Positions 1 to 64,000 of a stretch of 64,000 bases of DNA are shown piece by piece. The stretch's first letter is position 1. The number at the start of each line of letters is the position of its first letter. The position numbers were made by a program, and so were the translations under genes. The notes under the pieces were generated by a model that worked only from the letters and a program-made list of their open reading frames with translations, was not told the DNA's origin and did not search any database. This stretch comes from Candidatus Bathyarchaeota archaeon. Its GTDB lineage: Archaea; Thermoproteota; Bathyarchaeia; Bathyarchaeales; Bathycorpusculaceae. Location: positions 1-64,000 of the forward strand of contig CAVYRJ010000009.1 of assembly GCA_963770935.1 (NCBI GenBank), written 5' to 3'.

Positions 1-446
1 GAGGGATAGCCTAACTTCGGGTTTTCGCAGAAATTCTCGACCTTTGTCGGTTTCCAACCAATTATCTCGTAGTCATGCGAGACGATACGCGCATCCTTTT
101 TTAGATCGTTCTCAAGCTTTGGTTTGATTTTCTCGTTGGCACTAGTTGTCAAGTAAAGATAGACTACGTCAGCAGAGGTCAGGTTCACGTTGAACATGTC
201 ATCGTTCATGATGGTTACTCTGTCGTCAAGACCGTTCTCATGAATGTTGCCCATCGCTTTTTTAGCCAAATCCTCGCGCAACTCAATACCGACTCCTCGG
301 GCGCCAAAAGTTTTCGCTGCCATAATCACGGTCCTGCCGTCTCCCGAACCCATGTCGAAGAGGACTTCACCAGCTTTCAAATCAGCCAGCTTAAGCATAT
401 ATTCTACAACGGTTTGTGGACTTGGAACAAAGGGAGCTATAAACAT
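1..446 (-). CDS. Class I SAM-dependent methyltransferase, truncated by the window edge, with a probable frameshift near 60
   Basis: Manual translation from ATG 446: MFIAPFVPSPQTVVEYMLKLADLKAGEVLFDMGSGDGR...GIELR...DVVYLYL...RIVSHDY. DxGxGxG motif I is present. Not in the ORF track. Confidence 0.85.
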   Translation of the reverse strand, partial: MFIAPFVPSPQTVVEYMLKLADLKAGEVLFDMGSGDGRTVIMAAKTFGARGVGIELREDLAKKAMGNIHENGLDDRVTIMNDDMFNVNLTSADVVYLYLTTSANEKIKPKLENDLKKDARIVSHDYEIIGWKPTKVENFCENPKLGYP

Positions 447-482
447 ACTCAATTCCTGCCCTTAACAGAGACTGTCATGTTG

Positions 483-809
483 TTATGCCACATAAGCGTC
501 TTTTTTGGGCTGCGGACGTTTTGCTTCGCCGCATTTGACGCAGCTTTGTGCGCATAGATCCAGGTATTTTTCTTCTTCCGCTGATTCGATAGCTTTTGCT
601 GCCTTGGTGCACATTTCGCTGGGCTCTTTGCAGCCCTCTTCCTTACATAGGTTTGAGATGTATTGGCAAACTTGTTGGACATCTTTGGGCTCTAGAACTG
701 CTCTGTTGGTACGTACAAGTAAGCAAAGTTCCCGCGCCATTACGCAGGTTTTAACATATTTGATGCGTTCGAGAACTTCGTTGCGTAGGTTCTTTCGGCT
801 AATTTCCAC
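483..809 (-). CDS. Cys-rich hypothetical protein
   Basis: 108 aa ORF with a GGAG RBS-like element upstream, co-oriented with its neighbours. Confidence 0.65.
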   Translation of the reverse strand: MEISRKNLRNEVLERIKYVKTCVMARELCLLVRTNRAVLEPKDVQQVCQYISNLCKEEGCKEPSEMCTKAAKAIESAEEEKYLDLCAQSCVKCGEAKRPQPKKDAYVA

Positions 810-900
810 TTTCTATTCTCCTATGAATATAATAAGTAGATAGCAAAAAATAAGAGGCTTTAAGCTTAAAAGCTTGCTGTTAAGTTCCTCGAAACAAACA

Positions 901-1719
901 CTATAAAGTCTTCAACATGCTGCCGGATGCATAACCTTCTAAGTCAAACGTTACATACTTGAAACCAAGTTTCTTCAGTTCAAAAGCCACCTTATCCTGC
1001 ACATCAATGTTGCAAAACAAGATTCTTTCTGTCTTAGCAACCTCAATGCGGGCTAAACGGTTGTGGTCTCTGACGCGAACCTGCTTAACCCCCGTTACAG
1101 CCTTTACTGCTTGTTCTGCCCTATCGATTCGGCTTAACTTTTCGGCGGTGATCTTCTCATTAAACGGAATCCTCGAAGCTAAACAAGCCAACGCAGGTTT
1201 GTCATGAACGCTAAGACCCATCTGTTTGGCAACTTGGCGAATCTCAGTCTTACTAAATCCGTTTATCATCCAAGGGCTGTAGACGTCTTTTACTTCTTGG
1301 ACGGCTTTGAATCCTGGTCGGTGGTCGTTTAAGTCGGAAAAGTTTGTGCCTTCAAAAACCGTTTTGAACCCAAGTTTATTGGCAAAGTTGATTAGGGTTT
1401 GGAGGAGTTCTTTTTTACAGTAGTAGCAGCGGTTTTCGGGGTTTCTGCTAAAATCGGGGTTATCCAGCTCATTGGTTTCTACCACGTACAAGCGGATTCC
1501 TATGTCCAAGGCTATTTTTTTTGCGTCGCATAGCTCCTCAGAAGTGTAGGTAGGGGATTGAGCGATAACTGCTACTGCTTTGTTTCCTAAAACCTTATGG
1601 CTTAGGGCAGCCAACGTTGAACTGTCTACGCCTCCAGAAAAAGCGACAACCGCACCGTTTCTTCCTTTTTCCTGTATGAAATGTTTGATTAGATCAAGTT
1701 TATCATTTAATTTTTCCAT
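901..1719 (-). CDS. larE: ATP-dependent sacrificial sulfur transferase LarE
   Basis: PP-loop SGGVDS, RCYYCK, ACLASRIP, VRVRDH; adjacent to larC and larB. Confidence 0.92.
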   Translation of the reverse strand: MEKLNDKLDLIKHFIQEKGRNGAVVAFSGGVDSSTLAALSHKVLGNKAVAVIAQSPTYTSEELCDAKKIALDIGIRLYVVETNELDNPDFSRNPENRCYYCKKELLQTLINFANKLGFKTVFEGTNFSDLNDHRPGFKAVQEVKDVYSPWMINGFSKTEIRQVAKQMGLSVHDKPALACLASRIPFNEKITAEKLSRIDRAEQAVKAVTGVKQVRVRDHNRLARIEVAKTERILFCNIDVQDKVAFELKKLGFKYVTFDLEGYASGSMLKTL

Positions 1720-1724
1720 GCAAA

Positions 1725-2975
1725 TTACCTATTCTTTAGAACTTCTCGTGCTTGTGAAACTGCAATTTCTGAGAGTTCTCTTAGAGGTTTTTTGGTTTTT
1801 TCAGCCAGCTTTTTAAGGTCCTCGTACTCGGGTTTTATGTGGATAATGTCTCCGTTTTGGTTTTTGGCAACTTTAACCCTAACAGTTTCCTTATTGCCCA
1901 TCACAAGCAAATCCACCATGTGCAATTCTCGGTTTATTATGTGCCGCTCGCAGAAGTAAATTCTAACGCCTAGCGTACCTGTTTCGTCAATTAGTATTTT
2001 TGAAAGGTGCTCAACATCTTTTTGGTCAGCAATTACCTTGATTATTTGTCCGGGTCTGTTCTTCTTGGTGAACATAGGAATGATGCTTACGTCTTTGGCG
2101 CCTTCGCTTAACAATTTCTCAAGCGTATACCCCAGAACCTCACCAGATGCGTCATCAATATTGGTTTCCAAAACAGCAATCTCATCCTTCACAAGTGAAC
2201 TCTCCATCGGCTCGCCCATTGTTAGTCTTAAAACGGCAGGCATCTGGGCAAACTCTTTGGTTCCCGCACCGTAACCAATCTTTATAGGCGTCATAGACGG
2301 GTAAAATCGGGTAACTTCGTCAACTAAATTAACTAAAATAGAAACACCCGTCGGCGTCGCCAACTCAAATTCTATTGGTCCGCCTTGGAAGGGGAACTTT
2401 TTTGATTGCAATATGGCTAATGTTGCAGGCGCGGGACTTGAAACTATGCCGTGAGAAAACTTGAATGTTCCCCCACCTACCGCAACAGGTGTAGAGTAAA
2501 TTTTTGAATCAAACAGCCCTAAATCATCCAAAGCTACCGAAGAGCCAAGGATTTCGGCGGCGGTATCAACCATCGCCACCTCATGCAAATGCGCATCGTC
2601 AAACGAGGTTTTGTGCAAATCTGCTTCCGCTCCGACTAATGTGCGGATGACTCTGGAGGCAAACTTTTTGGCTTTTGGAGAAAGCTCAAGGTTGCCTGCG
2701 GCTTTTTCTACTATGTCCACAAGCTCACTGCCGCGTCTTCTCTGGGCTGATCCAGAGGTGATGTCGATTTGTGTTGCTTTGAATTCGCCCCTCATTACAG
2801 GGTTAACTTTTATTTTGATGTTTTCGTAACCGTACTCCGGCTTTTCAAGCGTTTTTATGGCAGAGATAATCTTCTCTATGTTTGCTCCAAGGTCAATTAA
2901 CGCACCTAAAATCATATCTCCAGCAACACCCGAAACCTGGCAATCGATTAGAAGAATTTTCTTTGTTACAGTCAT
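1725..2975 (-). CDS. larC: Nickel pincer cofactor biosynthesis protein LarC
   Basis: GVAGDMILGAL, HLHEV, ELATPTG, ETNIDD, KKNRPG, KPEYED motifs. Confidence 0.93.
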   Translation of the reverse strand: MTVTKKILLIDCQVSGVAGDMILGALIDLGANIEKIISAIKTLEKPEYGYENIKIKVNPVMRGEFKATQIDITSGSAQRRRGSELVDIVEKAAGNLELSPKAKKFASRVIRTLVGAEADLHKTSFDDAHLHEVAMVDTAAEILGSSVALDDLGLFDSKIYSTPVAVGGGTFKFSHGIVSSPAPATLAILQSKKFPFQGGPIEFELATPTGVSILVNLVDEVTRFYPSMTPIKIGYGAGTKEFAQMPAVLRLTMGEPMESSLVKDEIAVLETNIDDASGEVLGYTLEKLLSEGAKDVSIIPMFTKKNRPGQIIKVIADQKDVEHLSKILIDETGTLGVRIYFCERHIINRELHMVDLLVMGNKETVRVKVAKNQNGDIIHIKPEYEDLKKLAEKTKKPLRELSEIAVSQAREVLKNR

Positions 2976-3053
2976 AGTTTATCACAAAAAATCGTTTCAA
3001 TCAAGCAGGCATAATAGATATATTATCATGCGTTTTTTAAATATTGTCTGTTC

Positions 3054-3842
3054 ATGTCGTCGCTTAGAGAAGTTTTAGACAAAGTTGCTTCGAATCAGAT
3101 TTCGCCCGCTGAAGCCGAAAAAATCCTGCAATTGCTCACAATTGACGAGGTTGGTTGTTTAGCTAATCTGGATGGGAGGAGGGGGCTCCGCAAGGGGATT
3201 CCTGAGATTATTTTGGCAGAAGGCAAATCGGCAAGTGATGTAGCGGAAATTTCTCGGCGGATGGTTGCTAATTGTGGGCGAGCGATTGTGAGCCGTTGCG
3301 CTAAGGAACATATTTTGGCGGTTAAAGAAGCATTTCAAAACGATGTACAGATGGAAATTAACGATAAAGCCCGAATGGTTGTAGTCAAAACGAAAGGTTT
3401 CAACATTACTCCAAGCGGGGGTCGAATTGGGATTTTAACGGCTGGGACCTCCGACATCCCTGTAGCTGAAGAAGCCAAAATCATCGCTCAAGAGATGGGC
3501 TGCACTGTTTATTCGACCTACGATGTTGGGGTCGCAGGAATTCACAGGTTGATTGAGCCACTAAAACAGGTATTCTCAAACGATGTTGATGTTGTAGTAG
3601 TTGTAGCTGGACGTGAAGGCGCTTTGGCGTCTGTGGTTTCTGGGTTGGTTGATGTTCCAGTTATCGCGGTTCCAACCTCTAATAGTTACGGTTTTGGCGA
3701 AAAGGGATTGAGTGCGCTTATGGCTATGCTTCAGTCGTGTTCGTTAGGGTTGGCAGTTGTTAACATCGATGGCGGCGTATCTGCGGGTGCAGTTGCGACG
3801 TTAGTTGCTAATCGCGCTGCCAAATTCAGAAAAAACCCTTAA
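3054..3842 (+). CDS. larB: NPN cofactor carboxylase/hydrolase LarB (PurE-like)
   Basis: GIPEIILAEGK, TAGTSDIPVAEEA, DVGVAGIHRL, PTSNSYG, VNIDGG. Confidence 0.92.
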   Translation: MSSLREVLDKVASNQISPAEAEKILQLLTIDEVGCLANLDGRRGLRKGIPEIILAEGKSASDVAEISRRMVANCGRAIVSRCAKEHILAVKEAFQNDVQMEINDKARMVVVKTKGFNITPSGGRIGILTAGTSDIPVAEEAKIIAQEMGCTVYSTYDVGVAGIHRLIEPLKQVFSNDVDVVVVVAGREGALASVVSGLVDVPVIAVPTSNSYGFGEKGLSALMAMLQSCSLGLAVVNIDGGVSAGAVATLVANRAAKFRKNP

Positions 3843-4123
3843 CTTTTTTTGACAGGTTTCCTGAACATTACTTTGCTAATTAATAGACCCATAAGTAGAA
3901 CCGTTAATACACCAAAGATTCCAGCAAATAAAGTGGAAACATATGAGTTACTGATTGAACTAAAAGAATAATCTGATAACAGACCGCTCCACAAGTTTTC
4001 ATTTTCTTGGGCTCCATAAGTTTGTACTACCTTTTCAAGACCGTCTGGATTAGTCGACGCTAACGGTATAAAGAAAACTAGAAAAACAATGACTAAAGCT
4101 GCAGCAACGACATATTTTTTCAA
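3839..4123 (-). CDS. nikN: NikN-like PDGLE-domain ECF component
   Basis: ASTNPDGLE motif between two TM helices; overlaps the nikM stop. Confidence 0.85.
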   Translation of the reverse strand: MKKYVVAAALVIVFLVFFIPLASTNPDGLEKVVQTYGAQENENLWSGLLSDYSFSSISNSYVSTLFAGIFGVLTVLLMGLLISKVMFRKPVKKS

Positions 4124-4785
4124 AGTATTTTTCTCTCCTTTAACAATGTTAAGCCACCCATTATTGTTGGGTTCAATCGCTGTATTGAGGTAACAAGCAC
4201 AGTTGTAATTGCGCCTTCTCCTATTCCGATTATTCCATGAAGTAACATCATGGAGGGAAGAGTAACAGCAATCCCGCCAGTGAATGCTGGAGCAACTTCA
4301 AAACTGGTAATTAAAGCGCCAAGCATCACTGAAGTCCATGATGCTATGAAAACACTTGCAATGAACCATTTTTGGCTCTTGTTTTTTTTAGTCAGCAATT
4401 TAATCAGAAAGAAGCTCAATCCACCGATGATTGCCATGTTAAAGAGGTTCATGCCAAACGCAACGATTCCTCCATCGGCAAAAAATAGGGCTTGCATGCT
4501 CAAAACCAGAGTCATGCTTAAGATAGCTGCAAATGGACCTAGCAGTACGGCAAGGAAAGTTCCGCCTATCAAATGTCCGCTTGTTCCAAAAGCTATCGGA
4601 AAATTAATCATTTGTGCGGCAAACACGAATGCGCTTGATATTGCCAACAGAGCAGTTATTGAACGTGAATATGTTTGCTGTGCTTTTTTCCAAGACCATG
4701 CCAAGATGCCGACGGATATTATCCACATTGCTATGGCTAAGATGATTGAAGTGTTGTTTAGGATTAATCCGTCAGAGATGTGCAT
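4120..4785 (-). CDS. nikM: Ni/Co ECF transporter S component CbiM/NikM
   Basis: N-terminal MHISDG, GTSGH, QALFFADGG, GIGEG. Confidence 0.92.
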   Translation of the reverse strand: MHISDGLILNNTSIILAIAMWIISVGILAWSWKKAQQTYSRSITALLAISSAFVFAAQMINFPIAFGTSGHLIGGTFLAVLLGPFAAILSMTLVLSMQALFFADGGIVAFGMNLFNMAIIGGLSFFLIKLLTKKNKSQKWFIASVFIASWTSVMLGALITSFEVAPAFTGGIAVTLPSMMLLHGIIGIGEGAITTVLVTSIQRLNPTIMGGLTLLKERKIL

Positions 4786-4800
4786 GATTTAACTTCCTTC

Positions 4801-4842
4801 AGTAACACTTTTTGAAATTTTAGTGTTACTGGAAATATAAAA
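4801..4842 (-). promoter_or_regulatory. NikR-type operator overlapping the nikMN promoter
   Basis: AGTAACACT-N12-AGTGTTACT palindrome (GTAACA-N16-TGTTAC), just downstream of a minus-strand TTTATAT box at ~4835-4842. Confidence 0.7.
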
Positions 4843-4991
4843 GTGTTTAGGAGCAAAAACAATCAGGTTAATCAATCAAATCCCAATTAGAACCAACCAA
4901 AATGACTCAACAGTCCCCCGTTTGGCTGCTTCTGTTGGTACCCTGATGTGACAACAAAACAATATATTCCATCAAAAGAATGATATATTTT

Positions 4992-5137
4992 GCCGGTTGA
5001 GGAACACGCTTCACGGTGACACGCAGTATTGGTCGCTAAGCCACTGCTAAATCGCAGCTGAGATCACATCAAGGATGCGAATTGGTAAGAGCTTCTGACT
5101 AGGCGGTGTTGCTGTGGGGTTTAGACTCAACCCGGCT
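4992..5137 (+). ncRNA. Unassigned structured RNA candidate
   Basis: GC-richer intergenic block with terminal stem GCCGGTTGAG/CTCAACCCGGC, internal stems, and a T-rich tail. Confidence 0.5.
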
Positions 5138-5289
5138 TTTCTTCTCGCAAACAAAACTGTTTTTCTTTTCTTTAAACCTATATTTTTGTCAAGCTAGTGG
5201 TTAAAAATTACTGCAAGACTAATTTACTCTCTAAGGGTTTCCGCAAGCAATAAAAATCTCCAAAACAAACTTCTATATGCGGTCTTTTT

Positions 5290-5661
5290 ATGGTAAATCA
5301 AAGAACAATAGACGAAATTTTAGGCAAACTTGAACCAACCCAAAAAGAAACCATCCAAAACCTACGTGCGCTAATCAAAAACACGGTTCCAGAAACCGTA
5401 GAATTGGTGAAGAACGGAAAAATCGTCTACAAGATAGGCGATATAGATTTTGTTTGGATAAGCCACTTTCAAGACCATGTGGATTTAGAGTTTGCCATGG
5501 GAGCAAGCCTTGACTCAAATCAGCTTAAAAGACGAGGCGTAGCTGAAACAAACGAAAACGTACGGCACATCTCAGTAGGTAACTTTGGCACCCAAAAAAC
5601 TGAAGTAACCAAGCTGCTCAAAGAAGCAGCTGCAATAGGCTTTAAACACTGCCAGCGTTAA
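5290..5661 (+). CDS. DUF1801 (YdhG-like) protein
   Basis: TIDEIL...LRALIKNTVPE..E....G..VY...HVDLEF..GA.L....RHI pattern. Confidence 0.75.
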   Translation: MVNQRTIDEILGKLEPTQKETIQNLRALIKNTVPETVELVKNGKIVYKIGDIDFVWISHFQDHVDLEFAMGASLDSNQLKRRGVAETNENVRHISVGNFGTQKTEVTKLLKEAAAIGFKHCQR

Positions 5662-5682
5662 AATAAACTACCCATCAACCAG

Positions 5683-6078
5683 TCACTTACCCAAATTTTC
5701 CTTAACTCTAAACTTCACCATCTTTTTCACCAAACCAAACGGAATCGGCTTATTCAAAGGAAACCTGACGGTGCCTTTGGACAATTCATAATCAGACAAT
5801 TCCTCTTTAAACGCTTCAATAGCTGATACTTTGGGAAAAAACCCAATGTGATTTTTGAAGGCAGCAAACCAAACCAAGATACCATTTAGCTTGAAAGCTG
5901 GCATCTGATAGCTAATTACCTCTTCAGCTCCAGGTGCAGCATCTTGGACAGTTTGTCTTAATTCTTCTAAAATAACCTGTACATCTTTTGGGAATGTAGC
6001 GATATATTCGTCTATTGTTTTGAATACTTTCTTTGGCGATGCCATATAGCTTCCTACAATAGATAATTTCTTTGGCAA
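5683..6078 (-). CDS. DUF1801 (YdhG-like) protein, likely start MASPK
   Basis: TIDEYI, EVISYQMPAF, FAAFKNHIGFFP, SKGTVRFPL. Confidence 0.88.
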   Translation of the reverse strand: MPKKLSIVGSYMASPKKVFKTIDEYIATFPKDVQVILEELRQTVQDAAPGAEEVISYQMPAFKLNGILVWFAAFKNHIGFFPKVSAIEAFKEELSDYELSKGTVRFPLNKPIPFGLVKKMVKFRVKENLGK

Positions 6079-6215
6079 ATTTTAAGGGTTATTTTTAACG
6101 ATGCCTTTATTGCTTCTTTATAGAGTTCCTTAACGAATCTGCAGATATTATTGTTTGTCAGCTTGCAAAAGCACATTTTTCTGCAAAAAAGGCTTACCTG
6201 CGAGGTAGCCTTCTA

Positions 6216-6743
6216 CTAATATAGCGAAGCTACGATTGCAGTCGCCGATCCTTGAATTTGTGGAACCTCACTTTGTATTTGCGAAATAAGCTGTTGTAGG
6301 TCTTTGTTATCGTTTGCCTTTACGGCGCATATTACATCGTAGGGTCCAAAGACTGTATCAGCTGACAAAACCTTAGGCATTGCTTGAAGTTTTTCTTGGA
6401 CCAGTTCAAGATTTCTAGGGTGAGTGTTTAGGAAAAGGAAAGCATAGGGTTCCTCGGTGAATGATTTGCCTTCTGAGATAACTATGAGAGTTTCTGTTTT
6501 GTCAACCATTGCTTCTTGAGTAGTTATTGTCCTTATAGAATTGAACCATTTGCTTACGAATTCGTCAAGATTTTTTAGTCCCTTTAGCTGGATGAGCACT
6601 TCAGCAGGGCCAAGAAGCAAGTATATATCTTTCTTAGATAGGCCCATTTTAATCAACTCATCCAAAACTTTGGTTTTAGCGCCAACTTTGCAAGATAAAG
6701 TATTGCAGGATAAAATCATGTACGCCTTCATAAAAATAACCAA
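6216..6743 (-). CDS. Tandem Lrp/AsnC ligand-binding (RAM) domain protein
   Basis: Two repeats, LLLGPAEVLI and VFGPYDVI; no HTH domain. Confidence 0.75.
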   Translation of the reverse strand: MVIFMKAYMILSCNTLSCKVGAKTKVLDELIKMGLSKKDIYLLLGPAEVLIQLKGLKNLDEFVSKWFNSIRTITTQEAMVDKTETLIVISEGKSFTEEPYAFLFLNTHPRNLELVQEKLQAMPKVLSADTVFGPYDVICAVKANDNKDLQQLISQIQSEVPQIQGSATAIVASLY

Positions 6744-6986
6744 TAATATATTGGAACAATCAAGTTGATAAGGCTAACGTAATTTGGCTATTAAAAAGAC
6801 AAGATAGGGCGCATAGTTTTGTGGATCTTTAGAGCAATTCGGGTTTTATTGTGCGTTATGGATGTACGTATTGCTTCTAAAGCGATTATTTTGCTTATAC
6901 GATGTTTTATTGAACGCCGTCTTTTGATTAGCTTATTTGGAGCTTGCATTCAAAATGTTAAATTGGACATTAAGTAAATAGACTCT

Positions 6987-7388
6987 ATGAATAGAAAGGA
7001 TACAGCCTATCTTCTCTTTATGCCCATTTTAATAGCCTCTTCTTCAGCTATCATATATTATTTGGTTAAAGCTAATTTCTTCACTAATTCAGATTTATTT
7101 TGGATTGGTGCGATAGCAGGATTCTTAGGTTGTCTATTTCTAACGTCGGCTGTAATATTGCTCCTTTATCTAGCAAGAGGTTTTGCAACTAAAAAAAATC
7201 GTCCATTACTTTCAATCCTGCTTTTATTAGCTTTAGGAGTTGTAGTAATTTACCTCTACAAAGGACCATTCTCCTTAGACTCCGACGTTTGGTGGTATGG
7301 AGCAATTGCAGGCTTTCTTAGCAGTTTAGCTCTAGTTTTTCTCAGTCTCGCAATCTTCATCGCTTTCAAGTTAAAACATCAAAGATAA
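6987..7388 (+). CDS. Four-TM membrane protein with an internal repeat
   Basis: SDLFWIGAIAGFL and SDVWWYGAIAGFL duplicated. Confidence 0.7.
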   Translation: MNRKDTAYLLFMPILIASSSAIIYYLVKANFFTNSDLFWIGAIAGFLGCLFLTSAVILLLYLARGFATKKNRPLLSILLLLALGVVVIYLYKGPFSLDSDVWWYGAIAGFLSSLALVFLSLAIFIAFKLKHQR

Positions 7389-7983
7389 GTTTACGATCCA
7401 AAATTAGTTCTTAGGTTCCTATATACGACTCAACGTCTGCAGATAATCAAAGTTTTTTAATTAAGCCTTGAGCATCGCTAACTTCAACGTTACAGCTATA
7501 ACGCCCGATAAGTTTACTGACCTGCTGGACGGGAAAAGTGGGCGAGCAAGAACGCCAAGTGGCGCTTCCTCGAAGCTCAGTACGGATAGAGCACTAGCCT
7601 TAGGGCTTAGTAATTTCTTAAGTCAATTAATCAAGATAGAAACGTTATATCCTCAACTTCCAGAATCAACTGCATGCTTTTCTCCCTCTTTTCTTTTCTC
7701 CGTCTGTTGCAGGAGGAACAATGCTACACCACCATAAAATTTCTTGTCCGCCATTTCAAGTCACCGTAAGTGCACGCTGTAGTTTATGCTTTAAGATATG
7801 TATTTTCATTTTTCTCTAACTCCTTGAATTACTTCCATCGGCAGATTCATTCTAATAGCTTTTTGAAAAATTCATCAACGTTAATTGTCAATTTTAGAGC
7901 AAGTTTTGCGAACTCGATTTCACAAAGTTTGCGAAGCTTAGTAAATGATTAAGGTTTTAAGCAACGATAGGTTTATACGAACT

Positions 7984-8136
7984 ATGCCCAAATGTTGCTT
8001 CCTTACTGATAACAACTGTTGTGATGCAATTAAAATTGAATTGTCTGAAAGCCAATTAAAGAAGTGCAAGGATAATTTTAATGAGTGCTTAAGATACAAG
8101 TTTGCTAAGGACTCAGCTCGAATTAGGGCGATTTAA
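7984..8136 (+). CDS. Small Cys-rich hypothetical protein
   Basis: MPKCCFL..NCC...C....C.RY, with an AT-rich promoter-like element upstream. Confidence 0.4.
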   Translation: MPKCCFLTDNNCCDAIKIELSESQLKKCKDNFNECLRYKFAKDSARIRAI

Positions 8137-8292
8137 TACTACACTATTTTATCCTTAAAGGAGCATTATTTTTGCGTAACTGACAGAGTTCTTGCATGCG
8201 AGGGGGTTGCCCTTTATAGAGGATTACTCGATACCGGCGGTGTTTTTGCTTGACAGGTAAAAACTCTGAATGATCATTTTGATTCTATTGTG

Positions 8293-8577
8293 TTATTTGC
8301 ATTCTGAGATTTCGGGATTTCGGGTTAATTCTTCAAGACATTTGTTTAGTAATATGTTGTCTCCGACTTTAGAAACCAAAGATATCGGCAAGCATACAGT
8401 TGAGCTTCTGAATCTTTTCTTGAATCCAAGATCCTCAGATGCTGATTTTGACAACTTGACATGTAAATGGGTAACTTGCCATGTATCAACGTTAATTTCT
8501 ACTCCATTAATCTGTCCAAGGTCAAAACCGCCTGCACAAATAACAAATTTATCGGAAAGGTCTTTGAAGCTAACCAA
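8293..8577 (-). CDS. PRC-barrel domain protein
   Basis: L.DK.VI...G..LG.I.GVEIN...W.VTHL.V ... SKVGDNILL. Confidence 0.8.
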   Translation of the reverse strand: MVSFKDLSDKFVICAGGFDLGQINGVEINVDTWQVTHLHVKLSKSASEDLGFKKRFRSSTVCLPISLVSKVGDNILLNKCLEELTRNPEISECK

Positions 8578-8956
8578 ACATAACCACCACTTCTAGTACA
8601 TTATAGATTTGAATATAATACTTTTCATAGTGGTCTGCTTTGGAAGTGTTTTTTTGGGTCTTAGAGTACCAAAAAACAGCTTTCTGACTACTCTTGTGCA
8701 AACATAAAGTAATTCATTTTGATGCTTTGTATGCAGTTGTTTGCGGGTTTACCACTTAGACATTTGTATCTTGCTATTGCCAATTCAGCTTCCTCCTAGA
8801 TTGTCAAAGGTTTGCTCTCTGAGAAATCAGTTTAAGAATTTTTTTCTGTTGCGATTTGTGTGTTCTCGCTTTTTTCTTTGCCTTCTAAATGTATGAGCAG
8901 TTTATCTACTTTTAGAAGAGTATTTATGTTTAAGCTGTTGTTTTGGTTGTTGGCGT

Positions 8957-9089
8957 GGGCGAGTAGCTCAGTACGGATTGAAGAGTTCTCTTCAAAGAGG
9001 GGGTTCCCGCTTTGTTTTGATATCTTCCCGCAGAGAGCACCAGCCTCCTAAGTTGGGGGTCGAGGGTTCAAATCCCTCCCCGCCCGCCA
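8957..9089 (+). tRNA. tRNA-Arg(CCT) with a ~55-nt intron in the D-loop (about 8979-9033)
   Basis: Cloverleaf: D stem GCTC/GAGC, anticodon arm CCAGC-CTCCTAA-GTTGG, T arm GAGGG-TTCAAAT-CCCTC, encoded CCA; BHB-like junction with GAAGA/TCTTC. Confidence 0.9.
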
Positions 9090-9214
9090 CGGACAATCCC
9101 CGCCCGTTTTTGGTTTACTTTATACACCAAGCTTACTTGCGTTTTCTGAAAACTTTGTTAGCGCCAAAATCACACACGAACTCGAATCCTGCCTCAATCT
9201 CGACGAGCAAGCGA

Positions 9215-9626
9215 TATGCAAATCGGAGATTGAGGATATTGAACGGTGGTTTGAAACCTCAATTGGCGAAATCAAACTTCGAGGTCGAATCGACCGCGTC
9301 GACAAAGATGGATCCGGCTTCACTGTTGTGGACTACACGGCAAGTAAAAAGGGGGGTCATCGCTAAATGAGCTCAAAAAAGACATGCAAATGCTGGTTTA
9401 CGCACTCGCTGTCAAAGAAATCCCTCCCGGCGATAATCCATTGAAGGTGGGACACTGGTTCTTACGCTCCAACGAGAAAGTGTTCTTTGAACCCGAACAA
9501 AAAGCTATAGAGACTATGCAGGCAGAAATCGCTGAGATGGCTGCTAAGATTAAGGCTTCATCGTTTGAGCCTAAAAAGGGAAGCTGGGAGTGCAACTACT
9601 GCGACTACCAATGCCTATGCGACTAA
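9215..9626 (+). pseudogene. PD-(D/E)XK (RecB/AddB/Cas4-like) nuclease C-terminal fragment, frameshifted
   Basis: IERWFETSIGEIKLRGRIDRVDK...VVDY, a shift near the G-run at ~9351, then QMLVYALA...CNYCDY..LC; N-terminus missing. Confidence 0.75.
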
Positions 9627-9835
9627 AATACGCTGCTTTGTCCGCCTTTTTGCCTGAACTTGAATAACTCCTTCTTTGTTTCTTCTATAATCAGACAAGA
9701 GTTAAGCATCATTCCTTGACTTGTAGTGAGACTCCAATGCAAGAATCTGTCACGGTCTCTGAAAATATCTAAAAAACTAAGGAATTCTTCCAGCAATTCT
9801 CATATACGTTGTTATCTAATATCCTATGAATAGTA

Positions 9836-10903
9836 ATGGCTTCTCAAAAAAACCTTAAAGAAACAGAGACCGCTCTCACTAAAGCCAGAACTTTCATTCA
9901 AAGTAAACGTCGATCAGATGGTTTATGGTCTGATTTTTTAACCTTGGCAGGGGAAAGCATACATTGGGTTTCAGGCTACGTTGGCTACGCCTTGATCTCT
10001 AGCGCAAACAGCTTTGCGCAGAATACGGAATTAGATGGAATAGCCTTGAAGATTCTTCAACAGCAAAATCCAGACGGTGGATGGGGCTATGGACCCGGCG
10101 TTCCCTCGGATGCAGATTCCACGTCTTGGTGTCTACGATTTCTATCAAAACTCAAAGTACAAGACTCCAAAAGCAAGGAAAATGCTTTAGCTTTTCTTTT
10201 GAAGCATCAAAGCAAGCTCGACGGGGGTTTTAGGACTTATGCAAATCCAAAGGAAATCGCGCGCTTCATGAGGATTGGAGAAGGCATTTCGTTTGTCGGT
10301 TGGTCGAGTTCTCAGATGTGTGTTACCGCAGTTGCCTGTCAAGCCCTGATGGAAAACGGCTCTCGCGTTGGAGTTGAGGAGGCATTGGGCTTCATCAGAA
10401 AAGGACAAGCCGAGGAAGGCTTTTGGAATCCGTACTGGTGGAGCGGCAAACTCTATGCTACGCTTCACTGCATGCAAGCACTAAAACAAAAAGGCGACGC
10501 CAAAGACGAACAATCCCTGAGTAAAGCGCAACACTGGATTACCAGCACACAATTAACAGACGGCGGCTGGAGTGACGCCCTAAACCAAGAGCAAAGCTGG
10601 CCATTCTCAACCGCACTCGCAATCAAAGCATTACTGCTCACACTTAACCCCAAATACATGGAGAAGATAGCGGATGGGGTACGTTGGCTTATACAAAGTC
10701 AACTATCGGATGGAAGCTGGAACCCAAACCATATCTTGAGAATTCCCTACCCGTTTATGAAGGACCCTTGGATGCAAGAAGAGTGGCGAACAGACGGGAA
10801 AGCTATAAACGCCGCCATCAAAGACCACAATAGACTCTACACTACTGCAACAGCACTTTCAGCGCTAGCTGAATCGAAAAAATACGTGAGGGGAAATCAA
10901 TGA
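9836..10903 (+). CDS. Prenyltransferase/squalene-hopene-cyclase-like alpha-barrel protein
   Basis: QW repeats (QNPDGGW, QAEEGFW, QLTDGGW, QLSDGSW) and a DADST motif at the DxDD position. Confidence 0.85.
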   Translation: MASQKNLKETETALTKARTFIQSKRRSDGLWSDFLTLAGESIHWVSGYVGYALISSANSFAQNTELDGIALKILQQQNPDGGWGYGPGVPSDADSTSWCLRFLSKLKVQDSKSKENALAFLLKHQSKLDGGFRTYANPKEIARFMRIGEGISFVGWSSSQMCVTAVACQALMENGSRVGVEEALGFIRKGQAEEGFWNPYWWSGKLYATLHCMQALKQKGDAKDEQSLSKAQHWITSTQLTDGGWSDALNQEQSWPFSTALAIKALLLTLNPKYMEKIADGVRWLIQSQLSDGSWNPNHILRIPYPFMKDPWMQEEWRTDGKAINAAIKDHNRLYTTATALSALAESKKYVRGNQ

Positions 10904-12021
10904 CAACTTACCCCCATCCAAGAGAAGCCGCGCTAAGACAAGCAACCCAAAAGATAATGCAGGAGCTGAAGCCTAAGGCTTTGGCAATTTTCCATCGCAA
11001 GCCGCTAATAGACCCAGAATACTCTGACGTCTCAGACATAGACATCACAGCCATATGGACCCAACGAGAAGAGCAACCTGAAAGAATAGTAGTCGACACC
11101 CATGAGGGAAGGGTGTTTATAGATGTTCTCTGGGTACCAGTTTCAAAGATGCTAAACGCAGAAGAAGCGGCAAGTTACAAAACCCTACCGCACCTACTGC
11201 TTGAATCAGAACCCCTCTACGTTCAGACCGAGACAGTGCAGTCAATTATCGACAACATAAAACAGAAAACATACGAGCAAACAGTTTGGGAACACAGGAT
11301 TGGACATCAACTCGGTTTTGGCGATGCAGCCTTTGAAGAAGCCAAAAAAAACCTCGATTTCCCCTCGGCAGCTCTGTTTTTCTTGCAGACCGCACACGCA
11401 AACTACATAGTTGCCTTAGCCGATTCCCTCAAACAAAGCACCATGAGCTTGCTCACCCGCCCCGTCACCAAACTCAAACAAATGACCGCTAACAGCAACC
11501 CCTACTTAGCAACAGACATGGAAACCAATTTGCATTTGGATGTTGATCCATCTCCTAGCATAAGCGCTCTTAAAAGAATCCACATGGCGGTTTCCCAGAA
11601 ATGCGCGGGAAAACAACCATACGGCGTAAGCAACAGGACACTGGGACACTATACATACACGCTATCACCCATTGAGACCGATTATAGACTAATCTTTGCA
11701 ACGGCGCTAATTAAAAACAATGACCTCGCCAACGCTAATTTTTACTTGAGGTTTTGGGCTTACTCTCTTGCGAGATGCCCCGCAGTGCTTCATGAAGCTA
11801 ACCAGTCTAAAAAACCGTCGTTTTATGTTCCCATAGAATCCTTAAAAACCTCCATAGACATCGAACTCCCAAAAATTTTAGATGATATTAAAACAATCAT
11901 GGGAGGAGATATCACAGGTCAAAAAATTCAAGAATCAATCAAAGACACAATAAAATTTAAGGATCAAATTGTTAATCAAATCCAAAAGTCAGGAATTAAT
12001 ATTAAAAAAGAGAAGAAATAA
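10900..12021 (+). CDS. Hypothetical protein with a nucleotidyltransferase-like N-terminus
   Basis: ATGA overlap with the upstream gene; SDIDI and a later IDV resemble Pol-beta-fold acidic residues; helical C-terminal part. Confidence 0.55.
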   Translation: MTTYPHPREAALRQATQKIMQELKPKALAIFHRKPLIDPEYSDVSDIDITAIWTQREEQPERIVVDTHEGRVFIDVLWVPVSKMLNAEEAASYKTLPHLLLESEPLYVQTETVQSIIDNIKQKTYEQTVWEHRIGHQLGFGDAAFEEAKKNLDFPSAALFFLQTAHANYIVALADSLKQSTMSLLTRPVTKLKQMTANSNPYLATDMETNLHLDVDPSPSISALKRIHMAVSQKCAGKQPYGVSNRTLGHYTYTLSPIETDYRLIFATALIKNNDLANANFYLRFWAYSLARCPAVLHEANQSKKPSFYVPIESLKTSIDIELPKILDDIKTIMGGDITGQKIQESIKDTIKFKDQIVNQIQKSGINIKKEKK

Positions 12022-12051
12022 GCAACCCAAGATTAGTTGGGTCACACTTTT

Positions 12052-13095
12052 TTATGGCCATAGACCAGGTAATTGAGGTATGTTACTTACAACGCGAGTG
12101 AAGTATTGTCCATCTACCCCATCCGCTCCGGGCTGAGATACGCTTTTCCTCCCTTCTGATATGCATCGTGAACCATCAGCGCCATTTTGCGATGATAAAG
12201 CAGGTTTGCATGGTGGAAGCTGAAGTCCAGCGTCACCTGCTGCACCACCTTTCCCTGGGTTGCCGCCATCTCCGACTGGGCCTCCAACCCCCTTTTGAAG
12301 CTGAGGATGTATCTTAGCCAAGTTCACTCCGCTAGTATTGAATATTTTAACAGTACCCCCGTTGCCGCCATCTCCGCCGTCTCCACCGCAACCGGCATTT
12401 CCTCCTTTTCCTCCATCGCCTGGCAATCCAGCTTGCTGTATACAAACTGGGTTGGGGACTCCTATCCACGATTCTTCAGTGCCTGGAACTGCATTTGAAC
12501 CATCTTCGCCTTGACCACCAAATTGTCCGTTACCACCTTTTCCGCCTTTGCCGCCAGTTTGACCTCTAAGATCAATGGTTAAGTCACCGTCGATTTGCTT
12601 AAGCCAAATCTCAACCATAGGTGCATGAGCACCGTTTACTCCTTTTCCTCCTCTGCCGCCTGCCGCCCCGTTTCCACCGTCTCTTGCTTTGGGAAAAGCT
12701 CCTGCTGTTGTGTTAAGCGGGTCTATGGGATCAAAAAAGTTCGGGGATGCTACATCTGCTGGTGGAATAGGTCCTTGATTGAAGTTCGGTTGACCGTCAT
12801 CACCATTTTTAGCCGAGGTTTCGGGGTCAAGTCCTGAGTTACCCAAGGGCAACTGATAAGCGGGGAAGTAGTCACCATCAAGGTTATATGTGATTTCTCC
12901 AACTCCTCCAGCTAAAGTCATGCTAATCACATCGGTGATTATCTTTAGCATCCTCGGGGCACCCAGAGGCGCGCCTTGTTTGGGTTTAATGACAAGTTGA
13001 GCTTGGGGGCCAATGAATTCTAGTCTGCGACAAAAGATTACGTCATCTACCACATCTGTGTTGCCTTGTACTGTAAAAATCTGAGTTTTGATCAT
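12052..13095 (-). CDS. Gly-rich (GGX/GXX repeat) protein, paralog 2
   Basis: GGKGGKGGNG, GGDGGDGGNGG and similar runs; colinear with 13111-14073. Confidence 0.85.
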   Translation of the reverse strand: MIKTQIFTVQGNTDVVDDVIFCRRLEFIGPQAQLVIKPKQGAPLGAPRMLKIITDVISMTLAGGVGEITYNLDGDYFPAYQLPLGNSGLDPETSAKNGDDGQPNFNQGPIPPADVASPNFFDPIDPLNTTAGAFPKARDGGNGAAGGRGGKGVNGAHAPMVEIWLKQIDGDLTIDLRGQTGGKGGKGGNGQFGGQGEDGSNAVPGTEESWIGVPNPVCIQQAGLPGDGGKGGNAGCGGDGGDGGNGGTVKIFNTSGVNLAKIHPQLQKGVGGPVGDGGNPGKGGAAGDAGLQLPPCKPALSSQNGADGSRCISEGRKSVSQPGADGVDGQYFTRVVSNIPQLPGLWP

Positions 13096-13110
13096 GCTTC
13101 TTTAGCCTCC

Positions 13111-14073
13111 TTAGTTTGGAACTCCTGTAAGTTCATACTGGTTTGCTTCTCCATCATAGCCGTCTTTTCCTTTGAAATTAGTTTGCCACTTGGGATCTGC
13201 TTCATCCATAGACAACCCTGGCGGACCATCTGAACCTCGATATTCAGGTCGAGAGGGACACGGATCGTTTTGTTTACCTTGAGCTCCGCCTTTCCCACCT
13301 TCGCCCCTTTTGCCCGGGTCACCAGCATCTCCACCTCTACCTCCTTTTACGATGTAGTTCCATGTTTGAACCAAGGGCAAAGATGAACTGCCAACAAAGA
13401 CTTTTACTATACCACCGTTACCGCCGTCACCACCTCTTCCAGGGTAACCAGCGTCTCCACCTCTGCCTCCAATGCCTCCCCTCCCCGGCTCACGATCGCA
13501 TTGATCTCCATCATACCACGAATCACTAGTCTGCGATGCAGCGCCTTTTTGTCCATCGCCACCTTTCCCACCATTGCCCCCTTTACCGCCTTTTGCGCCA
13601 TCTTGCCCTTTAAAATTGATAGTCAATGCATCGGGGTGTATTTGAGACACATCTCTAGCGAAGATTTCTAACTCTGGAGCATGCATGGCGTTCGTGCCTT
13701 TTGGACCGCTTTTTCCATGATCACCATCTCCTCCGTTCTCAGCTTGCGGGTAATTACCCTCACCAGCGGGCGAGTTACCGTCAGCTCCATCCGCCCCCAC
13801 CCCCAACTGCGTTACAGCAGGAGTGTCAGGATCGAGCCCCGGCTCCCCATCTAAATCATACGTAATTTCAGCCCGATCCACAATCTCAATCTTATCAACC
13901 ATTATAGTAAGCGAAGTGGGCGGGATCATATTTCTCTCTAAACGCGAAAGGATTAGTTTGCTCTTCTTTTCAAACCGCAAAATAGACGCCTGCAAAACCA
14001 TCTGACCATACTTCATATCTCCAACAACAGTGAAAACCGACATATCATCGACCCCCCAAAGAAGAAACATCAA
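13111..14073 (-). CDS. Gly-rich (GGX/GXX repeat) protein, paralog 1 (likely start MSVFTV)
   Basis: GGKGGNGGKGGDG, GGDGGNGG; shares ITYxLDG and HAP..EI with paralog 2. Confidence 0.85.
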   Translation of the reverse strand: MMFLLWGVDDMSVFTVVGDMKYGQMVLQASILRFEKKSKLILSRLERNMIPPTSLTIMVDKIEIVDRAEITYDLDGEPGLDPDTPAVTQLGVGADGADGNSPAGEGNYPQAENGGDGDHGKSGPKGTNAMHAPELEIFARDVSQIHPDALTINFKGQDGAKGGKGGNGGKGGDGQKGAASQTSDSWYDGDQCDREPGRGGIGGRGGDAGYPGRGGDGGNGGIVKVFVGSSSLPLVQTWNYIVKGGRGGDAGDPGKRGEGGKGGAQGKQNDPCPSRPEYRGSDGPPGLSMDEADPKWQTNFKGKDGYDGEANQYELTGVPN

Positions 14074-14467
14074 TTAGGTTTTTAATGTCGTATTCTAGGT
14101 AGTTTTTGACGGAGACATCTCCAAAACCGTACGAGAACCCCTCAACTAAATTATCTATAAACTTCCTTGCGTACTCGATTGAAGGTGCTTCAAGGATTGC
14201 AATGCCATGAGGCCGAGCCGCATTACGCGGACGGTCAGGCAAACCAATGAAACTAGTGACTTCAGTTAAATCTGCGACGCGATAAATTTTTAGTTTGTTT
14301 TGTTTGGTGGTTCGGGTTATGTAGTCGAGTCCTTTTTGCAGGACTTGGGGGTGGCTTGAGATTTGCTGGAGGTTTTCTGGAGTTATTTGGATGCTCCAGG
14401 TTATTAGGTACTGGTTTTGGGCTTTCTCTAGGGTAGGCCTTTTGGGTTTGTCTGGTTTTAAAACCAT
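14045..14467 (-). CDS. Hypothetical protein, possibly a YCII/GYD-like alpha+beta fold
   Basis: First gene of the Gly-rich operon; HGIAILEAPSIEYARKF. Confidence 0.6.
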   Translation of the reverse strand: MVLKPDKPKRPTLEKAQNQYLITWSIQITPENLQQISSHPQVLQKGLDYITRTTKQNKLKIYRVADLTEVTSFIGLPDRPRNAARPHGIAILEAPSIEYARKFIDNLVEGFSYGFGDVSVKNYLEYDIKNLIDVSSLGGR

Positions 14468-14763
14468 AAAAAATTCGCCTAATACACATTAGGTATCTTA
14501 GAATTTAAGAATTGCGTTAAGCGACTCAAGAAGAACTAAACCATAAAAAAATAACGCCTAAACATCAACAGCCTCTAAAGTCACTAACCTTCACGGTGGC
14601 GGGAACATGAAAAATCTCTCCCAAGCACTTCCCTACAACAAAGAAAATAAGAATACAATAGAAACTACCTTGCATCCATTTAATTCAAGAAGTAGTTGAA
14701 CAGAAAAAAATTTTCTACCGGTCAACTACTACACCCAACCAATAAAAGAAAAAAAGGGCAAAG

Positions 14764-14807
14764 GGGTGAAATCTCCACTTTGAGCAGGTTCAACTCCCAT
14801 CCCCAGC
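14764..14807 (+). repeat. att-like site: element arm plus a divergent tRNA-3'-like core
   Basis: GGGTGAAATCTCCACTT...AGGTTCAACTCCCATCCCCAGC. Confidence 0.55.
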
Positions 14808-14811
14808 TCAG

Positions 14812-15006
14812 TTATGAATGCCTGTGGCCGCAATCACGGCAAAGGTAGCGTTGAATTTTTGCAGAATTGGTATACCTAAATCCATCTCTGTAAGACTTAA
14901 AAGAGCCACACATAGGACATTTTACAGATGGCAGTTTCTTTCTGTCAAGAGCATTATTTGATATTTTCCTGCCACAATGAGGGCAGTTTATGATTTTTTT
15001 CTCCAA
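14812..15006 (-). pseudogene. Zinc-finger remnant, InsA-like or integrase N-terminal domain
   Basis: CPMCGS..SYRDGFRY.....IQRYLCRDCGHRHS, ending 4 bp from an att-like site. Confidence 0.55.
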
Positions 15007-15093
15007 TTTTATTCCTCCATTTTGTTTTTATGTGCAAACTTAGAAAAAAGGGGGTTTTGCGGGTGTCGTTAAAATAGACTCCACTTGAGCTTA

Positions 15094-15123
15094 GGTTCAA
15101 ATCCCTCCCCGCCCGCCACGGAC
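15094..15123 (+). repeat. Perfect 30-bp copy of the tRNA-Arg 3' end and flank (att-like)
   Basis: GGTTCAAATCCCTCCCCGCCCGCCACGGAC is identical to 9065-9094. Confidence 0.95.
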
Positions 15124-15391
15124 CTTCGCTGGTTTCCACCATTGCCGGTATTCCTCAACCTGCTTGACAACATCTAGCGAATCGATTTTTTGGGTTTTTG
15201 GAATTTGAGTTTTGATGAGGTTATAAGTATGCTCCAAGCTGCGCAAGTAACTCATTTCTCAGGCCTCGATTCTCTTTCTTGATTATTGCATTTAAATCAT
15301 ACGACTTGACGGTAGAATTGTTTTGCCGTCATGATTATGGTTAAAGGCCTTCCAACGGTTGCCGGGAATAGAAAAAAGCGGCTTGATTATT

Positions 15392-15461
15392 TTTTATAGA
15401 TTTTGATGATAAAACCAGAAAGACCTTTCCTGCTATACCCCCTAAAAAATTGAAAGCCTTT
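15392..15461 (+). repeat. Promoter-plus-hairpin repeat, copy A
   Basis: TTTTATA..TGATGATAAAACC.GAAAGACCTTTCC..CTATACCCC..GAAAGCCTTT. Confidence 0.7.
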
Positions 15462-15539
15462 GTTGTCCTGACTTTTCTTTTGATACATATTCAGGGTGCA
15501 GAAAATAAATAAGTCAATAAGGCAGAGAAACTCAAGGGC

Positions 15540-16118
15540 ATGAAAGATATGGGTAACTGTGCTAAGTGCGGCAAAAAGTTTGGTTTCATGCAATTTACTC
15601 GTCAATGGAAAACAAAAGCATTCCATCCAGAGTTTTATGGTCAATCTTTGCATTGGGAGTGCTTAGTTGAGGAATGGAATAGTATTCCAAAGGTTTGCTC
15701 GAACTGCGGCTATTACGAATTGACAGAGACCGTCGAGGATGAAGATGTTGGTGCTTACAACAATACCAGATGCAGAAAATTCAAAATAGCTCTTGATATA
15801 GCTGGCGAAGAGAGACTAACACAATTAGGCGCAATGGCTACTCAATGTTCAAGTTACATTGGGAAGAGCGAATACCGCGACAAATGCTTAAGAGGAGAAA
15901 TCAATTCTGATAAAACAAATATCCAAATCATCCTTGATTTTTCATCATTAAAGGACATAATGGCAAAAGGCGGTCTAATCATGGCAACTTACAAGTGCCC
16001 CAACTGCAATGGGATGGTTAACATTCCCGAAGCCGGAAAAGTCCTCGTCTGCCAATACTGCGGAACGCCGATAAAACCCGTGGACATATTCGAGAAGATC
16101 AAATCACTGATTCAATGA
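15540..16118 (+). CDS. Multi-zinc-ribbon hypothetical protein
   Basis: Several CxxC pairs; C-terminal CPNCNG...CQYCG. Confidence 0.75.
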   Translation: MKDMGNCAKCGKKFGFMQFTRQWKTKAFHPEFYGQSLHWECLVEEWNSIPKVCSNCGYYELTETVEDEDVGAYNNTRCRKFKIALDIAGEERLTQLGAMATQCSSYIGKSEYRDKCLRGEINSDKTNIQIILDFSSLKDIMAKGGLIMATYKCPNCNGMVNIPEAGKVLVCQYCGTPIKPVDIFEKIKSLIQ

Positions 16119-16183
16119 AAGGGCAAAGGTCTGTCGCCGATTGGCCCGGGTAGAAAGAATCAACCCAGAAATTATTTATTGTA

Positions 16184-16257
16184 TTTTATATGTTCTGATG
16201 ATAAAGTAAAACCTGGAAGACCTTCCTCCCTCTATACCCCAATTTTTGGAAGGCCTT
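16184..16257 (+). repeat. Promoter-plus-hairpin repeat, copy B
   Basis: TTTTATATGTTCTGATGATAAAGTAAAACCTGGAAGACCTTCC..CTATACCCCAA..GGAAGGCCTT. Confidence 0.8.
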
Positions 16258-16432
16258 GGCGCATTCGAATTCTCTGGTTCTTCCCCACGCATTTTACACA
16301 TTTAAACACATAAGCTTATAAGCGCGTATACATATATGTACTTATGTTAATAAGCGAACTCGAAGGGACAAAAAAGAAACAAGCAAAATTTGCCTGCTCA
16401 CTTATTCCAGAAACAAAAACAGGTGACTTAAC

Positions 16433-16576
16433 TTGGGCCGCATAAGCGTTGACATTCCAGACGAACTCGAAAAACAGCTCAGATTAAAAACGGTAGAGCA
16501 ATTCGGAGGCAAAAAAGGCGACTTATCGAAAGCAATCCAAGAAGCGGTCAAAACATGGATCGACAAAAAACAATGA
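16433..16576 (+). CDS. Ribbon-helix-helix (CopG/Arc-like) micro-regulator, 47 aa
   Basis: TTG start after an AGGTGA RBS; MGRISVDIPDELEKQLR...GDLSKAIQEAVKTWI; shorter than any ORF in the track. Confidence 0.8.
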   Translation: MGRISVDIPDELEKQLRLKTVEQFGGKKGDLSKAIQEAVKTWIDKKQ

Positions 16577-16735
16577 AGCCGTCCCTCTTCAAATCCTAAT
16601 AACTACATTATAAGAAGCCTATGTAAAAGGCAAGGGCAAGCCAGTTAGCCTGGAACTCCTCGCATGAGGCATATGGGCAATCTAGCTGCAAAAACCCTTT
16701 TAGATTGTTCTGCATTCAAGCAACGATAATTTCTT

Positions 16736-16960
16736 TTAGCTATTACCTTTCGGTTCATTATTGGCAAGTTCACTTTCGCTTCTCAATTGGCGTTTTAGAT
16801 AAGCAACAACTTCAAAGCTTTGGTTAATTTGAAGCGCAACAATAGAAACCAATTCCCATCCATCTAAACCATATTTATTCAACAAATCTTCTTGCGTTTT
16901 GACCCCGGCATCCAAGATTCCTTTTACCAGAGCAATTGAGACATACTCCCATTTTATCAT
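16736..16960 (-). CDS. DUF4177-like small protein
   Basis: KWEY...LNKYGLDGWELVSI...YLKR. Confidence 0.8.
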   Translation of the reverse strand: MIKWEYVSIALVKGILDAGVKTQEDLLNKYGLDGWELVSIVALQINQSFEVVAYLKRQLRSESELANNEPKGNS

Positions 16961-17100
16961 GTTTGAAACCTCTTTGCACTTAACGATAATTACGGTTAAT
17001 AACAGTGTGTTACTGTGACCTTGCAGTCACAAAACATTACGTAGACAAAGACCTTTCACGAATTGACCCAATAGAGTAAATCAAATAATATTAATATTCA

Positions 17101-17173
17101 TTTTATATGTTGTGATGATAAGGTAAAACCTGAAAAGCCTTTCCTACTATATCCCAATCGGCGGAAGACCTTC
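17101..17173 (+). repeat. Promoter-plus-hairpin repeat, copy C
   Basis: TTTTATATGTTGTGATGATAAGGTAAAACCTGAAAAGCCTTTCC.ACTATATCCCAA..GGAAGACCTT. Confidence 0.8.
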
Positions 17174-17379
17174 ATGCCGAATACAGCGTACACTGATCGG
17201 GCTAATCCGCGAGAGCTTTTTCCCAGTCGTCAACGAACAAATAGACGCCCAAGCCTGGGGAGCAATAAAGATCAGAAGTTATGCCCGAAGCCATGACGAC
17301 TGCGCCCAAAACGCCCATGACTCGGAATTTTTGTGTATATTTTTTGGTTTCCAATCAGTTGCACCTACCATATGTGAGC

Positions 17380-17520
17380 TTCCGACTAATCGGTGCCTAT
17401 GCCCAACTGCCTGTCGAGCTTGGCGATGAAGTCGTGGAGAAGAAGCTTCTGGGATACCGCTCGAGGGCAGAGTTTGTGGCTGAAGCGGTAAGGGACAAGC
17501 TGATTCAAGTTAAGAAATAA
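17380..17520 (+). pseudogene. RHH regulator fragment
   Basis: C-terminal part of ORF 17281-17520: LPVELGDEV...GYRSRAEFVAEAVRDKL. Confidence 0.5.
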
Positions 17521-17796
17521 TTTTCAATAACCTGCAAGGCAGGTATCCTTTTCCCGAAAGGTAATAAGATCATTTATGCAGCACTTTCAAAAAACCAAAA
17601 AATTGAAGTTTTTCCGAAAATCCGAAGCTCAAGAAAGTTATTCCCAGATCAGGACAAGGTTCCAGCGTGTGGGCGGTTTTGAAATTTTCCCGGGAAATTT
17701 CTGGGTAAAACACCCGAGTTAAATCAATGAAGGAGCAAAGGAAAAGTCAATAAGCAAAAGAGGGGAGTGTCCCATTTTGAATTATAGGAGCTCTCG

Positions 17797-18366
17797 GTGC
17801 CCTACAAAAAAATAGAAAAAATCTATAACAATCAAATAAGAAATAAGTCTAACATGCCTAGACCTAATTCAAATATCAGAAGAAGTGAATTTCCAGAAGG
17901 ATTGAAACTCTGCAAAGAAAACGCACTTTCATTTCTTGAATCGGCAAAGATACTAATTAATTCAAACAAAATAAACCATGCCGTTATTCTCTTTCAATTC
18001 GCTAAAGAGGAAGTTGGAAAACTCGCTTGGTTGATTAAGCTTTCAGAGGAACAATCTGAAGCAATTCAAATTCCAAGAGAACTATTTCGAAACCACAAAA
18101 ATAAGTCTGAAAAAGCTGAAGATTTTCTAGGCATTGAATCTTGGGTGATGAAGCCTGGTTTTGATAAAAGATACTTTTATTGTGGCCCTGAGGGTGGTTA
18201 CGCTTCTGCAGTTGAGTCTGACCATAATGCGCGTTTAAAATGTGCATTTGTAAACTATGATGGTCAACTTAAGAAATGGTTTAAACCAGGAATAGACGCG
18301 GACAAAGAAGTGTTTTTGGCAACTATTGAAAGAGTCAGAGAAAAACTTGATTGTTTAATCTTTTAG
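17797..18366 (+). CDS. AbiV-family HEPN domain protein (putative abortive-infection RNase); likely start MPRPN
   Basis: ENA..FLESAKIL....HAVILFQFAKEEVGK...FRNHKNK...R..CAFVNY. Confidence 0.75.
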   Translation: MPYKKIEKIYNNQIRNKSNMPRPNSNIRRSEFPEGLKLCKENALSFLESAKILINSNKINHAVILFQFAKEEVGKLAWLIKLSEEQSEAIQIPRELFRNHKNKSEKAEDFLGIESWVMKPGFDKRYFYCGPEGGYASAVESDHNARLKCAFVNYDGQLKKWFKPGIDADKEVFLATIERVREKLDCLIF

Positions 18367-18403
18367 GTTAAAAGATAATTGATCCAAAAAAAATGGAATT
18401 TTC

Positions 18404-18452
18404 GGGTGAAATCTCTTTTAGGGCGTAGGATCAAATCCCTCCCCGCCCGCCA
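18404..18452 (+). repeat. att-like site: element arm plus a 24/25 copy of the tRNA-Arg 3' end
   Basis: GGGTGAAATCTC...GGATCAAATCCCTCCCCGCCCGCCA. Confidence 0.9.
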
Positions 18453-18462
18453 GCAACTAAAG

Positions 18463-18828
18463 TCAGCTTTTTTTTGAGATGTTTTTTGTAGCTACTATGT
18501 TAACGCCTGTATCGAAGATGTTTTGGATGATTGGTTCATGGATTTTGATGGGTGCTTCTACTTCAACTTTTGCCAGCAAAGTCATAGCGTCGAAGATTCT
18601 GCTTTTAGGTATTGGTTTGTTTGTTCTTACACTAACTAATGGAAGATTACCGTGTTTCACTTTCACCGTGGTTGTCAGGGTTCGTTCAGGACTGGAAATC
18701 TCTTTTTCCGCGTATTCCAGCCCAACTTTGCATCGGTTTCCGCTGACGTTACGTATTTTTTTCCCGACATAATCTACAGTGATGTAACAGCCCATAGGAC
18801 AACCGATACAGATCATTTCTTTCTTCAT
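18463..18828 (-). CDS. DUF1667 CxxC protein (third gene of the glpA-like operon)
   Basis: CIGCPMGC, GNRC..G..YA..E...PERTLTTTV. Confidence 0.88.
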   Translation of the reverse strand: MKKEMICIGCPMGCYITVDYVGKKIRNVSGNRCKVGLEYAEKEISSPERTLTTTVKVKHGNLPLVSVRTNKPIPKSRIFDAMTLLAKVEVEAPIKIHEPIIQNIFDTGVNIVATKNISKKS

Positions 18829-20078
18829 TTCCTTAAAACCTCAACTTTTAGCGAGTTAACAGCGCTGGTTTCGCTTCCCTTCAGTTTTATCTTAATCATC
18901 TGAGCAGGATGAACTTTACGAAACTTATTTGTCTTTACCAGCGTTTCTCCATCAAAGAACCCAACAGCTACATCTTCTCCGGGGCAGGTTACACGAATCG
19001 AAAACTCAAGGTCAACGCCACGACAGATGCTTTGGGGCAAAACATACCGAATTTTATTACCTGCCTCTACAGGGATTCTTTCCACCTTTCGAATCTTTCC
19101 GAGAACGTATTCTGCCGCGCTTTTTCCCGCTTTCTCCGCTTCAAGAGTAACAAAATCCACTACATCGTGAACATGGAGGGCGTTACCACACGCAAAAACT
19201 CCAGACACAGAAGTTTCAAGATTTTCGTCGACGATAGCTCCTCCAGTAACTTGACTGAGTTTAACATCACAATTTTTTGATAGGTCATTTTCTGGAATCA
19301 AGCCTATAGAGAGAAGGAGAGTGTCACAGGCAATCTTTTGTTCTTTTCCTTTTATTGGCTTCAAATCCTTGTCTACGGGAGAGATAGTGACTGCTTCAAC
19401 CTTATTCTGCCCATGGATTTCGGTGACGGTGTGTAAGAGAAGAAGAGGAATCTTATAGTCAATTAGGCATTGTTGAATGTTTCGCGGCAGACCATTGGTG
19501 TGAGGAAGAATCTCAACTACAGCGTGGACTTTAGCGCCTTCCAGTGTAAGACGACGAGCCATAATCAAACCTATGTCGCCCGAACCGAGAATAACAACGT
19601 CTTTGCCAACCATCACATTTTTCAAGTTGATGAGATTCTGGGCTACACCAGCAGTATACACTCCAGCAGGTCTTGTTCCTGGAATGTAAATCTGTCCACG
19701 CGTTCGCTCACGACACCCCATAGCAAGAACTATGGCTTTGGCGTCAAAACAAAGTAGCCCCTTAGGACTAGCAACGAACACCTTTTTTTGAGGCGTGACT
19801 TCAAGCACCATACTGTCAAGCATATAAGGAATTTTTAACTTCTTCAGTTCATCTAAGTATCTTTGAGCGTATTCCGGACCGGTCATTTGTTCTTTAAAAA
19901 GTTCAAGACCGAACCCATCATGTATGCATTGAGGAAGGATGCCGCCAAGCCAACCGTTCCTTTCTACGATTATCAAGTCTTTAAGGCCATTTTTCTTTGC
20001 ACTAATAGCTGCAGCTAGTCCTGCTGGACCAGCACCTATCACAACCAAATCAATATTTTGAGACGGTAACTCACTCAC
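18825..20078 (-). CDS. FAD/NAD(P)-dependent oxidoreductase
   Basis: GAGPAG, GGILPQCIHDGFG, AMGCRER, GSGDIGLIMARR, CGNALHVHD. Confidence 0.9.
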   Translation of the reverse strand: MSELPSQNIDLVVIGAGPAGLAAAISAKKNGLKDLIIVERNGWLGGILPQCIHDGFGLELFKEQMTGPEYAQRYLDELKKLKIPYMLDSMVLEVTPQKKVFVASPKGLLCFDAKAIVLAMGCRERTRGQIYIPGTRPAGVYTAGVAQNLINLKNVMVGKDVVILGSGDIGLIMARRLTLEGAKVHAVVEILPHTNGLPRNIQQCLIDYKIPLLLLHTVTEIHGQNKVEAVTISPVDKDLKPIKGKEQKIACDTLLLSIGLIPENDLSKNCDVKLSQVTGGAIVDENLETSVSGVFACGNALHVHDVVDFVTLEAEKAGKSAAEYVLGKIRKVERIPVEAGNKIRYVLPQSICRGVDLEFSIRVTCPGEDVAVGFFDGETLVKTNKFRKVHPAQMIKIKLKGSETSAVNSLKVEVLRK

Positions 20079-21574
20079 TTTTTCTTACCCTCCCTCAGGA
20101 CTTTAGTTTCACCTATAAACAGCGGCGAATCTAAATTCTTCAACTTAATCTCTTCAGGTGACAGCCCATATTCCTCTTTTAGAATTTCCACAATTTTGGG
20201 TAAGCAGAAACCCCCCTGGCATCTACCCATACCCGCTCGGGTACGATATTTCACGGCGGAAATTGTTTTCTCTGAAATTTGGTTGTTTAACGCGTCTAAG
20301 ACTTCCAGTTTGGATACATGTTCACACCTACAGACGATTTCACCGTATGCGGGATTTACTTTAATCAAAGAAGCTTGCTCTTTTCTTGATGCTTCACTAA
20401 AAGGAGTTATTCTTCTACGAATAGGATTAAAATCTGTTTTTTCCTCCAAATCCATTTTCGCTTTAATCATTTGAACAACCAATCTTGCGATGGCAGGAGA
20501 GGATGTGAGACCAGGGGACTCCATTCCTATCATGTTGATGAAGTTTTCAACGTCTTCTTGGATGACGAAGTCACGAGACCCTTTCTCTTCTGGCGGAGTA
20601 ATCTTAGACCTCACTGCAGAAAAGCCGTAGATAACTTGGTTTAGGGGAATGGAGGGAAGTAGACTCTTAGCCCCCTCAATTAGTTGCCGAATCTTTTCTT
20701 TGGTTGTTCTTGTATCTTCTCGCTCATTGATGAATTCTTCACTAGGTCCAATCAATATGTTTCCATCCAATGTGGGTGTGAGATGAACACCCAAGACTCC
20801 TGCGATTTTTGGCGGCACCGGATAGACCATGCTGTTGATTAAGTCGCGACAATTCTTGTCAAGGATGAGATATTCGCCACGGCAGGGATAGAGTTTGTAA
20901 TTATCAATGCCTATCATAGCGGAGATTCTGTCTGCGAATAGACCTGCACTATTCACAACGATGTCTGCGTGGAAGACTCCCTGATTTGTTGTTACTTTGT
21001 AACCGCTGTTCACTTGTTTTATTGCTGACACTTGGGTGTTGACGTGAACTTTCACGCCATTGTTTAAGGCATTCTCAGCTAAGGCAATTGTGAAAAGATA
21101 AGGGGGAACGATTCCAGCCACAGGAGAATGTAACGCATAGAGGGCATCCAAGTGGGGTTCTCGCTTTTTAAGTTCTTCTCCAGAGATTATGTTTAATCCT
21201 TTGACTCCGTTTCCTTCCCCCACGGCTTTTAAGCCTTCTAAGTCTTCGAGTTCTTCTTCTGTTCGGGCAATTACATGTTTTCCGCAGAGTTTGTAGGGTA
21301 CATCAAGTTGCTTCGCCAACTCTGGAAACATCAGTCGCCCTTCAACACACAGTTTAGCCTTCAAGCTCCCCCTCGGATAGTAAAGACCTGTGTGAAGGAC
21401 TCCACTGTTACCTTTGCTAACGCCAGAACCGACGTCAGAATCCTTCTCCAACAGCACTGTTTCGATTTTGAATTTTGCTAGTTCTCTTGCGATGGCACAG
21501 CCTATTACGCCAGCTCCTATCACTAATACTTCACATCTGCTGTTCACAGTGAGTCGTCCCTTACACATTAACAA
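20075..21574 (-). CDS. GlpA-like FAD-dependent dehydrogenase with a BFD-like [2Fe-2S] domain
   Basis: GAGVIG, SKGNSGVLH, ESPGLTSSPA, VCRCE...RAGMGRCQGGFC. Confidence 0.88.
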   Translation of the reverse strand: MLMCKGRLTVNSRCEVLVIGAGVIGCAIARELAKFKIETVLLEKDSDVGSGVSKGNSGVLHTGLYYPRGSLKAKLCVEGRLMFPELAKQLDVPYKLCGKHVIARTEEELEDLEGLKAVGEGNGVKGLNIISGEELKKREPHLDALYALHSPVAGIVPPYLFTIALAENALNNGVKVHVNTQVSAIKQVNSGYKVTTNQGVFHADIVVNSAGLFADRISAMIGIDNYKLYPCRGEYLILDKNCRDLINSMVYPVPPKIAGVLGVHLTPTLDGNILIGPSEEFINEREDTRTTKEKIRQLIEGAKSLLPSIPLNQVIYGFSAVRSKITPPEEKGSRDFVIQEDVENFINMIGMESPGLTSSPAIARLVVQMIKAKMDLEEKTDFNPIRRRITPFSEASRKEQASLIKVNPAYGEIVCRCEHVSKLEVLDALNNQISEKTISAVKYRTRAGMGRCQGGFCLPKIVEILKEEYGLSPEEIKLKNLDSPLFIGETKVLREGKKK

Positions 21575-21769
21575 CTATAGAAGAACAAGATAGCATCTGC
21601 TCGGATAAAAATTGTTCTCAAATACTTTATCCTAACGTAGCCTGCGCAGTCTGACAACAATAATAACATTTCGTATCTGTTCAGCAAATATAATTTCTTG
21701 AATAGCCCCATGTATCATGACATCCAATTCCGCAACTGTTTGAGTGAAAAAACGGGAAATGCGGATAAT

Positions 21770-21812
21770 ATCTCCACTTGCAACGGAGGTTCAAGTTTCT
21801 CCCCGCCCGCCT
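21770..21812 (+). repeat. att-like site: ATCTCCACTT arm plus a 21/25 copy of the tRNA-Arg 3' end
   Basis: ATCTCCACTTG...GGTTCAAGTTTCTCCCCGCCCGCC. Confidence 0.8.
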
Positions 21813-21823
21813 CTAATACTCAT

Positions 21824-22837
21824 CTATTTTGTTGGATTAGGGCGAAGTTGAGTTATAGAGGAGATGTCTCCCTTTATGATTGGACTTCCGTTCTTGTATG
21901 AACATTGGATGCCGTATTTTTTCACGCATGCTAAACAAAGAACGGGGTCGCAGAGATTTGTGCTGAGGTATTTTTCGCCGCCGTCAGGAGCGATGCAGAC
22001 CAGAACGCCGTTTGAAAGCGTTTTTGCTTTTTGTAGAGCAACATGGAAGATGGCGCCTGAGCTGGGTCCAACAAAAAGCCCCTCTTGCAAAGCCAAAAGC
22101 CGTGCTGCGTCATCTGCCGCTTTGGGATTGACGTAGTGTACTTCGTCGACGTAGTCTTGGTTCCAGATTGCGGGAACATACTGAGTTTTCAAATCCTTTA
22201 GTCCCTGAATTGATGTGCCAACTTCAGGTTGAACTCCGATAACTTTTACATTTGTGTTGTGCTCTTTGAGCCGTTTTGAAACGCCCATAAGCGTACCGGT
22301 GGTACCGATACCACCGAAGAAATGTGTGATCTGCCCGTTGGTATCTTTCCAAATCTCTTCACCTGTAGTTTCGTAGTGAGCCATAACGTTTGCTTCGTTT
22401 GCAAATTGATTTGGCAGGAAGTACTGCTCTGGGTTTCTGTTGACTATTTCATGAGCCAAATCTTCTGCTCCATCCATTCCCTTGGAGCCATCGCTGAGCA
22501 AAACCCTGGCACCTAACGAGATAAGAATTTGGCGTCTTTCCAACGACATAGTTTCAGGCATAACCAAAACTAAATCGTAGCCTTTGGCACGGCAAACCAA
22601 AGCTAACCCGATGCCTGTGTTTCCACTAGTGGGTTCAATCACCGTTTTTCCGTTTGTTAGCTCCCCTGATTTTTCAGCCTGTTCAATCATGTATTTGGCA
22701 ATTCGGTCTTTGACAGAGCCGCCGGGATTATATTTCTCCAGTTTGATGAAAATTTGAAGGTTAGGATTTAGATTCAATCGTGTTATCTCAACCAATGGGG
22801 TGTTGCCGATAAGTTCAAGCACGCTTTTTGCATTCAT
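21824..22837 (-). CDS. cysM: Cysteine synthase (PLP-dependent, CysK/CysM family)
   Basis: IGNTPL, NPGGSVKDR, EPTSGNTG, GTTGT, GPSSGA; start taken at MNAKS. Confidence 0.88.
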   Translation of the reverse strand: MNAKSVLELIGNTPLVEITRLNLNPNLQIFIKLEKYNPGGSVKDRIAKYMIEQAEKSGELTNGKTVIEPTSGNTGIGLALVCRAKGYDLVLVMPETMSLERRQILISLGARVLLSDGSKGMDGAEDLAHEIVNRNPEQYFLPNQFANEANVMAHYETTGEEIWKDTNGQITHFFGGIGTTGTLMGVSKRLKEHNTNVKVIGVQPEVGTSIQGLKDLKTQYVPAIWNQDYVDEVHYVNPKAADDAARLLALQEGLFVGPSSGAIFHVALQKAKTLSNGVLVCIAPDGGEKYLSTNLCDPVLCLACVKKYGIQCSYKNGSPIIKGDISSITQLRPNPTK

Positions 22838-22933
22838 CCAAATAGACCGCCAAGAATAGTAGGTATCTGCTTCGGCATTATAAATTGTCTGCAGATATAT
22901 GCGCCTCATAATCCGAGAGAGAAAAACAACCAG

Positions 22934-22997
22934 CTAAGTTAGGTGTCGAGGAATCAAATCTTTCCCACCCTCTACGGACAAGCCCGCCACATTTTGG
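22934..22997 (+). repeat. Degenerate copy of the tRNA-Arg 3' half plus flank (outer att)
   Basis: CTAAGTTAGGTGTCGAGGAATCAAATCTTTCCCACCCTCTACGGACAAGCCCGCC..TTTTGG aligns to 9048-9113. Confidence 0.75.
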
Positions 22998-23350
22998 AAC
23001 TTAGGAGATAATTACAAAATTAAATTTTTCTTACAGTCATTTTTTTTCTTTATTGTCTTTGGACTTTTGTAACAATAAAACGGGATCTAACGCGTAAGGT
23101 GTTGATAATTAAGAAATCGGTTATTATGTGACCTTGAAGTTTGTGTGACATTTTTCGCAATTAAAAACTTCGATACTAAAAAAATGATTTTTCAGTGACT
23201 TTGAATGTTTTTTAACTTCATTACCACAGCTGGGACAGTTAACCATCCAAAACCCTCACTATCTTATTGTCGGAAATGGAATAAGAGTATTGTGGACACA
23301 TAAATCTCAGGATATACGCTAAAAGTAAAGGATTTTAATTGATTGAAATA

Positions 23351-23617
23351 TCATGTTGTATTAGTAGTGGGAGAAGAAATTGTTAATTCATCTTCGTTCA
23401 CTTTAACTATTAAACGATATTGTTTTACTATTTTTATTACCTGTTCAAATTGGTCACCAAATAGTCCCTTAAAATAGACGCTATAATATGGCGAAGGGAG
23501 GTGATTAGATTTAGATTCTATTAAATTGACTATCTGAGGAAAGAGGTCTGGGATTTTGTCATAAATTTCTTTTAATAGGTAAATTGCTTGGCTTCTATCC
23601 ATTTGATGCCTTAACAC
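23351..23617 (-). CDS. Small hypothetical protein
   Basis: MDRSQAIYLLKEI... in an AT-rich region. Confidence 0.5.
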   Translation of the reverse strand: MLRHQMDRSQAIYLLKEIYDKIPDLFPQIVNLIESKSNHLPSPYYSVYFKGLFGDQFEQVIKIVKQYRLIVKVNEDELTISSPTTNTT

Positions 23618-23800
23618 TATTTTCTTGTATCACAATTAAAGCTTAACTCAAATCCCCTAATTACCTCAAGCCGGCAAGTTCTAACACATCAATTAATAAA
23701 ATCAAGAACAGTGTGAAGCCACACCTATTACAAACATCAATTTTTAAGACCTACTTGGATCTGCCCAAAAAAAAGCTTCCAAAGCGAATTGAAAACCCTG

Positions 23801-25016
23801 TTAAATCGTTTGATTCCAATAGTACACGTGCTTGTAGCCTGCATTAGTTACAGGAAACTGTGGGTCTTCATAGATAATGTCTAAACTGGTACCGTATTTG
23901 GCTACAAGTTTTTGTGTGATATCCCAAATTCGAGTTGAATTTCCATCAGGCGGCCAGAGTCCCCAAATCGGCTCGCCTGGATTTCTCATACCCCAGCCGT
24001 AATTACGGGGCAAAACCAAAACAGTTTCAGGTTGATCGTTAACGTTAAGTTTTGGTATTTTGTTCCAGAATCTCTCCAACGCCAAAAAATGCTCATCAGT
24101 CAAGATTCCATAAGGATTCCCTGGAATTTGTGGGAAATCAAAAATTACTTCATATTTGGCTCCTGCCTCATAGGCGGTAACGAGTTCGCTGAACATTTCA
24201 GTGCCATCCACCAAGTATGGAGGTTGGTCATAGGTCCAGGTTATTATAGTGCCCCAAGTTTTATCCTGCAAGTCTTGCTGCGCCCCTTGCCAATGCAATG
24301 GTTTGAGGAATGCTGTGGTTGGAGCCGAACTCAGCGAAAATAACGTCATACCCAGCTAAGTAATCAAACCAGTAGAGGGCATAGTCTGATGTAAACGCTG
24401 AGATTGAACGAGATTTTAGTTCATTTATTTCTAATCCTGTTTCTATTGCATCATGAAAGTGAACAGCTGCGTTGTTGTAATCTCTGGTTGATGAGCTGTT
24501 AATGGCAAGGTTAAGTTCGACTATTGGCGTGTGTGAATAATACTCGGAGGTGTTGCGGATTCTTATTTGGTTAAAGTAACGCGTCCAGTTGGCATCTATT
24601 GTTTGTCCACCGGGTTCGTCGTTAAGATAGATACCAAGGAAGCGGCTGCCCCAGGTTTGTTTAGCATAGTCAAGCCAGGGAATTTGCCATGGATACGCTG
24701 GGTTAAAGTAGCCAAAATAAGCAATCACATCCAAATCTGAAGTTACAGCGTAGTCAACTATTTCATTAATCGCGGTTTCATTAATACTGACCGGACCAGA
24801 CTGCACCACCAAGAGGTTAGTGTAACTTTTGACTCTGTCAATTAGAAGTTTGGCCTCGGCAGTAGTGTTGCCGCAGAAAGAAACGCCAACGTGGAACCCT
24901 GATTTATGGATTAACGATCTCTGATTAGTGTTTAGTAGTTGTGTTGCGGTATAAATGGAAGCTACAATAATGATAACGGCAAGAACTGCAAGAAAAACAA
25001 CAACAATTCGCCTCAG
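23801..25016 (-). CDS. Secreted/membrane-anchored hypothetical protein with one frameshift near 24270
   Basis: ORFs 24261-24812 and 23801-24349 join at ARGAARL/QDKTWG; the frame extends upstream to a CTG after GGAGG and encodes a hydrophobic signal. Confidence 0.7.
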
Positions 25017-25229
25017 TAAAATGCCTCCTGGATCATTTAACCTGTATAATCAAGCTTACTCGCTTCTTAGCAGAATAAGTATTTTCAAGTAGAAATATGT
25101 TGCCAATTTTATGGCGCGCTTAAATTTTTGTCTTAGTCAACGTCCCGAATCAAATTTGCAGCATATTAGAAACTACGCACAAACCAGATTGTGGATGCTG
25201 TTTATCCTGTTCCTGCAGCAAAAAATAGG

Positions 25230-25693
25230 TCAATTTATGGGTTTTTTCCATCCGCCGTTGCTGAACCTTGCTATACACCCAAACGGAAACGCCAGCACCA
25301 CAATATCGATTATCGCTATGTATGAAAAGGGTAAACTTAAGGCAGTTTGCAAGACAAGGTTGATTGTGGAAAATGTGAGAAGCAGAAATATGCCGTTTAA
25401 CCAGAAACCCACTTGCCACCCTTTGGTTTTGTAGAGGGTGTTGATTATGAAGATGTTTAAGACGCCTATCATTATCGGTTGAATAAGGTACTGTTGTGAG
25501 CATTAAAAGGACAAAGCCTATTGGCGGCATGTAGGACATAAAAGACTGCCGAGCATCCTCCAACTGTCGTTTGAATAACAACTAATACGATGGCTAAGAC
25601 TACGCCTTGGATCAAGAGTTTCTCTACTAAACGCAAATTCCGCAGATGATTAAAGACTCGGTTTTCAGTTAGCGTTTTTAGCAATCCAATCAC
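25230..25693 (-). CDS. Membrane protein read across two apparent frameshifts
   Basis: Hydrophobic segments continue through three successive frames; overlaps the upstream GH-like gene. Confidence 0.5.
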
Positions 25694-26594
25694 CTACAGC
25701 TTGTTCTGCTGGTCTATCACGGATTCCATAATTATCAAATGCACTGTTCCAGTAAACCAGCCAACAGCCTTTTAGTCCCATGTTTTTGAAGAGGTTAAGT
25801 CCTTTGATGAGGAAGTCACTTTGGGTTTGGCTATTGCTTGTTGACATTCCAAACTCGGTTATAACTACGTCTTTGTTGGTTATTTTCTGTAGGTTTTGAA
25901 TAAAGTGCGGTGACAACACAAGAAATGAATCCATGAATATGTCTAAGCCTACGAAATCGAGTTTTTTGCTCAGTTCAATTGGCACATTGCTTCTTAGGAT
26001 ATAGCCGATTCCAAAGTTAGTGTAGAGTTGAGCTGAAAGATTGTGAGCTGCAACAGTTGAGTACAAACGCTCAAAATTGGTGATTATTTCATCGTCAGTA
26101 AATATTGATCCAACAGACCACGTAGAAGACAATTCTGGTTCATTCATAACTTGAATATATCTGAAGTGGCTTCCCCAACGGTTAAGATAATAATCCACTT
26201 TATCGATTACTTCAAGATTCTTGATTACTAACGCCACAGCTAAACCATAATTGCCAGTTGCCGAAAATAATACATCTAATTTTTGGTTTTGCGGATCGTT
26301 ATATTCAAGGGGGTTGCATTCAAGAGTTATGCGGATAACTTTGAAGCCTAAATCGTGAATGCGCGTGACTTGACCGTAAATTTGGTCCAATTCGTCTTGT
26401 TCGTAGACATAGTGGATTCCAACTTGAAAGGAAGAATTCGCGTTCTTGTCCGCTGACGCATAATACTGATATGGAAAAAAGACTTGAACAAAAAGAAACA
26501 TGATACATAGCGTGATGACGATGAGGTTTTTTATCAAGCTCTTGTTTGTGAACCCGACTAAGCCGTGAATAAGGTTTCCTAAGAGCTTATTCAT
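25665..26594 (-). CDS. Clan GH-A-like glycoside hydrolase (TIM barrel) with an N-terminal TM helix
   Basis: LGFKVIRI, QVMNEP (acid/base), VITEFG (nucleophile). Confidence 0.7.
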   Translation of the reverse strand: MNKLLGNLIHGLVGFTNKSLIKNLIVITLCIMFLFVQVFFPYQYYASADKNANSSFQVGIHYVYEQDELDQIYGQVTRIHDLGFKVIRITLECNPLEYNDPQNQKLDVLFSATGNYGLAVALVIKNLEVIDKVDYYLNRWGSHFRYIQVMNEPELSSTWSVGSIFTDDEIITNFERLYSTVAAHNLSAQLYTNFGIGYILRSNVPIELSKKLDFVGLDIFMDSFLVLSPHFIQNLQKITNKDVVITEFGMSTSNSQTQSDFLIKGLNLFKNMGLKGCWLVYWNSAFDNYGIRDRPAEQAVGDWIAKNAN

Positions 26595-26685
26595 AGCTCT
26601 ACATTAAGAGCTGATGTTCTTTTAAGTCTTAATGAATTAACCCTATAAAACGTAAAAAAAAGAAAACAAAGAAAAACTTTGTTTT

Positions 26686-27861
26686 TTAGTAGAAACTTTG
26701 AATTGGCGACTCGTTGTTTGCAGCGGTTGAGGATTTGATTTCTTCGATTTTGGTCTTCGTTAGGCATTTGATGTTGTTAAAGTTTGACATTTCGCCATAG
26801 CTTACCAGTGTAATTGCTGTTCCATCTTCGCCTTTGCGTGCAGTTCTGCCGATGCGGTGGAAATAAACTGGTGCATCATTTGGTACATCATAGTTGATTA
26901 TGTGGGTAATGCCTTCTATGTCTAAGCCTCTTGCGGCAACGTCAGTTGCTACTAGCAAGTTTGTCCGTCCACAACGGAAGTCGTTAATTGCGCGGTCTCG
27001 CTGCGCTTGTGTGAAGCCTGCGTGAAGCGCTTGTACTCGGCAGCCTTTGCGGTAGAGTTGGTCGGATAGCTTGCTGGTTTCTCTGCGTGTTCGGCAGAAA
27101 ATGATTGCTTTGTCGACGCGGTCATCGTGTAGGATATCGCAGAGTGCTCCAAATTTGCCGTTTTGGTTGACGATGGTGTAGTATTGTTTCATCTGGGTTA
27201 GGGCAATTTCGTCTTTGCTGACAAAGATTTTCTCTGGGTTCTTCATGTATTTGTTGCATACACGCATGACTGATTGTTCCATGGTTGCGCTAAAGAGGCT
27301 TGTTTGCCTGTCTCTGGGGGTTTTTGAAAGAATGAACTCAACGTCTTCAGTGAATCCCATGTCAAGCATACGGTCAGCTTCATCAAGAACAACTATCTTC
27401 ACTGATGAAAGATTCAAAACACGCCTTTCCATAAGGTCAATTAGCCTTCCGGGGGTGCCGACAACGATGTGGACTCCGCTGGCTAACGCGTGGATTTGCT
27501 TGTTGATTGATTCTCCACCGTAAACAGCTAAAACCTTCAGTTTAGCGTATTTCGCAAAAAGCGCCATTTGTTCAGCAACTTGCACAGCTAATTCGCGGGT
27601 TGGAACCAAAATTAGTCCTTGGACTCCGCGGATTTCACGGTTTAAACGTTGAACCATTGGCACGCCGAAAGCAGCTGTTTTTCCTGTTCCGGTTTGTGCT
27701 TGCCCGAGGACATCTTTGCCTTCGAGTAAGGGAATTATTGCTTGAGCTTGAATTGGAAAAAGACTATCAAACCCGAGTTCTTCTATACTTTTTAGGACTT
27801 CTCCTGATAATGGCAAGTCCTTAAATGATTGAATTTGCATACTTATTTGTTCTTCTGCCAC
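26686..27861 (-). CDS. DEAD-box RNA helicase
   Basis: AQTGTGKT, PTRELA, TPGR, DEAD, SAT, ARGLD, HRIGRTAR. Confidence 0.95.
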   Translation of the reverse strand: MAEEQISMQIQSFKDLPLSGEVLKSIEELGFDSLFPIQAQAIIPLLEGKDVLGQAQTGTGKTAAFGVPMVQRLNREIRGVQGLILVPTRELAVQVAEQMALFAKYAKLKVLAVYGGESINKQIHALASGVHIVVGTPGRLIDLMERRVLNLSSVKIVVLDEADRMLDMGFTEDVEFILSKTPRDRQTSLFSATMEQSVMRVCNKYMKNPEKIFVSKDEIALTQMKQYYTIVNQNGKFGALCDILHDDRVDKAIIFCRTRRETSKLSDQLYRKGCRVQALHAGFTQAQRDRAINDFRCGRTNLLVATDVAARGLDIEGITHIINYDVPNDAPVYFHRIGRTARKGEDGTAITLVSYGEMSNFNNIKCLTKTKIEEIKSSTAANNESPIQSFY

Positions 27862-28261
27862 AGGATTTTTTCATGATGTCTCTAAAAGCTTCAGAAGCTT
27901 TGGTGATAGCATGATTAATGTGACAGTCCCAAAAATGTGTGGGCGTGTATAAAAAGGTTTAGCAAGATTTCAAGCAAAAGGCACATTGAAAATCAAAGTT
28001 TTTTCAATAAAAATGTTCTTTGTAGCAAAAAAACACCGCTTTTCCCTCAAATTAGACTATTTTTGCAATAAGGAGAATTAAAACACATAAAAACTATTGC
28101 CTGACTGGTCCATTTATTTGCGTTTTAGCCGCTAAACTCCTCAATCCAACTGTTTGTGACTGTCAAAGCCCAATCACATAGTAATAAAAGCAATTAAAGG
28201 GCAAGTTGAATCAGACTTAAATCATAAGCTTGAACGCTTAAAATCGAGATGCAGAAATAAA

Positions 28262-28525
28262 ATGAGTAAAGCCAAAAAAAAGCCCCTACCGCACTTTTAT
28301 TCTGGAGACCCAAAAGCAGACACAACAGAGGAAACAGAAGACATATACAACTCAAAAGAAAGAGAACAAATGCTAGACGACGATGAAATTACCGCTGCTG
28401 AAGAAGGCTTCATGAAAGGACGAGAAGATGAAGGTCCAAGCAAGAAAGAAACACGCAAAAACGCCATCAGCCATGACGACCAAATATCAGTAGAGTTAGC
28501 TAAAGAAGACGCAGAAGAAGACTAA
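28262..28525 (+). CDS. Small acidic hypothetical protein
   Basis: EDIY...RE.MLDDDEITAAEEGFM.G. Confidence 0.7.
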   Translation: MSKAKKKPLPHFYSGDPKADTTEETEDIYNSKEREQMLDDDEITAAEEGFMKGREDEGPSKKETRKNAISHDDQISVELAKEDAEED

Positions 28526-28572
28526 ACGAACACTATAGGAAAATATTGGTTTCCAAATATCTTTGTCTTTTT

Positions 28573-29388
28573 CTATGCAATTAATTTGTTTAGGTTGTAT
28601 TGTGCGCTAAGCTGCCACTTGATCTCAAAGTAATCTTTTAGTATAAACGTGATGGCGGGGTTTTTTGTCCAGAGAGCCGGTGATTCTGTAGAGTTAGGTG
28701 TACTTGAAACGGTAACAAATACTTCTTTGCCATCGTATATTCCAAATCTTGACATGGAAGAAGTAGGCTCTGTCCTAAGTGTAAAGTTGGGGTCTCTAAT
28801 TAAAGCACGCGTGATTTCAGCAACCAGCTGCTGGTCCTTCTGTATTTCTGTAATCCACTTTACTTTTACACCTCTTTTTAGAGCTTGTTCCCATGATTCA
28901 TTCAAGTTAAACAACCATTGAGTTAACTCGCGCCAAGGACTAATAATAAGAATGCTTTCTTGAGCACTTTCAATTGCTTTCTGTATTCTAAAAATAAGCA
29001 CTTCTTTCTTGGGTATCAAAATGAATTGATGATTCTCCTGGTGAAACCTTGAGTTTTCATTCAAAGCGAAAACCTTGATCAGTTCAGATGCTTCAGCAAG
29101 CAACTCATGTGTTCTCTGATTTTTTCTTTCCATCATTATAGCTATTGTCTCTTGCAGCGGAATTGCCATAAATAGTGCAGGGTTACCTATCACCATCTCA
29201 ACTAGGCTAAGCTCACGAAGTTCTGTCAGTGTTCTGTAGACATCTTGCCGTGCAACTTTTGAAAAAACGCTCACGGCTTTTACCGTTGAATATCTACTCA
29301 ACCTTACAAGCGCTAAATACACTCTTGCTTGCGATAAAGTAAGCCCAAGTTCGCGAAGAGTTTTCTCTCCGAGTTCTACCGATGCCAA
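28573..29388 (-). CDS. TrmB-family transcriptional regulator
   Basis: LGLTLSQARVYLAL...RQDVYRTLTEL wHTH followed by an effector domain. Confidence 0.85.
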   Translation of the reverse strand: MASVELGEKTLRELGLTLSQARVYLALVRLSRYSTVKAVSVFSKVARQDVYRTLTELRELSLVEMVIGNPALFMAIPLQETIAIMMERKNQRTHELLAEASELIKVFALNENSRFHQENHQFILIPKKEVLIFRIQKAIESAQESILIISPWRELTQWLFNLNESWEQALKRGVKVKWITEIQKDQQLVAEITRALIRDPNFTLRTEPTSSMSRFGIYDGKEVFVTVSSTPNSTESPALWTKNPAITFILKDYFEIKWQLSAQYNLNKLIA

Positions 29389-29558
29389 ATATATACCCCT
29401 TAAGACTGTTTGTTAGTTGCATAATAACTTTTTATTGTTGTCGGTCGGAAGGACTTCTTACTACATTTTATTAGATAACATCACCCAAATTGTTGGTCGA
29501 GTGAGGATTGCATCTCAAAAGCTAGTCCTCGCTCTAAAATACAAAGGAAAGAAAAAAA

Positions 29559-32270
29559 ATGAAAATTGTAAAAAATAAGAATATAGCTTCTTTGATTGCA
29601 TTATTTCTAATGTTAACAATTGCTGTTCCACTTCTTGCTTTACCAACAACAAGTGCACAAACTGTGCGAACCCTAGCAACTAATATTTACGTTACTGCCC
29701 AGCCAATTGGAGCGGTCGGTCAAGCGATGCCTCTCATCTTTTGGACTGAACAAATGCCCCCAGACATAGGAGAACAATCTGGCAATATCAGTAGCCCTAG
29801 CGGAAGAGCTGGATGGTACGGTGTTACAATGACAGTAACAACGCCTAACGGAACCGAAGAAGTCTTTAACATTGCGTACTCTGACCCGGTGGGTGGCGGA
29901 TATGTCAATTACGTTCCTACTGAGGTTGGTAACTATTCTTTGAGAGCAAACTTCCCTGGAACATGGAAAAACACAACCACTACAAAAACATGGTATCCAC
30001 CATCCGAGAGTCCAGAAGACCCTTTTATGGTATCAACCGACCTAATAGCTAAATGGCCAGAAGCGCCACTTCCAGATGATTACTGGGCTCGCCCAATCTC
30101 CGGTCCAAGCCATTCATGGTTTGTGCTTGCGGGACAATGGCTGGGTGGTGCTTCGAACCAATTGCCTTTTGGTGGCTCCGGCGGCACAACACGCAACTAC
30201 GGCTATGGTACAGCCCCAGAATCAGCTCACATTCTATGGACAAGACAGCACTACCCAACAGGTAGCATTATGGACGAACGATTTATTGACCAGCCCTACA
30301 CACTCAACCACTACCAAGACATTACTTTCAGCCCAAGCATAATCCTAGACGGCATAATTCACTACATCCCGCAGTATACTGGACACTGGGGAGAAGGAAA
30401 CCCCGGTGATGTCTATGGATGGGCTGGGCTAAGCCTATACACAGGTGAACTCCTCTTTGAAGACATGCAAGCAATGAAACCTGCATTTGGTCAAATCTAC
30501 CTGTACAACTCGCCAAACCAACACGGAGGCTTTTCATACCTATGGAGAACAAGTACAGTCAAACTGCCTACCACCGTAACCAGACAACCATATCCGGGAA
30601 CAACCAATGAAACCGTTACTTTAACAACACGATCCGGCACACAAACCTGGGAAATGATCGACGCATACACAAATAACAGAGTAGCCTATGTAGCAAACGT
30701 ATCAGCAACCGGTACACAAGTCTACGGCAAAGACGGAAGCATAACAATCTACAACACAGTTAATAAAGGAACAACTGCTAACCCAAGTTACTACTTGACA
30801 ATGTGGAACTCTTCTAAAATCAAAACCATGGTCGCAGGAGACGATGGAACCTACTATTGGCAATGGAGACCCCAGTGGGGAGGCCACGCTGACTACGGAT
30901 TCCGTTGGCGCGAAAACGTAAACGCGTTCCATGACGGAGACACAGGCTTCTCAATCAACGTATCGATACCCAGCATACTGGGACCAAGGAATGCAATGTC
31001 AAATCAAACCGCTACTATTCGAGCAGTACGTGAAGACGAATACATAATCTTCGGAACTCAAGGGCTAAACAACCCGAACGGAGTTGTTCCATGCTGGCTT
31101 ATGGCTATTAGTCTAAAACCAGGACAGATAGGTCAAAAACTGTGGGAAACATCATTTACCCCGCCATTTGCAGATGTGGAAGCCGCACAATTCACCGCAG
31201 GAATCGGCATGACAGAGGTTGTCCCAGAATACGACGTTGTTCTCTTTGACGACGAAAGATCGCTGACACGATGGGGTTACGACATGAAGACAGGGCAGTT
31301 GCTCTGGAAGAGTGACCCTGAACCACAGTTGCACTACTATGGTTTAAGCCACGTAATCTACGATGGTAAGCTCATATCATACAGCCGCGCAGGCGGAACG
31401 CTACCAGCTTATGACCTCAGGACAGGTGAAATAGTATGGAAGTACGTCGCTACAGGTCAAGGCACAGAATCTCCCTACGGCAATGCAGTTACAAGCAGTG
31501 TTATGGTTGCTGACGGAAAACTCTACGTAGGTAGCAGCGAACACTCAGCTTCGACGCCATTGTGGCGTACACCAGGTTTGCGCTGCATAAACGCAACAGA
31601 CGGAACCGAAATATGGAAGATCCTCAATTGGGGAACCGAAATGGCTGTAGCAGACGGTATCCTAGTGGCTTTCAACTGGTATGATGGTCAAGTATACGCA
31701 TATGGCAAAGGTCCAAGCGCTGTAACAGTTTCTGCACCACAAATAGTCCCAACACAGGGCGACAGCATAATGATCCAAGGCACAGTCACAGACCAAACTG
31801 CTACCGGCAGACGCAACATAAACAATGAAATGCAGTTTACCCTAAAAGATACTCCAGCAATCGCTGACCAAGACATGCAGGCATGGATGGAATACAAGTT
31901 CAAAGGACAAGGACGACCAGCCGAAGCAAAAGGTGTTGAAGTAGTGCTTTCCGTGCTCGATCCAAACAACAACTTCTATGAGATTGGCAGAACCACAAGC
32001 GACATGAATGGCAATTATGGCTTAGCATTTACCCCTGAAGTTCCTGGAAACTACAAAATAATCGCAGATTTCGCAGGCACTAAGTCATATTACCCATCGA
32101 CTTCAACAACATACCTATCTGTTGGCGAAACAGCTCCAACTCCAACACAACAACCACAAGTAGCTTTGCCTCCGACTGAAATGTACTTTGCAATCTCAAC
32201 ATTAGCCATAATCGCAGCAATCGCCGTAATCGGCGGTTTAATAATGATGATGCTGAGGAAGCGTCAATAA
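29559..32270 (+). CDS. Large surface PQQ-like beta-propeller protein with a C-terminal membrane anchor
   Basis: Signal peptide; repeats YDMKTGQLLW, YDLRTGEIVW, INATDGTEIW; TM helix followed by RKRQ. Confidence 0.88.
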   Translation: MKIVKNKNIASLIALFLMLTIAVPLLALPTTSAQTVRTLATNIYVTAQPIGAVGQAMPLIFWTEQMPPDIGEQSGNISSPSGRAGWYGVTMTVTTPNGTEEVFNIAYSDPVGGGYVNYVPTEVGNYSLRANFPGTWKNTTTTKTWYPPSESPEDPFMVSTDLIAKWPEAPLPDDYWARPISGPSHSWFVLAGQWLGGASNQLPFGGSGGTTRNYGYGTAPESAHILWTRQHYPTGSIMDERFIDQPYTLNHYQDITFSPSIILDGIIHYIPQYTGHWGEGNPGDVYGWAGLSLYTGELLFEDMQAMKPAFGQIYLYNSPNQHGGFSYLWRTSTVKLPTTVTRQPYPGTTNETVTLTTRSGTQTWEMIDAYTNNRVAYVANVSATGTQVYGKDGSITIYNTVNKGTTANPSYYLTMWNSSKIKTMVAGDDGTYYWQWRPQWGGHADYGFRWRENVNAFHDGDTGFSINVSIPSILGPRNAMSNQTATIRAVREDEYIIFGTQGLNNPNGVVPCWLMAISLKPGQIGQKLWETSFTPPFADVEAAQFTAGIGMTEVVPEYDVVLFDDERSLTRWGYDMKTGQLLWKSDPEPQLHYYGLSHVIYDGKLISYSRAGGTLPAYDLRTGEIVWKYVATGQGTESPYGNAVTSSVMVADGKLYVGSSEHSASTPLWRTPGLRCINATDGTEIWKILNWGTEMAVADGILVAFNWYDGQVYAYGKGPSAVTVSAPQIVPTQGDSIMIQGTVTDQTATGRRNINNEMQFTLKDTPAIADQDMQAWMEYKFKGQGRPAEAKGVEVVLSVLDPNNNFYEIGRTTSDMNGNYGLAFTPEVPGNYKIIADFAGTKSYYPSTSTTYLSVGETAPTPTQQPQVALPPTEMYFAISTLAIIAAIAVIGGLIMMMLRKRQ

Positions 32271-32347
32271 AGACATAGCAACCACAAAACAATATCCTTT
32301 TTTCTTTTGTTCTACAATTGACACAATTTTTACATAATTTAAGAAAT

Positions 32348-32893
32348 CTATAGTTTTTTCCAGTTTACAAGTATTGGCGGGAAGTTTTCATACGCTAATT
32401 CGTAATTGCTACTCGTGTAATTGCCTGACACTTTAATGGTAATATAAGATGTCTGTTTAATATCCTCACTTACCAATATTCCCTCACTTGTCACATTATT
32501 GTTTATAGTAGCTATTGCTACGTCATTTTCTTTTAAGAAAAAGTTGTTTTCATACAGTACATATGTTCTGCGAGAGGACATATCTGAAATTACCTCTATG
32601 TAGAGCACTATTTGAGTTAGGTTTGCATCTTTATCGTAGCTTCTGTTTGTCTCTAAATATTTTATCAAGCAATCATCGGGCAAATTCGATGTAGGCGCTG
32701 GCGTTAACTCAATTAATGGATAACTTGTATGATTTGGAGTTGGCGAAATACTTGGTTGCGGAGTTGTTATTGTATTATTTTCTTCAGTTATAGTACTGTT
32801 ATTAACAACAACTGTTGAGTTGCTATTTTGGTTAATTTGTAAAGCATTTCTGGTGTGATAATTCACGTACACACCTGCAACAATCAATATCAT
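32348..32893 (-). CDS. Membrane-anchored hypothetical protein (true start probably slightly upstream)
   Basis: N-terminal hydrophobic helix, N/T/P-rich linker, beta-rich domain. Confidence 0.6.
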   Translation of the reverse strand: MILIVAGVYVNYHTRNALQINQNSNSTVVVNNSTITEENNTITTPQPSISPTPNHTSYPLIELTPAPTSNLPDDCLIKYLETNRSYDKDANLTQIVLYIEVISDMSSRRTYVLYENNFFLKENDVAIATINNNVTSEGILVSEDIKQTSYITIKVSGNYTSSNYELAYENFPPILVNWKKL

Positions 32894-33272
32894 TAAAACT
32901 ATTATTGCAGCAGTGATTATTCTAACTTGTTTCTTTTGAATTCTAATGCGCCTTCCAAGTATTTCTTAAATGCAGTATGAAAATAATTCGCTTATATTGA
33001 ATCTTTAGTATTTAAAAATATTTTAGGTCAGATGGAGTGTTTTGCATTTTCATCTCTTTATGTCCAAAGCTTATCTTTTCTACTGGTCCATACATGACTA
33101 AATATTCAGGTTCATAGCGGGTATCTTGCCAAGAGTTAAGCACAAGATCTCAAATTTCAAAAATAAGGTTATGCCTAATGGGTAAGTCGAAGTTTATTCG
33201 GATTAGATCCTTCCATGGTTTTTTTGCTTGTAAAATAAGTTAGTTTTATAAAGATATAGGAATCACTAACCG

Positions 33273-33389
33273 ACACAAGCACCGGCATCTTTAGCTGATC
33301 AGTACTTGTTGCCCGCTACCGCAGGGATAATTGTAGCAATCGCGATAGCCACAATCGTTATTGTGTAGTTTTCAAGAAAACGATCATAA
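33273..33389 (+). pseudogene. Orphan C-terminal anchor remnant of a surface protein
   Basis: TQAPASLADQYLLPATAGIIVAIAIATIVIV*FSRKRS* resembles the tail of 29559-32270. Confidence 0.6.
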
Positions 33390-33582
33390 AATCAACATTT
33401 ACAAAAACCATTTCCTTTTTCTTTTTTATTTTTGCCAAAAATAGGGCTTCTACGAAGTTGTTCTGCCCTAAATAAGGACCATGATTTTTCGCAGTTCGCT
33501 TTTCCCAGAGGTTTAGCTTTCTGCACCACTAACCATAATAGGCAGAAAGTAGAATCTTCTGGATGAGGGTTACCTGAAAGTA

Positions 33583-33729
33583 ATGTCATTTAGAGATCCT
33601 GTTTGCGGAATGGTTCTAGACGAGAACACAGCTAAATTCAAAATTTCTTATGATGGTGAAACCTACCATTTTTGCAGCCTCGTTTGTAAGAAACGCTTCA
33701 AAAGACACGCCTCAAAATTCATAAAATAA
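33583..33729 (+). CDS. YHS/TRASH metal-binding microprotein, 48 aa
   Basis: MSFRDPVCGM...YDGETYHFCSLVCKKRF; not in the ORF track. Confidence 0.88.
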   Translation: MSFRDPVCGMVLDENTAKFKISYDGETYHFCSLVCKKRFKRHASKFIK

Positions 33730-33768
33730 AAATATTTATTTTAAACAAAAAAGAAAGGGTTTTGTTGT

Positions 33769-34491
33769 TTATTTTTGCTTGAAGATTTTCCAAACGAGAG
33801 CAGCCAAGATTCCGCCGATTATTGGCCCAATGATGAATAGCCAAAGTTGACTTAGCGCTGTGGTGTCTGCTAAGCCAGCGATGATTGCTGGTCCTAAACT
33901 TCGTGCTGGGTTCACGGATGTACCATCTATGGGTATTGCAACAAGGTGGATAAGCACAAGGGTTAAACCGATTGCTAAGCCTGCGAATCCTTTAGGCGCT
34001 TTTTCACTGGTTGAACCGTGAACTACGAGTACAAAAATGAAAGTCAAGACTATTTCAGCAATTAACGCAGATGCCATGGTATAACCAGCTGGAGACGCAA
34101 GGTCATAGCCGTTTTGGCCCAAATTTGCAGCATTAAACGATGGACCCCCCATTGCTATCGTGTACAGTATGCCTGCTCCGATAATTGCACCTATGCATTG
34201 AAAAACAACATAAAACGCCGTGTCTTTCACACTTAGTTTTCCTGCAACCAACATTGATATTGAAATTGCAGGGTTAATGTGACAACCGGAAATTGTGCCT
34301 ATCGTGTAAGCCATAGCTACCACCGAAAGACCAAAAGCAAAAGAAATCCCTGAGAAACCTATAGCGTTACCCGCAATGACAGCGCTGCCGCAACCCATCA
34401 ACACCAAAACCATTGTTCCGATCAGTTCAGCAACATATTTTTTTGTTGGTGTAATTGGAGTTGGTATTGCAATTTTTTCTGATTCAGTCAT
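33769..34491 (-). CDS. aqpZ: Aquaporin (MIP family)
   Basis: ISGCHINPA and SVNPARS. Confidence 0.92.
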   Translation of the reverse strand: MTESEKIAIPTPITPTKKYVAELIGTMVLVLMGCGSAVIAGNAIGFSGISFAFGLSVVAMAYTIGTISGCHINPAISISMLVAGKLSVKDTAFYVVFQCIGAIIGAGILYTIAMGGPSFNAANLGQNGYDLASPAGYTMASALIAEIVLTFIFVLVVHGSTSEKAPKGFAGLAIGLTLVLIHLVAIPIDGTSVNPARSLGPAIIAGLADTTALSQLWLFIIGPIIGGILAALVWKIFKQK

Positions 34492-34586
34492 TTCTTTTTC
34501 CTCTTATTTTTCTAATTTACTTTCAGTTTTCTATCAAATTACTTATAATAGTTTTCATCAAGAAAGCGCTAAAACAGAACCGCTGC

Positions 34587-35897
34587 TCAGAGTTTTTCGC
34601 TAGCAGAAATATCCATCATCATCAAACCTGAAACCAGCTTTGGATAAAAATCCGTGCTTTTCTCAGGCAAGAGCTCATGTTGTTGCGCTATTTCTGCAAC
34701 TGTTTTGGCGCTAATCGGGTTAACTAAGAATGCGATGCTAGCTTCTCCATGGTCAACTTTCTCTACAGCTTCTTTAGCCCAACGCACGTAGAGAATGTTC
34801 TCATCCATGCTTAATTCACCAGTTTTAAGGATAAACCTAAAAACTATGTCTCTTAGGATAACTACGTCAAAGATTTTAGTTTCCTTCGAAACGTTAGCAT
34901 TTACGAAGTCATAGACAGCTTTATCGTGCTTCAACAACAAACCAAAAGCTTTTGAACCATCATATACACAAAAAGCATGTTCATTAGTATGGTTTTTAAG
35001 AAAACTCTCTAAAGCATCAACTTCGGGTTCAACTTCTACCAGGTCAAAGAAAAACTTGAAGGCGTGCACTAAATCTTCGGTTAGCTTGTAATCTTTCAGC
35101 AACCTATGCGTTGGCAAAACAATTAGTCCTTCTTCTTGAACAGGTACAAGGTAGCTCATTTGGAAGTTGAAGGCATCGTCTTCTGTCCAGTTGCCTTTGC
35201 CTCGCATCTCATCTCGGTAAGCCAACGCGCTCTCATAGCGGTGGTGTCCATCCGTTATCACCATCGTCTTAGCCTTTAGATACGCCTGTAACTGATTGAT
35301 TTTTTCTGGCTCAGTTATCATCCAAACTGTATGCTTAACTTGCAATGTATCTGTAACTTGGATTAATGGCTTGGTTTTTGCTGTTTCTTCTAAGAAATCG
35401 ATGGTTTTTCTTTCTTGGTCTTGGTAGATTAAAAAAACGGGTTCGAGGTCTTTTTGGACAGTTCGCAGCATGATTAAGCGGTCAGCTTTAGGTGCTTTGT
35501 AGGTGCCTTCATGCGGAAACACCCTGTTTTCGTTGTATGCGTAAAGCCTTAGAGCTGCGATTATTCCTGTACGCTCGTATTTTTTACCGTCTAAGCTAAA
35601 TTCCTGACGAGAAACAAAAATCGCTGGTTGAGTTTCTTTTGCCATTATGCCCTCTTTTAGCCATTGTGTGATGCGTTCGTTTGCGACTTGGTACTTGTTT
35701 TTTTCTAAGGGCAGAATCAAGCGGCAGTAATTATATTGCGACTTGGCATAATATTTTCTTTGCATTTCAGTGTCTATTTTGTCGTATGGCTGTGTTATCA
35801 AATCTTCTGGGCTGCCAGCTTTCTTTGTATATCGTATGGCTTTGAAGTGTCGGATGTCAACCAAACGTTTCAGCTCACATTTTTTCGAGCGCATCAA
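34587..35897 (-). CDS. DUF1015 family protein
   Basis: PYDKI, PHE.T, DGHHRY, PTHR, KSTDFYPKL; third gene of the serine operon. Confidence 0.88.
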   Translation of the reverse strand: MMRSKKCELKRLVDIRHFKAIRYTKKAGSPEDLITQPYDKIDTEMQRKYYAKSQYNYCRLILPLEKNKYQVANERITQWLKEGIMAKETQPAIFVSRQEFSLDGKKYERTGIIAALRLYAYNENRVFPHEGTYKAPKADRLIMLRTVQKDLEPVFLIYQDQERKTIDFLEETAKTKPLIQVTDTLQVKHTVWMITEPEKINQLQAYLKAKTMVITDGHHRYESALAYRDEMRGKGNWTEDDAFNFQMSYLVPVQEEGLIVLPTHRLLKDYKLTEDLVHAFKFFFDLVEVEPEVDALESFLKNHTNEHAFCVYDGSKAFGLLLKHDKAVYDFVNANVSKETKIFDVVILRDIVFRFILKTGELSMDENILYVRWAKEAVEKVDHGEASIAFLVNPISAKTVAEIAQQHELLPEKSTDFYPKLVSGLMMMDISASEKL

Positions 35898-36783
35898 TAA
35901 CGGCTTTAGCTATTTGTATGCTGGCTTTTAGTTGCGCTTCATGTGTTTGCGCACCCATATGGGGCGTTGCAATCACGTTGTTTAATGTGAGTAGTTTGTT
36001 GTTTTTTGGCGGTTCCTCCTCAAAAACATCCAATGCTGCACCAGCCACCTTTCCTGACACAAGGGCCTGGTAGAGCGCTTCTTGGTCCACGACGCCACCG
36101 CGGGAACAGTCGATTAGCATAACTCCTTTTTTCATTAAGTTGAACTCTTTGGTTGAGATCATGTGACGCGTGTGGGGTGTTAGTGGCACGTGGATTGTTA
36201 TGAAGTCTGCTTGGGGTAGCATTTCACCGAGCGGAACGAATCGGTCGTAAACGCATTCTTCCACAGGCAACACCTTCATGCCCAAGGCTGTAGCTAAGTG
36301 TTCAACGGTTTTGCCGATGTATCCGCAGCCGATGACGCCTAAGGTTTTGCCGTTGACTTCGTTGCCGATTAATTCCTCTTTTTCCCATTTTCCTTCACGT
36401 AGACTGGTTGTGCCCTGCACGATATTTCGTGACAAAGCCAACATGTAACCGATGGTTAATTCTGCAACGCTTATGTATGAAACATGAGGGGTATTCACCA
36501 GCTTGATGCCCATTTTTTGGGCTTTTTCATAGTCCACATTGTCTAATCCTTCGCCTGCCCGACCAATTATTTTGAGTTGTTTGGCATTGTCAAGCAGTTC
36601 CCCCTTCACTTTGGTTGCTGACCGAACGATTAGCACATCATAATCAGCGATGATTTTGGGTAACTCAGCCTTTGGCATATCCCATGCTCGCATGACTTGG
36701 TAGCCTTTATCCTCGAGAAGTTTTATGCCTTCGTCAAATATTTTATCACTTACGAGGATTTTGATAGTCACTTTAATCCCCAA
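35875..36783 (-). CDS. serA: D-3-phosphoglycerate dehydrogenase / D-2-hydroxyacid dehydrogenase
   Basis: VRSAT, RAGEGLDNVD, GCGYIG, HVPLT, DVFEEEP, TPHMGA. Confidence 0.85.
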   Translation of the reverse strand: MGIKVTIKILVSDKIFDEGIKLLEDKGYQVMRAWDMPKAELPKIIADYDVLIVRSATKVKGELLDNAKQLKIIGRAGEGLDNVDYEKAQKMGIKLVNTPHVSYISVAELTIGYMLALSRNIVQGTTSLREGKWEKEELIGNEVNGKTLGVIGCGYIGKTVEHLATALGMKVLPVEECVYDRFVPLGEMLPQADFITIHVPLTPHTRHMISTKEFNLMKKGVMLIDCSRGGVVDQEALYQALVSGKVAGAALDVFEEEPPKNNKLLTLNNVIATPHMGAQTHEAQLKASIQIAKAVIDALEKM

Positions 36784-37925
36784 ATCTCGTCAATTAACCC
36801 AATGACTTCCTTAATGCCATCGAGGTTCCATTCGCCCATGTGACCGATGCGGAAGGTTTTCTCTGCCAATTTGCCGTAGCCGCCAGAAATCATGTAACCT
36901 TTCTCTGCGAGTTTCTGGTTGAGTTCTTTGACGTTTTTGCCCAAGGTATTGTTTATGCAGCTAACGGTGATAGATTCGTATCCTGCTTCGGGAAACATCG
37001 CAAAATGCTTCTTTGCCCATTGTTGAGTGTATATTGCCATATCCAAGTGGCGTTGGTAAACTTTATCGTAGGTTTCCTCAAGCAAAAGATCCATTCGTTT
37101 GTTTAGCGCATAAAGCAATGGAATATTTGGTGTAAATGGGGTTTGGTGTTTCTTTTCAAACTCAAAGATGTCCACCAAGTCGGTGTATGCTCCTCTGTTT
37201 GGAACCTGTTTGGCACGTTCAATCGCACGGTCATTTACGAGTGCAACTGCTAAGCCAGGTGGCAAAGCGAAGCATTTCTGGGTAGAACCAAAGACTATGT
37301 CGCAGTTCATCTCTGAAGGCAAAGTTTTGTCTCCAGCCATCGAAGAAACAGCATCCACAGCAAATATAATGTCAGGATACTCTTTTTTTACCATCTTGCC
37401 GATTTCAGCTATAGGGTTTCTTACACCTGTGGAGGTTTCGTTGTGGCAAACCGATAGGGTGTCGTATTTGCCGCTTGCAAGTTTTTCTGCAACCATTTCA
37501 GGTTTAATTGCTTTGCCCATTTCAACTTCGATGACATCGGTTTCTTTACCGCATGCAGCAAGGGTTTGGGCACTTCGCTGTGAGAAAGCGCCGTTTACGC
37601 ATGCCAAGGCTTTTTGTTTTACGATGCTTCGACCGATTATGTCAAACCACAACGTGCCTGATGAAGTGGTTACTGTGGGTTTGAAGTCTGCGGTTAGCTG
37701 GAAGAATTTGGCTATTTTATCAGTTATTCCGCCATATAAGTCAGAGAACTCTTTTTCTCTGTGGCCGATTAGGTAGTGAGTTTGTTCGTTAAGCATTTCT
37801 TTACTTACTTCGGTTGGACCGGGAATCAAGAGTTTCTTATGCATGAGCAAACCTTCAGCAAAAGAGGTTAAACCTTTAAAATATAAGGCTTTATGTAACA
37901 AATAATAACGCCTTTCAAGCATCAA
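36768..37925 (-). CDS. Class V PLP aminotransferase (likely start MHKKLL)
   Basis: IPGPTEV, HNETSTG, VDAVSS, STQKCFALPPG, FRIGHMG. Confidence 0.9.
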   Translation of the reverse strand: MMLERRYYLLHKALYFKGLTSFAEGLLMHKKLLIPGPTEVSKEMLNEQTHYLIGHREKEFSDLYGGITDKIAKFFQLTADFKPTVTTSSGTLWFDIIGRSIVKQKALACVNGAFSQRSAQTLAACGKETDVIEVEMGKAIKPEMVAEKLASGKYDTLSVCHNETSTGVRNPIAEIGKMVKKEYPDIIFAVDAVSSMAGDKTLPSEMNCDIVFGSTQKCFALPPGLAVALVNDRAIERAKQVPNRGAYTDLVDIFEFEKKHQTPFTPNIPLLYALNKRMDLLLEETYDKVYQRHLDMAIYTQQWAKKHFAMFPEAGYESITVSCINNTLGKNVKELNQKLAEKGYMISGGYGKLAEKTFRIGHMGEWNLDGIKEVIGLIDEIWGLK

Positions 37926-38156
37926 TGAACCATTGAAGCTTAATGATGGAAAAAACTAAAATCCCTACATAAAGCGAAAATCTTTATTGGGTGTATGTAT
38001 CATTACTAATAATCAGCAAGGGCTTATTGAAAAAGTACCTTTTTGCTGTTTTCAAGAATTGAAATATATCGAATTTAGCAATTTGATTCTTAAACCCTGA
38101 CAACAAAACTATGTTTTGATACGGAAGACGAAGCAGATGAGAAGGAGAAGGCTTCA

Positions 38157-38507
38157 ATGTACACTCTGAAGGCAGAGATAATCCCAAGTTTCCTAATTAT
38201 CTTACTTGGCTCCATAGACGCCATAACCACAGTTATAGGCGTACTGTACTTTGGAGCCGCCGAGTTGAACCCCTTAATGAATGGCATCGTGAACACAAGC
38301 ATCCTTGCGTTTCTAGCTCTTAAAATCGCGGCAACTTTTCTGATTGGTTTTACCTACATTCTAGCCAAAAGAACCTTAAATAAAACCATTAACAAAGAAA
38401 GCCGCACGTTCAGGTACTCAAACAGGCTCATGAAGGTAGCCTACTTAGGCTTGATGGTTTTCCTAGTAATCGTTGTTGTCAACAACCTCACAATTCTCTT
38501 GGCATGA
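38157..38507 (+). CDS. DUF5658-like small membrane protein
   Basis: DAITT.IG...GAAELNPLM...LK...NNL. Confidence 0.75.
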   Translation: MYTLKAEIIPSFLIILLGSIDAITTVIGVLYFGAAELNPLMNGIVNTSILAFLALKIAATFLIGFTYILAKRTLNKTINKESRTFRYSNRLMKVAYLGLMVFLVIVVVNNLTILLA

Positions 38508-38737
38508 ACTAACCCTGTTGTGGGCTATTCTTTTAGAAACTCTGTATAATCGGAGCTTCGAAGCAAAATAAACTCGCGCCTTAGCAAATCGATTTTAAGC
38601 TTCAGCATTCTTTAGTTGCGTTGTCCTCCAGAACTCATGTCGTTAGTCTTATTAAACGAAAACTTGATAAATACATGAAACTATAATCATCTAAAGAAAA
38701 CTCGTGTTTTATGTAAACTTTTTGAGGATGAAAAAAA

Positions 38738-39667
38738 ATGATTGAAAATGATGTCGATGATTTGAGATTGCGATTAGGCTGGCTACCAGATTATCCAAGC
38801 ATAAAGGACTATACTAAGAATCAGGACAAAGTCGCTGAAAAACTGTATCGCTTAGGCCAAAAAGACTCAATTAAGACAATGCTAAACAAAGTGGGAGTGC
38901 TAAAAGAAGCGCCTGAAGCAGTTCCAGCTTCAGTCGATCTTAGAGAATGGTGCCCCCCAGTTGAGGATCAAGGTACACTTGGTTCATGCACTGCAAACGC
39001 AGGGGTAGGATTAGTTGAATACTTTGAGAAACGCGCTTTCGGAAAGCATCTTGACGCGTCCAGACTTTTTCTCTACAAAGTTACAAGAAACTTGCTGCAC
39101 TGGACAGGCGACACAGGAGCCTTCTTAAGAAGCACAATGGAAGCCATGGTGCTCTTCGGCGTGCCTCCCGAAGAATATTACCCATACAAAATAGCCGACT
39201 TCGAAGTAGAACCCTCTGCTTTCCTTTACGCGTTCGCGGACAACTACAAGACAATCCAATACTACAGAATGGATCCCCCTGGAACCGCCAAGCCTGCTTT
39301 GCTGCAAACGATAAAGACATTTCTTTCCGCGGGTTTACCCTCAATGTTCGGGTTCACAGTCTACAACTCCCTCAACCAAGCCGCAACAACTGGTAAGATA
39401 CCGTATCCTGTTCCAAGCGACAAAGTTGCAGGCGGACACGCGGTCGTTGCAGTGGGCTACGACAACAAAATAACAATCACAAACACGAACTCCGGCGGTA
39501 AACAAACAAAAGGCGCATTGCTCATAAGAAATTCTTGGGGTCCGCTGTGGGGAGGAATGGGCGGTTACCTATGGTTGCCGTACGAGTATGTTCTCAGCGG
39601 ATTAGCCACAGACTGGTGGTCCCTGCTCAAAAACGATTGGATAAACACAGATCAATTCAAGATTTAA
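38738..39667 (+). CDS. Papain-like (C1) cysteine protease
   Basis: DQGTLGSCTANA, GGHAVVAVGYD, IRNSWG. Confidence 0.92.
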   Translation: MIENDVDDLRLRLGWLPDYPSIKDYTKNQDKVAEKLYRLGQKDSIKTMLNKVGVLKEAPEAVPASVDLREWCPPVEDQGTLGSCTANAGVGLVEYFEKRAFGKHLDASRLFLYKVTRNLLHWTGDTGAFLRSTMEAMVLFGVPPEEYYPYKIADFEVEPSAFLYAFADNYKTIQYYRMDPPGTAKPALLQTIKTFLSAGLPSMFGFTVYNSLNQAATTGKIPYPVPSDKVAGGHAVVAVGYDNKITITNTNSGGKQTKGALLIRNSWGPLWGGMGGYLWLPYEYVLSGLATDWWSLLKNDWINTDQFKI

Positions 39668-39809
39668 GGGCATAATTTAGCACCAAACAACCAAAATCCT
39701 TTCTTTTTGCATTTTTATCTTCTAAGCAAAAGAAGAAAACAAAAATGAACAGTCTAACAAATCAAAATTTAAGCTTCTAATTATTTCTTAAATCAACAAG
39801 GATCGGACA

Positions 39810-41372
39810 TTAAGCCCTAACTATTTTCTCCAGATCATAAAGATATTTAGGAACATTCTTGTTGCTCTTCAAAGTCTGCATGAACAAACCCTTGTCTTCA
39901 TAAATGGAGAGCGGATCAAGTTCGCTGGGGAAAAAACTCAATTCAGCTTCAGTCATACCGATAACCCTCTCAAGAACATCCGAAATTGAAAACATTGGCA
40001 CCACATCTGACCCGTCACCAACAGAAACGGGAAATTCTTCGATTTCAAGTTGAGGTGGCTCCTCTCCAAACTTAAAAGTCACTGGTTTATCTTTATACTT
40101 GCGGGCGGCTTTCTGCGGGTCCTGCAACGTTTCTGTCAGCCGAGTTTTCACTTCTTCCAAAGTAATATTGCCAAACGCTACACCAGGTTCTAGTATATCA
40201 ATACCCTTTTTTATCGAGCCTATTTGGAGCGTTTCATAATCCTGCAATCCCAACATATTCAACAGGTCAAAGTCCCCAAATCTAGGTCTACCTTCGATTG
40301 TGACAAGTCGAATATTTCTCTCAGTTGCTTTTATTAAACTGCGATAAGGATCTTTGTTTAGACGTTCAGTAACCAGAATATCTGCAAGGTAGTTAGCCTC
40401 AATCCTACCTAACCTATCATCCCACCTAATTGCCTTCGCAGGATTGATAATAACCATATCAACAAGTTCTTTATCGCTGAAAATTTTCCCAAGCCCTTTT
40501 TTGTTAATTAAGTCTGCAACCTTAAGTTCCCACAGCAAATTCTTACTGCCCGTTGGACTCCAATCAGGTCCAAGACAAATGAGCACTCCATTTTTCTTCG
40601 CGTAACTAACCCTCGCGGTTGAACCGTAAAGGAGCATGTTGCTAAGAGGAGACCAAACAAGTGTGACGCCTTTTTGACCAAAATCCACAAAATGTGTTTT
40701 TCTTAACGCGTTACAATGAATAGCCACAAGCTTGTCACGAAGAAGATTGTGCTTCTTCAATTCGTCAAACTCTTTCTCAAGCTCTTTGCTAATGCCTTCA
40801 GCTAAGTGATAAATGAACGCGTTGCCCTTATCCATCTTTTTCGAATAGTCTAAAAACTCATCAGGTCTGATGGGCTGAACACTCTGGAAAACTGGAGGTT
40901 CCAGAGAACCAAAAGGTTCAACCTCCACATTTCTAAGTAACCACGCTGCATAAGTTCCTTTAAACTTCGAATAGCCATCAATAGTTGTTACTCCGCCTAT
41001 GAGCGATTTAACCTCACAATACTTTACAAGCTCTACACCATTAGTTATTGCCAGAAGATTCGCAGGCGTACTTATTTCAAGCTCATATCTTTTTAGACGA
41101 GGCCACTCATATCTGTCTCTAAAAGGCTTATTGCCATCAATTTTCCAAAGTGGAAGAAAATCGAAAGGCAAATGATTATGCAAATCAATCAAACCAGGAT
41201 AAATGTACCCATCTGTTTCGATCTTAGCAACACCGTTAAAGTTTGAAGGAATGTCCTGCTCTTTAGCTGCTACCGAAACGATTTTTTTCTCATCCACGCA
41301 AACGAATCCATCATTAATGATGTCACCTGATTCGTTAAAAGTTACAATAGTTCCCTTGAGGATATACTTCAT
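39810..41372 (-). CDS. Amidohydrolase-superfamily deaminase-like protein
   Basis: PGLIDLHNH, YHLAEG, AIHC, WSPLSN, LGPDW. Confidence 0.85.
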   Translation of the reverse strand: MKYILKGTIVTFNESGDIINDGFVCVDEKKIVSVAAKEQDIPSNFNGVAKIETDGYIYPGLIDLHNHLPFDFLPLWKIDGNKPFRDRYEWPRLKRYELEISTPANLLAITNGVELVKYCEVKSLIGGVTTIDGYSKFKGTYAAWLLRNVEVEPFGSLEPPVFQSVQPIRPDEFLDYSKKMDKGNAFIYHLAEGISKELEKEFDELKKHNLLRDKLVAIHCNALRKTHFVDFGQKGVTLVWSPLSNMLLYGSTARVSYAKKNGVLICLGPDWSPTGSKNLLWELKVADLINKKGLGKIFSDKELVDMVIINPAKAIRWDDRLGRIEANYLADILVTERLNKDPYRSLIKATERNIRLVTIEGRPRFGDFDLLNMLGLQDYETLQIGSIKKGIDILEPGVAFGNITLEEVKTRLTETLQDPQKAARKYKDKPVTFKFGEEPPQLEIEEFPVSVGDGSDVVPMFSISDVLERVIGMTEAELSFFPSELDPLSIYEDKGLFMQTLKSNKNVPKYLYDLEKIVRA

Positions 41373-41537
41373 AATGGTTACTCCTCTATAATTTGTTTAA
41401 CTCACGCTTACTACATTTATGAATTGCCCAAGACCAAGGCGTTACCGCAATTATGGAAAAATTGAAATACGCCAAATAATAATAGACAAATTAGTCCTTT
41501 ATATCAATTTTTTGTAAGAGGACTCGATATCCAAAAA

Positions 41538-42365
41538 ATGGTGAAGAAATTGACAAAATTTGATCCAGGCTACTGCTCAGAACCTTTTAAAACTCTCTGT
41601 ACAAATTATCCAAACTCAGATGTATACGATCCACTCCACTTCCGCGTGGAATGGGGTCCCATTTTTCACAGAGGTCGCTTAGACGGATCAGCTAAAATCC
41701 TTGTAATAGGCCAGGACCCCGCCCAACACGAAACAATTGTTCGAAGAATCTTGGTAGGTGAAGCAGGTCGAAGAATACAGGGATTTATGGCTAAGCTTGG
41801 GATAACACGAAGTTATACCATGATAAACACATTTCTATACAGTGTTTACGGGAATCCAACTGCGAAGAGTAGGAAAAACCCTCAACTTGTTAATTACCGA
41901 AACCTATGGCTTGATGCTCTTCTTTTAGGAAAACCGGTTGAAGGCGTGGTTGCGTTAGGCGATCGCGCGGACGAGGCATGGAAGATGTGGAAAGCAACAG
42001 CAAATGGACAGTCTTTCCAGAAGGCATTTGTTAAAATTACTCATCCCACGCAGCCAGAGAGTTTTTCAAAAGGAAATCATGCAAAGCTTACGGCGGCAAC
42101 CAAAAAGATGCTGCAAAACTGGAACTCTGGACTCCAAACACTGGCGCCTTCGATAAGCAACCCAGATAAACAAACTCCGCTTGTTCTTTACGGAGATTCC
42201 TTCGCCCAAGATGAGAAGTCAGAAATTTCTGAAGAAGACTTTCCAGCTGGTTTGCCATACTGGATGAGGGAAAATGATGGATGGGCACGTAGAGTTGGCA
42301 AAACAACAATGGATAAACGTGCAAATATTACGATAACGGTGCCTAAAAAGAATCTTCCCCAATAG
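41538..42365 (+). CDS. Uracil-DNA glycosylase-superfamily protein (atypical)
   Basis: ILVIGQDPA, LVGEAG, ALG..A, ITHP. Confidence 0.75.
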   Translation: MVKKLTKFDPGYCSEPFKTLCTNYPNSDVYDPLHFRVEWGPIFHRGRLDGSAKILVIGQDPAQHETIVRRILVGEAGRRIQGFMAKLGITRSYTMINTFLYSVYGNPTAKSRKNPQLVNYRNLWLDALLLGKPVEGVVALGDRADEAWKMWKATANGQSFQKAFVKITHPTQPESFSKGNHAKLTAATKKMLQNWNSGLQTLAPSISNPDKQTPLVLYGDSFAQDEKSEISEEDFPAGLPYWMRENDGWARRVGKTTMDKRANITITVPKKNLPQ

Positions 42366-42689
42366 AATATAGAGGAAACTGGAGAATGAGACGAAGGCTA
42401 CTGCAGGATATTAAGTTTCAATATAAGCTCTTTTCTTTATTCTGATTTCGCCTTGATTTCTTTGCTAGCTTTCTTCCAGCCTGCCGAATTTCCAACCCCA
42501 TAGTGATTGATACAAAAGAATAGACATTTTCGGGACCTTTGCCATTTAACACATCAAATCTTAGCTTTAAACCAGAAAGTAATGAGCGTTAAAGCACAAA
42601 TCAAATATTTAGGTGCCAACAAATCTACAATATAGCTCTGCATTAGAGGTAAGCTAAAGAAACGCTTAACTGTTAAAGCTTAGATATTA

Positions 42690-43313
42690 ATGGGTTTAGA
42701 GGAGAAAAAAATGCCATTCAACTTATTCCGCAAAAAGAAACAATCAGAACAAGAAAAACCAACCGTCCCTCCTCAAGAAGAACACAAACAACAAGCACCC
42801 GTTTCAATTCTAAAAGAACCGCAACAGGAACCGGAAGCGCCAGTTCAGGAAACAACGGAAGAACCAGCCGTTGCTACTCAGGAGCAACCACAACAAACCT
42901 CTGCAATCGTCCAAGGACAACTACAAGAAACCTTTTCCCCCACAGTTGAAGAAAAACAAGAATCAATTGTTACACCGCCTGAAGAACAAAAACCCCTAGT
43001 TACAGAACCCCCAAACAAAACCTACCTGAAAGCAATGCCTCTCCGCGAACTATCCGACCTTGAAAACATAAAAAACGAAGTCAAAAATGGAAATATCATA
43101 ATTTTACGGGTAACGCCTCTTGCTGGCAAAAGCATAGAAGATGTTAAAACCGCAGTTAATGACCTCTTTCAGTTCGCAGATTCGATAAGCGGCGACATTG
43201 CGCGCCTAGGCGAAGAACGCGTTGTTTTAACTCCAAAAACAGTAAGGATTTGGAGAGAAAAATCGCCCGCGCCAGTTTCTAGTTCCAGTCAGCCTTTGCC
43301 TACAGCAGCCTAA
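42690..43313 (+). CDS. sepF: SepF-like cell division protein with a long disordered N-terminus
   Basis: C-terminal ..EVKNGNIIILRVTPL...GDIARLGEERVVLTP. Confidence 0.75.
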   Translation: MGLEEKKMPFNLFRKKKQSEQEKPTVPPQEEHKQQAPVSILKEPQQEPEAPVQETTEEPAVATQEQPQQTSAIVQGQLQETFSPTVEEKQESIVTPPEEQKPLVTEPPNKTYLKAMPLRELSDLENIKNEVKNGNIIILRVTPLAGKSIEDVKTAVNDLFQFADSISGDIARLGEERVVLTPKTVRIWREKSPAPVSSSSQPLPTAA

Positions 43314-43340
43314 TTATCTTTGATTTTGCTGTTCTTTTCA

Positions 43341-45266
43341 TCACAGCAACCTATAGGTTTCCAGTATAGCAGGAACAATTGTATTTATGCCTGCTTTATT
43401 ATCCATGAAGTTAGCAAATGTCATGGTTTTTTGCTTTTCGCCGTGTACAACAAAGATGCGTTCAGGCTTAGGTGTTAGGTGAGTCAAGTAATTAACCAGT
43501 TGGCGCCTGTCAGAGTGACCTGAAAAGCCCTCAATCGATTCTACCTTCATCTTAACTGACAATGCTGCCATCTTGCCCTCGTTGTCCATCATTGTTACTT
43601 CGCCCACGCCTTTTTGAACACGTTTACCCATGGTGCCTTCAATCTGGTAGCTAACGAAGATGATTGTGTTCTTGTCGTCGTTTGCCCAGCTCTTGAAGTA
43701 CTCGATTACTGGTCCACCTTCAAGCATACCGGAAGTTGCTAAAACAATGCATGGCTCGCCTTCAATTATGCTTTGACGTACGCTGGGGTGCTCAACAATT
43801 GTGAAGTAGTCCGATTGGAACGGATTGACTTCTTCGTGGAGGATGTCGTGGCGGACTTCTCTGCCGAGGTATTCTGGGTAAGCGGTGTGGATGGCTGTGG
43901 CTTCACTTATCATTCCTTCGATGAAAACGGGGGCTTCCTTCATTAAACCACGTTTCATGTAGCCGTTAATTATAAGCATGATTTCTTGGGCTCTGCCGAC
44001 TGCGGGGACTGGAATTAGGACTTTGCCCTTGCGTTCCAAGGTTTGATTGATGACTTTTGCCATTGCGTCTTCTGCTTCAACACGGGAAGGCATAAAGTCT
44101 TCTGTGCCACCATATGTGCTTTCAGTAATCACGGTTTCTATACGTGGAAACTCAGTTGCCGCAGCTTCCAAAAGCATTGTTCTAGCGAACTTGTAGTCAC
44201 TGGTGTAAACGATATTGTGTAAGCCTTCGCCTATATGTAGATGAACCATTGCGCCGCCCAAGATGTGGCCTGAATTATGCAGTGTCAAACGGATGTCCGG
44301 GGCAATGTCAGTGACCACACCATACCGCAAAGGAATCGTGTGCAAGACGCATTCGCGCACATCCTTCTGGTCATAAAACGGAGTGACACCTTGCTTGCTG
44401 GCAACATCCAAATAATCGAGCTGAAGCATAGTCATCAAGTTTGATGTGGGCGCAGTACAGTAAACTGGACCATCATAACCATACTTGAAGAGGAACGGCG
44501 TTAAACCGCAGTGGTCAAGGTGAGCATGGCTGATGACTACTGCATCAAGGGAATCAATCTGGAACTCCGGTGAGTCAAAGCGTGGAAACGACTCAAACGG
44601 GCGGTTTGACCCCGGATTAATGCCGCAATCTAACAAAACGCTGCTTTCACGGGTTTTTATCAGGAATGCGCTGCGACCGACTTCTTGAGCGCCGCCTAAA
44701 ACTGTCATGCGTATGTCGCCAACATCGTAGGTTTTAGGTCTAAAGATGCGTTCACCAACAGTGCGCAAAATACGTTCGCGCTCTTTGCTCTCCGAGTGTA
44801 AGTAATGGCGCATGTGGGTAACAATCTTGGATTTAATCGGCGGACTACGAAGCACGTGAGGGCGCCACTTTGTTTTCTTTATAATTTCCTGCAAAACCGC
44901 GCCGTTTCTGCCGATAACTAAGCCCGGCTTTTTGGTTTCGATGATGATTTCGCCAAGGCTTGGGTCAAAATTAATGTCCGTTACTTCTGCTTCCGCAGGA
45001 ATAAGTTCACGAGCGATTTTTTCTGCTTCCACCTCGGGAATACGCACGGATGGGTCAGGTCGGATAACTATTCTTTTCCGGATAACACCAACGATTTCCG
45101 CTACAATGCTGCTTTGGTCAACTAAGATTTCCGGTTTTTTGGTATAAACCGCAAGCATGGGACCTTCGTATTCAATCCTAGTAACCTCTGCTTCTCGCGG
45201 AACTTTTTGAAGAATATATTGGCTAATTTCTATTTTGTCTTTGTCTTTATCTTGGGTTCGAGCCAA
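43341..45266 (-). CDS. fttA: beta-CASP ribonuclease aCPSF1 (FttA)
   Basis: KH domains, GGAQEVGRS, SHAHLDH, GHILG, GFSGHSD, VHGE. Confidence 0.95.
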   Translation of the reverse strand: MARTQDKDKDKIEISQYILQKVPREAEVTRIEYEGPMLAVYTKKPEILVDQSSIVAEIVGVIRKRIVIRPDPSVRIPEVEAEKIARELIPAEAEVTDINFDPSLGEIIIETKKPGLVIGRNGAVLQEIIKKTKWRPHVLRSPPIKSKIVTHMRHYLHSESKERERILRTVGERIFRPKTYDVGDIRMTVLGGAQEVGRSAFLIKTRESSVLLDCGINPGSNRPFESFPRFDSPEFQIDSLDAVVISHAHLDHCGLTPFLFKYGYDGPVYCTAPTSNLMTMLQLDYLDVASKQGVTPFYDQKDVRECVLHTIPLRYGVVTDIAPDIRLTLHNSGHILGGAMVHLHIGEGLHNIVYTSDYKFARTMLLEAAATEFPRIETVITESTYGGTEDFMPSRVEAEDAMAKVINQTLERKGKVLIPVPAVGRAQEIMLIINGYMKRGLMKEAPVFIEGMISEATAIHTAYPEYLGREVRHDILHEEVNPFQSDYFTIVEHPSVRQSIIEGEPCIVLATSGMLEGGPVIEYFKSWANDDKNTIIFVSYQIEGTMGKRVQKGVGEVTMMDNEGKMAALSVKMKVESIEGFSGHSDRRQLVNYLTHLTPKPERIFVVHGEKQKTMTFANFMDNKAGINTIVPAILETYRLL

Positions 45267-45272
45267 TGTAAT

Positions 45273-45917
45273 TTAACTTCCTACTTTGAGAAGTTTGTTT
45301 TTCTCCTCATCGGATAATTCTTTGTAACCATACTGATCGATTACGATGATGTTGTAGTTGTTGCCGCTTGCCACGTCACGCTTCATGGCCGCGTTAACGG
45401 CTTTTGCGATAGTAGGTAAAACCTCATCAATGGTCAAGCCTTCACGGTACTTGTCCTCTAATATACCGTAAGCGACTGGCGAACCGGAGCCTGTGGCAAC
45501 AGATTTTTCCTCAGTTAAGCTCCCATAGGGATCCAAATTGAAAACGTGGGGGCCAGTATCATCTATGCCGCCAACCAATACCTGAGTTGAGAGGGGCACA
45601 TACCTTGCTGAAAACAGCAGGTTTGCGACTAGTCTTGCCGCTGAGCTTATAGGCATTGGACGGTTCATGTTAATCTTGTAGAGGTGCGCGTTTGCCGTCA
45701 GGATATCGACAACTTTCTGCGCGTCGGCGACTGTTCCAGCGATGGTCATACCCATGTGGTCGTCGATTTTATAGACTTTTTTGCCGAATTTATGCGCAAC
45801 GTAGTAGCCCATAGTTACTCGAGTGTCTGAAGCTAAGATTACGCCATCTTTGCAGACGACGCCAATCGTGGTTGTACCTTTTAGTACTAACTGGCTAGTT
45901 GTATTGTTTTGTGACAT
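45273..45917 (-). CDS. psmB: Proteasome subunit beta
   Basis: Propeptide, then KG/TTTIG, ATGSGS, KRDVASG; start taken at MSQNN. Confidence 0.95.
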   Translation of the reverse strand: MSQNNTTSQLVLKGTTTIGVVCKDGVILASDTRVTMGYYVAHKFGKKVYKIDDHMGMTIAGTVADAQKVVDILTANAHLYKINMNRPMPISSAARLVANLLFSARYVPLSTQVLVGGIDDTGPHVFNLDPYGSLTEEKSVATGSGSPVAYGILEDKYREGLTIDEVLPTIAKAVNAAMKRDVASGNNYNIIVIDQYGYKELSDEEKNKLLKVGS

Positions 45918-46090
45918 AGTTTGGTGCTCCCTAAAACTCTGTTTATCGGAATGCCATCCAATAGGAAGTAGCATCATGTAATCGTTCCGTGGGATTTATT
46001 AATATTTCGCCCAACCTCCCGAATCCAACGTGTTAGTTTGGAAGGGCGTTTCCTAAACATTTTTATGTTCGCTTGAAGGTTTCAATGCAA

Positions 46091-46160
46091 TTGGCGGGTG
46101 AGTGGATTCTCCTACCCGTTCCGCCAAGAGAAAAATAAAACCCGGGAGTAGGGAGAAAAA
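46091..46160 (+). promoter_or_regulatory. Structured 5' leader of queT-queC (candidate riboswitch)
   Basis: TTGGCGG/CCGCCAA stem, loop TTCTCCTACCCG complementary to the RBS region CGGGAGTAGGGAGAA, A-rich linker; TATA-like TTTTTATG about 25 nt upstream. Confidence 0.55.
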
Positions 46161-46164
46161 TCGC

Positions 46165-46692
46165 TTGAAAATACGTACAAAAGATTTAGCTTTAATCTCG
46201 ATCTATGCTGCACTCTATGCAGCACTTGTAGTTGTTCTTGGAGGATTCTCTTATGGACCCGTTCAGGTCCGCATCGCAGATTCGATGCTTGCGGCGGTCC
46301 CCCTGCTTGGTATAGCAGGAGTTTTGGGGCATACGCTTGGAGTATTCGTTGCTAACATATTCTCGCCACTTGGTCCAATTGACCTACTTAACACTGTACC
46401 TTCATTTGCCATGTCTTTTGTTGTGTACTATGTTTACAAATGGACAAGAAATGACTATACCGTTATCGGAACATGCCTAGCTTACTCTGCTGTCTTAGGA
46501 GTAACCGTTGGATCGATGTTATCTTATGTTTTATCACTGCCACTGCTTCCCACCATAGCGTATGTAGCCATTGGAAATGTTATTGCTAGTGTGCTAATCG
46601 GATGGACGCTGTTTAAGGTATTAAAGAAAATCGGGTTGTTCCGAAGGTGGTTTCCAGAAAGAGATAACAGAACCTATGAAGCACAAAATTAG
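46165..46692 (+). CDS. queT: QueT-family 7-deazaguanine precursor transporter (TTG start)
   Basis: AALYAAL...SYGPVQVRIAD...G.FVANIFSPLGPID. Confidence 0.85.
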   Translation: MKIRTKDLALISIYAALYAALVVVLGGFSYGPVQVRIADSMLAAVPLLGIAGVLGHTLGVFVANIFSPLGPIDLLNTVPSFAMSFVVYYVYKWTRNDYTVIGTCLAYSAVLGVTVGSMLSYVLSLPLLPTIAYVAIGNVIASVLIGWTLFKVLKKIGLFRRWFPERDNRTYEAQN

Positions 46693-46715
46693 AGATTTGA
46701 AGGAGAAGTGCATAG

Positions 46716-47372
46716 ATGAAACAGAACAAAAAATGCGTCATCGTTCTTAGTGGTGGACCAGACTCCGCCACGGTTGCCTACTGGGCAAAGGCGCAGGGTT
46801 ACCAAATCTACCCCATAACGTTCAACTATGGACAAATCGCCCTCAAAGAAACAGAATCCGCAAGAAAAATCTCTGAAAAACTCGGCACAACCACCAAAAT
46901 CATTGACCTCTCAGCACTTAAAGAAATCTTTATCAGTGTAACTTCGCTCTGTAACATCGACATTCCGTTAACCACTGAGTTTAGTGCCCCAATCATTGTG
47001 CCGTTTCGCAACGCCATATTCCTTTCAGCAGCAGTTGCTTACGCCGTCGCAGTTGGTGCTAACATGATCTTTTATGGTGCCCAAGGCTCAGATGAACCTT
47101 TTTACCCTGATTGCCGACGAGAATTTTATGAAGCGTTCGAGAAAGCTGCAAAACTGGGCACATGCCAAGAAATTACCATCCAAGCACCCTTCAGCGGCAA
47201 ACGCAAATCAGACCTGTTCAAAGCAGGCGCAGAGTTAAGGGTGCCTTTCGAACTCACATGGTCCTGTTACTTAGATAGAGCAAAACACTGCGGTAAATGC
47301 GAATCCTGTAATAACCGAAAAAAAGCCTTCCAAGAAGCAGGAGTAGCAGACCCAACGAAATATGAAAACTAA
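46716..47372 (+). CDS. queC: 7-cyano-7-deazaguanine synthase
   Basis: SGGPDS, VPFRNAIFL, YPDCR, TWSCY...CGKCESC. Confidence 0.95.
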   Translation: MKQNKKCVIVLSGGPDSATVAYWAKAQGYQIYPITFNYGQIALKETESARKISEKLGTTTKIIDLSALKEIFISVTSLCNIDIPLTTEFSAPIIVPFRNAIFLSAAVAYAVAVGANMIFYGAQGSDEPFYPDCRREFYEAFEKAAKLGTCQEITIQAPFSGKRKSDLFKAGAELRVPFELTWSCYLDRAKHCGKCESCNNRKKAFQEAGVADPTKYEN

Positions 47373-47907
47373 TCAGTCAACAACGCCAGAGAAGATGCTG
47401 ATGATGCTGCAACAGCATTTTGCACAACTGTTGCATCTTTCAGATCAACTACGTTTTACCATGCATTAAATCTTCAACTTCCATGGCTGCCCAAAACTAA
47501 CCAAGGACCAAAATTTTTCAACAATGTTGCCTTAGGCATATTTGTATCCGAGAGGTGTGCATAATTTTGTATCATCTATTTTTCTTCTGTAACTTTGCCT
47601 GAAAACCTTGTTCAATTAGTGGCCACTAGAACAAACCGCCTTTTCCTGACTTTCTGTGACTATTACAGACTACTGTAGACTATTACAGACTCAACCTGCA
47701 GACGCCACAAACCCCAAATCAAAAAAACAACCCGAAAAAAGCTCTGCCAAATCGCAAATTCAACTGTTTTTCTTCTACAATTGAGCAAAAATCTGCATTG
47801 GCAGAAAATACCGCTAAAAACATGCTGGAAACTGGTAACTAAAAGCTAAGCGGCAAAAACCATTATTAGTCAACAAGGTTATTTCCTAGTTTAGGAAGCG
47901 ACGAAAA

Positions 47908-48459
47908 ATGGATGTTTTTGAAGCCATACAAGAGCGCCGTTCTATCCGCAGCTACCAAGACACATCTGTTCCTAGAGAACTGATGGAGAAGATTCTAGAG
48001 GCTGGGCGGTTAGCGCCTTCAGCTAAAAACTGTGAGCCGTGGCACTTCATAGCCGTCACGGAGACGGCGAAGAGAAAAGCGTTGTCCGGGGGCACATGGG
48101 CAAAATTCCTAATTCAATCCCCACTTGTGATTGTTGCATGTGGGGACAAGAAAGCTTCTCCTGAATGGTACGCCATCGACGTCGCATTGGCTGTAGAGAA
48201 CATGATTTTAACCGCAGTAAGCTTGGGCTTAGGAACCTGCTGCGTAGGAAGCTTTAACGAAAAAAATATCAAAGCAACCCTGAAAATCCCCGAAAAATTC
48301 GAAGTCCTGGTCATGATAGCCGTCGGCTACCCAGGCAACCACATAGATTTATCAAACAAACTCTTAAACATCGTGCGGACTAGAAAATCTCTCAGTGAAG
48401 TCGCCAGTGAAGAAGAGTTCGGGAAACATTTAATCCCTAAGAAAATCGAAGAGCTCTAA
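47908..48459 (+). CDS. Nitroreductase family protein
   Basis: RRSIRSY, APSAKN.EPWHF, LGLGTCCVG, VGYP. Confidence 0.92.
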   Translation: MDVFEAIQERRSIRSYQDTSVPRELMEKILEAGRLAPSAKNCEPWHFIAVTETAKRKALSGGTWAKFLIQSPLVIVACGDKKASPEWYAIDVALAVENMILTAVSLGLGTCCVGSFNEKNIKATLKIPEKFEVLVMIAVGYPGNHIDLSNKLLNIVRTRKSLSEVASEEEFGKHLIPKKIEEL

Positions 48460-49535
48460 ACTAAAGTTCTCTGCTTCTCCCCAGAGACCAAACTAGAAAC
48501 CCTCACGCCAATAAGCCTGACTTTTCTGTCTTTGCGCAGATTAATAAACAATAACTCGTTTGCGGTTTTTTGCAAGTCGCGGAGTCGGTTCGTTAAGAAG
48601 GGAAGGGTTTTGCTTCTTGTATGAGTTTCAAAGCCTTGGTATCGAATCTTAACGGTTACAGTTTTAAAAAGTAAGTGCTGTTTGACGGTTTCCTTCAATA
48701 CGTCCTCACAGAGGGTCTCCAATGCTTGAAAAATTATTGTGGAATCTAAAATATCCTCTTCGAATGTGGTTTCGTGACTTATGCTTTTAACACCTTCACG
48801 TTCCTCTACTTCGCTGCGGTCAATGCCCTTGGCCATAAGGTGCATCTGCAAACCCACAACCCCAAACATAGAACTTAAAACTGACGGGTCGTAGCGCGCA
48901 AGGTCACCGATGGTGTTTACCCCTAATTCCTTGAGTTTGGCTTCGGTTTTGCGCCCAACCCAAAGAAGCTTGCGTACCGGCAGGGGATCAAGGAATTTTT
49001 CGACTTCTTCTTTGACGATGGTTAAACCGTCGGGTTTCTGGATGTCGCTAGCAACTTTGGCAACGAGCTTGTTGGGTCCCACACCGATGGATGCAGTTAA
49101 TCCCTCTTTTTCTTTAATCTCCTTTTTAATCCGACGCGCTAGCTCCTCAGCTTCAGCCCAACTCCCAACCTTGTCTGTGACATCCAAAAAAGCTTCATCA
49201 ATCCCCCATTGCTCAAACTTACCAGCGTACCTACGCGCCACCGCCATAATTTCGCCTGAAACCCGAATATAGAGCGGAAAATTCGGCGCCAAATAAACCG
49301 CCCTTGGACAAAGCCTCCAAGCCATAGAAATCGGCATTCCAGAGCGAACACCTGATTTTCTTGCTTCATAATTACTCGTGCTAACTACACCTCTACCCTT
49401 GCCACCTTTAGGGTCAGCGCCAACAATAACGGGCGCGCCTTTAATTTCAGGGCGTTCCCGCTCCTCAACTGCCGTGTAAAAGTGATCCATATCTAAATGG
49501 AATATTATCCTCTTTTTATCACTCATGCGCTTCAA
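48456..49535 (-). CDS. dinB: Y-family DNA polymerase IV
   Basis: HLDMDHFY, SNYEAR..GVRSGM, IDEAFLD, NKLVAKVAS...KPDG. Confidence 0.93.
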   Translation of the reverse strand: MKRMSDKKRIIFHLDMDHFYTAVEERERPEIKGAPVIVGADPKGGKGRGVVSTSNYEARKSGVRSGMPISMAWRLCPRAVYLAPNFPLYIRVSGEIMAVARRYAGKFEQWGIDEAFLDVTDKVGSWAEAEELARRIKKEIKEKEGLTASIGVGPNKLVAKVASDIQKPDGLTIVKEEVEKFLDPLPVRKLLWVGRKTEAKLKELGVNTIGDLARYDPSVLSSMFGVVGLQMHLMAKGIDRSEVEEREGVKSISHETTFEEDILDSTIIFQALETLCEDVLKETVKQHLLFKTVTVKIRYQGFETHTRSKTLPFLTNRLRDLQKTANELLFINLRKDRKVRLIGVRVSSLVSGEKQRTLV

Positions 49536-49689
49536 GGATGTTTGAGTCGTTTAATAATTTGAATTTATTGACGAAATAGTCGCTCAAACACCTTTATTTG
49601 TGTGTAAAAATCTAATCCGACACATTCAGTGCAGTTATAGCAAACTTTACATTGATGTTTCTTCTTAGTTTTTAGGCAGGTGAATCCAA

Positions 49690-49917
49690 TTGGTTGTCCC
49701 TTTCTACATGCTTATTAGAACCAGGATAGGTGAATCCAAATTTGTTGTTCATGAGACACTTAAAATAGAAGGCGTAAAAGTGTCCCATTCTGTCATGGGC
49801 AACTATGACGTTATACTGTACGCAGAAGGAAAAGACCTTGACGATGTAAGACGCATCCGAGATACTGTGTTTAACATCAGTGGCATAACAATAACTGAAA
49901 CAGTAGTTCACGCATGA
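49690..49917 (+). CDS. Stand-alone Lrp/AsnC ligand-binding domain
   Basis: IEGVK..HSVMGNYDVI...ISGIT.TET. Confidence 0.8.
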   Translation: MVVPFYMLIRTRIGESKFVVHETLKIEGVKVSHSVMGNYDVILYAEGKDLDDVRRIRDTVFNISGITITETVVHA

Positions 49918-50039
49918 TTTTTTTAATTTAACTTTAATCCAGATTTTAGGCCTAATTCAATATTGCAGACTGATGGGTGTTACTCAGTTGTGTGGCGAAA
50001 ATAAAATAATGCTTGAGAGAAAAACGAAAAGTAAGGTTG

Positions 50040-50177
50040 TTAGACTTTTCTTCTTCGTTTCTTTGGTTCTCTAATGAAGGCTTCCTCAACAACTTGCTCA
50101 ACAATATCTAAATCTGAAAAATTAGTAGCAGTCGGGAACTCTAAAGTGCAGCTTTCGAACTTTTGATTACTCTTCAT
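50040..50177 (-). CDS. 45-aa hypothetical microprotein
   Basis: MKSNQKFESC...KKRRRKV with a TTTATA box upstream. Confidence 0.35.
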   Translation of the reverse strand: MKSNQKFESCTLEFPTATNFSDLDIVEQVVEEAFIREPKKRRRKV

Positions 50178-50306
50178 ATTTAATTCAGAAACACGTTCAC
50201 CGATGTTATAAATAGATTTTATGAATACAGAATTCAGGTTAAAACTTATTTGGAGCCAGAATCGTTTTCATCCATGGCTTCGCGAATTATCTCGACTTCC
50301 CGAACA

Positions 50307-50612
50307 CTATAGCCGTTTGTTGGTGGCTTTTAGGACTATGCGTTCTTGCCAGCCGCAGTCGGGGCATTCGTAGCTTGGCGGTAGTATTCCTATGTGTGCC
50401 CACATGTCTCCTCCTGTGCTTTTTGCACGTTCAACTTTGGGGCTTTTGCATCTGGGGCAAACCTGAATATCAACTTGGTATCCCTGCTTCTCAAGCTCTT
50501 CAAGGGCTTCTGTAACTTCCTTGGCGTTTTGGATTGCTGTTTCTTCCTGCACCTGCTCTACGATGGTGAGCTGCTTCTTCCGCTTTTTCTTCTGTTCTTG
50601 AGTTTCTCCCAT
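50307..50612 (-). CDS. Zinc-ribbon hypothetical protein
   Basis: CPRCKS...YECPDCGW. Confidence 0.7.
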   Translation of the reverse strand: MGETQEQKKKRKKQLTIVEQVQEETAIQNAKEVTEALEELEKQGYQVDIQVCPRCKSPKVERAKSTGGDMWAHIGILPPSYECPDCGWQERIVLKATNKRL

Positions 50613-50761
50613 TTCATTGCCACCCTAATACAACATTTCTATAGGTGTATCTTAAAGAAAGGTTTTCTGGTTGGATTACTATCAGAAAATGGTATGCGCG
50701 CGAGCATATTTCGATTTTAACAGAACTTTATAAGGGAAATTTAAGGGAGAGGTCGAATCTT

Positions 50762-50902
50762 TTAGTGTCCTGAGTGGGTAAATAGAATCAGGGTTTCGCA
50801 TTGTGGGCATTGATGGTAGATTACTTGTTTTTGGCGATTGCATTTGGGTTTCATTTCTATGAAGCAGGTTGGGCAAAGGGGCGCTTTAGTTTTTGCTGGC
50901 AT
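50762..50902 (-). CDS. 46-aa CPxC zinc-finger microprotein
   Basis: MPAKTKAPLCPTC.IEM.........HQCPQCET; TATA-like element upstream; not in the ORF track. Confidence 0.6.
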   Translation of the reverse strand: MPAKTKAPLCPTCFIEMKPKCNRQKQVIYHQCPQCETLILFTHSGH

Positions 50903-51267
50903 TAATCCTAAGCTATCTTTTTAGCGATATAACCTTTGTCCGAAAAATCCCTGATTGAATCTAAGAGTACCAGTCAATTAAGGCTGGCGTTAACAGTGCT
51001 GTTAAGTCCTGAGTTAAGGTGTTTATTTGGTCGCAGCTGAGTTGACTGTAGGAGCAAACCTTCTTGTTCACACTTATCACAAAAGACTATGGCTAAGTTA
51101 ACTCATAAATTTTTGTATAAAAACAACGAAAAAAAACCAATCAAAACAAAATAAAAACCTCTTCAGCAATATGACAAGTTACGCCATGCATAGACCAAAC
51201 ACTTCACTTCACACCGTACCGAAAGATGCGTCTCAACCAAATATCGCTCAGACACTACATTGACTCG

Positions 51268-54290
<3,023 letters not shown>

Positions 54291-54929
54291 GGCCAATGGT
54301 AGTGTCTGTTTGGCGTTTGGTGAAACACATATTTCATTGTATAGTGTGTTGCGTCGTTGTTGTTTGGCCTATGCATGGTGTCATTGTGAGCTACTAGTGA
54401 CTTAAGTCGCTCATTCACCCTTCACTCCACACTAGTTAGGTGGGGAGTTGCATCTCAGTTTTTATGGTATAACCCATATTGCTGAATTGCATTAGAAGCG
54501 GAATTCGTTAATATAAGTGTATCGTTGGACAGCTGCATGGTTTGTTGGCGTTGTTTTTGTGCGTGGGTCTGCTTCTTTTGCTCTTCACTCGAGCAAATGT
54601 TTTGTTGCCGAGTTGCATTTGTGGGGAACCTTACTAGCAGCTTTCCGCCATATAAGATTGTCGTACCATATAGAACAACATTGATACTTTTTGTTCTGTT
54701 CAAACCCAATTGGAAATGGAATTTAGGTTTTTTTATGTCTAGACTTTCTTTTTAGGGCATCATTGCACCCTGCGGGCAAATTCGCAGAAAAATTATAGAC
54801 CTACGTATAAAGGTCAGTATTCTAAGCAAAAAAAGCTACTATTGACTAGCTTACTTTTTAATATTTAGCAGTAACTTTTATTTGGGTTGTGTTTTATGTG
54901 TTGGTGTAATCTGGGGAAGTTTGTCGGGT

Positions 54930-55006
54930 GCCTCGATAGCTCAGCCCAGTAGAGCGGCTGCCTTGTAAGCAGCAGGCCGCGGGAGCAAGGCCCGCTCGAG
55001 GCTCCA
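54930..55006 (+). tRNA. tRNA-Thr(TGT) with atypical D- and T-loops
   Basis: Acceptor GCCTCGA/TCGAGGC, anticodon arm GCTGC-CTTGTAA-GCAGC, T stem GCGGG/CCCGC, encoded CCA. Confidence 0.88.
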
Positions 55007-55016
55007 TAAAAAAATT

Positions 55017-55247
55017 TTAGACTTTAGTTTCGGGGTCTTCTTCTTTGGCTGCCTTGGGATCTTTTCCCGTCAACGAATACTTTCGGGCTTTCGTCTCGAT
55101 GATTTCTTGTTCAAAGAATTTCTTGAGTGATTTGAACACTTTTTTGCAGGGTTCCCCAGTTTTGTCGGTTAGTTCCTGAAGAGTTAACTCTTTACCTTCT
55201 GTTTTGAGTGTTTGGTAGACTTTTTCGTCGACTTTATTTAGTTTCAT
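55017..55247 (-). CDS. Small winged-helix protein
   Basis: LNKVDEKVYQTL...LTLQELTDKTG....KVFKSLKK. Confidence 0.65.
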   Translation of the reverse strand: MKLNKVDEKVYQTLKTEGKELTLQELTDKTGEPCKKVFKSLKKFFEQEIIETKARKYSLTGKDPKAAKEEDPETKV

Positions 55248-56194
55248 TCCAGTCCACTGCCTTGTTCTTTGTTTATTGGCAGAGTGGCTTTTTCAAGTTT
55301 GCGGTACTTTCTGCAAAAATTAGTTCCTGCCTGCGTCGATTGAGAATTCGTAAATAATCCGAAGCCCTCTGAGGATTGCTCAACGAATCCTCTGGTGATG
55401 CCTTTTTGGTCTGCAAATAGGCCTTGGCTTTATTTTGTGGTTTGGCGCCACTTACCGTTGCAAAAACTAATAAAATCACAAGCTATGCAAGAGCATTTAA
55501 CGCCTATATCGCAGCAATCATCTATTTGTTGTTTTTCCATTTCTAAACTTCCATTGGAAAACAATTATCGGGTTTAGTAATAAAAGGCAAATTCCTAAGC
55601 CTTGCATATGTCAAATTCAGTAGCATCGCTCATTATTTCTAATTTAGAAGCGTCTAAAATAGGTCACTTTTCAAGGGAAAAACTTGCCCCATAATTGTCT
55701 GTTTTTTCTATCCAACAGTTTGGATAATGCCTGCCCTTAGGAGTCGATGGACAAAGAATTATCCGATTATAAAAGGGGAAAAATTGATTGGCATTGCCCA
55801 CGAACCATGTTAAAATATCAACAACTCTCTCCTGACAACAACAAGCAACTTGGAAAAGACGTCTCACATCAACAACAACCAAACAAACCCAAAACCACAA
55901 CCTAAACTAAAAACAAAAGCCAAAAAACAGCCGCCCAGCAAGGCTTGTTCATAAAAACTCCTACAACAACCAAAACAAAAAATAGAAAACAAGAAAAGCA
56001 AACTCAAAACAAGCCACTACATTTTTGCAAAATCAACTGTTCTTCTTCTGTAGTCAAACAACAAATGTCTAAAATTCCCTTTAATCTTTAGGCTTGGCAG
56101 ATAGGCATTTTCAGATTAATTCTCACTTTTTTGTATGCACAGATTCAGGCATAACAAAAGGAACAATAAACCCGCTGAAGAGGGCAACTAACCA

Positions 56195-56809
56195 CTATAG
56201 CTTGCCTAGAAGTACTCGAAAACCGCTCTCCCGCGCAACAACCCAACAATTGCCAAAGGTTTCATTAAACAATACAGGCAATATTTTTGCGCCGATTTTA
56301 GAGCGTATAACCATCTGAAAACTTGCTTCTGGCGCCATCACTTTTGGAGCGCCCGTCACAATTGCTCTCACTGTTTCCATGCCTGCACTCACAGGAGGAT
56401 TCGAGAGGACACAATTGAACTTTAAATCTCCAACAGGCTCGTAGAAGAAGCCGAAGCGTACCTCGGAGTTAGTAACCCTGTTTAAGCCGACGTTCTTCTT
56501 GGCTAACCGAACCGCACGCGCATTCACGTCTGTCATGACAACTCGCAACTTTGTATTGAATTTAGCAGCTGCAATTCCGACAACACCGTACCCGCAACCG
56601 ATGTCCAAAACGAAGCCTTTTTCTGGCAAAACCATAGATTCGATGAGCAACCTAGTGCCAGAATCAACTTTTCGCTTCGAAAAAACACTTGATGCAGTCA
56701 AAAACTCGAAAGGTTTGCCGCAGAGACTGGTTCGAACAAGTCCGAAGCGCTCCTTGGACTTAGGCGCAGACACAAAATAGTGCTCAACGCTGTTTTGGTC
56801 TTTGCTCAT
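56195..56809 (-). CDS. RsmC-like small methyltransferase
   Basis: EHYF, VFSK..VDSGT, LDIGCGYG, SNPP. Confidence 0.9.
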   Translation of the reverse strand: MSKDQNSVEHYFVSAPKSKERFGLVRTSLCGKPFEFLTASSVFSKRKVDSGTRLLIESMVLPEKGFVLDIGCGYGVVGIAAAKFNTKLRVVMTDVNARAVRLAKKNVGLNRVTNSEVRFGFFYEPVGDLKFNCVLSNPPVSAGMETVRAIVTGAPKVMAPEASFQMVIRSKIGAKILPVLFNETFGNCWVVARESGFRVLLGKL

Positions 56810-57815
56810 GTGCGCTTCCAGTCTTCCAAACTTTTGGGTAAGTGCCCCGTGGCATTAGCACACGAGAAGAAGCTGCAACTACGCCGTGGGTTAGCTCAAT
56901 TATTTCCTGGGTGGACACAAGAGCTTTTGCCAACGCAATTGCTTCGCCTTTCAAAGTGAAAACTGCAACAACCGAACCCTTCATGATTCCAGTGTCAACA
57001 TGCAGTACCCCTGGCGCAGTCAAATTAGCTCCATGACAGAGCGCATCAACAGCTGAGTCGCGAACGATTATTTTAGGTATCTGCATGAGGGCCACTTCCA
57101 TGGGCTCGATGAATTTGCAAAGGAAGGATTGGTCTTTTTTCTCTTCATATTCGCCAAACCAGTAAGCTACATCGTGCAAGGTGACTTTTTTGGTGCTGGT
57201 TTCAAGGAAGGGTCCTGCACGTGTGCGGCGAAGCTCTTGCATGTGTGCGCCTACGCCGAGGATTTCGCCGATGTCAAAGCAGAGTTTGCGGATGTAGGTG
57301 CCGCCTTCGCAGCCGACTTTGAAGAGCACGTTGCGTCCATTCATTTCGATGTATTCGTTATAGTAAATCCTCCTGGTACGCAGTTGCCTCTTAACTGAAG
57401 AACGTAATGGGGGGCGCTGAAAAATTTCGTCCTCAAACTCTGCAAGGACGCGTTTAACTTGGTCTTCACGTACGTCGCCATGGAGTTTCATGACGCAAAC
57501 GTATTCTTTGCCACTGTGGAGAAGTGCCTGAACCATTTTGGTAGCGTCTTCTAGTGTGATGGGCAAAATACCCGTAACTTTCGGGTCAAGGGTTCCTCCA
57601 TGCCCAATCGCATCTAAATGCATGATTTTTTTTACCCAGGCGGCAACCTCGTGGCTTGTTGGACCTGCAGGCTTATCCAAATTTATGGTGCCGTATTTGA
57701 TGTATTCTTTTGCTGGTCGCTCAGAGGGTTTGCAACCGTACTTTGGGTCGGTGTGGTCCTCTTTTTTTGTTAGCAGTTCACGTTTGGTTTCCCATGGAGG
57801 GGTTGTTCTGGGCAT
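56784..57815 (-). CDS. cbf5: H/ACA RNA-guided pseudouridine synthase Cbf5
   Basis: DKPAGPTSHEV, GHGGTLDPKVTG, GTYIR, PUA domain. Confidence 0.95.
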   Translation of the reverse strand: MPRTTPPWETKRELLTKKEDHTDPKYGCKPSERPAKEYIKYGTINLDKPAGPTSHEVAAWVKKIMHLDAIGHGGTLDPKVTGILPITLEDATKMVQALLHSGKEYVCVMKLHGDVREDQVKRVLAEFEDEIFQRPPLRSSVKRQLRTRRIYYNEYIEMNGRNVLFKVGCEGGTYIRKLCFDIGEILGVGAHMQELRRTRAGPFLETSTKKVTLHDVAYWFGEYEEKKDQSFLCKFIEPMEVALMQIPKIIVRDSAVDALCHGANLTAPGVLHVDTGIMKGSVVAVFTLKGEAIALAKALVSTQEIIELTHGVVAASSRVLMPRGTYPKVWKTGSAHEQRPKQR

Positions 57816-57878
57816 TCTCGGGTTTTTTCTCCTAGTTGGTGGTAAGAAAAAGAAGTTTGAGGTAATTAAAGTTTAAAA

Positions 57879-58157
57879 TTACTCTGCTTTTGCGGGTTGG
57901 GTCATATCTTTGAGTTTGCCTGCAGCTTCTAGGGCTTGAGCAACTTCCTCGTCTGAGGCGCCTCTTTTAACTTCAATCTTATCTACAAGAGGCATGACAT
58001 GGTTTATGTTGACTCGCCTGCGCTTAACACCTGTAACTTTTCTTGGTCCCGTAACTAAAACGAAACTCTTGTCCATGACATCGATAATGACGCATTTTTT
58101 GCCGTTTTCTCGACCGAGCTGTTTTATGCATAACCTTCCGACTTCAATAGCGGGCAT
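57879..58157 (-). CDS. rpl14e: 50S ribosomal protein L14e
   Basis: MPAIEVGRLCIKQLGRENGKKCVIIDV...VKRRRVN. Confidence 0.93.
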   Translation of the reverse strand: MPAIEVGRLCIKQLGRENGKKCVIIDVMDKSFVLVTGPRKVTGVKRRRVNINHVMPLVDKIEVKRGASDEEVAQALEAAGKLKDMTQPAKAE

Positions 58158-58403
58158 GTTTTGTTGTGTCTCCTTAAAAACCAATAAACAGAGAATCTGT
58201 ATTTAAGCATGACATTATTCGAGTTAAAAAATTAGAAAGCACCGCGTGTTTTGTAATGCTAATTGCTTCAATAAGCGCCAATGCTGACCTATCCCCCTAT
58301 GTGTTCTCGAATAGGATTGTTAGTGGCTTAAACATGAAGTTTCCCAAAGTTTTAAAGCATCCATCCCCAACTATGTTTCTGCAAGTAGTTACCGTGGTCT
58401 AAT

Positions 58404-59463
58404 TTGAGTTTAAATTACCATTACATGCAGCTTCCACGTGAAGTAATTGTTGGAAAAGGCACTCTCAAGCGTGTTCCGGAAGTCGTCAAGAGGTTAGGCA
58501 TCAAAGGAAAAGCTCTAGTGATATCGGACCAGCTATGTTACGAACTTGCTGGGAAGACAGTTTCTAAACTTCTTGAAGAGTCAGGTTTGGCTGTAGATTT
58601 TCTTCTTGTTAAAACCATGACAACCAAAGATGTGTTAGACGTTGAAAACCAAATAAAAGAGTTAAAGCCGCAAATACTCTTTGGTGTGGGCGGCGGAACA
58701 ATAATTGACTCCGCCAAAGTAAGTTCAGGTAGCCAAAACATACCCTTTCATCAGCGTACCCACAACCGTCTCCCATGACGGCATCGCCAGCCCCCTTGCC
58801 TCAATCAAAGGCTCAGACAAACCCTACTCGATTCTGGCGCAGGCACCCCTGGCAATAATTGCTGACACCGAAGTTATTGCTCAGGCACCTTGGCGGTTTG
58901 TGATAAGTGGTTGCGGAGACATAATCTCCAAGTTTACCGCTGTCAAAGATTGGAAGCTCGCGCACTTAGAAAACGGCGAATATTACGGTGGGTATGCGGC
59001 TAGTTTGGCGTTGATGAGCGCGAAATTGGTAACGGAGAATGCTGAGCTAATTGTTTATCGGCAGGATGAAGGTTTGCGGATTCTTCTGGAAGCTTTGATT
59101 AGCTGTGGGGTTGCTATGAGCATTGCTGGGAGCAGTCGCCCCTGTAGTGGCTCTGAACACCTCTTTAGCCACGCCTTAGATATCATAAATTCAAATCATG
59201 CCATGCACGGCGAACAATGTGGTGTTGGCACAATCCTCACTGCTTACCTATACAGAACAAATTGGCAACGCATAAAAAGCACTCTCAAACAAATCGGCGC
59301 CCCAACAACCGCCACTGAATTAGGCGTTAAAGACTCAGATATTGTTAAAGCGTTGGATTTAGCGGCGAAAATAAGGCCCGAGCGCTACACAATCCTGCAC
59401 AGACTAAACCTCAACACGGAAGCCTGCGAAAAAACAGCCAAAGCCACGGGAATAATCAATTAA
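58404..59463 (+). CDS. egsA: Glycerol-1-phosphate dehydrogenase with one frameshift at ~58747
   Basis: GVGGGTIID; removing one T restores [18 protein letters not shown]; [22 protein letters not shown]. Confidence 0.92.
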
Positions 59464-60102
59464 ACACGTATGGGCTGAATTTTCTGGATGGTTGTGTTTT
59501 TAGGTTTGATGTTTGTTTGCTTTGTTTTTCGGGTTTTGTTTGATTGTGGCTGTAGGTTGTAGCGGCGTTTTTTCCATGCAGGTTGTTGATTTAAGAGCTA
59601 GAACTTGTTGATGGCGGCGAAGGTTTTGGATCTGAAAATCTTGGAGTTATTGCTAAGAATAGTTCGGCTCCAAATTAATTGTTGAATAAACTAAGGCGAT
59701 GAATTAGTTCTGTATCGTTTGTTCTTTTTTGGATTTTCTTCTTTAGTTGTGGTTGTGGGTTTTTTGTGTGCACAAGGGGACTGGGTGGTTGTGTTTCGGT
59801 TTGGGGTTTGTTTGGTTGTGGTTGTTGAGGCTGTTTTTCATGTTGGTTGTGGCTGGTTGTGGATCAGTTGTGGGTGGTAGAAGTACTCTTTTTGAGCTGA
59901 ATTTATTTATGCTTGGGCGGTTCTTTAAAGAAAAGGCTCGGCTACGTATCAACTGTTGCGTAAACAGCTAAGGCAATACGCCAGAAAACGTTATCATGTG
60001 TTCCAGCAGGATGCGAGAAACCAATAGCGCCGATCATGCGCAACCCATAGCGTTCAACGTTTAATTTGATTCAAACGCTATAAAAAGGAGTTTGAGTTGC
60101 TA

Positions 60103-60939
60103 TTATGGCTTAGCAGTTTTTGCTGCTTTGGGCGCCTTTATAGTTTTAACTTCGGTTGGGGTTTTTTCTTCTTCCGTTGGCTTTGCTTCTGCTACTGGTT
60201 CAGTTGTTTCAGATGCAGGGGCAGCTGGAGTGGCTGCAACTGGGACTGGTTTAGGCTCTGCTTTGAAGGTTTCAACGAACCTTGTCTCAGCCAACTCTGG
60301 AAGGAACTTTTGGATGTCCATGGCGATGCCTCGTTTAGCGATTTGTATACCCTCAACGTAGAAGGTTTCTTCAGGCAGGTCTATGGTTAAGTCACAGCCT
60401 TGTATAGTTAGTTTGAATTTGTTTTCTTCTACCACCGGGACTCTGCGATGAATTATGGCGCCGATTTTCTGTTCCGCTGTGTCAAGTTTGTTTGTTATTG
60501 TGACGTCGTAGATGAGGGTTCTTCCTGCTAGTGGTGGATTGAAGTCTAGTAGGACTCTTCCTGCGCCTACAGAGCGAATGGTAGCGTTCTTGCCTTGGTA
60601 TTCGATGCGTGCACCGACGACAGGGTTAATTTCTTTTGCATAGAGCTGTTTGATTGAGACGCGTTTGATTTTTTCTGGGTCACGTTGCCCGAAGCCTTTG
60701 TCGGGAGAAATCTCCACTGTTCCGGGTTTGTTTACTTCCATTGTTGCTAATGCTTCATCTAGGGCTTTTAGGACCCAGCCTTCGCCTAAAACAACAAGTT
60801 CAGGCTCATGAATTTGTCCTTCTTTGTGAAGATGCTCTTTCTTTGCGACAGCATCTTTGGTAGTGTCGAAAACTTCGTTTGTTTCCTTAACTTTGGCGAC
60901 ATAATCGATTAGTATGAAATCTCCTTTTTGTAGGGCCAT
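60103..60939 (-). CDS. slyD: Archaeal long-type FKBP peptidyl-prolyl isomerase
   Basis: GDFILIDY...EVFDTT, GFGQRDP, DFNPPLAG. Confidence 0.9.
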   Translation of the reverse strand: MALQKGDFILIDYVAKVKETNEVFDTTKDAVAKKEHLHKEGQIHEPELVVLGEGWVLKALDEALATMEVNKPGTVEISPDKGFGQRDPEKIKRVSIKQLYAKEINPVVGARIEYQGKNATIRSVGAGRVLLDFNPPLAGRTLIYDVTITNKLDTAEQKIGAIIHRRVPVVEENKFKLTIQGCDLTIDLPEETFYVEGIQIAKRGIAMDIQKFLPELAETRFVETFKAEPKPVPVAATPAAPASETTEPVAEAKPTEEEKTPTEVKTIKAPKAAKTAKP

Positions 60940-61247
60940 CTTGAATCATCCTTTGTCTTAACGGGACTCTTTAAGTTTCAAACGCGCATAAAAACTTTGT
61001 CTAGGAAAACAACTTGCAGTTATCTGCAATGATTTATGCTACCTGATTTAAGAATAAAGTAGCCATTTAAGATTATGTATAAAACTTGAGTCCATTGATA
61101 AGGGCTAAACTTACCAATTTGAGTTTAATTCTGAAAGATGATGCAGGTGTGAAAAATGCTGTTTAATCATCATTATCATCATCACCTTCTCCAGCGCACC
61201 CATTTGGATTGTAAAGCTCCTGTCAACTATTTTACACTGCGCAAGAA

Positions 61248-62360
61248 TTATTTTTTCTTGCCGTTCGCCTGCTCAAGTTTTGTGGGCAAATACTCATCAA
61301 CGATATATGTTAATCCGTAGCGGCTGAAAGCTTCCTGCTCCGCCTTGCGCTTAATTTTAAGGAACAGCTTGATTTCTCGTTGCCAAAGTGGGTCGTTTTG
61401 GTACCGCGGGTCCTTCTGTAACTCGTAGAGACGTTTAATGTCAACTTCATCTAGTGGGTCGGTAGGTAGCTTGTACTCGACGATGTCGGATGCCCAAACC
61501 CCACTCCAGACAGCGTCAGGCGTATTTAATTCTCTGAGGTGGGCGGCGTTGGCTGAGCCGGAGATGATAACTTGGGCAATGTGCATTCCCCAAGGGTCAC
61601 CATCAGTCAGAATAAAGACTGGCAAATTCAACTCATCGTGCAAACGTCTAATGAAGCTACGGGTTTGCCTTGGAGCTTGTCCACCGCAGGAAATAAGCAG
61701 CGACTTGTGTTTGTTGTGTACGTTTTCTTCGATGAACCTTGTGAATAGGGCGCCTTTCTCGATGGCTATGACTTTGTCGGCTTTTGTGTTTATGAATTCG
61801 GCTGAAGTTAAAGCTGGACCGATGAGTACTCCGTCTGGGTGGCTGGTTAAGTTGAGTGTTTTGCCTTCGTAGCCTGGAACAGTGTAGCCTATGTCTAAGT
61901 CGCCAAAAATGGCGCTGCGTTCTTCAGGAAAGATATGGAAGTCTTCTCGGGCAAAACCCGTGAGGGTTTCAAGATCGGTGATAATGTTGTTTGATTCCTG
62001 CTGATCAGTGAAGGTCATCTCGTAAGCTTGTGCTGAATAATAGACATCTCTTAACGTGGAGGTTTTGCGTTGGGTTGTGAGTTCGTTGCTGAACATTGCT
62101 GCCCAAGCGAGTTGTGTGAAGGGTTTGATGTGGCGGATGTTGCGGGCGCTTCGGCTAACAATTCTTTCGCCTAGGATGTATTGACGCAGTGTTGGATCAT
62201 AGTTGATGTTTTCAGTGGAACGGCTAGGCATGTTAATGGTTGGAAAGACACCTTGGTCTAGTTGATTGTAGATTTGTGTGCCGAAGGTTTTGAGGCCTGC
62301 AATGACCTCGTTTTGTCTTTCGGCGATTTTAGCTTTCTTCTGCGCCATATTTCTGTACAC
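61248..62360 (-). CDS. top6A: DNA topoisomerase VI subunit A
   Basis: TLRDVYY, AIEK, GQAPR, TDGDPWG, KAEQEA. Confidence 0.95.
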   Translation of the reverse strand: MYRNMAQKKAKIAERQNEVIAGLKTFGTQIYNQLDQGVFPTINMPSRSTENINYDPTLRQYILGERIVSRSARNIRHIKPFTQLAWAAMFSNELTTQRKTSTLRDVYYSAQAYEMTFTDQQESNNIITDLETLTGFAREDFHIFPEERSAIFGDLDIGYTVPGYEGKTLNLTSHPDGVLIGPALTSAEFINTKADKVIAIEKGALFTRFIEENVHNKHKSLLISCGGQAPRQTRSFIRRLHDELNLPVFILTDGDPWGMHIAQVIISGSANAAHLRELNTPDAVWSGVWASDIVEYKLPTDPLDEVDIKRLYELQKDPRYQNDPLWQREIKLFLKIKRKAEQEAFSRYGLTYIVDEYLPTKLEQANGKKK

Positions 62361-63857
62361 TCTTGAGTAGTTTATCTATGTCTGGACGCTTTTCCTGCTG
62401 GGCAAGGGTGGTTGCGAACTCGGCGATTTTGGGCAGGTACTTGCTGAAAATTCCCAATCGTTTCTTCTCCATGTGCACATGCTCTTGTCTTGCCAGAAAA
62501 TGCTGAAGCTGACGTGCAACTTCACGCAGGGCGTTTGCGACTTCTCTTCGTACTTCAGGTCGGTCGGAGATGAATTCTTTGCCCACCGTTTTGTAGGGGA
62601 CTTTGGTACTGCATATATGCACAACTATCGCGATGGGCATTTCAGGAGCGACCTTGTATCGACGCCAATTCATCGCGGCGATTACACGGTAGGAAACATC
62701 GCTTGCTTCGTCGTATAGCAGGGGGATTTTGTTAGCAAAACGGTAAATAACAAAGGTGCCACGTTTTGGCACGTCTCCACCATAAGCCATGGCCAACTCA
62801 ACAATGAATGGGTGACCAGCATAAGTGGATGGCTTGCGTTGGTGAACAACAAGGTATTCTGGTTTGAGTTCTTTTTGGATACCAGCTTTAAGCAGGTCTT
62901 CGCCAAGTGGGGAGAGGCAACTGGCATCGGGGGGCAGGAAATCCTTGTATTTTTTGAGGTTCTGCATTAAACGCACAATTTCTTCATGAGATAGTTTTTT
63001 GGGATTTTTGTTTTGGGGAATGCCAGCGAACTCGAGGAATTTTTGGGCAGTTATCTCGCCGACTCGGTGAAAGTGCCCTTTTAAGAATTCTTTCATATTA
63101 GAGAATGTTGTTATTTGGATGAGGCGTTGGAGAAGTTCTACATCGACTCCATAAGGATGGGGCATGGTTTCTTTAGGCGACTCAGGCATAACGGTAGTTG
63201 CCCGTGTAAACTTGTAGAGCCTGACCTTTAGGGTCAACAAAAGTTATGTTTGCATATGGGTTTACCATGGCAGTTTGCTTGAAGTACTCTATGATTTTCG
63301 GCATGGCACGCAGGTAATCGCCTTCCAACGTGAATTCAACGATGGTGCCGCGCCAATTGGTCTTTGTTGATGAGGACTTTGCGGTCTAAAATTATGGGTT
63401 TGTTCCGCTGAATATCAATCATTAATTTGAAACTATAAATTTTTTCTTGACCAGTACTCGAGGTTACAAAAACTGGTTGATGCGTTGTGATTTGTCCATA
63501 GAGCACTGCCATTTTGCCGCCTAAACCGAAGGTTCCTCGTGCCTGTTTGAGCTTGTATTTGCTGCCGTAGAGCACTTGGCCAAAAGCTGAGGGGATGAAT
63601 CGGGGTGGAATTCCGCTGCCGTTGTCTTCGACGCGGAGTTTGTAGATTTGGGTTTCTTTGGTGGCTTCCCCCTCGTAGGATAAGCGTACGTAGACATCTG
63701 GCGGGATTTTTTGACTCTCCGCTGCATCAAGCGAGTTTTCAACAATTTCTCGTATGGCAACAAAGATGGCACGTGAAGGGTTTGTTAAGCCTGCAATGTC
63801 GCGGTTTCGGTAGAAAAAGTCTGATGCACTGATTTCTTCAAAGGTTGCTTGAGCCAC
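62329..63857 (-). CDS. top6B: DNA topoisomerase VI subunit B with two frameshifts (~63357 and ~63224)
   Basis: EIVENSLDA, EDNGSG, RGTFGLG; the middle frame reads WRGTIVEFTLEGDY...NPYANITFVDP; RFANKIPLLYD. Confidence 0.93.
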
Positions 63858-64000
63858 TTGCCGCTTACACCACTTTCCCCGTTTTTAGTTTGCAGATTGT
63901 TTAGTATATTTGCTTCTTGTTCTTTAAGTTAACTGCACCTTGAGGAGAAACACCTTGTTCCAAAAGCAGGCTTCAGCATGCTTGAATGGTTACTTTTGCT

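Follow-up and report, generated by a model that had tools for sequence, protein, structure and literature searches.

Organization of the tRNA-Arg locus

The analyzed window, a stretch of 64,000 nucleotides from a Candidatus Bathyarchaeota contig, carries an intron-bearing tRNA-Arg(CCT) gene which is followed by four units of accessory genes and a series of repeated sites. On the forward strand the following features were assigned:

8957-9089, plus strand: tRNA-Arg(CCT) gene, intron-bearing, the integration target; attL core at 9065-9094
9095-9198, minus strand: element-side arm (P') and integrase stub, the last 21 codons and stop lying at 9136-9198
9200-9626, plus strand: 3' part of a frameshifted PD-(D/E)XK (Cas4-like) nuclease gene (Pfam PDDEXK_1, positions 161-247)
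9836-14467: cargo of unit 1 with a prenyltransferase/squalene-cyclase-repeat protein, a 373-aa protein of unknown family (Pfam), two Gly-rich repeat proteins and a 140-aa ORF
14745-14811, plus strand: inner site with arm (14745-14780) and a copy of the tRNA-Cys 3' end (14787-14811), by alignment
14812-15006, minus strand: zinc-ribbon ORF of 64 aa, homologous to the N-terminal domain of the integrase family
15040-15123, plus strand: attR of unit 1, an arm with a 9-nt insertion and a tRNA-Arg core (15094-15123, 30/30)
15124-18385: unit 2 with small ORFs, a TFIIB-type zinc-ribbon protein, a DUF4177 protein and an AbiV-family protein (17797-18366), by Pfam and NCBIfam
18386-18457, plus strand: junction site with arm (18386-18415) and tRNA-Arg core (18428-18452, 24/25)
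18463-21574, minus strand: unit 3, an operon of three genes (DAO+BFD, pyridine-nucleotide-disulphide oxidoreductase, DUF1667) resembling glycerol-3-phosphate oxidase/dehydrogenase systems, by Pfam and NCBIfam
21746-21817, plus strand: junction site with decayed arm (21746-21779) and core (21788-21812, 21/25)
21824-22909, minus strand: unit 4, an accessory cysteine-synthase-family (PALP) gene (NCBIfam cysKM, 366 bits)
22925-22999, plus strand: outermost and most decayed site, a pseudo-copy of the tRNA 3' exon with P'-like flank

The tRNA-Arg gene with its intron was missed by the default run of ARAGORN and by Rfam. After a 56-nt intron in the D-loop (8978-9033) was taken out, ARAGORN found tRNA-Arg(CCT), and metagenome contigs of run X3 lack exactly those 55-56 nucleotides. 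The gene is also present in the genomes G016 and G107, each time with a different intron.

The units comprise one to six or more genes on both strands. The cyclase, Gly-rich, AbiV, glpA-like and cysteine synthase genes named in the initial annotation were recovered, while its 'NTase' (10900-12021) and 'RHH' (17281-17520) gave no Pfam match. The glpA-like operon of unit 3 occurs in one of 18 same-genus genomes searched (G114). The PALP protein of unit 4 shares just 47% identity with the genome's other copy on contig C7; close relatives (68-84% identity) were found in 5 of 18 genus genomes.

Repeat sites and the shared arm

As proposed beforehand, copies of the tRNA-Arg 3' end in direct orientation lie at 15094, 18428, 21788 and 22934-22997. 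The 26-nt tRNA-Arg 3' end was found at 9064, 15093 (one mismatch) and 18427 (two mismatches), and none of 100 shuffled sequences contained a match. A repeat search gave five in-register copies at 9065-9094, 15094-15123, 18428-18457, 21788-21817 and 22950-22979, the latter four agreeing with the tRNA end at 30/30, 87%, 77% and 63%, so that the previously noted drop in identity away from the tRNA is borne out.

Alignment of the sites unveiled a left arm of about 37 nt, AAAAAA-GGG-TGC-GGGTGAnATCTCCACTT, which is common to four of them and is lacking at the tRNA itself. The region 22934-22997 carries no such arm and aligns with the entire 3' exon and downstream flank of the tRNA. The sites consist of a conserved linear arm next to a tRNA 3' end repeated in direct orientation; for a putative arm hairpin no covariation among the variants was seen by eye. 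The inner site had been described as a divergent member of the Arg series. Its arm was recovered by the nhmmer arm profile (E 8e-4), and its core at 14787 matches the 3'-terminal part of the tRNA-Cys encoded in this genome at 22 of 22 positions; the site is therefore of the tRNA-Cys type and not a diverged Arg copy. Gene ends had been placed 4-11 bp from the sites; the measured distances between core and nearest gene end are 10 bp (18452 to 18463) and 11 bp (21812 to 21824), and only 0-1 bp at the third junction (14811 to 14812).

Across 101 genomes of the genus the arm pattern matched 53 times in 35 genomes, compared with two matches for the reversed control. Among the arm-bearing contigs listed from the species collection, 74 of 80 are titled Bathyarchaeota or Bathyarchaeia. 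In 80 loci of 8 kb each, 118 arm matches were counted and 38 of 39 adjacent pairs lay on the same strand. Elsewhere in the present 91%-complete assembly the strict motif was not found, and the arm profile gave three weaker matches on other contigs. The arm marks attR, the far-end junction, of a family of integrative elements that is widespread in Bathyarchaeia.

Integrase fragments of unit 1

Unit 1, the first unit behind the tRNA, spans 5.7 kb. The initial statement that no integrase is present holds for intact genes, none being detected on the contig by PF00589 or PF16795; two integrase-like fragments, both too short for the PF00589 test, were nevertheless identified at 9136-9198(-) and 14815-14928(-). 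In tblastn the former is 81% identical to the C-terminal end of the integrase in G107 (E 1e-6) and 67% identical to the genome's own integrase on contig C10, and the DNA at 9028-9189 is 82% identical to the tRNA-Arg/integrase junction of G107. It is the remnant of the newest element's tyrosine integrase. The second fragment lies in the ORF formerly listed as 'Zn finger', which is indeed a zinc ribbon and resembles the N-terminal domain of the family integrases (tblastn 44-54% identity over 35-39 aa, E 3e-8 to 1e-4). The same arrangement of zinc-ribbon ORF and adjoining arm recurs in G192, L109 and L144. Behind the stub, the nuclease fragment (PADLOC Cas4, E 1.5e-4) contains a pseudo-core, AAATCCCTCCC, at 9418-9430. 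Unit 1 can thus be recognized as an integrase-bearing element in decay. No integrase remnants were detected behind the sites at 15094, 18428 and 21788.

Intact elements and comparison with other genomes

The integrase family was detected in 83 of the 101 genus genomes, and for 23 of 30 full-length copies ARAGORN placed a tRNA (Leu, Pro, Cys, Ala or Arg-CCT) at the integrase 3' end. As intact reference, G192 contains a tRNA-Cys with the integrase 43 bp behind it and an element of about 15.7 kb, whose far end consists of the arm and a 27/30 copy of the tRNA-Cys end; an older copy lies 2.7 kb beyond. This integrase matches PF00589 (Phage_integrase) with 64 bits (cut-off 27.1) as well as an InsA-type zinc ribbon. 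At the corresponding tRNA-Arg(CCT) G107 has an integrase that is intact, and L228 exhibits arm, core and integrase 3' end in attP-like order. The core behind the arm follows the tRNA of the integrase-bearing element, being Cys in G192, Arg at the present locus and Leu in L131; arrays of mixed cores were found in G162, L131 and L140. A search of the genome for a tyrosine recombinase had been suggested by the initial annotation: an intact family integrase resides on C10 at tRNA-Leu, and a cognate Arg-type integrase was not found in the 91%-complete assembly.

Comparison with relatives, likewise suggested there, revealed differing gene content and breakpoints at the sites (G227 and metagenome contigs of the runs X1, X2 and X5). 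The same-genus genome G016 shares the tRNA and its flanks and holds 5.6 kb of unrelated DNA versus 17.6 kb here. G016 and G115 both retain arm-plus-core remnants at the equivalent place beside the PALP gene. In G227, another species, the block 9418-15119 (unit 1) is 98.3% identical, whereas the flanking genes are only 82-83% identical. G227 carries the same variant of the attR arm of unit 1, and its arm and half-core are joined exactly at an 11-mer of the pseudo-core in the nuclease gene; in both genomes unit 1 lacks an integrase and is bounded by cores. In an X2 contig the end of unit 1 (14809) is followed, after 30 other letters, by the stub of the integrase (joint at 9132), and an X1 contig has the PALP gene joined to a fresh 27-nt core, with units 2 and 3 missing in between. 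Each joint comes from one assembled contig (depth 5-15, with no more than 27 nt on one side) and not from a set of reads; together with the inter-species copy they hint at excision or transfer of the remnants.

Discussion

We consider it likely that the locus is a stack of element remnants built by repeated site-specific integration at the 3' end of tRNA-Arg(CCT), the sites being recombination junctions with the newest insertion nearest the tRNA, as was originally supposed. The elements would belong to a Bathyarchaeia family encoding a tyrosine integrase of about 395-430 aa with N-terminal zinc ribbon, a domain which may bind the arm. In the intact integrated state their order is tRNA, core, short arm (P'), integrase gene reading towards the tRNA, cargo, the arm of about 37 nt and the tRNA 3'-end copy. 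Each arrival would restore the tRNA and displace older elements outwards, so that the copies decay with distance. The integrase could be lost by ordinary deletion, as presumably at this locus with its 21 remaining codons, or by recombination between the junction core and an internal look-alike, as the junction in the G227 nuclease gene suggests. The end product would be integrase-less units of cargo, arm and core, which may still be able to recombine. Unit 1 derives from an integrase-bearing element of this att family; units 2-4 presumably do so as well.

Several observations count against such a decay. An integrase remnant is kept only at the tRNA-proximal junction, and in the 80 other loci one was seen behind only about 5-6 of 118 sites; random deletion would be expected to leave more. 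Cargo genes ending 0-11 bp from the core at three junctions look more like precise joining than erosion, a tRNA-Cys site inside a tRNA-Arg stack and the mixed-core arrays do not arise from simple serial insertion at one tRNA, and neither a cognate Arg-type integrase nor a further arm with the strict motif was found in the 91%-complete assembly.

A rival reading is a true cassette system, in which integrase-less units with one site are the normal mobile form and are moved in trans by integrases encoded elsewhere, the tRNA serving to capture them in much the way that an integron would. The lack of integrase remnants at most junctions and the abutting of cargo on the cores speak for it. One-orientation arrays of short units are common, with spacings from 83 bp to 5.6 kb, although the 8-kb limit of the loci skews these towards short values. 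Furthermore, the family integrase on C10 is intact, unit 1 occurs core-bounded, without integrase and 98.3% identical in two species with far less similar flanks, the X2 joint is as expected of a circle or tandem copy, and the X1 joint leads from a fresh core directly to the PALP gene. Unit 1, on the other hand, retains a stub of its own integrase and so was autonomous recently, G227 provides a concrete deletion route to integrase-less units, the joints are single contigs, none of the units was detected at more than one tRNA, and the glpA-like operon of G114 is without sites. We regard a cassette system as unlikely. Very unlikely is that the repeats are tRNA-fragment pseudogenes or small RNA/terminator elements spread by duplication, with unrelated variability of the island. 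The A-run of the arm, read as a T-run on the opposite strand, resembles an archaeal terminator, Rfam holds no family for the arm, and incomplete tRNA genes are recognized as a difficulty in annotation, as PMC9897764 indicates. The arm is, however, always followed by the 3' end of the tRNA bearing the integrase-carrying element, the order in L228 is attP-like, inter-genome differences break exactly at the sites, and neighbouring genes show no consistent orientation.

Serial integration and decay can be set beside several known systems. In integrons and CALINs, units are lined up with a recombination site at the end of each and the youngest beside the anchor; this much is shared by the present locus. 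Integrons are marked by IntI beside attI (absent in CALINs) and by attC sites, imperfect palindromes of variable sequence and conserved structure, and their cassettes are mostly single promoterless ORFs in one orientation. The locus has no IntI, attI or attC hairpins, its sites are tRNA-derived, its units are multi-gene and of mixed orientation, PF00589 is absent from the contig, and with the integron-integrase model TIGR02249 (cut-off 265) the family integrase reaches only 54 bits. The label 'integron-like' was consequently abandoned, as the sites are those found at attR of ordinary tyrosine-integrase elements.

Closer are the CIMEs, described in PMC5704250 as elements without integrase which keep their att sites and form tandem composites with complex excision patterns; tandem accretion of the ICESt1/ICESt3 type in streptococci is cited there from Pavlovic 2004 and Bellanger 2011. 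As in these accounts, integration is site-specific into the 3' end of the target gene and is followed by decay and a next element beside it, and tRNA-3'-end direct repeats flank each unit. The present stacks differ by the archaeal host, the zinc-ribbon integrase family, the lack of conjugation genes, an arm of about 37 nt conserved across elements with different tRNA targets, and up to five very short units. Tycheposons of Prochlorococcus, as portrayed in 10.1101/2020.12.28.424599, are tyrosine-recombinase elements at tRNA genes whose neighbours have only a partial copy of the tRNA between them; older elements are pushed into the island as new ones arrive, and broken integrases and scattered partial tRNAs mark older events. 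tRNA targeting, stacking and metabolic or defensive cargo are alike, whereas tycheposons are bacterial, have unrelated integrases, and were followed as circles and tandem junctions by PCR, compared with joints from single contigs here. For Thaumarchaeota, the consulted part of a survey (PMC6563490) reports 57% of integrations in tRNA genes and states that tyrosine-recombinase elements form arrays by re-using one site; it treats whole elements, without stacks of integrase-less remnants from sub-kilobase size to 6 kb or the arm motif. SSV-type ('suicidal') archaeal integrases also target tRNA genes and leave fragments at the element ends, as outlined in PMC7253208 and PMC8371274; there the integrase gene itself contains att, and integration divides it into Int(N) and Int(C). 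This type was rejected, as integrated copies of the present family are whole genes of 394-432 aa adjoining the tRNA and the N-terminal fragment at 14815-14928 points away from attR at 15094.

Genomic islands are known to be built by serial integration at a single tRNA and subsequent decay, and the underlying principle is already known in bacteria and other archaea. Our literature search returned virus and provirus surveys, and no account of the integrase family, the arm motif or stacks of this kind. Little has been described of the mobile elements of Bathyarchaeia, an abundant and uncultured group. The arm motif together with the tRNA-end copy offers a simple and specific marker for integration junctions and accessory-gene islands in their genomes, islands which bear genes such as AbiV, an additional cysteine synthase and an operon resembling glycerol-3-phosphate oxidase, and the G227 junction is a concrete case of an integrase-less, cassette-like unit forming. 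A tentative, rather doubtful extension is that the zinc-ribbon integrases run an open gene-capture platform on which single-site, integrase-less modules are cut and pasted in trans; such modules may move among tRNA-anchored stacks, look-alike sequences inside genes and species. If true, this would make it an archaeal counterpart of integrons in function, based on tRNA genes and shuttling defence and metabolic modules.

The tRNA gene and its repeated 3' ends

The stack begins at a tRNA-Arg(CCT) gene, which was missed in the window by both the default ARAGORN run and Rfam and was called by ARAGORN only after scripted removal of an intron. The intron span (8978-9033) was exactly absent from the contigs of one sequencing run, X3. 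Located in the D-loop and not in the anticodon loop, the intron differs in sequence among the window and the comparison genomes G016 and G107; in G016 (locus L042, 19347-19504) it includes a stretch, GGGGGTCGAGGGTTC, that nearly duplicates the variable region and T-arm of the tRNA itself.

tRNA gene, copies of its 3' end and the units between them

8957-8977 and 9034-9089, tRNA-Arg(CCT) with a 56-nt D-loop intron
about 9095-15123, unit 1
15094-15123, direct orientation, tRNA-Arg 3'-end copy, 30/30
15124-18385, unit 2
18428-18457, direct orientation, tRNA-Arg 3'-end copy, 87% of 30
18463-21574, unit 3 (glpA-like operon)
21788-21817, direct orientation, tRNA-Arg 3'-end copy, 77%
21824-22909, unit 4 (PALP gene)
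22950-22979, direct orientation, tRNA-Arg 3'-end copy, 63%

By chance, no such match is expected in the window. At the outermost site (22925-22999) the alignment covers the entire tRNA 3' exon and continues into sequence downstream of the tRNA. The repeat coordinates of the initial annotation and the decay of identity with distance from the tRNA (30/30, 87%, 77%, 63%) were correct; the site at ~14787, taken there for a divergent tRNA-Arg copy, has to be reassigned, since its core (the copied tRNA 3' end) is a 22/22 match to the genome's own tRNA-Cys 3' end.

A conserved arm at the sites

Alignment of the sites at 14787, 15094, 18428 and 21788 unveiled ~37 nt in common on their left, absent from the tRNA and termed the arm. 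It consists of an A-run, GGG, TGC and GGGTGAnATCTCCACTT, followed 6 bases on by the GGTTCAA of the T-loop. Within the genome (G000) the strict motif was found at this locus only, and a profile search gave three weaker matches elsewhere, on contigs C11, C3 and C1. When up to 3 mismatches were tolerated, the genus yielded 53 matches in 35 of 101 genomes, compared with 2 for the reversed control. In a species-genome collection the degenerate arm matched at least 119 stretches, and 74 of the 80 among the matches listed were titled Candidatus Bathyarchaeota or Bathyarchaeia. The sequence after the arm varies by site and resembles the T-arm and acceptor end of various tRNAs.

Third-codon-like variation had suggested that the arm is coding; no frame is consistently open, the window copies at 18428 and 21788 contain stops, and conservation ends 20 nt upstream, so that this was rejected. 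Viral contigs as arm carriers were likewise discarded: the strict pattern gave 0 matches, and the 18 matches to a looser 17-mer were attributed to chance because none has the A-run or the T-loop. No common neighbour gene was found within 1.45 kb of 35 sites; in a larger set the recurrent neighbours were the integrase, a ~1000-aa protein and a few cargo families. At an inner site of genome G192 (L104+L105, 22833-22885), beside a zinc-ribbon ORF, the core is not tRNA-like; it contains an inverted repeat, GGTTCA...TGAACC, of the kind that a core-type site bound by a recombinase would have.

The integrase family and intact elements

An intact arrangement was found on contig C1 of G192.

Order of the intact element in G192

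tRNA-Cys(GCA)
43 bp
gene for a 394-aa protein, opposite strand, reading towards the tRNA
further genes over about 15 kb
arm and copy of the tRNA-Cys end, 27/30
further arm and Cys copy, 2.7 kb beyond

In the 394-aa protein, residues 17-50 form an InsA/IS1-type zinc ribbon, and a Phage_integrase domain scores 64 bits against a cut-off of 27.1. Its 425-aa relative (48% identical) lies at the end of contig C10 of the window's own genome, directly behind a tRNA-Leu(CAG), and a search with this relative gave matches at E 1e-30 or better in 83 of the 101 genus genomes. Among the best 30 loci, ARAGORN placed a tRNA at the integrase 3' end in 23 (Leu-CAG, Leu-TAG, Pro, Cys, Ala and Arg-CCT), and in one further locus an arm takes the place of the tRNA, which is an attP-like order. 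From the intact layout in G192 and the integrases behind tRNAs it follows that the arm is the far-side part of the attachment site used by one family of elements that integrate at tRNAs; the window sites are attR-type junctions, i.e. the far ends of integrated elements. Since the integrase genes are whole in the integrated elements, an SSV-type split integrase was ruled out, and the elements of the window are not of SSV type.

Further traces were observed in the same genome. At C8:5880-6190 an orphan tRNA-Leu(CAG) 3'-end copy leads into a P'-like arm (that on the tRNA side of an element) and a C-terminal integrase piece of 67 aa that shares 60% identity with the G192 enzyme; to the left of the copy both a tRNA body and an arm are missing. 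This is probably another decayed junction of the same family. Contigs C10 (54088-55619) and C13 (51217-51543) end inside or just past family integrase genes, and the elements there may be strain-variable or repeated; part of the mobile DNA may be unassembled.

Integrase traces and defence genes in the window

The initial annotation reported that no integrase is present. This holds for intact genes on the contig, but two integrase fragments were found.

9136-9198 (-), directly behind the tRNA, last 21 residues and stop of an integrase
14812-15006 (-), zinc-ribbon ORF resembling the N-terminal zinc ribbon of the family integrase

The product of the former is 81% identical to an intact integrase at the same tRNA-Arg(CCT) in G107, and window 9028-9189 shares 82% DNA identity with the tRNA/integrase junction of that genome. 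The latter, previously described as a Zn finger, is indeed a zinc ribbon and shows 44-54% identity to that of the family over 35-39 aa (E down to 3e-8). No further integrase fragment was found in window 1-30000 at E below 0.5. Zinc-ribbon ORFs reading away from the adjoining arm recur in G192 and at loci L109 and L144, and may represent a recurrent integrase stump or a small accessory gene. A minimal element of integrase plus att only was rejected as their origin, as 0 of 30 full-length integrases have an arm within 1.5 kb of their start. PADLOC, run on 17 island proteins, returned only a weak Cas4 and one weak zinc-ribbon match; AbiV was picked up by Pfam and NCBIfam, not by PADLOC.

Comparison with relatives

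Over 5745 nt, contig C17 of G227 shares 98.3% identity with window 9418-15119. The rest of window 1-45000 has no match in the 36.7 kb of C17 examined, and the helicase-side flank (25236-28525) lies on another G227 contig at 82-83% identity. The shared block ends on the right at the core (15119); beyond it, G227 has a different P' arm and an integrase stub of its own, again of 21 aa. Its left end is the 11-mer AAATCCCTCCC inside a PD-(D/E)XK nuclease gene, at which in G227 an arm and GGTTCAAATCCCTCCC are fused to the remainder of this gene. Here a junction core has recombined with a look-alike sequence within the element, an event that removes the integrase side and leaves cargo abutting a core. 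The window version of unit 1 lost its integrase by a different route: of the nuclease gene the last 427 nt are left, fused to the 21-codon stub. Window 9418-9430 was considered as a hidden att site and rejected, as it is coding sequence there, though it is the recombination point in G227.

G016, of the same genus, shares the upstream genes and the tRNA with the window but has another intron; after the tRNA come 5.6 kb without similarity to the window even at the protein level, followed by the DEAD-box helicase gene found at 26686 in the window. The glpA-like operon was found in one of 18 genus genomes searched (G114, 75% DNA identity), where homology stops at the operon's edges and no arm/core sites surround it. 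The genome has another copy of the PALP gene, to which this accessory one is only 47% identical. Close relatives of the accessory PALP gene occur in 5 of 18 genus genomes; in G115 it has the same position relative to the helicase as in the window. Just past its stop a decayed arm and core are present in the window, G016 and G115 alike, and further left the three genomes have different DNA, which argues that the PALP junction is old and shared and that its tRNA-side neighbours are newer and different. This simple picture is complicated by G105 and G114, in which the PALP gene adjoins a DUF1801 gene that in the window lies upstream of the tRNA; the region was therefore rearranged in other ways as well.

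Several other features were noted. At 16112-17184 a ~1-kb segment contains a 54-aa ORF and a DUF4177 gene between 56-nt direct repeats (16183-16238 and 17100-17155; 80% identical, with TGATGA boxes). Of 120 genus genomes, 80 contain matches to portions of this segment (71-92% identity), often in several places of one genome; a second copy in the window's own genome lies at C9:124049-124433, and similar sequence just outside the G192 attR. Two adjacent genes (-) at 12052-14073 code for Gly-rich proteins and contain five copies of an internal repeat of ~59 nt, and block 11113-13965 recurs in at least 10 genus genomes at 65-69% DNA identity. A second variable spot lies at 28525-33512: in G016 and G115 the conserved neighbours are present without a segment that includes a 903-aa PQQ/beta-propeller-like protein (29559-32270). 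A 998-aa protein distantly related to it is found within the stack of G115. Two overlapping ORFs of 182/183 aa at 23801-24812, where G115 has a 414-aa ORF, look like one gene with a frameshift, and in loci L149 and L167 arm sites have relatives of this protein as direct neighbours.

Arrays elsewhere and population contigs

In 80 loci of at most 8 kb (516 kb; 80 listed of at least 119 matched stretches), 118 arm-profile sites were found in 79. Adjacent arms are on the same strand in 38 of 39 pairs, spaced 83 to 5636 bp apart, larger spacings falling outside the view of these loci. L140 has five sites in 4.2 kb, and in L131 a tRNA-Leu is followed by four. Cores differ inside one array in G162, L131 and L140, and an integrase C-terminal fragment is detectable after only about 5-6 of the 118 sites.

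Logan contigs (not reads) of four runs from four studies were compared with window 7500-27400; each joint corresponds to one contig, and stretches without contig cover (X1, X3, X5) were not scored as absence. One X1 contig has 27 nt ending at 15119, 13 other letters and then 21828, skipping units 2 and 3. An X2 contig runs from 14809 through 30 other letters, including a second partial tRNA-Cys end, to 9132 (the integrase stop), a joint that a circle or tandem copy of unit 1 would give. A second X2 contig leads from 14753 back to 9465. Loose contig ends were found at 9096 and 9110 (just behind the tRNA), 9430, 14764 (the left edge of an arm) and 21853.

Discussion

The stack had been called integron-like; it has neither IntI nor attC, and its units are multi-gene and of mixed orientation, so it is not an integron. 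We consider it likely that elements of one integrase family integrated serially at tRNA-Arg(CCT), the newest nearest the tRNA, and subsequently lost their integrases and other genes. Alternatively, the integrase-less units themselves could have been moved by integrases acting in trans. In its favour, integrase stubs are scarce at junctions, cargo genes end 0-11 bp from cores, cores are mixed within arrays and an integrase-less unit has recently moved between species, yet we regard it as improbable; the G227 junction shows that at least some integrase-less units arise by deletion at a pseudo-core.

In the literature searched, neither this integrase family nor its arm nor such stacks in Bathyarchaeia are described; the accessible part of a Bathyarchaeia virus paper mentions integrases only in passing. 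According to a Thaumarchaeota survey, tyrosine-recombinase elements re-use one site and form arrays (PMC6563490). The window stack matches tandem accretion with CIME-like remnants, that is, cis-mobilisable elements without integrase that keep their att sites (PMC5704250), and tycheposon-built tRNA islands, in which older events are marked by partial tRNAs and fragmented integrases (bioRxiv 10.1101/2020.12.28.424599). Serial integration followed by gene loss would have left accessory modules behind at this tRNA, separated by arm-plus-core junctions.

Follow-up and report, generated by a model that had tools for sequence, protein, structure and literature searches.

What kind of RNA lies between the promoter and the first codon of the queT–queC locus in the Bathyarchaeia, and does it sense a product of the pathway that these genes serve? 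Here we follow up this question for a stretch of 64,000 nucleotides from a Candidatus Bathyarchaeota archaeon (contig CAVYRJ010000009.1, hereafter the window, to which all unlabelled positions refer). A sequence-only reading of the window had proposed that the short queT leader is a new or divergent 7-deazaguanine-sensing riboswitch, in which an H-type pseudoknot hides the ribosome-binding site (RBS) and an alternative pairing frees it. Archaea are, to our knowledge, host to very few known classes of riboswitch, and a 2017 survey names only the TPP and fluoride riboswitches as common there (PMC5473149). Our analysis leads us to consider it likely that the leader (about 46088–46164) represents an undescribed, archaea-specific riboswitch class sensing a 7-deazaguanine, most likely preQ0, a view built on comparative sequence analysis.

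The queT–queC locus and its leader

The first gene of the locus encodes an ECF-type S component of the QueT family (PF06177, E 1.4e-22). The PF06177 profile begins at residue 8 counted from TTG 46165, and QueT orthologues align from residue 1 of the protein that starts there, which bears out TTG 46165 as the queT start that the sequence-only reading had preferred. That reading had named GTG 46102 as the rival start that would speak against a riboswitch. Translation from this codon was rejected, as no more than 31 of 98 loci have a leader GTG in frame with and open to QueT, and the length of the leader, between 56 and 88 nt, covers all residues modulo 3. The second gene encodes 7-cyano-7-deazaguanine synthase QueC (PF06508, 208.5 bits; TIGR00364, 194 bits, with an NCBIfam cut-off for QueC of 150.3 bits). 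It follows queT after a gap of 23 nt and is probably co-transcribed with it; queC is immediately 3′ of queT in 67 of the 142 loci with room for it (the sets fetched overlap, and loci are shared between them). Upstream of the leader in the window, a divergent gene encodes a proteasome subunit.

Two further observations concern the surroundings and the start codons of these genes. A 23S rRNA gene (51261–54295, −) and a tRNA gene (54930–55003, +) lie a few kb downstream of the queT locus, and a 23S gene is also found near the orthologous locus L004. Four QueT genes downstream of the motif (L047, L103, L123 and L128) have an open frame without ATG, GTG or TTG near the Shine-Dalgarno (SD) sequence, possibly reflecting non-canonical starts (ATA, ATT, CTG) or sequencing errors.

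The stem, the loop complementarity, the A-rich linker, the TATA-like block and the start codons are all present in the sequence as the sequence-only reading had described them. Two covariance models were used to follow the motif in other genomes: R1, built from the leaders of 25 congeners, and R2, built from 100 order-wide matches, whose alignment is referred to as A4. The elements of the locus, with strands and loops named S1, S2 and L1–L3, are as follows.

46060–46067, + strand: TTTTTATG, a TATA-like promoter element with an A-rich stretch before it, as seen in the sequence and in the 100-locus alignment
46088–46161, + strand: whole motif as matched by R1 (94.9 bits, E 1.3e-21) and R2 (73.7 bits)
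46091–46097, + strand: S1 5′ strand UUGGCGG, pairing with 46121–46127 (7 bp)
46098–46106, + strand: loop L1, GUGAGUGGA, with G46098, U46099 and G46102 invariant
46107–46118, + strand: S2 5′ strand UUCUCCUACCCG (DNA TTCTCCTACCCG), an anti-SD mimic, pairing with 46143–46157 with bulges
46119–46120, + strand: L2, the invariant UU at the S1/S2 junction (UU in 100/100 A4 copies)
46121–46127, + strand: S1 3′ strand CCGCCAA, covarying with the 5′ strand
46128–46142, + strand: L3, an A-rich linker ending in A-A-A-N-C-C, with A46137, A46138, A46139, C46141 and C46142 invariant
46143–46157, + strand: S2 3′ strand CGGGAGUAGGGAGAA (DNA CGGGAGTAGGGAGAA), containing the SD sequence GGGAG at 46151–46155
46165–46692, + strand: queT, ECF-type S component (QueT family), TTG start
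46716–47372, + strand: queC, 7-cyano-7-deazaguanine synthase

Comparison of related leaders shows the predicted RNA to be an H-type pseudoknot, in the order S1 5′ strand, L1, S2 5′ strand, UU, S1 3′ strand, A-rich L3 and S2 3′ strand, with a second helix formed between an anti-SD-like strand and the SD sequence. S2 comprises 10–13 pairs with bulges, the pseudoknot ends 9 nt before TTG 46165, and model matches span 63–83 nt, for an element of about 70 nt. The nested minimum-free-energy fold of the leader is ordinary (z = −0.23), and RNAalifold, which cannot draw pseudoknots, returned S1 and a 3-bp inner hairpin. Chance is excluded not by folding energy but by the recurrence of the same leader before queT across the order, the class and beyond, together with compensatory changes.

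Distribution and covariation of the pseudoknot

Of 61 related genomes, 51 contain a QueT orthologue, and 27 of the 30 loci fetched share the leader within the 220 nt upstream. The leader is nearly identical in 25 congeners, in which QueT is 59–87% identical, and recognisable in two further families, in which QueT is 41–43% identical. A search of the order with R1 matched 114 of 151 genomes (83 of 105 high-quality genomes, 53 of 63 genera and all 12 families), and a search of the class with R2 matched 96 of 151 genomes (74 of 95 high-quality genomes and 55 of 79 genera). In a phylum-wide draw, R2 matched 30 of 151 genomes, 17 of them outside the class and 15 of these 17 at E ≤ 3.3e-5; three large families in this draw gave no match (0/19, 0/13 and 0/13). 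In the R1 and R2 draws there is mostly one copy per genome.

A degenerate pattern was also scanned against one genome per species of all prokaryotes, giving at least 119 stretches, 80 of which were listed. With a confirmation threshold of at least 38 bits, R2 confirmed 57 of the 80 matches listed, all 57 archaeal by record title; among the matches listed, these comprise 47 from Bathyarchaeia or Bathyarchaeota, 2 from Methanomethylicota, 4 from Nitrososphaerota or Nitrososphaeria, 3 titled only 'archaeon' and 1 labelled Promethearchaeota. The 23 bacterial-titled loci among the 80 listed fail R2 and are taken as chance matches. The Promethearchaeota (Asgard)-labelled match (L203:4965–5024, 53 bits) touches the end of a MAG contig, and could either be genuine, placing the motif outside the phylum, or reflect wrong binning. 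In the window itself, R1 has a second, weak match at 3269–3335 (+; 16.3 bits, E 0.062), which is probably due to chance.

The sequence-only reading held that conservation and covariation should be seen in orthologous leaders if the structure is real, and both helices S1 and S2 are indeed conserved and covary in relatives. The pseudoknot is 96.9% paired in a MAFFT alignment of the 25 congeners that was not fitted to it, compared with 37–64% in a control in which the 3′ partners were slid by 1–3 columns, and three pairs have changes on both sides. The proportion paired is 91.7% in A4 and 89.0% in A6, an alignment of 96 more diverse matches; in each of the two, 12 of 18 pairs have changed on both sides and the covariation score was reached by 0 of 500 shuffles, although the sequences are related and the changes are not independent events. 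In S1, double-sided changes are seen at 5 (A4) and 4 (A6) of the 7 pairs, examples being GC to CG, GC to AU and GC to UA. The S1 core GGCGG/CCGCC is kept, and variants in relatives include GACGG/CCGUC and UUGCGG/CCGCAA. Because S1 was never in the model structure, its covariation is unfitted. In S2, to which the corresponding columns of A4 and A6 were fitted, double-sided changes are seen at 7 (A4) and 8 (A6) of the 11 pairs, and there are wholesale replacements of the helix by UUCCGAC/GUCGGAA (L190 and L191), CCACC/GGUGG (L188 and L189) and CCA/UGG (L142).

Ten unpaired positions are invariant in 100/100 A4 copies, namely the G, U and G of L1 (columns 11, 12 and 15), the UU of L2, and five positions at the end of L3 (columns 62, 64, 65, 67 and 68, occupied by A, A-A and C-C). 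L1, which is 6–14 nt long, starts with an invariant G-U-R-R-G, and L3 varies from 7 to 21 nt in A4. Among the divergent copies, L2 is AU in L026 and L193 (the same place). Invariance in A6 is partly by construction, since 57 of its 96 rows come from a pattern that fixes part of S1, L1, L2 and L3. Fixed single-stranded bases at a helix junction, combined with variable spacers, would be the usual signature of a ligand pocket, and the UU of L2 is likely part of the predicted pocket.

A variant of the motif, 'type B' (L026, L145, L148, L192 and L193), occurs in several families and in another class. It keeps S1, the GUGG of L1 and the AAACCCC end of L3, and has AAA in place of the CGG of S2, so that CCG(U/A)U is left unpaired; the GGUU(U) of its L1 could pair with (A)AACC of L3. 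The junction model thus does not extend to all copies, since S2 has no CCG/CGG part in type B.

Predicted switch, regulon and ligand

Counted from the C of GGCGG, on which the 100 order-wide loci were aligned, positions −36 to −29 hold a T-rich block at a fixed distance, with T at −33 in 73/100 and A or T at −32 in 97/100. The fixed distance of this promoter block suggests that the transcript starts at the motif, and transcription would begin about 2–3 nt before S1, near 46088–46090. In most relatives the S2 3′ strand carries GGAGGUG, and in the window GGGAG. The S2 5′ strand in relatives contains CACCUCC or CCUCCCAC, identical to GGAUCACCUCCU, with which the 16S rRNA ends 3′ in three relatives (a 16S gene was not found in the source assembly). 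With the SD sequence in the S2 3′ strand, the S2 5′ strand thus mimics the anti-SD of the ribosome.

On the alternative hairpin, our analysis departs from the sequence-only reading in one detail of the pairing. The best-supported helix lies inside the S1 loop and pairs GUGG (46102–46105) with CUAC (46112–46115), which is not exactly the GGGTGAG/CTC..ACCC register it had given; that register is possible in short-loop variants. Across 93 distinct sequences the GUGG/CUAC helix is 96% paired, and at a single pair AU, CG and GC each take the place of UA in one case. Its support is modest because one slid control register is still 72% paired, and we propose it only tentatively as the ON-state hairpin. 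The nested energies are −16.1 kcal/mol for the S1 hairpin with GUGG/CUAC, and −9.8 for S1 and −10.0 for S2 in the pseudoknot, and by this estimate the two conformers would be close in energy.

In the proposed mechanism, the 5′ leader of queT–queC would serve as an aptamer with an integrated expression platform. In the ligand-free state, the S2 5′ strand would be held in the small hairpin with L1 inside the S1 loop, leaving the SD sequence free and allowing queT and queC to be translated. Binding of a ligand at the S1/S2 junction, in a pocket to which L1 contributes its invariant G-U, L2 its UU and L3 its A-A-A-N-C-C end, would lock the pseudoknot and bury the SD sequence, so that both import and synthesis are OFF in the ligand-bound state.

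The genes downstream of the motif belong largely to one pathway. In all 100 A4 loci the next open reading frame encodes QueT (99 above the Pfam cut-off and one cut by the contig end). Among 115 further instances, QueT is directly next in 96 and there is no room downstream in 5; six of the remaining instances are weak model matches, and eight are strong exceptions. In L272 and L139 (the same place), the motif is followed by queC and then queT. In L224 it is followed by a QueE-like radical-SAM protein, whose five best NCBIfam families are all QueE with scores below the cut-offs, and then QueC, and in L216 by a QueE-like protein. In L250 it is followed by a 277-aa membrane protein and then QueC, in L188 and L189 QueT lies beyond a longer spacer, and in L264 the downstream gene is ambiguous. 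The membrane-like protein of L250 (5727–6557, −, in a Bathyarchaeia record) gives no match in Pfam or NCBIfam, and could be a further transporter of deazapurines. A regulon of queT, queC and queE-like genes fits a 7-deazaguanine as the putative ligand; a transporter with queC and queE is the kind of regulon placed under bacterial preQ1 riboswitches in a 2024 review of the preQ1 family (PMC11625349).

It is conceivable that no small molecule is sensed, and that the pseudoknot is a protein-bound or constitutive translational operator, such as a repressor target, or an element that does no more than set a low level of basal translation or mRNA stability. S2 is long, bulged and GC-rich and might form unaided without ligand, favouring a constitutive or protein-assisted structure, and the weak support for switching conformers points in the same direction. 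We regard this as quite improbable, because the ten invariant unpaired nucleotides around the helix junction are typical of a ligand pocket, the downstream genes encode the transport and biosynthesis functions of one small-molecule pathway in varied gene orders, and the element persists in several classes without a conserved neighbouring regulator gene, the neighbour in the window encoding a proteasome subunit.

For a ligand-sensing riboswitch, the deazapurine physiology of the hosts bears on the identity of the ligand. The source genome (G000, 91% complete) encodes one archaeal-type TGT, in a 552-aa open frame, and QueC. Neither QueD nor QueF was found in it, and the QueE model gave only generic radical-SAM matches of ≤ 30 bits and no clear QueE. 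QueD is present in 13 of 151 class genomes, and a strong motif match in 4 of these 13 (same class draw). The scarcity of QueD in the class suggests that salvage via QueT is the main route, and hence worth regulating, and that most of these archaea may salvage a 7-deazaguanine in this way. The lineage looks auxotrophic for 7-deazaguanines, and the retained QueC may mean that 7-carboxy-7-deazaguanine (CDG) is imported. We favour preQ0 as the most likely ligand since queE, queC and import all converge on it, and since the base used by archaeal TGT for archaeosine is preQ0, not preQ1 (PMC5372724); the choice of preQ0 over preQ1, CDG and other deazapurines follows pathway logic only.

A riboswitch of the same architecture might instead bind preQ1, CDG, archaeosine base, queuine or guanine, and we hold this to be unlikely, though several points bear on it. 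Bacterial queT is placed under preQ1 riboswitches in two articles (PMC11625349, PMC5372724); against preQ1 stand the preQ0-based formation of archaeosine in archaea, as given in the latter, and the failure to find QueF, its maker, in the source genome. Import of CDG, the substrate of QueC, is possible given that queC is kept and that QueD and a clear QueE were not found. In addition, a paralogous QueT with a different leader occurs in the genus, and both leaders are present in one genome, which hints at two specificities. Joint end-product control of queE, queC and queT, however, speaks for preQ0, which in the archaeal pathway is the final free base.

Relation to the preQ1 riboswitch classes

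Scanning of the whole window with cmscan gave no match to preQ1-I (RF00522), preQ1-II (RF01054) or preQ1-III (RF02680) at the gathering threshold, and the three models gave no match at E up to 10 when 401 nt or 86 nt were searched. The preQ1-I (RF00522) and preQ1-II (RF01054) models also gave no match in 8 related loci. No Rfam family matches the leader itself, and the only one near it is a weak snoRNA-like match on the opposite strand (E 1.1). Given the lack of a match to preQ1-I, -II and -III, 'new or divergent', the term chosen in the sequence-only reading, is the right description.

Minimal preQ1-I riboswitches are about 34 nt in size and have a P2 of 3–4 pairs, whereas the element described here spans 63–83 nt, with an S2 of 10–13 pairs with bulges and an L1 of 6–14 nt; class I is bacterial and the element archaeal. 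According to the 2024 review, the features shared with preQ1-I are the H-type order, an A-rich L3 that crosses stem 1, a second helix with its 3′ tail at or near the RBS, and the control of queT and que biosynthesis genes, and type 3 of this class (RF00522 comprises types 1–3) shows full SD occlusion (PMC11625349). The element might on such grounds be a very divergent, expanded member of preQ1-I, retaining the H-type fold with P2 and L1 lengthened and the specificity position altered. Its strands follow one another as in class I (P1, L1, P2, L2, P1′, A-rich L3, P2′), a short CCG/CGG helix directly follows the A-rich tail, and a 'type 2' leader in the genus combines class-I-like proportions with a shared A-rich-CC-CGG ending. 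Membership in class I nevertheless seems doubtful to us, as RF00522 fails to match on 86 nt even with E relaxed to 10, the element is about twice as large, and its S2 has 10–13 pairs as opposed to 3–4. The AC/UC specificity motif before the P1 3′ strand, described for class I in the same review, is here an invariant UU, with UU in 100/100 copies where class I has its specificity cytosine (PMC11625349).

The 'type 2' leader (L028, L029, L318, L319, L320 and L322, in the window's genus) precedes the paralogous QueT, which is ~32% identical. It is almost invariant, and comprises a stem of 5 bp (GGUAG/CUACC), a loop UUU, the triplet CCG, a short loop rich in A and U that ends in AC, and an A-rich tail before CC-CGG. 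Its proportions are class-I-like, and no Rfam model matches it. Of 401 class genomes, 5 contain its exact pattern, each of them from the window's genus, and genome G030 carries both leaders (L321 and L322).

PreQ1-II (the COG4708 or queT motif) resembles the element in its near-exclusive position before queT, the inclusion of the whole SD sequence in the pseudoknot helix and a similar length, but is described in the review as an HLout pseudoknot with four helices (P1–P4) and an embedded hairpin, restricted to Bacillota (PMC11625349). The leader described here has two covarying helices only, in H-type order, without a conserved embedded hairpin in L3, and its hosts are Thermoproteota-type archaea. 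PreQ1-III shares with it the pathway and the kind of downstream genes, and differs, by the same review, in its size of ~100 nt, its five helices and an SD sequence located in a distal docking helix outside the aptamer (PMC11625349). The leader shows what is generally expected of a riboswitch, that is, a structured RNA with covariation and invariant unpaired bases, in cis to genes of one pathway. By these comparisons, the element appears to work like preQ1-I, -II and -III, yet falls outside each class by the features that define membership.

A full-text literature search covering the main texts of openly available articles found no archaeal preQ0, preQ1 or queT riboswitch; the element could stand in supplementary motif lists of large ncRNA surveys. 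The word 'archaea' is absent from the 2024 preQ1-family review (PMC11625349), and preQ1, QueT and queuosine are absent from the main text of a 2026 preprint that clusters prokaryotic intergenic regions. A more specific reading of the element as a putative fourth, structurally distinct, archaea-only 7-deazaguanine riboswitch class, selective for preQ0 over preQ1 and exerting the main control over the salvage of archaeosine precursors in Bathyarchaeia and neighbouring classes, is in our judgement evenly balanced between true and false.

If the leader is the riboswitch proposed here, an archaea-specific class would occur in the majority of the genomes sampled from a class of archaea that is abundant worldwide. 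It would provide a natural aptamer, probably tuned to preQ0, and a clear case of SD-based translational control in Thermoproteota-type archaea. The scarcity of QueD in the class further suggests a dependence on environmental 7-deazaguanines, an ecological dependency that is testable. Should the fourth-class reading be true, most of the hosts would be without the de novo pathway, and so reliant on deazapurines made by others.
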